Below, one piece after another: positions 1-38,567 of a stretch of 38,567 nucleotides of DNA; the stretch's first letter is position 1, and every line of letters begins with the position of its first letter. The notes beneath the pieces are model-generated. The model did no database searches. It was not told where the DNA came from and saw only the letters and a list, made by a program, of their open reading frames with translations. The stretch comes from a virus (taxonomy: Duplodnaviria > Caudoviricetes): positions 1-38,567 of IMG/VR virus record IMGVR_UViG_3300028588_000816; one strand, 5' to 3'. A program made the translations under genes and the position numbers.

Positions 1-1191
1 TCAGGGCGCCTCGGATATCTTCGCGGCGCCCTTTTTCTTTCCGTAGACCTCTTCCGCGCGGGCGCCCGCATTGTCGTCGGCGTCCGGCATCCACCGGCCA
101 TAGCGCCGGATGATCATCGACCAGTCGCTGTGCCCCATCTGCTGTGCGACCCACATCGGGTGCTCGCCAGACGACAACATCATACTCGCATACGTGTGGC
201 GAGTTTGATAAGGGTAGCGGTACCGCACCTTCGCCCGCTTGAGCGCCCATTGCCAAAGCGTTTTCCGGATCGGCTGGTCGCCCGTCCAGCGTTCCAGGGT
301 CCGCGGGTTCTGGAATACCTCCTGCCCCTTGAGGTAGGTGTGCGCTTTCTGCGCCGCCAGCGCCTCGACCGCCATCGCCAGCAGCTTCACCTCGCGCCGG
401 CCGGAATCCGTCTTCGGAACCTCGGGCCCGTCCGAATGCTGGGTTTGCGCCTTCGACACCCGCACCATGCCGCGCAGGAAATCGATGTCGTTCCAGTCGA
501 GGGCCACCAGCTCCGACGTGCGCAGGCCGGTCCAGAACGCGAACTGGATCAGGTTGCGGCCCTGCCCTTCCAGCGCCGACAGGATGGCCGACTGCTCAAC
601 GCGGTCGAATGGGTCGATCTCGTCTTCCGCCACTTGCAGCACTTTTTTCTTCTTATATGTATACCCGGACAGCGGGTTCACCTCGATCAGCTCGGCATCG
701 ACGGCGGCCTCCAAGGCGGCCCGCATCACGCTCTGGATGTTGCTCAAGGTCTTATTGCCAGCCGGGTATGCGACCAGCTTGTCGCGCATGTGCTTGCGCT
801 TGAATTCCGACAGTGTCAGCTTACCGAACCAGGGATCCAGCTTGCCCATCACGATCTTGCGGTAGCTGTCGTAGCTGCTGGACTTGCGCTCAAGCTTTTG
901 TTCGTCTAGCCACTTGTCCAGGTAGTCGCCGATGAGCGTCAATTCGCCTGGTTCCGCCTCTGCTTCGTGGAAGCGGGCCGCGATCTTCGATTCCGGGAAC
1001 GAGGCCCGGTAGTCGAAGGTGCCGGCGGCGATCGCGTGCTGGATCGCCGCGCGGTGCTGCTCAGCCCGCTTCAGGTTAGCGGGCGTGGGCTTGAGGGGGA
1101 CCCTTTCCCGGCACCGGACACCTTTATACATAAAGCTGATTTCGATACTGCTTTCCGACGCAGCCTTAACACCCCGCCCGTCTCTACCCAT
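1..1191 (-). CDS. int: Phage integrase (tyrosine recombinase with N-terminal arm-binding domain)
   Basis: 396 aa; TGLRTSEL, YQTRHTYAS, MGHSD...RRYG catalytic motifs. Confidence 0.95.
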   Translation of the reverse strand: MGRDGRGVKAASESSIEISFMYKGVRCRERVPLKPTPANLKRAEQHRAAIQHAIAAGTFDYRASFPESKIAARFHEAEAEPGELTLIGDYLDKWLDEQKLERKSSSYDSYRKIVMGKLDPWFGKLTLSEFKRKHMRDKLVAYPAGNKTLSNIQSVMRAALEAAVDAELIEVNPLSGYTYKKKKVLQVAEDEIDPFDRVEQSAILSALEGQGRNLIQFAFWTGLRTSELVALDWNDIDFLRGMVRVSKAQTQHSDGPEVPKTDSGRREVKLLAMAVEALAAQKAHTYLKGQEVFQNPRTLERWTGDQPIRKTLWQWALKRAKVRYRYPYQTRHTYASMMLSSGEHPMWVAQQMGHSDWSMIIRRYGRWMPDADDNAGARAEEVYGKKKGAAKISEAP

Positions 1192-1349
1192 TTCTCATAT
1201 CCTTCTGTACTGATCAGGATCCGCCCGTCGGGCGCCTTGATCCATATGTCGTTTACCGGCCAGATGCCGTCGCGGATCTTGGTCCGGATGGCGTCCTCGG
1301 TATAGCCGGACTCGGCCGAAAATTTCGGAATTGTCACATAGCGCAGCAT
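1071..1349 (-). CDS. xis: Excisionase
   Basis: MLRYVTIPKFSAESGYTEDAIRTKIRDGIW...APDGRILIS, winged-HTH Xis-like; overlaps the int 5' end. Confidence 0.85.
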   Translation of the reverse strand: MLRYVTIPKFSAESGYTEDAIRTKIRDGIWPVNDIWIKAPDGRILISTEGYEKWVETGGVLRLRRKAVSKSALCIKVSGAGKGSPSSPRPLT

Positions 1350-1359
1350 TCGATTTCCC

Positions 1360-1647
1360 CTAATCCATTCCCGTCGACGGCAGCTGATTGCCACCTTGCT
1401 CCAGTGTCCCTACCAGGTTCTTGTAACGCTGGATGCAGCCTTCCGCCGCCTTCAGCTTCTCCGACGTTTCGCAGTAAGCGACATACCACTCGGCGGCATT
1501 CTTGCCCTTCAGTTGGCGGTCAGCTTGCGAGCGCAGCTCAGCAATCTCGTTCATCATCGCGCGCTCGACGCACGACGGCACGTGCATCGGAAAGTCTTCT
1601 CCGGCGCCGATCCGCTCGCGCCAGGTCTTGATCGTGCTATTCGTCAT
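1360..1647 (-). CDS. Hypothetical phage protein (95 aa)
   Basis: MTNSTIKTWRERIG...; ATGA overlap with the upstream gene. Confidence 0.7.
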   Translation of the reverse strand: MTNSTIKTWRERIGAGEDFPMHVPSCVERAMMNEIAELRSQADRQLKGKNAAEWYVAYCETSEKLKAAEGCIQRYKNLVGTLEQGGNQLPSTGMD

Positions 1648-1838
1648 GTCGTTCCTTCCGCCCCTCGGGGCTTCCTTGTAAGTGCGTATTGCATCTGCAG
1701 CTTGTCCTCGGCGCGCCGGCGCAGCGCCTGCTGCAGTTCCAGATCGAGGCGCGCGATCGTCAGCTGCTCGAACAGCGCACGCGCCATCTGCTCGTCGCTG
1801 CCGTAGATGGCGCGGGCCTGTTCGAATGTCGCCGTCAT
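1644..1838 (-). CDS. Hypothetical phage protein (64 aa)
   Basis: Start and stop overlap neighbours in the operon. Confidence 0.65.
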   Translation of the reverse strand: MTATFEQARAIYGSDEQMARALFEQLTIARLDLELQQALRRRAEDKLQMQYALTRKPRGAEGTT

Positions 1839-2086
1839 CAGCCCTGGATCCTGTGCTGGCGGATACCGGTAATCCCAGGTGGTAGCTGCTCGGCCTGCTC
1901 GAGGAAGCCGCTGCCCTTTTGGCCGGTGGCCCTCGCATACTCGACCTCGACCTTCGCCGAGTTCACCATGACCTGGGACAGGTCGCCGATCATCTTCGCG
2001 CGATCGATGTCGAGCTTCCCGCTTTTGACGCCCTCGATCGTCTCGAACAGCAGATCACGCAAGTCATCGATGTTCTTCTTGGCCAT
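1838..2086 (-). CDS. Hypothetical phage protein (82 aa), of a type often found next to HNH genes
   Basis: MAKKNIDDLRDLLFETIEGVKSGKLDIDRAKMIGDLSQVMVNSAKVEVEY. Confidence 0.75.
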   Translation of the reverse strand: MAKKNIDDLRDLLFETIEGVKSGKLDIDRAKMIGDLSQVMVNSAKVEVEYARATGQKGSGFLEQAEQLPPGITGIRQHRIQG

Positions 2087-2756
2087 GTTTCATCCTCTTG
2101 TTGATTTGTCGGGTGAGCACCGCGCGCAGCTGCACCACCTGGTTAAGTTCGGGCGGCAGGTTGTGCCGCGTGTTTCGCTTCATGTTCTCGGCCAGGCTGA
2201 TGCACTCGACCCGGTCGATCGTTATTTCCTCGAGCACGTTGGTGCGCATGCCCGGCTTGAAGACCACGATGTGCTTTGCCGGCACCGGCCCATTCGCCCG
2301 GATCCAGACCAGCTCGTGCACGGCGCGCCAGCGCGCGCTGTTGTTGCCTTTTGCGTTGCTGACCTTCTGCAGCAGCACGCCGCTCTTGTCGAACTTTGTG
2401 CTGCCGATCGGCAGCGTGTTCGCCGGCGACTGGCCCGGCTTGAACTGGGTGGCGCGACAGGCTGGCTGCACACCTGCAGCACCCTTCACTCCCTTGTTCC
2501 AAGGAACGATCCCTTTTTGGAACCTGGTCGCCCCACCGCGGATCCCGTCGAGCCTGCCTGCGCAGCCGCTTGCCAGAAAGGCGTCCGTCTTCCTGATGCC
2601 CAAGCTGTTCGCCTTCCGGTACGTCGCCTCGAGCGAGTGGCCTAGCATGAATGCAACGTCTTCGGTCTTGAAGTTCGGGTACAGCGAGCGCAGCGTCTCG
2701 ACCTGGCCCTTGGTCCAGACGGCTTTCGAACGGTTGATGCCTTTCGACTTGGTCAT
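2064..2756 (-). CDS. HNH endonuclease-like protein (possibly degenerate active site)
   Basis: FQKGIVPWNKG...TQFKPG...WRAVHELVWIRANGPVPAKHIVVFKPG...ENMKRN. Confidence 0.8.
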   Translation of the reverse strand: MTKSKGINRSKAVWTKGQVETLRSLYPNFKTEDVAFMLGHSLEATYRKANSLGIRKTDAFLASGCAGRLDGIRGGATRFQKGIVPWNKGVKGAAGVQPACRATQFKPGQSPANTLPIGSTKFDKSGVLLQKVSNAKGNNSARWRAVHELVWIRANGPVPAKHIVVFKPGMRTNVLEEITIDRVECISLAENMKRNTRHNLPPELNQVVQLRAVLTRQINKRMKHGQEEHR

Positions 2757-2950
2757 GCCGCCCTCCAGGCGCACGCCGGCGGCTCGCAGCGCGCCAGCAC
2801 CTGGTCGCCCTCGCAGATCCGCATCGCCGTCTTCGCGCATCCTGCCGCGCGCAGCAACTCGGCGGCAGCGGCCTCGACCTCGCCCTGGCGCGCTTCGTCG
2901 AACACCAGCACGTTGCGCCAGGCACCAGAGTCCTTGACCTGGAGCTTCAT
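2753..2950 (-). CDS. Hypothetical protein (65 aa)
   Basis: MKLQVKDSGAWRNVLVFD...; ATGA overlaps on both sides. Confidence 0.65.
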   Translation of the reverse strand: MKLQVKDSGAWRNVLVFDEARQGEVEAAAAELLRAAGCAKTAMRICEGDQVLARCEPPACAWRAA

Positions 2951-3216
2951 GTCGCAGCCGCCAGTGCTGGTGCCGCAGGCTTGATCTCGATCTCCGAGCA
3001 GTCGATCCCGCCAGGGATCCCCGCCAGGTAGACCGTCATCCCAAGATTTCCGCCATCCTGGAACATCGTCAGCGTGTGGATAAACTGGTGCAGCCCGCGA
3101 TACAGGACCGGCCTGCAGCAATGCGCTGATTTGAGCAGCAGCATGTGGTGTCGATAGACGGCAACGTCGAATGGCTCATCCTGGGTGTCCAGCATGGGTT
3201 CGTTCATTCTGGTCAT
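2947..3216 (-). CDS. Hypothetical protein (89 aa)
   Basis: ATG overlaps the RT stop (ATGA). Confidence 0.65.
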   Translation of the reverse strand: MTRMNEPMLDTQDEPFDVAVYRHHMLLLKSAHCCRPVLYRGLHQFIHTLTMFQDGGNLGMTVYLAGIPGGIDCSEIEIKPAAPALAAAT

Positions 3217-4610
3217 GTCGTTCTCCGGTAGCTTTTGGTGAAAGTCTGGTTGACGCAATGTCCTCGGCGCAGCACCGCGCGCGCCAGCTTGGCCCGATCG
3301 GCATGGCTGCTGCTGGCCTGGCGCAGCAGGCCGAAGTAGCTGTTGGCGGTGGCGTGCACGTCGACCAGGTCAGCGGTGCGGATCCGCTCGACGGCCTGGC
3401 CGACCGTGCGCCGACGGGTTCTGGTGTGCCAGGGCTTGATCACGTGGCCGACGAAGTCGACGCCGCGCGCCACGGGCTGCAGGATCGTCTTGGCCGGGTT
3501 CAGGTGCGCGCCCAGCCGCGCCGGCAGGAAGTCGTCGATCCCGGCCAGAGCGGCATTCAGCCACTCGGGCGATTCGTGCAGCAGGATGAAGTCGTCCACG
3601 TATCGCACGTAGTGGCGCGCCCCTACTCGATGCTTCGCGAACTGGTCAAGCGCGTTGAGGTGGATGTTCGCGAAGAACTGGCTCGACAGGTTCCCGATCG
3701 GCAGGCCGAGGTGGTCGGGCTGGCTCCGCAGGCGCTTGTGCGGCGGCACCAGGTCGATCAGCCGGCGATCGCCGCGCAGCTCGAAATCCTGGCGCGGATC
3801 GTGGAACAGGATCACGCCGGCGAGCCACAGCCACCACGGCTCGGTGACGCGGGCCGCGATCTGGGCCCACAGCACCGATTTATCGATCGTCACGAAAAAG
3901 TTGGCGAGGTCGCACTTCAGGTACCAGAGCGGCCGTGCCCAGTTCTCGGACGCGCTGCGGATCTTCGCTTCCAGGCGATGCGCCGCATACAGCGTGCCGC
4001 GGCCCGGGATGCAGGCGCAGGTGTCGCTAATAAACGTGCGGTAGAAGCGCGGCGCGATGCGGTTGTACAGCAGGTGGTGCACGATCCGGTCGCGGAAGTC
4101 GGCGGCCCAGACCTCGCGCGCCCTGGGGCGCGTGACGACGAAGCAGATCGACCGGCCGGGCCGGTAGGTCCCGTCCAGCAGCTCGCCCTGCAGGCGCGCC
4201 AGCTGGCGTTCCTGGTCCTGCTCGAAGGCGGCGGCGCTGGCGGAATTGCGTTTTGTCTTGCGGCAATCGAGGTAGGCCCGCACCAGGTCCTCGAAAGAAA
4301 AATCAGCATGGTGGCGGCCGGGATAATCTGCGGACCGCGCGGGCGCGGAGCTCGGCCGACTTGTTGTTGTTGTTCTGGTTGCCGTTGTTGAAGTTCTGGT
4401 TCCAGGCATAGTCGTCGTTGGCAGCGTGCTGCGGTTATTCGTGCTATCTACATCGCCCCGCCGAAGGCCAGGGTGGCCGATCAGCGGGGAAACTGCGCCA
4501 GACCTGCCCGAACACTGCCGGGCGGTTTCTGCGATGCGCATGGCGGTGGCCTTGTGGGCCAGCGGCACGACCAGATTAAGAGTTCGCACAGTCATGGTGG
4601 CCGTGACCAT
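3213..4610 (-). CDS. DGR reverse transcriptase (start uncertain: 4610 coupled to the avd stop, ATG inside the TR at 4410, or a GTG near 4283)
   Basis: FRDRIVHH, GLPIGNLSSQFFAN (DGR-type SQ motif), YVRYVDDF, GVDFVG; no maturase or endonuclease domain. Confidence 0.95.
   Translation of the reverse strand: MVTATMTVRTLNLVVPLAHKATAMRIAETARQCSGRSGAVSPLIGHPGLRRGDVDSTNNRSTLPTTTMPGTRTSTTATRTTTTSRPSSAPARSADYPGRHHADFSFEDLVRAYLDCRKTKRNSASAAAFEQDQERQLARLQGELLDGTYRPGRSICFVVTRPRAREVWAADFRDRIVHHLLYNRIAPRFYRTFISDTCACIPGRGTLYAAHRLEAKIRSASENWARPLWYLKCDLANFFVTIDKSVLWAQIAARVTEPWWLWLAGVILFHDPRQDFELRGDRRLIDLVPPHKRLRSQPDHLGLPIGNLSSQFFANIHLNALDQFAKHRVGARHYVRYVDDFILLHESPEWLNAALAGIDDFLPARLGAHLNPAKTILQPVARGVDFVGHVIKPWHTRTRRRTVGQAVERIRTADLVDVHATANSYFGLLRQASSSHADRAKLARAVLRRGHCVNQTFTKSYRRTT
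4325..4432 (-). repeat. DGR template repeat (TR)
   Basis: In the VR frame it reads QHAANDDYAWNQNFNNGNQNNNNKSAELRARAVRR with 10 AAC codons; lies between avd and the RT core. Confidence 0.95.
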
Positions 4611-4963
4611 CACGAAGCGGGCGACGTTGCGGAGCGGCGCCATCCACTGGCCTGCTTGCCGATGCTGATGGTCAGCTCGACCGCCCGGGCGTACTGCTTG
4701 ATCGCGATCAGGCGCTTGTCGCGCGAAAGACGCAGCAGCAGCTCGGCCACCTGCAGGCGCTCGATGAGCCCTTGCAGGTGCGCTCCCTTCTCCCGCGCCG
4801 TATTGGCGCGGAAGACCAGGACCGTGATCTCGACGACTTCGTCGCGGATCTTCCCGCCGATCGATGCCTTGAAATCGCGAGGCATGTTCTTGGCAAGGTC
4901 CGTGACGACGTCGAGGAGGTCATAGGCGGCCTTGTAAATCGGCAATTGCGTGTGGAGTGCCAT
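4610..4963 (-). CDS. avd: DGR accessory variability determinant (four-helix-bundle protein)
   Basis: 117 aa basic helical protein, LPIYKAAYDL...MPRDFKASIG...LLRLSRD...IGKQASGW; immediately upstream of the TR. Confidence 0.9.
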   Translation of the reverse strand: MALHTQLPIYKAAYDLLDVVTDLAKNMPRDFKASIGGKIRDEVVEITVLVFRANTAREKGAHLQGLIERLQVAELLLRLSRDKRLIAIKQYARAVELTISIGKQASGWRRSATSPAS

Positions 4964-4980
4964 GCTGATGAAAAGCTAAA

Positions 4981-5459
4981 TTACTGAATGGTTAATCTGC
5001 GGACCGCGCGGGCGCGGAGCTCGGCCGACTTGAAGTAGTTGTACTGGTAGCCGTCGTCGAAGTCTGGCCCCAGGCATAGCCGTCGTCGGCAGCGTGCTGC
5101 TCGCTCGACCAGTACCAGCGCTTCTCGAACTGGCCCGGCAGGTTGGCGAACAGCAGTGCCTGTTCGCGCCGCGTCGGCAACTCGCCGCCGGCCTCGGCCG
5201 CGAAGACCTTAGCCCTGTCCCAGGTGACGCCGTCGACGTCGCCCGGCAGCAGGATCAGGTGGTGCGCCGGCGCGCCATCTTCGTCCAGAAGGATGCCGGC
5301 GTAGTGCTCGCCCGGCTGCAGCTGGATCTGCACCTGCTGGATGGTGACGACCCGCAGCGGCTGCGCTTTGAAGGCCGCGATCATCTCGGCCAGGTTCTGG
5401 TGCTCGACCGTGAGTTTCTGGTGTGCGGCCTCGATGGCCGCGAGCGTGGTGGGGGTCAT
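4981..5459 (-). CDS. DGR target 1, DUF1566/CLec-like protein; frameshifted within VR1 (current ORF stops at 4992, restored frame stops at 4981)
   Basis: TWDRAKVFA...GGELPTRREQALL...WYWSS followed by VR1. Confidence 0.85.
4994..5100 (-). repeat. DGR variable repeat VR1
   Basis: 107 bp; versus TR: 11 substitutions and one deletion, all at TR adenines. Confidence 0.95.
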
Positions 5460-5486
5460 ACTCGACTCCGAAAAATGGATGAAGGG

Positions 5487-6116
5487 TTAAATTACGAATC
5501 TGCGGACCGCGCGGGCGCGGAGCTCGGCCGACTCGTCGTTGCTGCCCTGGATGCCGCTGCTGAAGTCCTGGAACCAGGCACAGTAGTCGTTGGCAGCGTG
5601 CTGCGTGCTTGACCAGTACCACTCGCCGGCGAAGGCTTGCTCGCCGCCCTCGGCGAAGCCGGGCACCGAGGTCTGGGCCGGCAGGTCGCGGCTGTAGGCG
5701 ACGGTGGGCGGCACGGCCGAGGCGTTCACGCCGTTGCGGCCGTACAGGTAGTTGGCGCGCCCGGTCGGCTTCAGGTTGCGGTACAGGATCTCGAGCTCGT
5801 CCTGGCTCGGGATGTGCCAGTCGGTGTAGCCGCCGATGTCCAGGCCCTGCGCCCAGTTGGCCAGCTCGCTACCGGCCGCGGCCATGGCCATGGTGTTCGC
5901 CCGGCCGTCGCTGTAGCTGTCGGCGCCGACGACGCGCTCTTCCGAATCGAGCCAGGCGAGGTCGGTGCGTTCGCCCTCGGCTTTCGGGGCGACCACCAGG
6001 CCGTACACGACGCCGCCTAGCAGGATGCGCCCGGCAAAGAAGCCGCCGCCGATCGTGTCGCCGATATCGCCCGGCATAGTTGCGGTTGCGAGCAGGATTT
6101 GGTCTTGGTGTTCCAT
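5487..6116 (-). CDS. DGR target 2, DUF1566/CLec-like protein (209 aa; in frame with an upstream Cys-rich region starting at 6497)
   Basis: AAGGAG RBS before ATG 6116; GGGFFAG...DGRANT...GGYTDWHIPSQDELEILY...WYWSSTQ followed by VR2. Confidence 0.9.
   Translation of the reverse strand: MEHQDQILLATATMPGDIGDTIGGGFFAGRILLGGVVYGLVVAPKAEGERTDLAWLDSEERVVGADSYSDGRANTMAMAAAGSELANWAQGLDIGGYTDWHIPSQDELEILYRNLKPTGRANYLYGRNGVNASAVPPTVAYSRDLPAQTSVPGFAEGGEQAFAGEWYWSSTQHAANDYCAWFQDFSSGIQGSNDESAELRARAVRRFVI
5497..5604 (-). repeat. DGR variable repeat VR2
   Basis: 108 bp; versus TR: 12 substitutions at TR adenines and one non-A change (5585). Confidence 0.95.
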
Positions 6117-6497
6117 GGTTTCTCCTTGTTGTGGTTGGTAGGCACTGGCGTGCCCGATTTCCGAAAGCCGGAAGCGGCTTCCGCTTCGCCCGACTGGGCA
6201 ATATTCACGATGTTTTTCACCTGGGAACGCGGCGCACCCGGGGCAGCGGCCGTCCCGACCCGGGCAGGTGCCGGCATGCGGCTCGCCGGGCTCGGCGCAG
6301 CAGCCAGGGCACGCCAGGTCGACGGCCGGCAGGTGCTTGGCCAGCTGGCCGATCGCGCGCTCGGTGTCCCGGCACAGCGGGCACAGGTCCTCGTGGTGCG
6401 GTTCCATCCGCTGGTGGTCGTCCTGCAGGCGGCGCAGCAGGCTGTGCAAGGCGACCGCCGCGTGGGCGTCGAGTGGAAATTTGGTATCGCCCATCAC
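6117..6497 (-). CDS. Cys/His-rich putative zinc-binding region with no stop before target 2
   Basis: CPLC, CPGCCAEPGEPHAGTC, CPGCAAFPGEKHREYC; start overlaps the upstream stop. Confidence 0.6.
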
Positions 6498-6715
6498 CGC
6501 GCTCCCGCAGGGTCATGGGGCGCCGGCGCCACCGGGTCCGGCGCCAGCAGCTTGCGCAGCGCGACCACCATCTGGTCTTCCTGGCATGCGGCCAGCGAGC
6601 CGGCGAGGAACGCGGCGAAAGTGCGGGCGCGGAAGTTGACGCCCTCGGGCACCTCCTTCAGCGCCTCATCGGCGCAGGAAATGACCAGGTCACGGATCTG
6701 CTTGGCGGTCGTCAT
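6494..6715 (-). CDS. Hypothetical protein (73 aa)
   Basis: MTTAKQIRDLVISCADEAL...; overlapping start and stop. Confidence 0.65.
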   Translation of the reverse strand: MTTAKQIRDLVISCADEALKEVPEGVNFRARTFAAFLAGSLAACQEDQMVVALRKLLAPDPVAPAPHDPAGAR

Positions 6716-6831
6716 GGCATCACCTGCTCGAGCACGTGTTCCAGCACGAGCAGCACGCCCATGGCGGCGAACACCAGGCCCGGGTGACGATCGGTCCATT
6801 CGATGCGGTACAGCAGCAGGAAGCGCAGCAT
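6712..6831 (-). CDS. Small hydrophobic protein (39 aa), not in the ORF track
   Basis: MLRFLLLYRIEWTDRHPGLVFAAMGVLLVLEHVLEQVMP; fills the gap exactly with an ATGA overlap. Confidence 0.55.
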   Translation of the reverse strand: MLRFLLLYRIEWTDRHPGLVFAAMGVLLVLEHVLEQVMP

Positions 6832-6833
6832 GG

Positions 6834-7055
6834 TCACCACCCCCGCACCAGGTTGCGACGCGCGATCAGGTCGACCTGGCGCTTGCGTTCGTACTGCCTC
6901 ATCGATACGTTGATGCCGCGCGCGGTGATGACGTCGGCTTCACGGGCGGCGCTGCTGCGCAGCTGGCGCTCGATCATCCAGAGCGCGGCCGGCTTGGCCA
7001 GCTTGCGAACCAGGCGGCGTGCGACGCGCTTGGCTTTGATGCGGAAGGGCTTCAT
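6834..7055 (-). CDS. First gene of the left operon, Arg-rich hypothetical protein (73 aa)
   Basis: GGAG RBS; directly downstream of pL. Confidence 0.7.
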   Translation of the reverse strand: MKPFRIKAKRVARRLVRKLAKPAALWMIERQLRSSAAREADVITARGINVSMRQYERKRQVDLIARRNLVRGW

Positions 7056-7109
7056 GCAGGTCTCCAGTTCGCCGGCCAGCGGGTGCTGAGCTCGGTTGCG
7101 ATGGAGTGG

Positions 7110-7149
7110 ATCGTAGCATTGCTAGTTAATACCTGCAATAGCTTTGCTA
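7110..7149 (-). promoter_or_regulatory. pL promoter with OL operators
   Basis: Minus strand TTGCAG-17-TACGAT; palindromes TAGCATTGCTA (7114-7124) and TAGCTTTGCTA (7139-7149). Confidence 0.8.
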
Positions 7150-7213
7150 GTAGTGAATGCTATTTTTTTTGGCCGCGAGGGCGGCCGAGTGAATTTCCAA
7201 CAGCGACGAAGCT

Positions 7214-7816
7214 CTACTTCTGCTTTGGCATCTTGCTCAACATTCTCTTGTACATGCCCGCAAAGCACGCATCGAAAGCAGCGCGATCATCAGTACTCAG
7301 ACTTGCTTGAAACGCAACCACGTCATCGTACTTCGATCCATTGTAGTGAAGGGAAATCTGCATAGGCTCTTGCTTGGCAATAGCCCACAAAATTTTCGCG
7401 GCCATCGATCCATCGGCTCCACCCATGGAAAAGCCTGGATCTTCTGACTTCATATACTTCGTCGGCTTTAACGTTGCCGCGTCATCCCTCTTAGCTATCC
7501 AAAACGAGTCTGGCGCAGGAAGTCTTGGCTTCATCTTTGTGATGTCCCAGCCCGAACGCCGGTCGAACGGCACATTGTACGCACCCGCCTTCATCAGACT
7601 GAAGGTGTCGTCGGCCATAGTGATACTGAAATCGTATGCAATCGACTTCTGGCTCTCTTCCATCGACGCGACGACAATACGAACGCCGCATCTTGAAAAG
7701 CCCTCAGCGTCTCGAGTAATCAGTGGCTGGAACGATACCGAATTTGCCGCCGTGACCACCTGGCACAAAGAGATTCCCGGGGTCATCAAAACTGCCAACA
7801 AAATCAATTTTTTCAA
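7214..7816 (-). CDS. Exported protein with Sec signal peptide in the immunity region (200 aa)
   Basis: GGAGG RBS, TTG start, MKKLILLAVLMTPGISLC signal; lower GC than the phage core. Confidence 0.75.
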   Translation of the reverse strand: MKKLILLAVLMTPGISLCQVVTAANSVSFQPLITRDAEGFSRCGVRIVVASMEESQKSIAYDFSITMADDTFSLMKAGAYNVPFDRRSGWDITKMKPRLPAPDSFWIAKRDDAATLKPTKYMKSEDPGFSMGGADGSMAAKILWAIAKQEPMQISLHYNGSKYDDVVAFQASLSTDDRAAFDACFAGMYKRMLSKMPKQK

Positions 7817-7858
7817 GCACTTCCTCCAAAGGTATGGCTCTGCTATATTACCGACATA

Positions 7859-7878
7859 TACTGTATGAACATACAGTA
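7859..7878. promoter_or_regulatory. LexA (SOS) box
   Basis: TACTGTATGAACATACAGTA, near-perfect palindrome with CTGT-N8-ACAG core; overlaps a TATACT -10-like hexamer. Confidence 0.9.
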
Positions 7879-7975
7879 CTTTTGACAGGACAAGCTGTCA
7901 CCCGTTTTGAATCTGTGATATTTTTATCGGGTAAATCCGTAAAGTCGAAAGCAACGCTTCAGTAAGGAGAGCAAC

Positions 7976-8167
7976 GTGGTTAGTCAGCCTTATCATCAAA
8001 TTGACGAAGAACAATTGGTCTTGAACGCGTACAGGCAGATGAGTGATGACTGCCAACGGAACACCCTGACCGCGATGCAGGCTATGGCACGCGCGTTCCC
8101 GCGCCGTGAGGCCCCGTCGCTAAGCCTTGTCTCGCAGTTGGCTGGGAAAGACCGCTTTCGGCAGTGA
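7976..8167 (+). CDS. Small protein downstream of the SOS box, candidate antirepressor (63 aa)
   Basis: AAGGAG RBS with GTG start; EEQLVLNAYRQM resembles the repressor C-terminus; converges on and overlaps the cI 3' end. Confidence 0.65.
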   Translation: MVSQPYHQIDEEQLVLNAYRQMSDDCQRNTLTAMQAMARAFPRREAPSLSLVSQLAGKDRFRQ

Positions 8168-8596
8168 GTCGACAAACACCATGGCATGTGCTCTCTCTCC
8201 TGGTGCGCAAGCGCGGAACTTGTCTAAAAGCCTCATCTCCTCTTCCGTCACCCACTGAAGATGCTGTTCCGAGTTTTGCACCACTAGGCCGATCTTCGGC
8301 ATATCCTGAGCCACTCCAGACGCCTCCCCTATCTGCTGCGCCAGTGTCGGACTAAACTCGGTCACCGACACCCCGAGGCCGCGCGCAAACGCAACAGCTG
8401 CCTTGATGTTCAGAGGGCGGTGAGCATTCAAATATTGCCACACCATGCCTTGGCTGCCGATCCCGTACTTGGCACCGAATTCCATCTGCGAAATCAGCTT
8501 ACCTTCGGCGACGGTTTCGAGCCGAGCATCAAATAACTGACGCAGGCGCTGAGCGTCGGCAATCTGCCACTCTTCCAAAACTTTTTCTTTCTTCAT
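8120..8596 (-). CDS. cI: CI-like phage repressor lacking the S24 autopeptidase domain (start 8596 or 8608)
   Basis: Lambda-CI-like HTH: RLRQLF...SQMEFGAKYGIGSQGMVWQYLNAHRPLNIKAAVAFARGLGVSVTEFSPTLA; only ~158 aa. Confidence 0.88.
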   Translation of the reverse strand: MKKEKVLEEWQIADAQRLRQLFDARLETVAEGKLISQMEFGAKYGIGSQGMVWQYLNAHRPLNIKAAVAFARGLGVSVTEFSPTLAQQIGEASGVAQDMPKIGLVVQNSEQHLQWVTEEEMRLLDKFRACAPGERAHAMVFVDSLPKAVFPSQLRDKA

Positions 8597-8632
8597 CTGC
8601 AGGAGCATAACGTTGTAGTTACTTCTATCAAC

Positions 8633-8682
8633 GAGCATTGCTACGAATAGCATTTGCACTTTTTTACTAGCTTTGCTATTGT
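8633..8682 (+). promoter_or_regulatory. pR promoter with OR operators
   Basis: TTGCAC(8654)-17-TATTGT(8677); operators GAGCATTGCTA (8633-8643) and TAGCTTTGCTA (8668-8678). Confidence 0.8.
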
Positions 8683-8689
8683 TCGGTCT

Positions 8690-8956
8690 ATGAACCTGAC
8701 CACCTACCTTCAAACTACTGGCCTCAACAAGGCGGCGTTCGCTCGGGAGATTGGCATTTCCAGCGCTCTGCTGTACCAAGTTGAGAAGGGCATCCGGATG
8801 ATGCCCCCCAAGCGCTGCCCGGCCGTCGAAAAGGCTACGGATGGGCAGGTTAGCCGCAAGGAACTGAGGCCGCTTGACTGGTCGCAGTACTGGCCTGAAC
8901 TGGCCGTTCAACCCGAACCCCAACCCGAATCCCAACCCGAATCCCAGCCGCAGTAA
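8690..8956 (+). CDS. cro: Cro/YdaS-like HTH regulator
   Basis: KAAFAREIGISSALLYQ...RCPAVEKATDGQVSRKELRPLDW..YWPEL; divergent from cI. Confidence 0.88.
   Translation: MNLTTYLQTTGLNKAAFAREIGISSALLYQVEKGIRMMPPKRCPAVEKATDGQVSRKELRPLDWSQYWPELAVQPEPQPESQPESQPQ
8908..8943 (+). repeat. 12-bp tandem repeat x3 in the cro 3' end
   Basis: CAACCCGAA(C/T)CC x3, encoding QPEP/QPES. Confidence 0.85.
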
Positions 8957-9063
8957 CCCTGCGGCATTTTTGCGCCCCAAATATTGCGCACAGGCAGTTG
9001 CCCACAGCACCTTGCCCAGCACCACCCGAAGTCCTGAACCACGACCACTAGGAGAAACAACAC

Positions 9064-9339
9064 ATGAGCACTACCACCGACGCAACCCTGATCCGTGACC
9101 TGCCCCCATTGAAGGTCCCGGTCAACCAGGCCGAGGACAGCAAGATCCGCAAGCATTGCGCGAGGATCGGCAGCCGAGTTGCGCCGTTCATCCGCGCAGC
9201 ACTGATGGAAAAGATTGATCGCGACGGCAGCAATCGTAGCTATCCGAAGCACAAAAGCGAAGGGCCATGCCGTGGCCATTCGCAGCGCTTCCCAAACCGG
9301 GCCAGTGCCGGCGGCACCTCGCGTCGTTTGCGTCTTTAA
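9064..9339 (+). CDS. CII-position regulator, possibly ribbon-helix-helix (91 aa)
   Basis: AGGAG RBS; LKVPVNQAEDSKIRKHCARIGSRVAPFIRAALME. Confidence 0.6.
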   Translation: MSTTTDATLIRDLPPLKVPVNQAEDSKIRKHCARIGSRVAPFIRAALMEKIDRDGSNRSYPKHKSEGPCRGHSQRFPNRASAGGTSRRLRL

Positions 9340-9397
9340 GGGCGATTTCAAACCGCGCGCCCTGGGATGGGCGTGCTTCGACTAACGGAAGGTCCAC

Positions 9398-9586
9398 ATG
9401 ACACAACAGGAGAACGTAGAGACGACTCCCGACGAAACGGTCGTCCGCAGGGCCAGGATCTGGCGCGATCGCGACAAGGCTGCAATCGGCGGCTGCGACC
9501 GCGCCAAGCGCGCCGAATACCGCGCGCGCCAGCAGCTGCGCGAGGCGGTCGACCTGCTGGCCGCTGGCGACGCCAGCCAGCAATAA
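9398..9586 (+). CDS. Hypothetical protein (62 aa)
   Basis: GGAAGG RBS; followed by a hairpin. Confidence 0.65.
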   Translation: MTQQENVETTPDETVVRRARIWRDRDKAAIGGCDRAKRAEYRARQQLREAVDLLAAGDASQQ

Positions 9587-9611
9587 AAAAGCCCGCGTAC
9601 GAGGCGGGCTT
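9585..9611. terminator. Intrinsic terminator-like hairpin
   Basis: AAGCCCGC-GTACGAG-GCGGGCTT preceded by an A-run (U-tract on the minus strand). Confidence 0.65.
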
Positions 9612-9748
9612 CGTCCAACCAATTTTTTCAAAGGCGAGAACATGCCTATTGTATACCAGAGTAAATCCCCCTCGGCGGCCGCACTTGAGGCCGCGCACCA
9701 CCGCGCATGCGGCGCCGCAAACGCCCTCCCCTTCGTCGAGGTATTCCC

Positions 9749-9991
9749 GTGACGGCCGCGGCGAACTGGACGCCGGTCGACCAGGGCCTGCCCGACGACG
9801 ACACCCTGGTACTGCTGGCGCTGAACGATGACGACGTGTGGCCCGGCTTCCGTGCCGGCGGCACCTGGCACTACGCCGATGCGATGCCGATCACGACTGA
9901 GCGCGTGACGCATTGGACGCACCTGCCGCCGAATCCCGCCCTGGCCGAGACGATTTCGCGCGCGAGCGCACCCACTGCAGCACCAATCTGA
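9749..9991 (+). CDS. DUF551-like phage protein
   Basis: WTPVDQGLPDDDTLVL...VTHWTHLPPNP. Confidence 0.75.
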   Translation: MTAAANWTPVDQGLPDDDTLVLLALNDDDVWPGFRAGGTWHYADAMPITTERVTHWTHLPPNPALAETISRASAPTAAPI

Positions 9992-10000
9992 AAGGGCACC

Positions 10001-10486
10001 ATGAACGACAACACCACACTCGAAGGCTTCCCCGAAAAGCGCACCGCAGCCACCGACCGCTATGACGCCCTGAACCTTGCGCTGCGCACGCCGGGCCTGA
10101 TCAGCCACCACGATGTGCTGGCTGCTGCCAAGGCGTACCAGGCGCACATCGAGGGCGAGACGGCTGCGCCAGCTCCGACACCGGCCCCGATCACCGGCGG
10201 CAGCCTCTCGTCGACTGCGGGCCTGACCTTCGGCACCGCACTCACGGCGCTGAAGACCAGCCAGCGCGTGGCGCGCGCTGGCTGGAATGGCAAGGGCATG
10301 TTCGTCTACCTGGTGCCGGCCAATGCCTACCCCGCGCAGACCGGCGCTGCCAAGGCCCACTACGGCGAGGGCGCGATGGTGCCATACAACGCCTACCTCG
10401 CGCTCAAGGGCGCCGACGACACCGTGAGCACCTGGGCGCCCAGCGGCAGCGATGCGCTGGCCGAGGACTGGCTGATCGTCGAGTAA
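10001..10486 (+). CDS. DUF2829 / Tad2-like protein (putative immune-signal sponge)
   Basis: LTFGTALTALKTSQRVARAGWNGKGMFVYL...WAPSGSDALAEDW. Confidence 0.8.
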   Translation: MNDNTTLEGFPEKRTAATDRYDALNLALRTPGLISHHDVLAAAKAYQAHIEGETAAPAPTPAPITGGSLSSTAGLTFGTALTALKTSQRVARAGWNGKGMFVYLVPANAYPAQTGAAKAHYGEGAMVPYNAYLALKGADDTVSTWAPSGSDALAEDWLIVE

Positions 10487-10521
10487 CCGTCCCCTCTCCC
10501 ACTGACATCAGGAATTCAAGC

Positions 10522-10995
10522 ATGACCACCACCACGATCAAGTATTTCGCCTTCGCCCACCTGCCGGCGCCCCTGCAGCTGGTCAGCAAACCAATCGGCG
10601 AGCTGGCCCAGCAGTTCGAGCAGCAGCTTCCGGACGGGCCCGAGAAGTCCGCCGGCATGCGCAAGCTGCTGGAGGCGAAGGACTGCTTCGTGCGCGCCGC
10701 ACTGGAAGCGCCGAAGCCGGCCGAACCCACGCCGCAACCGCCGGCAGGGCGTCCCGCGCAAGGTACCGTACCTTCGGCCTATAACCGGATGCAGCCCCAC
10801 CAGGTGCGCGTGCTCGAGGAGAAGCGCGGCCTCGACGAGCAGAAGCAAAAGCTCGAGGCATTCATGGAGACGCCCACGTTCGCCCAGCTTGAAAACGACG
10901 AACAGGGCCGCTTGCATGCCCAGCTGGCGGCGATGGCGTCCTATTCGCGCATCCTGGGTGAGCGTATTGCCGGATTTGAAGGTGCCGCCCCCTGA
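10522..10995 (+). CDS. Two-domain protein: Acb2/Tad1-like helical hairpin plus crAss001_48-like helical domain
   Basis: YFAFAHLPAPLQLVSKP...PEKSAGMRKLLEAKDCFVRA, Pro-rich linker, PHQVRVLEEK...QLAAMASYSRILGERI. Confidence 0.6.
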   Translation: MTTTTIKYFAFAHLPAPLQLVSKPIGELAQQFEQQLPDGPEKSAGMRKLLEAKDCFVRAALEAPKPAEPTPQPPAGRPAQGTVPSAYNRMQPHQVRVLEEKRGLDEQKQKLEAFMETPTFAQLENDEQGRLHAQLAAMASYSRILGERIAGFEGAAP

Positions 10996-11119
10996 CCAGC
11001 ACCCGGCCCGGCCACCGGGCCGCCACAACAACGAGACAGCGCATGCAAACGAACACCACTCTTCTGCCTGGCCCATGCGCGCCAGGCCCTGACGGCACCA
11101 CGATGGGGGCGGCCGACGA

Positions 11120-12181
11120 ATGAGCACGCCCCAGCTCGAGGACGGTTTCGTCCGGATCGCGAACGAACTGCTGGAAGCGATCCTGGGCGGCGGGTTCTCG
11201 CAGCGCGAACTGCTTGTGTTGCTTACCATCATGCGAAAGACCTACGGCTTCCAGAAGTCCGAAGATGACATGTCGGCTTCGCAAATCGGCGACATGTGCA
11301 AGCTCGCGCGGCCGCACGTCACCACCACGCTCAACCTGCTGGCCCAGCGCAACGTCATCACGAAGCGCGCGGGGCGCTTTGGCGCGATCGTGGGCATCCA
11401 GAAGGATCGCCGCAAGTGGGTGTCGCTCGACCAGACTAAACCCGCTCCTGCTAGTACCGAATCGGTACAGGGGTGTACCGAATCAGTACATGTACCGAAT
11501 CAGTACGCAGGTAGTACCGAATCGGTACAGGTCGATAGTACCGATTCGGTACACACAAAAGACAACCTTCAAAAAGAAAACCACCAAAAGAAAACATCTT
11601 GCGCTCCGCAAGCGGACCGCGACCTCGACGGCGAGACCCCAGCAGGCCAACCAGGCCGGGCCATGACGGGTACCGCCGCCCAGATCGCGGATCGCTTCGA
11701 GCGCTTCTACGCCGCCTACCCGAAGAAGCGGTCACGCGGCGTCGCCGAGAAGGCCTTTGCGAAGCTCAAGCCGAGCGAGGAGTTGCTGGCCGAAATGCTG
11801 GCTGCCCTGGCCAAGCGCGCCGAGTCGGGCACCTGGGTCGACGAGCAGTTCGTGCCCTATCCGGCAACCTGGCTGAACGCCAAGGGCTGGGCCGACGTGG
11901 TGCAGACCGAATATTCGCCCGCCGAGCTCGACGTGATCGAGAAGTTTAACGAAGCCTTGGGCGACCTGGCGGGCGTGGTATCGACGGCGATCTTCGTGCC
12001 GGCGCGTGCCGCGGCCATCCGCGACTTCGTGACGTTCTCGGACAAACCAGGTTTCGTCGATCGGTTCTTCCCATGGGTACGCAATAACGCAACGATACCG
12101 CCAAACGCCGGGTTCGACTGGCTGATCAGCCGGAAGGGATTCGACGGCGTCACTGGCGGCCAACACAGGAAAGCAGCATGA
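11120..12181 (+). CDS. Phage replication initiator (lambda O-like)
   Basis: QLEDGFVRIANELLEA...RKTYGFQK; internal iterons; FERFYAAYPKK...YPATWLN. Confidence 0.9.
   Translation: MSTPQLEDGFVRIANELLEAILGGGFSQRELLVLLTIMRKTYGFQKSEDDMSASQIGDMCKLARPHVTTTLNLLAQRNVITKRAGRFGAIVGIQKDRRKWVSLDQTKPAPASTESVQGCTESVHVPNQYAGSTESVQVDSTDSVHTKDNLQKENHQKKTSCAPQADRDLDGETPAGQPGRAMTGTAAQIADRFERFYAAYPKKRSRGVAEKAFAKLKPSEELLAEMLAALAKRAESGTWVDEQFVPYPATWLNAKGWADVVQTEYSPAELDVIEKFNEALGDLAGVVSTAIFVPARAAAIRDFVTFSDKPGFVDRFFPWVRNNATIPPNAGFDWLISRKGFDGVTGGQHRKAA
11454..11600. repeat. Replication origin: five palindromic 15-bp iterons plus an A-rich tract
   Basis: GTACCGAWTCRGTAC at 11454, 11475, 11492, 11514 and 11538, followed by an A-rich stretch. 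Confidence 0.85.
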
Positions 12182-13563
12182 CGAACCACCACAGCGCCGA
12201 CAGCGCCGCTCCCCACTCCATCGAGGCCGAGCAATCCGTCCTGGGCGCACTGCTGCGCTTCAACGACGGGTTCGACCAGGTCGGTGACCTCGACGCGAAG
12301 CACTTCTACCGCGAGGACCACCGTGTCATCTACGCCGAAATCGTGCGCATGATCGCGCGCGGCGAGCCGGCCGACGTCATGACCGTCTGGGCCAGCCTGG
12401 AAGGGCGCGGCGGCGCCATCGACGCCGGCATCCTTCCGTACCTGCAGCGCCTGACCGAGACCACGCCCAGCGCCGTCAACATCGGCCGCTACGCCAGCAT
12501 CGTGGTCGACCGTGCACTGCGCCGAGCGACGATGTACGTCGCCGACACCATCAATGGCCTGGCCGCCAACCCGAAGGGCAAGACCGCGGACGAGGTGCTG
12601 GACGCGGTACAGTCGCTGGTCACGTCCCTGGCCGAGCGCCGGGTGCGCAACGAGCCGAAGATGTTGCGCGAGGTGCTGGCCGGCTTCATCGACGGCATCA
12701 CCAGGCGCGCCGAAGGCACTGAAAACGCCATCCCGACCGGCATCCCGGGTATCGACCGGCTGCTGACCGGCGGCGGCTTCCGCCCGGGGCAGCTGATCAT
12801 CGTCGCCGGCCGGCCATCGATGGGCAAAAGCGCGCTGACCACGGACATCGGCCTGAACATGGCGGTCGACCACGGCGTGCTCGAATTCAGCATGGAAATG
12901 GAAAGCCAGGAGATCGCCGGGCGCGCGCTGGCCAACCGCGGCCGCGTCGACCTGGGGAAGGTCATGGGCACGATTCCCGACGACGACGAGCTGGCCTGGG
13001 CCGGCGTGAGCACAGGCTGCATCAAGATCGACGCGCTGCGCTTCGGCCTCGACGAAACGCCCGCGATCTCGTTGCTCGAGCTGCGCATGAAGGCCAAGGC
13101 CTGGAAACGCAAGCACGGCCTGCACGTGATCATCGTCGACTACCTCGGTCTGATGTCGGGCGGCGAGGGAGAAAAGCGACACGAGCAGATCGGCTATTAC
13201 TCGCGCGGCCTGAAGGCGCTGGCCAAGGAACTGGGCGTGGCCGTGATCGCGCTGGCGCAGCTGAACCGCAAGGTCGAGGAACGCCCCGACCGGCGCCCGG
13301 TGCTGTCGGACCTGCGCGACTCGGGCGAGATCGAGCAGGACGCGGACATCGTGATGCTGGTGCACCGGCCCGAGATGTACGACCCGGAAAACCCGGACCT
13401 GCGCGGCTACGCCGAGATCCTGCTGCGCAAGCAGCGCGGCGGTGGCCTGGGCGATATCCCGCTCCGGTTCGATGGCCCGACGTGCTCGTTTTCGGACTGG
13501 AGCGGACGCGCCCCGGCCGCGGCGCCGGGCAAGGGCCGCAACTCGTCGAGGTTCGACGGATGA
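12178..13563 (+). CDS. dnaB: Replicative DNA helicase, DnaB family
   Basis: PHSIEAEQSVLG, AGRPSMGKS, IVDYLGL, LAQLNR, SDLRDSGEIEQDAD. Confidence 0.95.
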   Translation: MTNHHSADSAAPHSIEAEQSVLGALLRFNDGFDQVGDLDAKHFYREDHRVIYAEIVRMIARGEPADVMTVWASLEGRGGAIDAGILPYLQRLTETTPSAVNIGRYASIVVDRALRRATMYVADTINGLAANPKGKTADEVLDAVQSLVTSLAERRVRNEPKMLREVLAGFIDGITRRAEGTENAIPTGIPGIDRLLTGGGFRPGQLIIVAGRPSMGKSALTTDIGLNMAVDHGVLEFSMEMESQEIAGRALANRGRVDLGKVMGTIPDDDELAWAGVSTGCIKIDALRFGLDETPAISLLELRMKAKAWKRKHGLHVIIVDYLGLMSGGEGEKRHEQIGYYSRGLKALAKELGVAVIALAQLNRKVEERPDRRPVLSDLRDSGEIEQDADIVMLVHRPEMYDPENPDLRGYAEILLRKQRGGGLGDIPLRFDGPTCSFSDWSGRAPAAAPGKGRNSSRFDG

Positions 13564-14615
13564 GCGCGACCATCTTCAAGAAGGGCCGGATCTGGCACTA
13601 CCGCTTCCAGGTGGGCAAGGTGCGCGTGCAGCGCAGCACCCGGTCGACCAGCAAGACGGCTGCCGGCGAGATCGCCAAGCGCGAGTTCGACGCCGCGGTG
13701 GTGCGCGCCAACGGCGGCCAGCCGGTACCGATGCTCGACCAGCTGGCCGCAGCGTGGGTAGTTGTCCACAGGCCGGTGGCCAGCAGCGCGCACATCCGCA
13801 GCGTCGAGACCTTCCGCCGGCTGCACATGTACGACCTGGGCAACGTGCCGATCGGCGACATCACCACCGAGCAGGTCGAGCTGGCGCGCATCAAGCACCT
13901 GGAGACGCACAAGCCGGCCAGCGCAAACCACTGGCTGCGGATCCTGAAGCTGCTGACCCTCTGGGCGGTGAAGCGCAAGATCCTGCCGGCGGCGCCCTGG
14001 AAGGTATCGATGCTCAAGGTGCAGAAGCGGCCGCGCGCGGTGCTGCCGCTGGACGTGGCCCGGGCCTGGTTCGATGCCGTCGACGAGACCACCAGGCGCG
14101 CGCCGGCGATCGCCACCGCGGTGCGCCTGATGTTCGGCCTGGGCCTGCGCGAGGGTGAATCGCTCACCGCGCGCTGGGAATGGATCGACTGGGAGCGGCA
14201 GACCTACACGCCCGGCATCACCAAGGGCCGGGAGGCCGAGCCGGTACCGATGCCGGCCTGGCTGCGCGAGCACCTGGCGCCTTCGCGCCGCCCCGAGGGC
14301 CTGATCGTGGCCAAGCCGAGCGGCGAGCCCTTCGCGCCCGGGTTCGCGCGCCGGGCCTTGTGGCAGGCCAACCGGGCGTGCTCGATCAAGGGCATCACGC
14401 CGCACCGCCTGCGCGGCACGTTCGCCACGCTGCTGTCCGAGTCGGGCGTGCCGATCCAGACCATCCAGAAGGTGATGCGTCACAAAAATTTCGCCACGAC
14501 AGTCGGCTACCTCGAGAAGAACCTCGACCTGGCGGTGCGCGCGGCGGACGTGATTGGCGAAAAAGCGGGATTCGGTGGCGCGAAAGTGGCGCGCACTACG
14601 GAACACAGCCTTTAG
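13560..14615 (+). CDS. Second tyrosine recombinase (351 aa)
   Basis: GLREGE (R), ITKGR (K), PHRLRGTFAT (HxxR), MRHK (H), VGY (Y); ATGA overlap with dnaB. Confidence 0.88.
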   Translation: MSATIFKKGRIWHYRFQVGKVRVQRSTRSTSKTAAGEIAKREFDAAVVRANGGQPVPMLDQLAAAWVVVHRPVASSAHIRSVETFRRLHMYDLGNVPIGDITTEQVELARIKHLETHKPASANHWLRILKLLTLWAVKRKILPAAPWKVSMLKVQKRPRAVLPLDVARAWFDAVDETTRRAPAIATAVRLMFGLGLREGESLTARWEWIDWERQTYTPGITKGREAEPVPMPAWLREHLAPSRRPEGLIVAKPSGEPFAPGFARRALWQANRACSIKGITPHRLRGTFATLLSESGVPIQTIQKVMRHKNFATTVGYLEKNLDLAVRAADVIGEKAGFGGAKVARTTEHSL

Positions 14616-14705
14616 GTAAAGGCGATGCAAATGATTAATGATCATCGGGAATATACCCAGCCAGGCGCCGGGCAGGCTGAGCAACATAACTAAGGGAGAA
14701 ACGGC

Positions 14706-14891
14706 ATGAACATCATCCTCGGCATTATTTTCGGCACGCTAGTCACGCTGGCCGGCATCCATGGCGGCCGCGCCGCAGTCGAGCGCTGGCACCTGGGCAC
14801 TTTGGGTGCCCTATCCCTCGGGTGGCTTCTCGGCATGGTCTTCGTGCTTCTGCTGCTGGGCGCGGCCCTCTACGCGAGGGTCCTGCCTTGA
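14706..14891 (+). CDS. Small membrane protein with two TM segments (61 aa)
   Basis: GGGAG RBS; two hydrophobic stretches. Confidence 0.7.
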   Translation: MNIILGIIFGTLVTLAGIHGGRAAVERWHLGTLGALSLGWLLGMVFVLLLLGAALYARVLP

Positions 14892-15391
14892 CCGACCGCC
14901 GCACCACGATCAGCCTGAACTGGCGCCCGGCAGGCGCGCCGGCACGGCGTCACGACGATTTCGCCGAGGTCCCCTACGTGAAGCCGCAGCCGCGGCGGCG
15001 CGACGATACCGCGCATCCGGACATGGGCGAGATCGACCAGCGCCTCAAGAACTGGGGCCGCTGGGCCAACGCCGACTACCGCCGCATCAACCGCACCGCG
15101 ACCGCGGCGTTCTGCGATCGGCTGCGGCGCGAGGCCGGCCTGCACCAGGATCAAAGCAACGAGCGCCGCCAGCTGGACGACGACGACGCCTACCGAATCG
15201 AGCGCGCACTGGATCCGCTGCGCGGCACGCAAAAGGCCATCTTGCGCATGCACTACGTCGACGGCCGCGCTTGGCAGGCGATTTGCCGCGTGCTCCAGTT
15301 CCCCGTCAAGCGGGATCTTTTCGACAGCCTGCTGGTGAGCGCCCAAGTCGCGATAGAATCCGTGGTCGAAAACACCATGGAGAAGAAATGA
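14888..15391 (+). CDS. Late antiterminator Q-like protein (start uncertain)
   Basis: IDQRLKNWGRWA...DDDDAYRIERAL...ILRMHYV...AICRVL; upstream of the late promoter. Confidence 0.7.
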   Translation: MTDRRTTISLNWRPAGAPARRHDDFAEVPYVKPQPRRRDDTAHPDMGEIDQRLKNWGRWANADYRRINRTATAAFCDRLRREAGLHQDQSNERRQLDDDDAYRIERALDPLRGTQKAILRMHYVDGRAWQAICRVLQFPVKRDLFDSLLVSAQVAIESVVENTMEKK

Positions 15392-15780
15392 ACCTGGACG
15401 ATGACGATACCGTCGACGACCTCCCGGCGCGCCCGCGCAGGGCGATCCCAGCTGCCGACCGCGAGTTGCTCGAGCTGGCTGCGCGCGCATTTGGCGCCAT
15501 GGATGTCGAAGACATCGACGGTGAAGAATGGGTGAACTTACACTTCGCCAACGACACAACCGCTTTCCACTGGAACCCGCTAGTGCATGGTGATGATGCC
15601 CTGGCTCTATCGATTCGCCTGGAGCTGGACGTGCTGCATCGCGTGGTTGGCGGCCGGCGCGTCGAAGTGCTCCCAGCTGGTATGGGTGCAATCGTAGAGC
15701 CGTACAACGGCGATCCTTATGCCGCCACTCGCCGAGCGATTACGCGTGCCGCCGCCGAGATCGCTAAAGTCAACGCCTGA
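15388..15780 (+). CDS. Conserved phage protein (130 aa)
   Basis: DRELLELAARA...WNPLVHGDDALAL...AATRRAITRAAAEI. Confidence 0.75.
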   Translation: MNLDDDDTVDDLPARPRRAIPAADRELLELAARAFGAMDVEDIDGEEWVNLHFANDTTAFHWNPLVHGDDALALSIRLELDVLHRVVGGRRVEVLPAGMGAIVEPYNGDPYAATRRAITRAAAEIAKVNA

Positions 15781-15854
15781 GTTCAGCGCCATCTGCCGTG
15801 TTAGCATGGAAATAACGCGATAGGGATCGCGTATAACGAGAACTGGAGAGCAAA

Positions 15855-16250
15855 ATGGTGCAGGTTAATGGTAAGGATTTGGCTTTTGGAACGTGGTTCA
15901 CAATCCAGCACGAGGGGAGTGCAACTGTCGATCTTCCCTTAGAACCGGGTTTAAAGGCGCGCTTTGAAATTAAACCGTGGACCGGCAATCCAAATTTTTC
16001 GCAAAATATTAAGGATGAAGTTGAGCGAAAGAACTGGGAGCAAGATGTGCGAGTTGTTGCGAATGGTAATGAGCTGCATGTTTTGATGCCGTATCTGCTC
16101 GCGTATGTAGCGGATATCCGGACCGGGGATTTTGGAATTAGCACTGGTGAGCGTATCGACTTTCACCTTGTGCGACAGCAGGTTATGGGCGCGATGCTGG
16201 TCCATATTGCCTTCTACCGCAAGCCTAAACCGAATTTTGGCGCGCGGTAA
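15855..16250 (+). CDS. Lower-GC hypothetical protein (moron-like, 131 aa)
   Basis: GGAG RBS; AT-richer codon usage. Confidence 0.65.
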   Translation: MVQVNGKDLAFGTWFTIQHEGSATVDLPLEPGLKARFEIKPWTGNPNFSQNIKDEVERKNWEQDVRVVANGNELHVLMPYLLAYVADIRTGDFGISTGERIDFHLVRQQVMGAMLVHIAFYRKPKPNFGAR

Positions 16251-16266
16251 AATTTCCATATGTCAC

Positions 16267-16295
16267 TTGACAGTAGGAAATCTCAGCGGTAAATT
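16267..16295 (+). promoter_or_regulatory. Late promoter pR'-like
   Basis: TTGACA-17-TAAATT upstream of a terminator and terS. Confidence 0.75.
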
Positions 16296-16372
16296 CCCAT
16301 CTACAACTTAATTCCGTCCAGAAATTGACGTGCGCGGGTGCCTGATGGCAGCCCGCGGCGACTCCGGACCAG

Positions 16373-16404
16373 AGCCCCGCACTCAGCAATGATGCGGGGC
16401 TTTT
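16373..16404 (+). terminator. tR'-like intrinsic terminator
   Basis: AGCCCCGCA...TGCGGGGCT followed by TTT. Confidence 0.75.
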
Positions 16405-16418
16405 GCATTCCAACCACC

Positions 16419-16958
16419 ATGAGCGAAAAGAAACCAGCCAAGCCGCCGCGCAAGCCCGCAGCGAAGAAGGCCGTGGCGAAGCCGCTCGGGCGGCCCAGCA
16501 AATACACGAAGAAGGTCGCCGACCAGATCTGCGCGCGCATCGCCGACGGTGAGCCGCTGCGCCAGATCTGCCGCGATCCCAAGATGCCGGCCTGGCGCAC
16601 TGTCTACGATTGGAAGGCAGCGGACCCGGACTTTGCCGCACGCATCGCCCATGCGCGCGAGGCCGGCCATGACGCCATCGCCCAGGAATGCCTGGACATC
16701 GCCGACGAGACGACCCACGACACGCTTTCCACCGAACACGGCGACCGCCCGAACACTGAGTGGATCAGCCGCTCGAAGCTGCGCATCGAGACGCGCCTGA
16801 AGCTGCTCGCCAAGTGGGAACCATCGCGCTACGGCGAGAAGATGACGCAAGAGCTGACCGGCAAGAATGGCGGCCCGATCCAGCACCAGGTCGCGCAAAT
16901 GACCGATGAAGAACTGGATGCCGCGATCGCGAAGGCAGCAGCAGCTGCGCATCCGTAA
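16419..16958 (+). CDS. terS: Terminase small subunit (Sf6/P22-like)
   Basis: GRPSKYT...ICARIADGEPLRQIC...MPAWRTVYDW...LRIETRLKLLAKW.P.RYGEK...ELTGKNGGPI. Confidence 0.92.
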   Translation: MSEKKPAKPPRKPAAKKAVAKPLGRPSKYTKKVADQICARIADGEPLRQICRDPKMPAWRTVYDWKAADPDFAARIAHAREAGHDAIAQECLDIADETTHDTLSTEHGDRPNTEWISRSKLRIETRLKLLAKWEPSRYGEKMTQELTGKNGGPIQHQVAQMTDEELDAAIAKAAAAAHP

Positions 16959-17096
16959 CGAGCAATACCGAAGCGCAGCGGCATAACCCGCTTTGTGTCG
17001 ACTGGTCATCACCTGCGGTCGCGACGCTTCTGACAGGCCGGAACAGCACGGCCACCAATTCCAGTGTCTCCATCCCTGGCCGAAACCCAGGGACTT

Positions 17097-17119
17097 GCCC
17101 GCCGCGTGCGGGCCTTTTT
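17097..17119 (+). terminator. Intrinsic terminator-like hairpin after terS
   Basis: GCCCGC-CGCGT-GCGGGC followed by CTTTTT. Confidence 0.6.
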
Positions 17120-17134
17120 ATTCGAAGGTGAACC

Positions 17135-17608
17135 ATGGCCGCTCCTGGCGCAATCGTCGTGCCGAACAGGGCACGCCTCAACCTGTTCAACGCTACCAAC
17201 CTGCTCGGCGCCGATGCGTCGAAGTTCAAAGTGGCCCTGGTCGGATCCGGCTGGGCGCCGGACAACGGCGACACCGGCAACGAGGTCTGGGCGGATGCCT
17301 CGGGCAACGAGATCACCGCCGGTGGCGGCTACACGGCCGGCGGCGTCGCCCTCACCGGCGTGTCGCTGACCCAGACGGGCGGCACCGTGAAGTTCACCAG
17401 CGGCGCAGCCCAGTGGACGGCCACCGGCAGCGGCATCGCGGCCTGGCGCCGTGGCGTCATCTACTACGCCGGTACGCTGAACGGCAAGGTGAACCCGATT
17501 GTCGGCCACTTCCTGGGCGATTCCGCGCCGGCCGACGTGCCGGCCACCACCGCGCCGAACACGCTGACCGTGACCCCGAACGCTTCGGGGCTGCTGACCG
17601 CGAGCTGA
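17135..17608 (+). CDS. Putative virion structural protein (157 aa, beta-rich)
   Basis: FKVALV...NEITAGGGYTAGGVALTG...; Gly/Thr/Ala rich. Confidence 0.65.
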   Translation: MAAPGAIVVPNRARLNLFNATNLLGADASKFKVALVGSGWAPDNGDTGNEVWADASGNEITAGGGYTAGGVALTGVSLTQTGGTVKFTSGAAQWTATGSGIAAWRRGVIYYAGTLNGKVNPIVGHFLGDSAPADVPATTAPNTLTVTPNASGLLTAS

Positions 17609-17610
17609 TC

Positions 17611-18039
17611 ATGCCTAGCATCCGCGATCGCATCCTCGGGCTGACGGCCCTGATCCCGGCCCGGCTCAACCGCAACCTGGACGCCCTCGCCGCCGGCCTG
17701 AACGCTGCGCCGCCGAAGGTGCTGTCGACCCGCTACGTCAACGCGCAGAACATCCTGTCGGAATGCGCGGATGGCGCGGACATCATCAGCCGGCTGAACG
17801 GCGCCACCAGCACGAACAGCACCGTCAAGTACGTGATGCTCACCCTGGTGCAGGACAAAGGCCTGAACGTCGGCGACCCGACGATCCAGGCGGTGTTCGA
17901 CACCCTGACCACAGGCCTGGTGCCGGTGCTGACCGCATCCCACGCTGCGCAGCTGAAGAATCTGGCCATGCTGCCGCAGATGGTCACCCGCACCGACGTC
18001 GAGGCGGCGATGTACAACCCTGATGGGACTGAGAAATGA
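17611..18039 (+). CDS. Hypothetical protein (142 aa)
   Basis: MPSIRDRILGL...; tightly packed with neighbours. Confidence 0.7.
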   Translation: MPSIRDRILGLTALIPARLNRNLDALAAGLNAAPPKVLSTRYVNAQNILSECADGADIISRLNGATSTNSTVKYVMLTLVQDKGLNVGDPTIQAVFDTLTTGLVPVLTASHAAQLKNLAMLPQMVTRTDVEAAMYNPDGTEK

Positions 18040-18416
18040 CCGCACCAACCCGCTCCACCGTCACCATCTTCGCCGCGCTGGCCATCGCGCCCGGCGGCAC
18101 CAAGGCAGTACCGGCAGCGAACGGCGCCGGCACTTGGATCGATGTACGCGGTCTCAACGGCGGCCAGCTGGCCTGGAGCGTCAAGAACAGCGTGAACGCG
18201 CCTGGCGTGCAGGGCCAATTCACGCTGCAGGTGGCCGACGATGCGAACGGCACGAACGCCACCGACTTGTGGACCGGTGGCGGCGACACCGTGGCTAACA
18301 GCGAAAACACCGGCCTGATCGACCTGCCAGCAACGGCATCGTTCGTCCGGGCGCTCAACTATGGCAACACCACCAACAGCGTAACGTTCCGCCACCTGCT
18401 CTTCGCAAAGGCCTGA
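18036..18416 (+). CDS. Hypothetical beta-rich protein (126 aa)
   Basis: ATGA overlap; alternating beta-strand pattern. Confidence 0.7.
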   Translation: MTAPTRSTVTIFAALAIAPGGTKAVPAANGAGTWIDVRGLNGGQLAWSVKNSVNAPGVQGQFTLQVADDANGTNATDLWTGGGDTVANSENTGLIDLPATASFVRALNYGNTTNSVTFRHLLFAKA

Positions 18417-18417
18417 T

Positions 18418-19629
18418 ATGCGAGGCATGCGCTACCAGCCGCAAGGTGCTCCCCGCCTCAATCGCCGGCACAAGCTCGCGGCCGGCGCGCAGGCCATCCT
18501 GCTGGCGTCCGAGAACCTCAACCTGGCCACGGCCAAGCCGCTTGCGACTTCCGGCGTCGGCTTTCTCAAGCAGGGCTTCCCGGCCGGTCGAGCATGGTCG
18601 TTCCGCAAGAACTTCTACATCCAGACCGAGACACTGCCGGCGATTGGTACCGCCAGCTTCGTCGAATTCTGGTACGGCTACCCTGCTGCGGACGCGTTTG
18701 CATCCGGAAGCAACACCTCGCCGGGTTTCCTGACCGGGTCGAACGCGAACCAGATCGGTATCGCCGGCACGGTGGGCGACAGATCGGATTCGGACTATTC
18801 ATTCTGGGGTGCGGTCTACAACTGGCCGACGGTGACAAGTGCTGGTGAGGCGCTGACGCCTGGTCAACTCACGCTGCTGGTGGTGGTACGCCGGCAGACG
18901 GGCATGGAGTTCTGGCGCAACGGACGCATGGTGCGATTCGTGGCGCAGCCACCAGTCAGCTACCCGGCCGAGACGATGATTTGCGGTGCGTTTGTCGAGG
19001 CCCAGTTCTGGACATCGTCAAGCGATACGCTCATGGCCGGCCGCGTGCTCACACCGACCGAGCCGACCGCCGACGAGATCAAGCAGTTCTCGGCGAACCC
19101 CTGGCAGCTGTTCCTGGCGCCGCACGAAGAGGAAGAGGTTCCGGCGGCGGCAAACACAGCCATTGCCCCCAGCGCCGGTCCACTCACGATCACCGGGTTC
19201 GCCCCGAGCGTGGCGCGCGGCGTCACGACCGACACCGCACCTGGTGCCGCAGGCCTGACCATTGCCGGATACGCGCCCAGCATCACCCAGGGCCTGACCA
19301 AGACCATTCCGCCCGCGCCCGCGAGCCTGACCTTGACCGGCTACGCGCCGGCCGTGAGCCAGACCGCGGCGCGCAACACAGACCTGGCGCCGGCGGCCCT
19401 CACCATCACCGGGCATGCACCAACGGTGACGCGCGGGGCAAGCCAGACCATCCCGGCCGGCGCCGCAGTGCCGTCGACCCTGCAGCTGCGCGGCTATGCG
19501 CCGACGATCACCCAGGCCAACAACGTGACGCCGCACATGTACGACGCCACGATCATGCGGCTGAGCGCCGTGCGCGGCGTCGCCGATCTCGGGCCCGACC
19601 GAATCCAACAAACAGCGGACCTGCTATGA
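18418..19629 (+). CDS. Putative fibre/adhesin: LamG/ConA-like domain plus five ~25-aa repeats
   Basis: LTLLVVVRRQTGMEFWRNG...EIKQFSANPWQLF; repeats LTITGFAPSV, LTIAGYAPSI, LTLTGYAPAV, LTITGHAPTV, LQLRGYAPTI. Confidence 0.65.
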   Translation: MRGMRYQPQGAPRLNRRHKLAAGAQAILLASENLNLATAKPLATSGVGFLKQGFPAGRAWSFRKNFYIQTETLPAIGTASFVEFWYGYPAADAFASGSNTSPGFLTGSNANQIGIAGTVGDRSDSDYSFWGAVYNWPTVTSAGEALTPGQLTLLVVVRRQTGMEFWRNGRMVRFVAQPPVSYPAETMICGAFVEAQFWTSSSDTLMAGRVLTPTEPTADEIKQFSANPWQLFLAPHEEEEVPAAANTAIAPSAGPLTITGFAPSVARGVTTDTAPGAAGLTIAGYAPSITQGLTKTIPPAPASLTLTGYAPAVSQTAARNTDLAPAALTITGHAPTVTRGASQTIPAGAAVPSTLQLRGYAPTITQANNVTPHMYDATIMRLSAVRGVADLGPDRIQQTADLL

Positions 19630-19937
19630 AGAACCCCAACGTCGGCGAATACGGCATCGCCTACGACGTGAACGTCAATTACGACCTGTCGGCGGCGACA
19701 TCGGTACAGATGGACATCGCGCGCCCGGACGGCAGCAAGCTCGCCGGCCCGGCCGTCGTCGGCCTGGTCGATCTGGTCACCCAGGACATGGGCACATTTG
19801 CCGCGAAGAAGTACTGCACGTACACCTTCAAGGATGGCGACCTGAACCAGCCCGGCGACTACGTCGCGCGCGTGATCTACACCGACAGCACGAAACGCCT
19901 GATTTCCGACCCAATAGCATTCACCGTGAACCCATGA
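19626..19937 (+). CDS. Ig-like/BppU-N-like small structural protein (103 aa)
   Basis: YDLSAATSVQMDIARPDGS...YTFKDGDLNQPGDY...FTV. Confidence 0.6.
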   Translation: MKNPNVGEYGIAYDVNVNYDLSAATSVQMDIARPDGSKLAGPAVVGLVDLVTQDMGTFAAKKYCTYTFKDGDLNQPGDYVARVIYTDSTKRLISDPIAFTVNP

Positions 19938-21394
19938 CAGCAACCACTCGAGCTGAGAAGGAGCGGCTGCTCCTCCTGCTCGAGGAAAAAAAGCGGCGCG
20001 CCTTCGTCTACCGCTACCGCACGCTGCACGCCAACCTGTACCCGTGGCAGCAGGAATTCAACGCCAACACGGCGATCTACACCCAGGTGTGCCTGATCGC
20101 CGCGAACCGGATCGGCAAGACCTACACCGGCACCTACCTCGATGCGGTGCACGCGCTCGGTGACTACCCGGCCGGCTGGCAGGGCCACATCTTCGAGCAC
20201 CCGCCGCTGATCTGGTGCCTGGGCTACTCGGGCGAGAAGACGCGCGACCTGCTGCAGGAGCCGATCGTCGGCAAGAAGGATGGCACGAAGTTCGCCGGCG
20301 GCCTGGTGCCGCCCGAGCACATCAAGGACTACGAGTCGATGGCCGGCACGCCGAACGCCCTGCGCACGGTCTACATCCGCCAGGTCGGCGGCGGCGACAT
20401 CCAGGGCGGCGACGCGGCGATCCAGTTCTGGTCCTACTCGCAGGGCCAGCACGCCCTGATGGGCGACAGCGTGGACTGGTTCCACATCGACGAGGAGCCG
20501 CGCGACGACAAGATCTTCCCGCAGGTGCTGACCCGAACCGCGACCGGCGACAAGGGGCGCGGCGGCCGCGGCATCCTGACCTTCACGCCGGAGAATGGCC
20601 GCACCGACCTGGTCATCCAGTTCATGGATTCGCCGGCGCCGGCGCAGAAATACATGCAGAAGGGCTGGGACGATGCGCCCCACCTCAGCCAGCAGGCGAA
20701 GGAAAGCCTGCTGGCCAGTTACCCCGCCTACCAGCGGGACATGCGAACGAAAGGGGTTCCAATGCTGGGCCACGGACGAATCTACGACCTGGCGGAAGAC
20801 GCTGTCACCTGCAAGGCCTTCGATATCCCGCGGCACTGGGCGCTCATCGACGGCATGGACTTCGGCTGGGACCACCCGCAGGCGCACGTGCAGCTGGCGT
20901 GGGACCGCGACAACGACGTGATCTACGTCACCCGGGCCTGGAAGAAGAGCCTGGCCAAGCCGATCGAGGCCTGGGGCGCAGTCAAGGTCTGGGCCCAGGG
21001 CGTGCCCACCGCCTGGCCGCACGACGGGCTGCAGACCGAAAAGGGAAGCGCGATCGAGCTGAAGACGTACTACAGCGACGCCGGCTTCACCATGCTGGCC
21101 GAACACGCCACCTGGCCGGACGGCGGCAACGGCGTCGAGGTCGGGCTGATGGAGATTCGCGACCTGATGCTTGCCGGGAAGTTCAAGGTCTTCGAAGGCC
21201 TGCGCGACTGGTTCGAGGAATTCTTGCAGTACCACCGCGACGAGAAAGGCAAGATCGTCAAGATCCGCGACGACTTGATGAGTGCGACCCGCTACGCCTA
21301 CATGATGCGGCGCTACGCGATCGCGAAGCGCGACACCGAGAACATGGCCGAGCTGGCCCAGGCAATGCCTGACGAAGACGGACTTTATTTCTGA
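19934..21394 (+). CDS. terL: Terminase large subunit (P22 gp2-like)
   Basis: AANRIGKT Walker A, HIDEEP Walker B, LTFTPENG, GMDFGWDHP, DDLMSATRY. Confidence 0.95.
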   Translation: MTATTRAEKERLLLLLEEKKRRAFVYRYRTLHANLYPWQQEFNANTAIYTQVCLIAANRIGKTYTGTYLDAVHALGDYPAGWQGHIFEHPPLIWCLGYSGEKTRDLLQEPIVGKKDGTKFAGGLVPPEHIKDYESMAGTPNALRTVYIRQVGGGDIQGGDAAIQFWSYSQGQHALMGDSVDWFHIDEEPRDDKIFPQVLTRTATGDKGRGGRGILTFTPENGRTDLVIQFMDSPAPAQKYMQKGWDDAPHLSQQAKESLLASYPAYQRDMRTKGVPMLGHGRIYDLAEDAVTCKAFDIPRHWALIDGMDFGWDHPQAHVQLAWDRDNDVIYVTRAWKKSLAKPIEAWGAVKVWAQGVPTAWPHDGLQTEKGSAIELKTYYSDAGFTMLAEHATWPDGGNGVEVGLMEIRDLMLAGKFKVFEGLRDWFEEFLQYHRDEKGKIVKIRDDLMSATRYAYMMRRYAIAKRDTENMAELAQAMPDEDGLYF

Positions 21395-23568
21395 TGACTG
21401 CCCCACTCCAAGACCACATGGCCCTGGCCGACCTGCTGCACACCCGCCTGACCGGCTGGGAGCAGGCGCGCAAGCCGCAAGAGCTCAAGATGCTGGACTG
21501 CTACCAGGACGTCATGCGCATCCCGCGCGAGGACGACACCAAGGGTACCGGCGCCGCGCGCGCGAAGAAGGCGGCCGGCCTGTTCATCGGGTCGACCCGC
21601 AACAAGGTGCGCGCCGCCCGGGCAAAGATCAACGATGCGCTGTTCGGCTCGGGCAAGCTGCCGTTCGACACCAGCCCGACGAACGAGGAGCTGGCACCGT
21701 TCGCCGACGCCGTCGAGGACATCCTTACCGAGCAGTTCGAGCGCATGGGCCTGAAGGCGCTGCTCAAAACCGGCGTCAACACACTGGCCACCTACGGCAC
21801 CGGCTTCATGTTCGGGCCGTTCGTGCGCACCGAGACCCTGGTCGAGACGCGCGCCGACAACAGCCTGGGCGTCACCCAGCTGGTGGAAGACAAATACGAG
21901 TTCGACGTACCCTACTTCGACCTGGCCAACACGCTCGACGTGTTCCCGGATCCGGAAGCGCGCGACCTCGGCTCGGGACTGGGCGTGTTCTGGGCGACGA
22001 TGGAGTCGCCGCATACGGTTGCGGCCTGGAAGAACGACAGGCGCTACACCAACATCAACCTGGCCCTGCAGGCGCCCGGCGACAACGTGGCGACCGGCGG
22101 CAGCGAACACGCGGGCCAGATGCGCGCCAACGTCGACTACTGGCACAAGAACAGCCGGATCAAGGTGGCGCGCTTCTTCGGCAAGGTCCCTAAATCGCTG
22201 ATGCCCGGCGCTGCGCCGGCGGAAGACGCTGCGCCGGCGGCGCCGGCCGGCTCGGGCGAGATGGTCGACGCGGTCGTGATCATGGCCGGCGGCGTAGTGG
22301 TCAAGGTCGACGAGTCGCCCTACCGGGGCAAGAGCGCCGGCATGCGCGCCGTCTATGAAGCGGTCGAGCACGAAATGTGGGGCGTGGGCGTGGCCGAGAA
22401 CAATGCGCCGCACCAGAAGGTGGTGAACGCCGCGTTCCGCCTGGTGATGGAGGGCAAGGGCATGGCCCTGCTGGGCACCGCCAGCGTGGACCGTTCGAAG
22501 TTCGCCGCCACCGAGGATTTCCGGAAATACCCGGGCAAGGTGTACCAGTTCAAGCCGAACCTGTCTCCGGACGAGCGCAAGACCGCCATCATCCACCACG
22601 TCGAGCCGGACATCACCGACGGCTGGCGCGACATGATCGGGATGAGCGAGCAGTTCAGCGACGACGACACCGGCATCACGAAATACACCCAGGGCGACGA
22701 TAGCAGCCACCTGAACAAGACGGCCACCGGCATCAGCATGATCATGTCGGCATCGTCGCTGCCGATCAAGGAAGTGATCCAGAACGTCGACGACATGTGG
22801 ATCGAGGAAATCGTCGAGCGCACCATTGCCTGGAACCTGAAATACCTCGACGTCGAGACGGTCCGGAAAATCCACGGCAACGCGATCGCCGAGAAATGGG
22901 CCCAGATCAAGCAGTTCGGCAAGACCTCGTTCATGGAATGGCATGCCACCGGCACCGCCAGCTTCATGCAGAAGGAGATCCTGACCAACAAAATCCGCGC
23001 GTTCGCCGACTTTGCCCTGTCCAATCCGGCAACGGCACCGCTGGTCGATGCGCGCGAGCTGCTCGAGCAGACCTGGGACGTGATGGAAATCGGCCGCGAA
23101 AGCCCGATCCTGAAGGACGAGGATGGGCAGAACCTGCCACCGCAGGTCCAGCAGAAGATGCAGGCGCTGCAGGAGCAGATCAAGGCCATGGGGGACGCGC
23201 TGAACAACGCGCACGACGAGGTGAAGAAACTCGAGGCCGCCGCTGGCAACAAGGATGGCGAGCTGCAGGTGAAGGCGTACGACGCCGAGACGAAGCGCAT
23301 GCAGGTGATCGCGCCGGCCATGTCGCCCGAGCAGATCGTCGAGCTGGTGCAGCAGACCTTGATGAGCATCTTGACCCAGCCGGCGCCGCTCGAGCCGGCG
23401 GCCTCGGAAGCGCCGGCCGAACAGGCCATGCCCGAGCAGCACATGACCATGCCGCTGGACCAGCTGCCGCCCGACCAGGTGGAGACTGAGCACATGGAGC
23501 CAATGGTGGAACCAGGCCTGCCGGGCGCCGACCTGGCGCAGCCGCCCATGACCGAACAGCCGCTGTAG
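21394..23568 (+). CDS. Portal protein (724 aa, podovirus type)
   Basis: Follows terL; WGVGVAE, TATGISM motifs; C-terminal coiled coil. Confidence 0.88.
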   Translation: MTAPLQDHMALADLLHTRLTGWEQARKPQELKMLDCYQDVMRIPREDDTKGTGAARAKKAAGLFIGSTRNKVRAARAKINDALFGSGKLPFDTSPTNEELAPFADAVEDILTEQFERMGLKALLKTGVNTLATYGTGFMFGPFVRTETLVETRADNSLGVTQLVEDKYEFDVPYFDLANTLDVFPDPEARDLGSGLGVFWATMESPHTVAAWKNDRRYTNINLALQAPGDNVATGGSEHAGQMRANVDYWHKNSRIKVARFFGKVPKSLMPGAAPAEDAAPAAPAGSGEMVDAVVIMAGGVVVKVDESPYRGKSAGMRAVYEAVEHEMWGVGVAENNAPHQKVVNAAFRLVMEGKGMALLGTASVDRSKFAATEDFRKYPGKVYQFKPNLSPDERKTAIIHHVEPDITDGWRDMIGMSEQFSDDDTGITKYTQGDDSSHLNKTATGISMIMSASSLPIKEVIQNVDDMWIEEIVERTIAWNLKYLDVETVRKIHGNAIAEKWAQIKQFGKTSFMEWHATGTASFMQKEILTNKIRAFADFALSNPATAPLVDARELLEQTWDVMEIGRESPILKDEDGQNLPPQVQQKMQALQEQIKAMGDALNNAHDEVKKLEAAAGNKDGELQVKAYDAETKRMQVIAPAMSPEQIVELVQQTLMSILTQPAPLEPAASEAPAEQAMPEQHMTMPLDQLPPDQVETEHMEPMVEPGLPGADLAQPPMTEQPL

Positions 23569-23585
23569 CGGCAGAAAGCAATCCG

Positions 23586-23792
23586 ATGGACCGGCTCGAC
23601 ACTGCAATCCTGTCCCCGCTGGTCACCCGGGCCGCCATCCTGGCGCGCATCGATGTGATCGAGAGGGAAACCGCTGCGGCGCTGCTGCGCGGCGTGAGCA
23701 ACGCGGCCGAGTACAAGGCCATCAACAACATCATGGCCGAGCAGCACGCTGAGGCACGCGTGTTCGCCGCGCCGGCACCGGGCAAACCATGA
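23586..23792 (+). CDS. Hypothetical protein (68 aa)
   Basis: Operon packing. Confidence 0.6.
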   Translation: MDRLDTAILSPLVTRAAILARIDVIERETAAALLRGVSNAAEYKAINNIMAEQHAEARVFAAPAPGKP

Positions 23793-24031
23793 CACGGACC
23801 GAACAGATCGAAGCGACGCTGCTGGCCATCCGACCCGGGTGGCCTTCTTTTTTGGCGGAGCTGCAAGCCCAGACCGAGCGCGAGATCGAGCGCCTGGTCA
23901 TCCAGAACAACGAGGAAACGCGCGGCCGCATCAAGGCGCTGCGCGACCTCATGAATTTGCCGGAAGCGCTCGAAGCCGAGCGCGACGGCATTCTCGCCGC
24001 CGAATTACCCGACGAGGGCTCGGCACTTTAA
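23789..24031 (+). CDS. Small head-region protein (80 aa)
   Basis: PGWPSFLAEL...RGRIKALRDLMNLPE; lies between portal and scaffold. Confidence 0.7.
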   Translation: MTRTEQIEATLLAIRPGWPSFLAELQAQTEREIERLVIQNNEETRGRIKALRDLMNLPEALEAERDGILAAELPDEGSAL

Positions 24032-24070
24032 AACGTGGATTAGCGCGCACGCGCCCCATACGGAGCACAA

Positions 24071-24922
24071 ATGTCACACAACCTCGATCCAGAAGAATGG
24101 CAACGCCAGTACGACGAAGCGGCAGCGAAACTCGATGCGGCGCCCGGCCAGGGCACTACCGCACGCGATGCTGATGGCCGCTTCGCGCTGGCGCCAGAAC
24201 CTGCGGCACCGGCAACGGCGCCCGCAGCGGCACCTGCTGCTGACCCGGCGCCGGCCGCCGAAGCCGACAAGCCGGTCGATCCGCCCGCCGACGCAGCACC
24301 CGGCGGCGAGCCGGCGAAGCCTGCCGATCCGCTCGCCGAAGCGCTGGCCCGCGCGGACCGTGCGGAGAAGATGGCCCGCGACAACCAGGTGGCGTTCACC
24401 CGCGCCGCCCAGGAAGCCGCGGCGCTGCGCCGCGCGCAGGAACAGCGCGAACGCGACGCCGCCAAGCCGGCCATCCTGGATGCGAATCCGGACCTGGCTG
24501 ACGCCATCCGTTACGTCGCCAGCGACCCGACCCCGCAACACCAGGCGGCCGAGCGCGCCGCAGCCTTCCAGTCGACTATCGAGAAAGTCCACCCGGACGC
24601 GTTCTCGACCGACATGCCGGAAGAGCTGCAGCAGTCGATCGCCAAAGCCTGGGAAGGCCTGGGCGACGGCGCGGGCGATCCGCTGGAAGTGGTTCGTGTG
24701 ATCACGCAGGAAAAACTGGCGTTCCACGAACGCCAGGTCGGGAAGCGCTTCGCAGCTGAAGCGGCCCGGCAGCAGGAAAAATCCGCGATGAGCGTCCCCA
24801 GCCCGGGCGCGTCGTCGGTGGCGCGCGCCCCCGAGGATGCCCAGCTGGCGGAGGTGAAGCGCATCCAGAGCATGAGCGACGCCGACTTCGCCAAGGAAGT
24901 GCGCCGCGTCAAAGGCTATTAA
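24071..24922 (+). CDS. Capsid scaffolding protein
   Basis: Acidic Ala/Pro-rich helical protein, RDADGRF, C-terminal MSDADFAKEV; precedes the capsid gene. Confidence 0.8.
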   Translation: MSHNLDPEEWQRQYDEAAAKLDAAPGQGTTARDADGRFALAPEPAAPATAPAAAPAADPAPAAEADKPVDPPADAAPGGEPAKPADPLAEALARADRAEKMARDNQVAFTRAAQEAAALRRAQEQRERDAAKPAILDANPDLADAIRYVASDPTPQHQAAERAAAFQSTIEKVHPDAFSTDMPEELQQSIAKAWEGLGDGAGDPLEVVRVITQEKLAFHERQVGKRFAAEAARQQEKSAMSVPSPGASSVARAPEDAQLAEVKRIQSMSDADFAKEVRRVKGY

Positions 24923-24935
24923 ATAGGAGTTTTAC

Positions 24936-25928
24936 ATGGCAACTACCACCACCTCGCAAGTCGCGCCGGGCACCCAGGCGTTCTATGACCGCAACCTGCT
25001 GACCCGCGCGGTCCCCGCCGACGTGCACGGCCGCTACGGCCAGAAGCGCCCGATCGCCAAGAAAAACGGCAACCAGATCAAGTTCCGCCGCTACTCGGCG
25101 CTGGCGGCCGCGCTCACCCCGCTGACCGAAGGCGTCACCCCGGCCGGCTCGCAGCTGTCCGTCACCGACATCACCGCCACGCTGGCCCAGTACGGCGACT
25201 ACATCGTGCTGTCCGACGTGGTCGACATGGTCAACCAGGACCCGGTCGTCACCGAGGCGACCGAAGTGCTGGGCGACCAGTCCGGCCTGACCATCGACCA
25301 GGTGCGCCGCGACGTGCTCGTGGCCGGCACCAACGTCGCCTACGCCGGCGGCGCTGCCTCGCGCGCGGCGGTCGTCAACAAGATCACCGCCGCCGACCTG
25401 GACAAGGTCATCCGCTTCCTCAAGAACCAGAACGCGAAGTTCATCAAGCCGGAGATCGAAGGCTCCGACAAGGTCGGTTCTGGCGCAGTGCGCAAGGCCT
25501 TCATCGCCCTGGTGCACCCGGACGTCGAATTCGACCTCGAGCAGATCCCGGGCTACCGCGCCGTGTCGGACTACGGCTCGAAGGAATCGGTGATGGAAGA
25601 CGAGATCGGTTCCTACAAGAACATCCGCTTCGTGTCGTCGACCAACTGCAAGATCTTCCCGGACGCCACCGCCGCGACCACGGCCGGCTTCAAGACCTCG
25701 GGCAGCGGCAAGAACGACGTGTACGCGACCCTGATCCTGGCCGACAACGCCTACGGCGTCTGCCCGCTGGCCGGCGCCGCGATGCAGACCATCGTCAAGG
25801 AATTGGGTTCGGGCGGTTCGGCTGACCCGCTGAATCAGCGCTCGTCGGTCGGCTGGAAGGCGATGACCACCACCAAGATCCTGAACGAAGCCTGGATGCT
25901 GCGCCTGGAAACGCTGGCCAGCGCGTAA
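24936..25928 (+). CDS. Major capsid protein (N4-gp56-like family)
   Basis: IKFRRY...LTEGVTP...QYG...GEIG-like DEIGSYKNIRFV...DPLNQRSSVGWK. Confidence 0.92.
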   Translation: MATTTTSQVAPGTQAFYDRNLLTRAVPADVHGRYGQKRPIAKKNGNQIKFRRYSALAAALTPLTEGVTPAGSQLSVTDITATLAQYGDYIVLSDVVDMVNQDPVVTEATEVLGDQSGLTIDQVRRDVLVAGTNVAYAGGAASRAAVVNKITAADLDKVIRFLKNQNAKFIKPEIEGSDKVGSGAVRKAFIALVHPDVEFDLEQIPGYRAVSDYGSKESVMEDEIGSYKNIRFVSSTNCKIFPDATAATTAGFKTSGSGKNDVYATLILADNAYGVCPLAGAAMQTIVKELGSGGSADPLNQRSSVGWKAMTTTKILNEAWMLRLETLASA

Positions 25929-25961
25929 TAGCCCGGGCGCGCAAGCGCTACCCGCAATAAG

Positions 25962-25988
25962 GAAGGCCCGGCCAGCAGCCGGGCCTTC
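25962..25988 (+). terminator. Hairpin after the capsid gene (attenuator or stabiliser; no U-tract)
   Basis: GAAGGCCCGGC-CAGCA-GCCGGGCCTTC. Confidence 0.55.
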
Positions 25989-26009
25989 ATCGTTTCCATT
26001 GGAGAAATC

Positions 26010-26273
26010 ATGGCAGCAGCCAAAGAAAACGCAGCACCGAAGAAGTTCAAGGTCACCATCCACAGCGAGCCGGAAGGCGGCGACAAGGGCGACGTCATCA
26101 TCGGTCACAACTTCCGCCTGGTGCAGATCAAGCGCAACGTGCCGGTCGAGATCGACGAGCACATCCTGGACGTCCTGAAATCCTCGGTCATCGACACCCA
26201 CGTCAAGGGTGAAGACGACAAGATGCACCCGGTGCAGATCCCGCGCTACTCGTTCACGTCCGAGGCGCTGTAA
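26010..26273 (+). CDS. Conserved head-region protein (87 aa)
   Basis: GGAG RBS; DVIIGHNFRLVQIKRNVPVEI. Confidence 0.75.
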   Translation: MAAAKENAAPKKFKVTIHSEPEGGDKGDVIIGHNFRLVQIKRNVPVEIDEHILDVLKSSVIDTHVKGEDDKMHPVQIPRYSFTSEAL

Positions 26274-26921
26274 ATGTCGACCGCCTGGACCCTCGCCGCG
26301 GCCGACATCTGCACCGACGCGCTCGAGCACCTGGGCGCGATCGCCGCCGGCGAGACGATCGGCGCCGAAGACATGCAGGTTGCCCTGCGCGCGCTCGACG
26401 CCGTGCTGAAGGAATTGCCACTGGCGGGCTACACCTGGCCGAAGCTGTCGGGCGAAGTCGCGCTGGCCTGGACCGGCGGCCAGTCGATCCCGCTGCCGAC
26501 CGACTACTTCGGTTCGCCGGTCGCCTGGCACCTGGTCGATGGTCGCAAGGTCCCACTGTCCCAGATCCCGCACGCCGACTGGCTGCAGATGACCGACCGC
26601 GGCAGCGCTGTCGGCACGCCGACGCATTTCTACGTCGGCCCCGGCAAGACGCTGTGCCTGTGGCCAGTGCCAGAAAGCGAGCCAGCCGTCACGCTGCAAT
26701 ACCAGCGCATCGTGGCCGACGCCGACAGGTTCGCCCAGCCGGATGTGCCGCAGTACATGCTCAATGCCCTGGGCTACGGGGTGGCCAACGAGCTCGTGCT
26801 GAAGTTCGGCGCCGACGCCGCCCTGGCCCAGTCCATCGCGACGCGCTGGCAGTCCAAGCGCGCGGCCGCGCTGGAATACTCGATCGAGTCGGCGCCGATC
26901 TGCTTCGAAGTGAGGGAATGA
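26274..26921 (+). CDS. Head-to-tail adaptor (P22 gp4-like)
   Basis: AADICTDALEHLGAIAAGET...ALRALD...GTPTHFY...LWPVP. Confidence 0.8.
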   Translation: MSTAWTLAAADICTDALEHLGAIAAGETIGAEDMQVALRALDAVLKELPLAGYTWPKLSGEVALAWTGGQSIPLPTDYFGSPVAWHLVDGRKVPLSQIPHADWLQMTDRGSAVGTPTHFYVGPGKTLCLWPVPESEPAVTLQYQRIVADADRFAQPDVPQYMLNALGYGVANELVLKFGADAALAQSIATRWQSKRAAALEYSIESAPICFEVRE

Positions 26922-27394
26922 TGATCACCGTGACCTACAGCGGCGCGCTGGCGCCGGCGCGGACCATGCGCCGCAGGGTCGAGCGCCTGGAAGGATCCAT
27001 GGCCGGCCTGCCGCAAGTGGATTGCCCGGTGTTTCACTTCACCGCGCCCGGCCAGATCGCCCGCCGCATGGAAATTCCGGCCGGCACGGTCGTCACCGGA
27101 GCGGTGCACAAGCTCGAGCACCTCATCGTCATCGCCAAGGGCCGGCTGCGCATCGTGACCGAGGACGGCACGCGCGACGCCGCCGCCGGCGACGTCTTCA
27201 CCTGCAAGCCGGGCATGAAGAACGCGGTCACGGCACTGGAAGACTCTGTGTGGGTGAACGTGTTCGCCGTCGACGAGACGGATCCGGACAAGCTGGTGGA
27301 GCTGGTGACCGAGTCGAAAGCGGAAGACTTGCTCGGCCGGCCGAAGAACAAGCAACTGGCGGCGCAGCGCGCTGCCGCACACCTGGAGGAATGA
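26918..27394 (+). CDS. Cupin-fold protein
   Basis: HFTAPGQIARRMEIPAGTVVTGAVHKLEHLIVIAKGRL...PGMK. Confidence 0.75.
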   Translation: MMITVTYSGALAPARTMRRRVERLEGSMAGLPQVDCPVFHFTAPGQIARRMEIPAGTVVTGAVHKLEHLIVIAKGRLRIVTEDGTRDAAAGDVFTCKPGMKNAVTALEDSVWVNVFAVDETDPDKLVELVTESKAEDLLGRPKNKQLAAQRAAAHLEE

Positions 27395-27395
27395 C

Positions 27396-28181
27396 ATGTC
27401 ATTCGGACTTTCTGCCGCCGCCGTCGGGCTGATCGGCGCCGGCGTCGGTGCCGGCGTCGGCATTTACACATCCAACAAGGCAGCCAAGGCCCAGCAGGAT
27501 GCGACCAACTCCGCCAACGCCGTCGCCCTGCAGACCAAGGACGAGGAACTCGCCTTGGCGCGCGAGATGTTCAACAAGAACGTCGAGCTGCAGCAGCCGA
27601 CGATCGACGCGGGCAACACCGCGCGCAACCGCCTGCTGCAGCTGCTGGGCCTGTCCACCGGCGGCGCCGACAACGGTTCGCTGATGAAGGATTTCAGTGC
27701 GTCGGACTTCACGGCCGACCCGGGCTACCAGTTCCGGCTCGACCAGGGCCAGCAGGCGATCGAGCGCTCGGCGGCCGCACGCGGCGGCCTGCTCTCGGGC
27801 GCGGCCATCAAGGCGGCGAACAACTACGCCCAGGGCCAGGCCTCGCAGGAGTACCAGGCGGCGTACGACCGCTTCAACACCAATCGCGCAAACAAGCTGA
27901 ATCCGCTGCTGTCGCTGGCCGGCTCGGCGCAGACCGCCTCCGGCGCGCTGGGATCGGCGGCGACCGGCGTCGCCAATGCCGGGAGCAACACGCTCAGCGG
28001 CTACGGCGCGACCGTCGGCAACAACCTGACGAATGCCGGCAACGCGCGCGCGTCCGGCTACGTCGGCACCGCCAACGCCATCACCGGCGGGCTGACGCAA
28101 GCCTACAACGGCTACCAGCAGAACCAGCTGCTCGGCTTGCTGAACCGCTCTTCTGGTGCCGTCAACAACACCCTGTTCTGA
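27396..28181 (+). CDS. DNA ejection/transfer protein (P22 gp7-like)
   Basis: Hydrophobic Gly-rich N-terminus; DPGYQFRLDQGQQAIERSAAARGGLLSG. Confidence 0.85.
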   Translation: MSFGLSAAAVGLIGAGVGAGVGIYTSNKAAKAQQDATNSANAVALQTKDEELALAREMFNKNVELQQPTIDAGNTARNRLLQLLGLSTGGADNGSLMKDFSASDFTADPGYQFRLDQGQQAIERSAAARGGLLSGAAIKAANNYAQGQASQEYQAAYDRFNTNRANKLNPLLSLAGSAQTASGALGSAATGVANAGSNTLSGYGATVGNNLTNAGNARASGYVGTANAITGGLTQAYNGYQQNQLLGLLNRSSGAVNNTLF

Positions 28182-28189
28182 GGCCATAC

Positions 28190-29533
28190 ATGCCAATCGA
28201 TCCATCCATCGCCATGGGCGTGAAAGCGCCGCAGTTCGAGTCGCCGGTGAATGCCCTGTCGCAGCTGCTGCAGGTGCAGGCCACCCAGCAGCAGAACCAG
28301 CTCGGTCAGGCTAAGCTCGATGAGTACCAGCGCGGTGCCGATCGGACGAACCGCCTGAATTCGCTGCTGGCCAATATCAAGCCGGACGCGCCTGCCGACG
28401 AGCAGGTCGGAGCCCTCACCCGCGGCGGCTTCCTGCCGGAGGCGCGCAGCCTGGCCGAGTCGTCCGCCAAGGTGGCCAAGGAAAAGCGCGATGGCGAGAA
28501 AGCACAGTGGGAGGCCATGGGCCAGAAACTGGCGCTCGGCGCCCGAATCCTGGGCTCGGTCAAAGACCAAGCCAGCTATGACGCGGCCCGCGTAAGCGCC
28601 CAGCAAGCCGGCTTGGACGTTTCGAACATGCCGTCGCAGTACGATCCGGCCTTCGTTGCCGCGAAACGCACCGAAGGCCTGACGACGCTGGAGCAGTTTG
28701 AGCAAGGCTGGAAACAAAAGGGCTTTGACCTGGAACTTAAAAAGGCCGATGAGCAGACGCGCCACAACCGCGCCGTCGAGAACAACTCGGCTGGACAGCT
28801 CGCTGTATCGCAAGGCCAGCTGGGTGTTGCACAAGGCAATCTCAAGGTCTCGCAGGCGCGCGAGACGCGCGAGGCTGCAGCCGGCAAAGTACCGAGCGGC
28901 TACCGCCAGGGCCCGGACGGCACGCTGGTGGCAATCCCGGGCGGCCCCGCCGATCCAAGTAACAAACCGCCGACCGAGTTCCAGGGCAAGTCCGCGGCAT
29001 TCGGCGCGCGCGCCCAACAGGCGGACAAGATCCTGACCGAGCTGCAAGGCAAATACAGCCCGGCCGGCATCAATACGAAGAACGCGCTGTCCGATGTGTG
29101 GGTCGTCGGCGGCGCGCTCGGCGCCGCCGCCAATGGCAATCTGAGCGACGCCAGCCAGCGTGCCGAACAGGCGCAACGCGACTTCATCAACGCGGTGCTT
29201 CGCCAGGAATCCGGCGCAGCGATCGGCGCCGGCGAGTTCGACAACGCCAGGAAGCAGTACTTCCCGCAAGTCAACGACGGCCCGGCCTTGATTGCGCAGA
29301 AGGCGGCGAACCGCAGGCTGGCGGTTCAGGGCCTGCTGACGAACGCCGGCCACGCGGCATTTTCGGCGTCGCCGACGAGTGCCGCACCAGCCCGACCGGC
29401 ACCGGCACCCCAGGCGCCGGCACCGCAGGCGCCGCCGGCAACCAACAGCAAGGGCTGGACGCTGCACGTCGACGCCAAGGGCAACCGCGCCTACGTCAGT
29501 CCGGACGGTAAACAATACGAAGAGGTGCAGTGA
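28190..29533 (+). CDS. Ejection protein (gp20-like position)
   Basis: 447 aa helical Gln/Ala-rich; FINAVLRQESGAAI. Confidence 0.7.
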   Translation: MPIDPSIAMGVKAPQFESPVNALSQLLQVQATQQQNQLGQAKLDEYQRGADRTNRLNSLLANIKPDAPADEQVGALTRGGFLPEARSLAESSAKVAKEKRDGEKAQWEAMGQKLALGARILGSVKDQASYDAARVSAQQAGLDVSNMPSQYDPAFVAAKRTEGLTTLEQFEQGWKQKGFDLELKKADEQTRHNRAVENNSAGQLAVSQGQLGVAQGNLKVSQARETREAAAGKVPSGYRQGPDGTLVAIPGGPADPSNKPPTEFQGKSAAFGARAQQADKILTELQGKYSPAGINTKNALSDVWVVGGALGAAANGNLSDASQRAEQAQRDFINAVLRQESGAAIGAGEFDNARKQYFPQVNDGPALIAQKAANRRLAVQGLLTNAGHAAFSASPTSAAPARPAPAPQAPAPQAPPATNSKGWTLHVDAKGNRAYVSPDGKQYEEVQ

Positions 29534-31590
29534 TGCCGTTCGATCTCGCAACAGCGAAGCCTGCAGCTGCAACAGCAACGCCTGCACCTGCAACAGGCTT
29601 CGACCTGGCCACGGCTAAGCCTGGCGCTGCAGCACCTGCTGGCAGCAGGGATTACCAGCGCGGACGCGCCGCTGCACCTTGGAAACAGGGGCTGGCGGCT
29701 GGCACGAACGGCCTCCTGCTGGGCTATGCCGACGAGTTGGGCGGCGCTCTCGGCGCGCTCTGGGACAAGGCGCGTAACCCCTCCTCGGACCTGCAGGAGA
29801 ACTATGTCGCCAACCGCGACGTACTGCGCGGCATGGAGGATGCGCAGCGCGAGCGCAGCCCGATCACGACTGCGGTGGCCCAAGGCCTGGGCACCATTCC
29901 CCTGGCGCTGGCGACCAGCGGCAGCAGTTCCCTGGCATCGATGCTGCCGTCGGCGACGCGCGTGGCCAGCACGGTGCCGGCCGTCGCCGGCCTCGGCGCG
30001 CGCACGGTCCGGGCTGCCACGGTGGGCGCCGCCTATGGCGCGGCCGGCGGCGCCGGCAACTCCACTGCCAACACGGTCGAGGGTGTGCTGGCGGACGCCA
30101 GCAGGGCCGCCACCGCCAGCGCGGTGTTCGGCACCGCTGCAACGCCCGTGGGTGCCGGCGTCGCCGCGGTCGGGCGCAACGTCGCGCAGCGCCTGTCCGG
30201 TACGGCGGCGGCGGACTTCGCCAAGCAGAAGATCGCCCAGGCCCTGGCGAACGACGCACGCGGCACGCTCGCCACCGGCGGCTACATCAACCCGCTGACC
30301 CAGATCGCGGCTCGCTTCACCAAGCTCGGCGACGAAGCGGTGCTGGCGGACGCCGGCGGCCGCAACACGAACCAGCTGCTGGACACGCTGGCCACGCTGC
30401 CCGGGCGCACGAAGGAAGCCGTGTTCAACGTGCAGCGGCAGCGCACCGCCGGCGTCGGCGACCGGATGCGCAATGCTGCCGAGCAGGCGCTCAACACCCG
30501 CGGGCAGCGCCTGGACAGCACCGTCGACGGGCTGATCACGCGCCGCCAGCAAGATTCGGCGCCGCTGTACAACCAGCTGCGACAGATGGACATCCAGCCA
30601 ACCGCCGGGCTGGCCGATATCGTGAACCACGCAGACGCGCTGGGCGTGCTGAAGCTGGGCCGGGAAATCGCGACGGCGCGCCGGATGCCGTTCACCCTGG
30701 ACGCGTCGCAACCCACGCGCTGGAACATGGGCGACCTCGACCACGTGAAGCAAGGTATCGACCAGGTGCTGGCCAGCAGCAAGGCGGTCAACCCCGACGG
30801 CACGTTGAAGCCGCTGGGCAATGCCTACATGGCGCTGAAGACGGAATTGGTGAACGCGCTCGATTCGGCGACCACCAACCCGCAGACCGGCCAGTCTCTC
30901 TACCGGGAGGCGCGCGAGGCGTTCGCGACGCCGTCCGGCCTGATCGACGCCGCGCGCGCCGGTCGCTTGGCCGTCAACCGCGATGAATCCAGCATCACCA
31001 GCACGCTGAAGGGCATGTCGGACATCGAGAAGGAGGCATTCCGAATTGGCGCCTTCGAAGGCCTGCGCAACAAACTGGGCACCCAGGGCGGCCAGACCAA
31101 TATCATGAACATGTGGAAGGAGCCGGCCACGCAGGAGAAGCTGCGGGCGATTTTCGGTACCGACCGCGCCTACCGCCAGTTCGCGGCGGATGTGGCGCGC
31201 GAGGCGACGCTCAAGCGGCTGCAGAGCGTCGGCATGGGCTCGCAGACCGCGGCGCGCCAGGCCGGCATGGGCGACCTCGACCTGGCGGCGCTGACGGATG
31301 CCGGCGCCGCGGTTGGCGCTGCCAAGACCGGCAACCTGCTGACCGCGATCGGCTCGGCCAGGAACGCATGGAACCGCGTCGCCGTGCCACAGACCGTACG
31401 CGACCAGATGGGCAACTTGCTGCTCTCCCGCGGCGCCCAGGGTGCCCAGACCCTGAACAGCCTGGGGCCGCTGATCGAGCAGATCAACACCCGCAACATG
31501 CTGCTGTCGAACGGCGTCGGAGTGTTTGGCGGCGAGCTCGGCGTCGGCCTGACAACGCCGGCTGTGCCGCCTCAACAGTTGCCCAGGTAG
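29530..31590 (+). CDS. Large ejection protein (gp16-like position)
   Basis: 686 aa Ala/Gly-rich helical; duplicated FDLATAKP at the N-terminus. Confidence 0.7.
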   Translation: MMPFDLATAKPAAATATPAPATGFDLATAKPGAAAPAGSRDYQRGRAAAPWKQGLAAGTNGLLLGYADELGGALGALWDKARNPSSDLQENYVANRDVLRGMEDAQRERSPITTAVAQGLGTIPLALATSGSSSLASMLPSATRVASTVPAVAGLGARTVRAATVGAAYGAAGGAGNSTANTVEGVLADASRAATASAVFGTAATPVGAGVAAVGRNVAQRLSGTAAADFAKQKIAQALANDARGTLATGGYINPLTQIAARFTKLGDEAVLADAGGRNTNQLLDTLATLPGRTKEAVFNVQRQRTAGVGDRMRNAAEQALNTRGQRLDSTVDGLITRRQQDSAPLYNQLRQMDIQPTAGLADIVNHADALGVLKLGREIATARRMPFTLDASQPTRWNMGDLDHVKQGIDQVLASSKAVNPDGTLKPLGNAYMALKTELVNALDSATTNPQTGQSLYREAREAFATPSGLIDAARAGRLAVNRDESSITSTLKGMSDIEKEAFRIGAFEGLRNKLGTQGGQTNIMNMWKEPATQEKLRAIFGTDRAYRQFAADVAREATLKRLQSVGMGSQTAARQAGMGDLDLAALTDAGAAVGAAKTGNLLTAIGSARNAWNRVAVPQTVRDQMGNLLLSRGAQGAQTLNSLGPLIEQINTRNMLLSNGVGVFGGELGVGLTTPAVPPQQLPR

Positions 31591-31612
31591 CAGAAGTTCC
31601 AGCATCACCACC

Positions 31613-31636
31613 AGCCCGCACGCGCGGGCTTTTTTT
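31613..31636 (+). terminator. Intrinsic terminator
   Basis: AGCCCGC-ACGC-GCGGGCT followed by a T-run. Confidence 0.8.
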
Positions 31637-31648
31637 CGACCAATCCAC

Positions 31649-33073
31649 ATGAAAATTCCATTCGTAGGCGGCGCCTACGCCCTGCGCTCGCGCGGCATGG
31701 ACGCCCAGCGCAGCATCAACCTGTTCCCGGTGGTCGACCAGAGCGGCGGCGCGCGCACGGTGACCGCCATGTACGGCACGCCCGGGCTGCGCCTGCTGCT
31801 GGCCCTGCCCGGCGCCGGCGGCATCCGCGGCGAGCACCGGCCGGCGGCCGGCGACCCGATCGTCGTGCGCGGCGCATCGGTCTATCGCGTCGACGCGGCC
31901 TGGCAGGCGACGCTGGTCGGCACGCTGGCCACGTCGTCCGGCCCGGTCTCGATCGCCGACAACGGCAAGGTGGCCGTGATCGTCGACGGCGCGAACGGCT
32001 ACGCCGTGAACCTGGCCGACAACACGCTGGCGCAGATCGTCGACGAAGCCTTCTACGGCGCCGACTGGGTGGCCTACCTTGACGGCTACTTCATCTTCAA
32101 CAAGCCGGGCACCGCCCAGTTCTACATTTCCGGCCTGTTCGCGACGACCTTCGACGGCCTGGACTTCGCCAGCGTCGAGGGCACGGCCGACGCCATCGTT
32201 CGGCACATCGTCGACCACCGCGAAATCTGGTTCTTCAAGCGCAACAACATCGAGGTATGGGTGAACTCGGGCGACGCCGACTTCCCGCTCACGCGCACGT
32301 CGACGTCGATCCAGGTCGGGTGCTCGGCGCCGTGGTCGGTGGCACGCATGGACAACTCGCTGATCTGGCTCGGCGCCGACGACACCGGCTCGCTGGCCGT
32401 CTACCGCGCGCAGGGCTACCAGCCGGCGCGGATCTCGACCGAGGCCATCGATTACGCGATCGCGCAGTACCCGACCGTCGCCGACGCGATCGCCTACGCC
32501 TACGAACACGAGGGCCACACCTTCTACGTGCTGTCCTTCCCCAGCGCGAACGCGACCTGGGTGTACGACGCCGCCACCGGCCAGTGGCACGAGCGCCTGT
32601 GGCGCAACCCGGTCGGCGGCACCTTGAACCGGCACCGGTCCTGCCACCACATGGCGTTCCGCGGCGAGCATGTGGTCGGCGACTGGGAGAACGGCAACCT
32701 GTACGCCCTGGACATGGACTGCTACACGGACAACGGCGCGCCGCTGCCGCGCATCCGCGTGACGGGCTACATCGCCAACCCCGAATCGCACCACATGCAC
32801 TTCGACTCGGTGCAGGTGGAGTTCGAGGCCGGCGTCGGCCTGCAGTACGGCCAGGGCAGCGACCCGCAGGCGGTGCTGGAATGGTCGGACAAGGCCAAGG
32901 TCTGGAGCCACCAGCACGCGCGCTCGATCGGCGCCGTCGGCAACTACAACGCGCGCGCGGTCTGGCGGCGCCTGGGCCGCAGCCGCAGCCGGGTGTTCCG
33001 GCTGACGATCTCGGACCCGGTCAAGGTGGTGATCCTGGGCGGATCCGGCCAGGTGAGGATGGCCGCCTCATGA
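31649..33073 (+). CDS. Tail hub / packaged-DNA stabilisation protein (P22 gp10-like)
   Basis: AQRSINLFP...TPGL...YLDGYFIF...ISTEAID...TWVYDAATGQWHER...WRRLG. Confidence 0.88.
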   Translation: MKIPFVGGAYALRSRGMDAQRSINLFPVVDQSGGARTVTAMYGTPGLRLLLALPGAGGIRGEHRPAAGDPIVVRGASVYRVDAAWQATLVGTLATSSGPVSIADNGKVAVIVDGANGYAVNLADNTLAQIVDEAFYGADWVAYLDGYFIFNKPGTAQFYISGLFATTFDGLDFASVEGTADAIVRHIVDHREIWFFKRNNIEVWVNSGDADFPLTRTSTSIQVGCSAPWSVARMDNSLIWLGADDTGSLAVYRAQGYQPARISTEAIDYAIAQYPTVADAIAYAYEHEGHTFYVLSFPSANATWVYDAATGQWHERLWRNPVGGTLNRHRSCHHMAFRGEHVVGDWENGNLYALDMDCYTDNGAPLPRIRVTGYIANPESHHMHFDSVQVEFEAGVGLQYGQGSDPQAVLEWSDKAKVWSHQHARSIGAVGNYNARAVWRRLGRSRSRVFRLTISDPVKVVILGGSGQVRMAAS

Positions 33074-33507
33074 AGCTGACGCCGCCCTCCTCCCGCGAGC
33101 CGGCCATCGATCCACGCACCGGCACGTTCTCGCGCACCTGGTTCAACTACTTCCAGCAGGTGTTCGAGCGGGTCGGCGGCGTCGCGGCGGACCTGCTCAG
33201 CCTTGCCGACTTCCAGGGCAGGAACCAGCGGCTGGATGTACCAGGCTTTCAAAAGTTCCCTGGTGGACTGACCCGCCAGTGGGGAGAGGCCGCCACCGGC
33301 GATGACGGCGCCGTGACGATCGTCTTCGACCCGCCGTTCGTGCGGAGGTGCGTCACCTTCAAGTGCGAGGAGACGGGCGTCGAGGCGGCAAGCGGCATCA
33401 CGTTTGCGCACGGCCCCCTGCAGCAGGACCGGGTCGCCGTCTATAGCTCGGGCGCCGGCACCTCGCACGCGGCGAAGCGCTTCACCTGGGAAGCCACCGG
33501 GTACTGA
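33070..33507 (+). CDS. Tail-associated protein with gp53-like C-terminal domain (145 aa)
   Basis: GFQKFPGGLTRQWG...TIVFDPPF...WEATGY. Confidence 0.7.
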   Translation: MKLTPPSSREPAIDPRTGTFSRTWFNYFQQVFERVGGVAADLLSLADFQGRNQRLDVPGFQKFPGGLTRQWGEAATGDDGAVTIVFDPPFVRRCVTFKCEETGVEAASGITFAHGPLQQDRVAVYSSGAGTSHAAKRFTWEATGY

Positions 33508-33528
33508 CAGAACAATATTTCGACATAG

Positions 33529-33553
33529 GCCGCCTACGGGCGGCTTTTCTTTT
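33529..33553 (+). terminator. Intrinsic terminator-like hairpin
   Basis: GCCGCC-TACG-GGCGGC followed by TTTTCTTTT. Confidence 0.7.
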
Positions 33554-33562
33554 GGAGCTTGC

Positions 33563-35422
33563 ATGCTGAGCGTAATGCCAACTGGCAAACAGCAATACAC
33601 GAATGATGCCGGCGTGCCGCTGGCCGGTGGTTTCGTCTATACCTTCGAGACCGGGACCACCACCCCGAAGGCAACGTACCAGGATGCGGCCGGCACCGTC
33701 GAGAACGCGAATCCCATCGTTCTGGACGCCCGGGGCGAAGCGCTCATCTACTGGGATGGCAGCTATGCCGTGAAGGTGACCGACACGAACGGCAAGATGA
33801 TCTACACGATCCCGAGTTACCAGGCGCCGCTGATGATCGCGGACCTCGAAGCCGACGATGGCGCCGAGCTGGTGAACGGCACCTGGTTCGAAGGCGCGAA
33901 GGCGCGCCTTTCCGCTCTCGGGACCCTGCTTGGGGCATCGCTCATTGGCTTTATCGCCGCCGGCGCCGGCGCCATTATCCGCAGCGTCGAATCGAAACTT
34001 CGCGAGCGGCCCAGCGTGCTGGACTATGGCGCCAAGGGTGACGGCGTCAAGGACGACTCGGATGCCATCCTGAAGGCGATCGCCGCGCGCAAAGGCAAGC
34101 GCCTGGAGTTCCCGGCGGGCACCTACCGGGTCACGAAGCCGCTGCTGCTGGATACCGGCAACACGGAATGGCTGTTCGAGCAGGGCGCGGCCCTCGACTT
34201 CCACCTCACCGAATCGAGCGCATACCCGATCACGTGTTCGCCGGGCGACTACGGCCCGTTCACCATCGACGGGCTGACGCTCGACGCGCATTATGCCGGC
34301 GCCGGCGCCCTCAAGATCACGAAGGGCGCGCCAAAGCTGCGAAACATCACCGTCAACGAGTCGGTTTCGGATTCGTTTTTCTTCGAGCTGGACGCCGCGC
34401 GGTACGACTGGGTCGAGAACTTGGTGATGGAGAACTGCCTCGCAAACGGTTCGGGTAACTGCCTGATTCATGTGTACATGCGGGGCATCTGGAACGGCAC
34501 GCCGTTTTTCAACGAAAGCTTCATCAGCCAGCTGGAGGCGCGCGGCCTGGGCACCAAAGTGGCCGGCGCAAACGCGATCCGCTTCACCTTCGACGGGACC
34601 ACGATTGCACCGGTGACTTCCTTCACCCTGCTGCAGGCGAACTTCGACGCCAAGGTATCTGGTGCCGTAGGCCAGGTGTCGCACGCGATCTATGCGAAGT
34701 CGATCAACGGTGGCAAGGGCATGCTCGAATCGTTCTTCGTCAAAGGTGGCGGATGGGAGAGCACTGGCGGCGTGGCCCAGGCCGGCTTGAAGAACATCGA
34801 GTTGGACGATGGCGTCACGATCACGAACAGCAACATGTTCGGCATCGTGAACTACAACTGGTGCTACGGCCCGGGCGACCGCTACACGAAGGAAGCTTCG
34901 AACTACTACGCCGACGCGTTCGGCGCGTACTACCCGCTCGGCCTGACGAAGCCCGACGGGTCCGCGTTGAAAGGCCTGGGCGGCTTCATCGCCGGTTTTT
35001 CGAACGCTCCCACAGCCTACCGCTACCGTGACTTCCTAGTGCAGGCCGGCCCGAAAAACATCGACATCCCGTTCATCCTGATGCCGGACAACAATATCCC
35101 GGCGCCGATCTACGTCTCGATCTTCCACAAGGCCTATCCGGACAGCCTGGGGACCTACGGCGAGGGCTTCTACATGGTGACGCCGAGCCGCACGGCCGCC
35201 AATTTCGTGCAGTGGGCGGTCAAGTCCTTCGGGTCGGGCAATGCGACCTATTCGTTCGACCCGAATGCGGTGACGTTCTCGATTCCCGAAAACGGCGTGC
35301 TGCGCGTCACGATCCCCGGCGGCGCCAATGTCGGCACCAGCGGGGCAAACACGGCCTTCGACATCTCGGCCAGCCGCATGCAGGTCGACCTGCCGGGCAT
35401 TTTCCCGGCGCTGCCAATCTAA
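33563..35422 (+). CDS. Tailspike (head-binding N-terminus plus beta-helix depolymerase)
   Basis: GVPLAGGFVYTFETGTTTPKATYQD...NPIVLDARGEA; VLDYGAKGDGVKDDSDAILKAI...FPAGTY. Confidence 0.88.
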   Translation: MLSVMPTGKQQYTNDAGVPLAGGFVYTFETGTTTPKATYQDAAGTVENANPIVLDARGEALIYWDGSYAVKVTDTNGKMIYTIPSYQAPLMIADLEADDGAELVNGTWFEGAKARLSALGTLLGASLIGFIAAGAGAIIRSVESKLRERPSVLDYGAKGDGVKDDSDAILKAIAARKGKRLEFPAGTYRVTKPLLLDTGNTEWLFEQGAALDFHLTESSAYPITCSPGDYGPFTIDGLTLDAHYAGAGALKITKGAPKLRNITVNESVSDSFFFELDAARYDWVENLVMENCLANGSGNCLIHVYMRGIWNGTPFFNESFISQLEARGLGTKVAGANAIRFTFDGTTIAPVTSFTLLQANFDAKVSGAVGQVSHAIYAKSINGGKGMLESFFVKGGGWESTGGVAQAGLKNIELDDGVTITNSNMFGIVNYNWCYGPGDRYTKEASNYYADAFGAYYPLGLTKPDGSALKGLGGFIAGFSNAPTAYRYRDFLVQAGPKNIDIPFILMPDNNIPAPIYVSIFHKAYPDSLGTYGEGFYMVTPSRTAANFVQWAVKSFGSGNATYSFDPNAVTFSIPENGVLRVTIPGGANVGTSGANTAFDISASRMQVDLPGIFPALPI

Positions 35423-35432
35423 AGGAAACATC

Positions 35433-35789
35433 ATGATCGAAAAACCACCGCAGCCCGGCTTCGACCTCGACGCCATGCTCAGCTGGGCGCTGCTGATCGG
35501 CTTGTCCCTCTGGGGCGGCGTCGCCAGCTTCATGCGCAAGCTGAAGGACGGCCACGTGCGCGTCTTCAACATCACCGAGCTGATCGGCGAACTTGTCATC
35601 TCCGGCTTTACCGGCATCGTGGTCGCGAACCTGTGCGACTCGATCCCCTGCCCGACGCCCCTGAAATACGCCCTGGTCGGCATCGCCGCCCACATGGGTT
35701 CGCGCGCGCTGTTCAAGCTCGAATCAATGGTCAACCAGAAGTTCAACCTGCCGGCTGACGCGCCGGCGCAACCCGAGGAGAAAAACTGA
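35433..35789 (+). CDS. Holin
   Basis: 118 aa with 2-3 TM segments; SLWGGVASF...GIAAHMGSRAL; precedes the endolysin. Confidence 0.85.
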   Translation: MIEKPPQPGFDLDAMLSWALLIGLSLWGGVASFMRKLKDGHVRVFNITELIGELVISGFTGIVVANLCDSIPCPTPLKYALVGIAAHMGSRALFKLESMVNQKFNLPADAPAQPEEKN

Positions 35790-36244
35790 TGCCGCCTTCC
35801 GCATTCATCGGCATGCTGGCCGGCGCCGCCCAGGACTGCATGCGCAAGACCGGGATCCCGGCATCCATCACGCTGGCCCAGGCCGCACTCGAATCCAGCT
35901 GGGGGGCGCGCGCCATCGGCAACAACCTGTTCGGCATCAAGGCGGACAAGAGCTGGACCGGCCCCACCGTCACCTTCAAGACCACGGAACACCTGGCCGG
36001 CAAGGACGTGAAGATGCCCGACCGCTTCCGCGCCTACGACAGCTGGCTGGCCAGCATGGTCGACCACGCGCAGTTCCTGCTGAAGAACCCGCGCTACCGG
36101 GACTGCTTCAAGCAGATCGACGGCGCCGGTTGGGCGCGCGCGCTGCAGGCCGCCGGCTACGCCACCGACCCGGACTACGCGAAGAAGCTGATCGACATCA
36201 TGCGCGGCCGGAATCTGGGCTTCTACGACAAGGTGAAGCCGTGA
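35789..36244 (+). CDS. Endolysin, glucosaminidase/FlgJ-like (GH73)
   Basis: TLAQAALESSWG...NNLFGIKA...FRAYDS...GYATDPDY. Confidence 0.92.
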   Translation: MPPSAFIGMLAGAAQDCMRKTGIPASITLAQAALESSWGARAIGNNLFGIKADKSWTGPTVTFKTTEHLAGKDVKMPDRFRAYDSWLASMVDHAQFLLKNPRYRDCFKQIDGAGWARALQAAGYATDPDYAKKLIDIMRGRNLGFYDKVKP

Positions 36245-36729
36245 ACGCGCTCGAGCGCTGGTTCTCGGGCGCCCTGGTGCTGGCCGGGCTGCTGGTCGTG
36301 GCCGCGCTGGGCGTGCATCGCTACGGCCTGGAGCAGTACGGCGAGGGGTACGACGCCGCGCTTGAGGCGCGCGCCGGCGCCGACACCCTGGCCGTGGCCA
36401 AGCGCGCCGACGACAACCAGGCAACGGCCGCGCGCCAGGCCGCCAGCAACGCAACCATCACGGAGAAAAAGCATGAAGAGATTCAGCCTGTTCGCGAGCG
36501 CATTGTTACTCAGCGCGTGTACGTCGGCGCCGCGGTATGTGGTGAGCGACCTGCCGTCCCGGCCGAAGCGGAAGGCGCCGCCGGCGGCGATGTCGCCGAT
36601 TCCGCCCGCCGGCTGGTTCGAGAAGACGTTGAGCGAGATATTAGAGCGCTGAAGCTCCAGGTAGAGGAGCATCTGGCCACGGCCCGGGCGTGCCAGCAGG
36701 TGCTGCGCGACGAGGGCATGGCGCCGTGA
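36241..36729 (+). CDS. rz: i-spanin (Rz-like)
   Basis: GTG start, N-terminal TM segment, coiled coil, C-terminal ACQ. Confidence 0.8.
   Translation: MNALERWFSGALVLAGLLVVAALGVHRYGLEQYGEGYDAALEARAGADTLAVAKRADDNQATAARQAASNATITEKKHEEIQPVRERIVTQRVYVGAAVCGERPAVPAEAEGAAGGDVADSARRLVREDVERDIRALKLQVEEHLATARACQQVLRDEGMAP
36473..36652 (+). CDS. rz1: o-spanin (Rz1-like) lipoprotein embedded in Rz
   Basis: GGAG RBS; MKRFSLFASALLLSAC lipobox; Pro-rich. Confidence 0.8.
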   Translation: MKRFSLFASALLLSACTSAPRYVVSDLPSRPKRKAPPAAMSPIPPAGWFEKTLSEILER

Positions 36730-36890
36730 TGGACCTGCATGTGCACATCCCCGGCCGAGCGCCGGAACACGTGGTGCGCGTGATCGATGGCCGCGCGGTT
36801 ATCGTACCGCCGGCCCGGGCCCAAACCCCGGTGCCGGCCCAGGTCGAACAGACTTCCGTTCAGACGTCCATTTCGAACTTAACGCAGTAG
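36729..36890 (+). CDS. Hypothetical protein (53 aa)
   Basis: TGATG overlap with the rz stop. Confidence 0.45.
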   Translation: MDLHVHIPGRAPEHVVRVIDGRAVIVPPARAQTPVPAQVEQTSVQTSISNLTQ

Positions 36891-38308
36891 TGGCGAATTT
36901 TTTCGGGCACTTGATACCCGAGCGTTTTGAAGTGCGACTGGCGGTCTGTTTGAACCATAAGCTGACCGCGTCCGGAACTCCAGCCATCAGAAGTAGAGTC
37001 CCTGGAATTCCCCAGCGCATATTGAATCTTAGCGCCGGTGCCAGTTGGAATAGATGCAAGTACGATCCGAACGTTATTGCTCGACGTTACCGATACAGAC
37101 GCGATTTCCTGAATGCCGTTTGAATCGACATACGTGAAACCTTTATTTTTCGCAGCGGCCACAAAGTCCGTATCAAGCGCAAGAGTGCCCTCAGGCACTT
37201 CTAGCAAGATATCGACATTGGAGCCGTTTCGAGTGACCTTGATCGGCTGGAGAGGTTTCCACGGCTTACCTCGCACATTTTCTTGCAGGTAGGCGTCGGA
37301 GATCATCTCTCCGAGCATTACGCGACCGGTTACGGACGTGTGAATGTTATCCTCGGAGAGCAAGACAATCGGGCATTGATACATCGGGCCGATGAGCCGC
37401 ACGCCGTCGGCGAAACGCGTTCGCGCCACATCCCACTGTGCAAGATTCGTCGATTCCATCATCGACACCTTCGGCTCCGGATCCGGCCAATCGCCAATGT
37501 TCGTTTGAACGATAGCAAATTTCGCCAGGTCGTTTTGTCCCATCGCGGCTTTTGCAGCTGGCCTGAAGGTATCAATAAACGTATTCAGGGCTTCTGCGTA
37601 AGTAGATCGTCCATGCTCACCGCTTTCGCCCTGGATCCACACCATCCATTTCTCTTCAATTTGGGTACTGCGGGAAGCCGCAACAGCTGCTGCACGTTTT
37701 CGTGCCTGGATAGCGTTATCCCACCAATAGCTACCGCTGGCCCCCGCTTTGAAATGGGAGATTGGCATGCTACCGGACCAGGTCGTCTGGGTAAAAAGTT
37801 GCGGCGAACTATAGCCAGCTGCAACAGCGTGAATCGCTAGGGTGGCTATGTAATTATTTGTGGGGTCGATGTCGTAAGCCGGCTCGAAATCGACTAAGTC
37901 GTCGACAGATTGCGCTTCAAAGCCGGTGGCCGCCTTGCCGTTCTTCGAAAACTGTAAAACCTGCCCAGCATTTGGCTTTTCGTCGTATTTGCCCGATAAG
38001 TACTGACGCGGTGCGCCGCTATTGCTTTGTCCCTGGAAGCTCAAGAAATCAAGCTTTTTCACGGGCGTAGGCGCCGGTGCTGGTGCAGGTGCCGGCTCGG
38101 GTACCGGCGCGGGCGTGGGTACTGGTGCAGGCGGAGCCACAGCCGCAGGTGCGGGCGCCGGGGTAGTCGAGGGCGACGAACTGCTGCCGCCACCACAGGC
38201 AGTCAGCGCGGCGCTACCAGTCATTGCGGTCATTGGCAGCATCGGCGCTGCACCGAAGAACCGCAGCAACTGGCGGCGCAGTGGATTGAGGTTACTATTT
38301 TTGCTCAT
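36860..38308 (-). CDS. Tat-exported lipoprotein with Pro-rich linker and SGNH/sialate O-acetylesterase-like domain (moron)
   Basis: LRRQLL twin-Arg, LTAC lipobox, PAPAP linker, GQSN, WIQGES and DNIH motifs; lower GC; antisense to the late operon. Confidence 0.8.
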   Translation of the reverse strand: MSKNSNLNPLRRQLLRFFGAAPMLPMTAMTGSAALTACGGGSSSSPSTTPAPAPAAVAPPAPVPTPAPVPEPAPAPAPAPTPVKKLDFLSFQGQSNSGAPRQYLSGKYDEKPNAGQVLQFSKNGKAATGFEAQSVDDLVDFEPAYDIDPTNNYIATLAIHAVAAGYSSPQLFTQTTWSGSMPISHFKAGASGSYWWDNAIQARKRAAAVAASRSTQIEEKWMVWIQGESGEHGRSTYAEALNTFIDTFRPAAKAAMGQNDLAKFAIVQTNIGDWPDPEPKVSMMESTNLAQWDVARTRFADGVRLIGPMYQCPIVLLSEDNIHTSVTGRVMLGEMISDAYLQENVRGKPWKPLQPIKVTRNGSNVDILLEVPEGTLALDTDFVAAAKNKGFTYVDSNGIQEIASVSVTSSNNVRIVLASIPTGTGAKIQYALGNSRDSTSDGWSSGRGQLMVQTDRQSHFKTLGYQVPEKIRHYCVKFEMDV

Positions 38309-38567
38309 GCGAGTTTCAGAAATCGAAGGAACGGACGACCGGCGTACAGTCGAGGAAGATCTGGAACGCAAGGATAGTCGATAACGTAACTTGGCTAGAA
38401 GATATTTCGCACAAGAAATTGACGTTGCGTTCCAAATGCAACGTCGTGCTCACGATTCGTGCCGTGAGTGATTCCGCCAGCACCGCTACCAACTCCCGCA
38501 CTCGGCAGATGAGCGTCAGGCTAGTGCCGTTTTCTTCCAGGAAGCCAACCGCTTGGCGGTCGGCCAT

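Follow-up and report, generated by a model that had tools for sequence, protein, structure and literature searches.

An early-region phage DGR with adenine-specific variation in two small proteins predicted to adopt C-type-lectin folds

The window, by which we mean the whole 38,567-nucleotide stretch analyzed (IMG/VR record IMGVR_UViG_3300028588_000816, Caudoviricetes), carries a DGR on its minus strand with the gene order target2, target1, avd, Rfam RT-15 RNA, template repeat (TR) and reverse transcriptase (RT). In DGRs, the RT and Avd copy the TR RNA, erring at adenines, and the copies then replace each VR. The cassette and its context comprise the following features.

1..1349, minus strand: integrase and excisionase (context), where the same-strand gene run ends downstream
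3213..4316, minus strand: DGR reverse transcriptase, conserved part (Pfam RVT_1 9e-15; phrog_1423 6e-115)
4325..4432, minus strand: TR, 108 bp, 32 A, 10 AAC codons
4432..4626, minus strand: structured RNA, Rfam RT-15 (RF03018), between avd and TR (full-model match of 182.7 bits; gathering score 82)
4610..4963, minus strand: Avd accessory protein of 117 aa (46.9 bits to Pfam bAvd, cutoff 40; phrog_3206)
4992..5459, minus strand: target1, with an N-terminal helix and a C-type-lectin domain; in this allele a frameshift begins at residue 133
4994..5100, minus strand: VR1, 11 adenine substitutions and one nucleotide deleted at a TR adenine
5487..6116, minus strand: target2, an Lcl_C/DUF1566 C-type-lectin protein of 209 aa, intact (53 bits to Pfam PF07603, cutoff 34.9)
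5497..5604, minus strand: VR2, 12 adenine substitutions and one G>T
6117..6494, minus strand: Cys/His-rich, zinc-finger-like ORF, in frame with target2 with no intervening stop
8120..9025, minus strand: repressor-like gene (context), upstream of the run (phrog_4 2.8e-5, a weak match; start uncertain)
33404..35422, plus strand: tailspike-like gene (context), likely the receptor-binding protein (Pfam pectate-lyase-like, PHROG tail spike)

The RT contains the GLPIGNLSSQ and YVDD motifs, as expected of a DGR-class enzyme with its catalytic motif intact, and its best PDB match (5e-38) is the 328-aa RT of entries 8ub7-8ube, which we take to be the BPP-1 RT. The Pfam matches to RVT_1 and bAvd bear out the RT and Avd of the initial annotation, as our counts do its adenine and AAC tally for the TR; against the NCBIfam Avd model the Avd protein scores 53.9 bits, under that model's cutoff of 80. 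Both RT and avd are open in the window. The RT frame is open up to 4643, and its true start is uncertain because the closest in-frame ATGs, at 4409 and 4541, fall inside the TR and RT-15, respectively. The RT-15 RNA probably forms the 5' portion of the DGR RNA. The start of target2 has a strong ribosome-binding site (SD) and keeps its position in the alignment of relatives, and the continuous frame also makes possible a 335-aa long form that includes the zinc-finger-like ORF; this ORF is likewise fused to target2 in the related locus L001 and is a gene of its own in L003. Hairpins upstream of target2 reach a z of -2.5, with conservation judged by eye to extend to L001 only. No hairpin was found directly after VR1 or VR2, and a promoter and terminator scan of positions 1-9400 returned counts at chance level (1 promoter against 2.0 expected).

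The differences between the TR and the two VRs are concentrated at adenines. In VR1, 12/12 changes (11 substitutions and one deleted base) lie at TR adenines, and in VR2 12/13 do; the chance probabilities of such a bias are about 8e-8 and 9e-7, and both descriptions agree with those first given. Four positions are altered in both VRs, never to the identical base, and alleles differ between near-identical phages, which supports the earlier proposal of independent retrohoming from one TR. A near-identical phage found in two other studies has other alleles, in frame and changed at adenines only; among the allele differences listed, 11/11 and 7/7 fall at TR adenines. The DGR has therefore been recently active and, judged from its sequence, the two-target system is complete; an inactive relic is ruled out by the open RT and avd and by these other alleles. 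The 10 AAC codons by themselves give each target room for about 10^12 protein variants. Scanning the whole window with adenines masked revealed no third VR (best other full-length match 45/76, best other 3'-part 23/36) and no remote VR in virion genes, so that the absence of a VR from the tailspike and other virion genes, reported initially, holds. Within the VRs, adenines preceding G are hardly ever altered (CAG 3/297 and GAG 0/56, compared with 749/1064 for the first position of AAC), and amino-acid use varies between sites. We do not use these site patterns as evidence of selection, because sequence-context bias and relatedness are inseparable from it.

The VR1 deletion has a consequence that the initial annotation overlooked: it shifts the reading frame of target1 at residue 133, affecting the last 23 residues with loss of the final lectin strands, and leaves target2 as the only intact target in this assembly. 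An assembly error is ruled out as the source, since the same letters recur in X1 and X6, two runs from 2019 leaf litter whose contigs have depths of 79 and 8, respectively, though X1 may be the source sample itself. As 6/300 distinct VRs are also frameshifted, single targets are dispensable; such slips would be tolerated, and a later round of retrohoming would overwrite them. The persistence of frameshifted VRs, here reaching depth 79 in X1, could also be read as the mark of a cassette that is for the most part selfish or neutral, carried along in a plastic genome region with its variation unselected, and 17/78 target2 loci, some on short contigs, have no TR/VR pair. We regard this as very improbable. 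Both targets are under purifying selection outside the VRs, as indicated by dN/dS values of 0.21-0.65 in 8/8 comparisons, and sequence comparison identifies them as old paralogues, belonging to long and short lineages that co-occur in 103/129 multi-target loci by rough typing. To our knowledge, DGRs have no self-spreading mechanism.

The two targets had been described as having dissimilar N-termini. Their lectin domains are in fact homologous throughout (HHalign probability 99.9, 118 columns), and what remains of the dissimilarity is an N-terminal helix specific to target1 and two insertions specific to target2. Target2 exceeds the PF07603 (DUF1566) cutoff; the target1 allele has no match, and its profile is homologous to that of target2. 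For target1, the fold was predicted on its natural, unbroken orthologue from L001, with which it shares 77% identity over 132 aa; this model (pLDDT 92.7) gives Z scores of 13.7 to the Bd2740 CTD and 12.7 to the Lcl CTD, and the target2 model (pLDDT 93.7) gives 12.3 to the Lcl CTD 8q4e. The target models match BPP-1 Mtd (1yu0) with Z scores of 8.3 and 5.6. Both targets are thus predicted to be Lcl/DUF1566 C-type-lectin folds with the VR at the C-terminus. The target1 helix, likely a coiled coil, is heptad-patterned and, compared with most relatives, longer by an insertion of 7 residues. No conserved cysteines are found in the targets.

The location of the targets was assessed with a crude hydropathy and lipobox test. 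By a simple pattern, 0/171 targets of the family contain a lipobox, unlike Legionella LdtA, a surface lipoprotein; hydropathy exceeds 1.6 in 17/171, among them target2 at 1.79, whose hydrophobic peak is a beta-hairpin in the predicted model. On this test neither target shows an export signal, and the cytoplasmic location first suggested is likely. It is also conceivable that the targets act outside the cell, as loose virion decoration, auxiliary adhesins or lectins freed at lysis, a reading we consider improbable. Among solved structures, the nearest folds are those of surface adhesin or fibre tips (Lcl, Bd2740 and a Bacteroides fimbrial protein), the heptad-patterned helix and its insertion would fit, and most characterized phage DGR targets are tail proteins. 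The available supplement text of Roux et al. allows the comparable PC_00009 proteins to be unrecognized structural proteins (PMC8144416). However, no tail gene was found adjoining the cassette in 80 loci, and the same targets occur in P22-like head/tailspike phage (the window), a myophage (Magia) and Mu-like phage without a common virion anchor domain.

Genomic position argues further that the targets are not the receptor-binding protein. A synteny survey of related prophages, proposed in the initial annotation, shows cI/cro/cII upstream or int/xis downstream in 57/80 viral loci and the reverse order in 0/80; 60/78 bacterial-genome loci have the same repressor-side/int-side arrangement. In lambdoid prophages the cassette lies between repressor and integrase, and in the Mu-like L053 it follows transposase, B and gam, with gam adjoining, ahead of the late activator. 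The proposed early-operon location is thus backed by a position conserved across lambdoid and Mu-like phages. No head or tail genes occur among 85 neighbour-family representatives, and all 7 tail matches among 71 long ORFs are on the opposite strand, past the integrase. Two to four VRs are present in 66/80 viral and 59/78 bacterial-genome relatives.

Phage DGRs are generally interpreted as receptor-switching devices. The BPP-1 DGR (mtd-avd-TR-brt) resembles the present one in its RT, Avd, TR, C-terminal VR on a C-type-lectin fold, adenine-specific change and temperate host phage, but it has a single tail-fibre target, whereas here two or more short stand-alone targets of the Lcl/DUF1566 subtype lie in the early region; the BPP-1-type association of a target with the tail module is absent, as no virion gene has a VR. 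The RNA also differs in position, RT-15 being upstream of the TR and, according to the available text of PMC5737381, the BPP-1 RT-10 between TR and RT. Counterparts are also found in Burkholderia phage Magia and Pseudomonas phages Cruim01 and Haboob, with RTs 62-68% identical to that of the window, the same arrangement (targets, avd, TR, RT) flanked by repressor and integrase, and 3, 3 and 2 VRs, respectively. The Magia paper notes the DGR and the short target genes 47 and 57 and proposes adaptation or host range, without discussing early position or an intracellular role (PMC7883833). A term search found no DGR terms in the papers on Medea1, Cruim01 and the PseuP phages, and no "mass spectrometry" in those on Medea1 and the PseuP phages.

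Considering the conserved position and the likely location together, we tentatively favour, at slightly less than an even chance, the view that the targets probably stay out of the virion and in the cytoplasm, are probably produced early, and probably bind and block host proteins that change, for instance defence factors, in counter-defence or host takeover. The cassette would be co-transcribed from the early leftward promoter, so that progeny would differ in early proteins and not in the tailspike; the targets would sit in the cytoplasm, made early after infection or induction, and selection would favour variants that neutralize whichever host factor limits growth. Near the cassette lie Lar-like, methyltransferase, RecE/RecT and gam genes, and such phage regions hold counter-defence genes. 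Against this view, a binder produced after entry must work quickly enough to matter, a single target can be dispensed with, the closest solved folds point to surfaces, and the target1 helix and lectin head resemble collectin-type adhesins. Searches of Pfam, PHROGs and NCBIfam gave no family match tying the targets to known phage anti-defence proteins, with no informative NCBIfam match of any kind; PADLOC matched neither target, no recognized defence island lies beside them, and in the ESM Atlas they match surface proteins and Lcl_C/hypothetical clusters of phages or prophages, and nothing else.

The same position and location evidence is shared by a reading in which the cytoplasmic targets are aimed at proteins of superinfecting or co-resident phages, in exclusion, anti-repression or lysis-lysogeny input, as a prophage-borne adaptive immunity. 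In favour of both readings, homologous domains are fused to HTH_3 (P0137, P0138) and DUF551 (P0028), and for the second the HTH fusions suggest sensor-regulator use; they are singletons with degenerate VR-like ends, and a PPIase fusion (P0135) was set aside as a likely chimera. In Magia, the third VR is in the gene directly after the repressor, and an annotated terminator precedes the target pair. The genes are, however, co-oriented with the operon that in lambdoid phages is normally repressed in lysogens, and no nuclease, TIR, peptidase or ATPase effector travels with the cassette among 85 neighbour families (PHROGs), nor was a linked effector or NTPase found there or among 19 proteins (PADLOC), many neighbours being unannotated. 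We judge this reading unlikely, if plausible. Cytoplasmic DGR sensors have been proposed for multicellular bacteria, and in the available text on clade 5 antigen-sensor DGRs (Thiohalocapsa PB-PSB1; 10.1101/2023.09.22.558884) the predicted cytoplasmic CLec variable domains often come as two targets; those systems are cellular and linked to STAND/MoxR/TIR/peptidase effectors, whereas the present cassette is phage-borne with no linked effector found.

Taking host and phage ligands together, proteobacterial temperate phages of a widespread lineage may possess an intracellular antibody-like repertoire, in which 2-4 early lectin-fold binders diversified from one template adapt to counter rival phages or immune proteins of the host, perhaps working as a long and short pair with combinatorial specificity. 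We offer this as a conjecture somewhat short of an even chance; if true, it would amount to adaptive counter-immunity in phages. If the targets bind defence or rival-phage proteins, phages would enter the intracellular arms race with an adaptive layer that acts pre-emptively.

The two-target DGR is real; it is not unusual, as its architecture belongs to a widespread family that is partly in print, a point missed in the initial annotation. Multi-target DUF1566 DGRs, "non-structural" phage targets and the annotated Magia DGR have all been published. As far as the available texts go, the DUF1566/Lcl_C target is shared with DUF1566 "category d"/CLec2 DGRs, among them that of Legionella LdtA (Wu et al., PMC5758913); about half of the targets in category d consist of a single short domain, multiple targets are carried by about 15% of DGRs (PMC5758913, PMC3521204), and multi-VR DGRs occur in Ralstonia, Burkholderia and Collimonas (PMC3521204), with no phage early-operon placement given in those texts. 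Similarly, the supplement text of Roux et al. 2021, from which alone the likeness is drawn, describes clade 3 DGRs with target cluster PC_00009 as proteobacterial and often prophage-borne and classes the targets as "non-structural/unknown", giving neither genomic position nor function there (PMC8144416). We found no paper on systematic early-operon placement of such cassettes or on their function. The present data show a large family, from Massilia and Cupriavidus to Pseudomonas prophages, that directs hypermutation at small non-tail early-region proteins in unrelated phage types. The cassette is present in cultured material, for example in the isolated phages Magia, Haboob and Cruim01 and in a prophage (L085) of Massilia varians CCUG 35299, which makes the function of "non-structural" DGR targets directly testable, and scaffolds of 120-200 aa without conserved cysteines are natural candidates for intracellular binder libraries.

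The locus in the window is a genuine DGR, in which four features of such elements are found, and its cassette is laid out as follows.

6116–5487, minus strand: target2, which contains VR2 (cassette annotation)
5459–4992, minus strand: target1, which contains VR1 (cassette annotation)
4963–4610, minus strand: avd (cassette annotation)
4626–4432, minus strand: Rfam RT-15 RNA (182.7 bits)
4432–4325, minus strand: TR (repeat comparison)
to 3213, minus strand: RT (cassette annotation)

The initial annotation had described an RT, Avd, one TR and two VRs with adenine-directed changes, and this description is confirmed. VR1 differs from the TR at 12 positions, all of them TR adenines (11 substitutions and one deletion), and VR2 at 13, 12 of which are adenines; the chance of such a bias is ~8e-8 and ~9e-7, respectively. 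The VRs have changed independently, as had been proposed, with four positions altered in both and the same base at none of the four. The claim that tailspike and virion genes lack a VR also holds, as a search across the window found none besides VR1 and VR2. Mutagenic retrohoming by RT–Avd is established DGR biology. The window DGR is not a tropism switch of the BPP-1 type.

The deletion in VR1 throws target1 out of frame from residue 133, which the initial annotation overlooked. An assembly slip is ruled out as its source, since contigs from two sequencing runs on 2019 leaf litter (X1, which may be the source sample, and X6) carry identical VR1 letters, deletion included. In two other studies, P2 (runs X2, X3 and X5) and P4 (X7), the flanks are 1–3 bases per 450–700 off the window, and the allele aligned to VR1 shows 11 and 7 interior differences, respectively, all at TR adenines, a list that leaves out one further difference per contig near the contig end. 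Both alleles have a base where VR1 has its deletion. Each may be VR1 or VR2, since the first 30 bases from the 5' end look identical in the two repeats of those samples; contigs also drop rare variants. Because near-identical phage carries different in-frame alleles, whether VR1 or VR2, the DGR was, on this comparison of contigs, recently active. Among 300 distinct TR/VR pairs, across all 162 sequences examined, 6 are frameshifted and 4 have in-frame 3-nt insertions.

The window locus is one of many in its family. In the best 80 of 381 viral stretches encoding a relative of the RT, 2 have no VR, 12 have one, 41 two and 25 three; 2047 of 2096 substitutions (162 distinct pairs) fall at adenines, a partly circular figure given that detection required 70% adenine bias. 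Relatives of target2 are encoded in 181 genome stretches, the best 80 of which gave 78 loci, 62 with an RT and 61 with a TR/VR set (one VR in 2, two in 35, three in 22 and four in 2, two loci looking like duplicates). Their hosts are mostly Betaproteobacteria (Massilia, Janthinobacterium, Duganella, Cupriavidus, Ralstonia, Rhodocyclaceae), along with Pseudomonas. Eleven isolated-phage records contain an RT 60–68% identical, and three of these phages, Magia, Cruim01 and Haboob, were inspected. The Magia paper (PMC7883833) describes a DGR with short targets; we find three VRs in this Burkholderia phage (L081 4501–4881 and 10903–11367), one carried by gene 46 beside avd, which is annotated as hypothetical and absent from the two targets named there. 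In loci L012–L014 (about 6700–7336), a single target joins a target2-type body to a target1-type C-terminal end, which suggests recombination between two VRs. Adenines before G are hardly ever altered in the viral TR/VR pairs (CAG 3/297, GAG 0/56, second position of AAG 3/142), reflecting either a context rule of the RT or selection.

Parts of this family have been noted separately in print. In the excerpts available, Wu et al. (PMC5758913) describe DUF1566 'category d' targets, half of them short single domains, and put multi-target DGRs at about 15%; Schillinger et al. (PMC3521204) report DGRs with 2–4 VRs in Ralstonia, Burkholderia and Collimonas; and Roux et al. (PMC8144416) class clade 3/PC_00009 targets as 'non-structural/unknown'. 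Cellular DGR immunity is proposed in passages of Belalov et al. (PMC10053308) and the PB-PSB1 preprint (10.1101/2023.09.22.558884). The accessible portions of PMC11661182 and 10.1101/2024.10.15.618418 add nothing on this class, and our search of the openly available literature listed no paper on phage DGR targets being placed in an early operon or working inside the cell.

The early position is conserved. Genes for cI/cro/cII upstream or int/xis downstream occur in 57 of the 80 viral loci, both in 30 and the reverse order in none, many contigs being short; the upstream-or-downstream arrangement recurs in 60 of the 78 genome loci. Among 85 hand-picked representatives of neighbour families present in at least 3 loci, there is no head or tail gene, one holin-like gene and one endolysin. 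We also scanned 71 of the 97 remaining long ORFs, with apparent antisense overlaps and duplicates dropped: all seven tail matches lie beyond the integrase on the opposite strand, and the sole same-strand virion match is a terminase in the Mu-like phage L053. The L053 cassette sits downstream of transposase, B and gam and upstream of the late activator, in what is Mu's semi-essential early region. That two unrelated types of phage genome hold the cassette in one and the same slot is, at the level of gene order, our best support for an early, non-virion role.

Both targets are predicted to adopt lectin folds. The target2 model (pLDDT 93.7) best matches the Legionella Lcl C-terminal domain (Z 12.3, rmsd 3.9, 126 aligned). 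Target1, folded via its intact orthologue in viral locus L001, gives a 26-residue helix and a lectin head (pLDDT 92.7), with matches to the Bd2740 CTD (Z 13.7, rmsd 2.2, 102 aligned), Lcl (Z 12.7) and Mtd (Z 8.3). This helix follows a heptad pattern and, in both L001 and the window, exceeds that of most relatives by 7 residues, features that suggest a coiled coil. Judged by their sequences, target1 and target2 are paralogues; a quick tree of 169 targets places target2 in a 61-row group (SH-aLRT 100) with target1 outside, and long and short types, roughly assigned, are combined in 103 of 129 multi-target loci. With dN/dS of 0.21–0.65 outside the VRs, purifying selection acts on the targets, and we consider it very improbable that the cassette is a neutral passenger.

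A lipobox was found in none of 171 targets, and the targets have no conserved cysteines. Hydropathy exceeds 1.6 in 17 of the 171 and 1.9 in one; the target2 peak of 1.79 coincides with a modelled beta-hairpin. A role outside the cell or in the virion, favored by the fold matches and by a caution voiced in the available text of Roux et al. (PMC8144416), seems unlikely to us. The initial annotation had proposed that the targets act inside the cell. They would be expressed early, in the cytoplasm, and would bind changing host proteins in counter-defence or takeover, a reading we advance tentatively and at somewhat under even confidence. Binding of rival-phage proteins is a less likely alternative, and the two intracellular readings jointly are probable. 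Longer forms numbered 21 among 7998 proteins scored, two with an HTH_3 fusion, and a separate search gave a DUF551 fusion. The two HTH_3 fusions, P0137 and P0138, each join an XRE-type HTH to a lectin domain that resembles target1 and ends in a degenerate VR-like stretch; they are possible sensor-regulators.

In the window (4316–4643, minus strand) and among the viral loci, the RT is without an in-frame ATG between the TR and the first conserved motif: an ATG 6–22 codons upstream of that motif is present in only 6 of 79 loci, and the frame is open for at least 60 codons through the TR in 67 of 79. A local ATG appears where the TR is displaced from the RT (L024, L025, L069). A possible start for the RT is ATG 4541, within the RT-15 RNA; translation would then run through the TR and be coupled to the template RNA. 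The open frame may also reflect nothing more than composition. PMC5737381, in the part available, suggests that RT motifs may serve DGRs, and its main text does not name RT-15. Upstream of target2 lies a Cys/His-rich ORF (6117–6494, minus strand) that contains two CPGC...H...CP motifs. In the window and L001 it continues in frame into target2, for 335 aa in all, and in L003 it is separate. The linker before target2 shows conservation of its DNA sequence (dN/dS about 0.9 with low dS), and its fold comprises three hairpins.

By profile annotation, the window is the 38.6-kb genome of a temperate phage. Integrase and excisionase genes occupy its left end, 8120–9025 holds a repressor-like gene, and there are genes for O/DnaB replication, terminase, portal, capsid, P22-like closure and ejection, tailspike and lysis. 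It is probably an excised prophage, because the proteins it encodes are recorded on a contig of 63.9 kb; we infer its host from the closest named target2 matches, which are Massilia. In the right early operon (10001–10995, plus strand), a Tad2-like gene (PF11195, 6e-22) adjoins a crAss001_48-like gene (PF21825); both are candidates for anti-defence of the conventional sort in this DGR-carrying phage. A second tyrosine-recombinase gene follows dnaB (13482–14615, plus strand), and a sialate O-acetylesterase-like gene (PF03629; 36860–38371, minus strand), possibly a surface-modifying moron, lies opposite the lysis genes.
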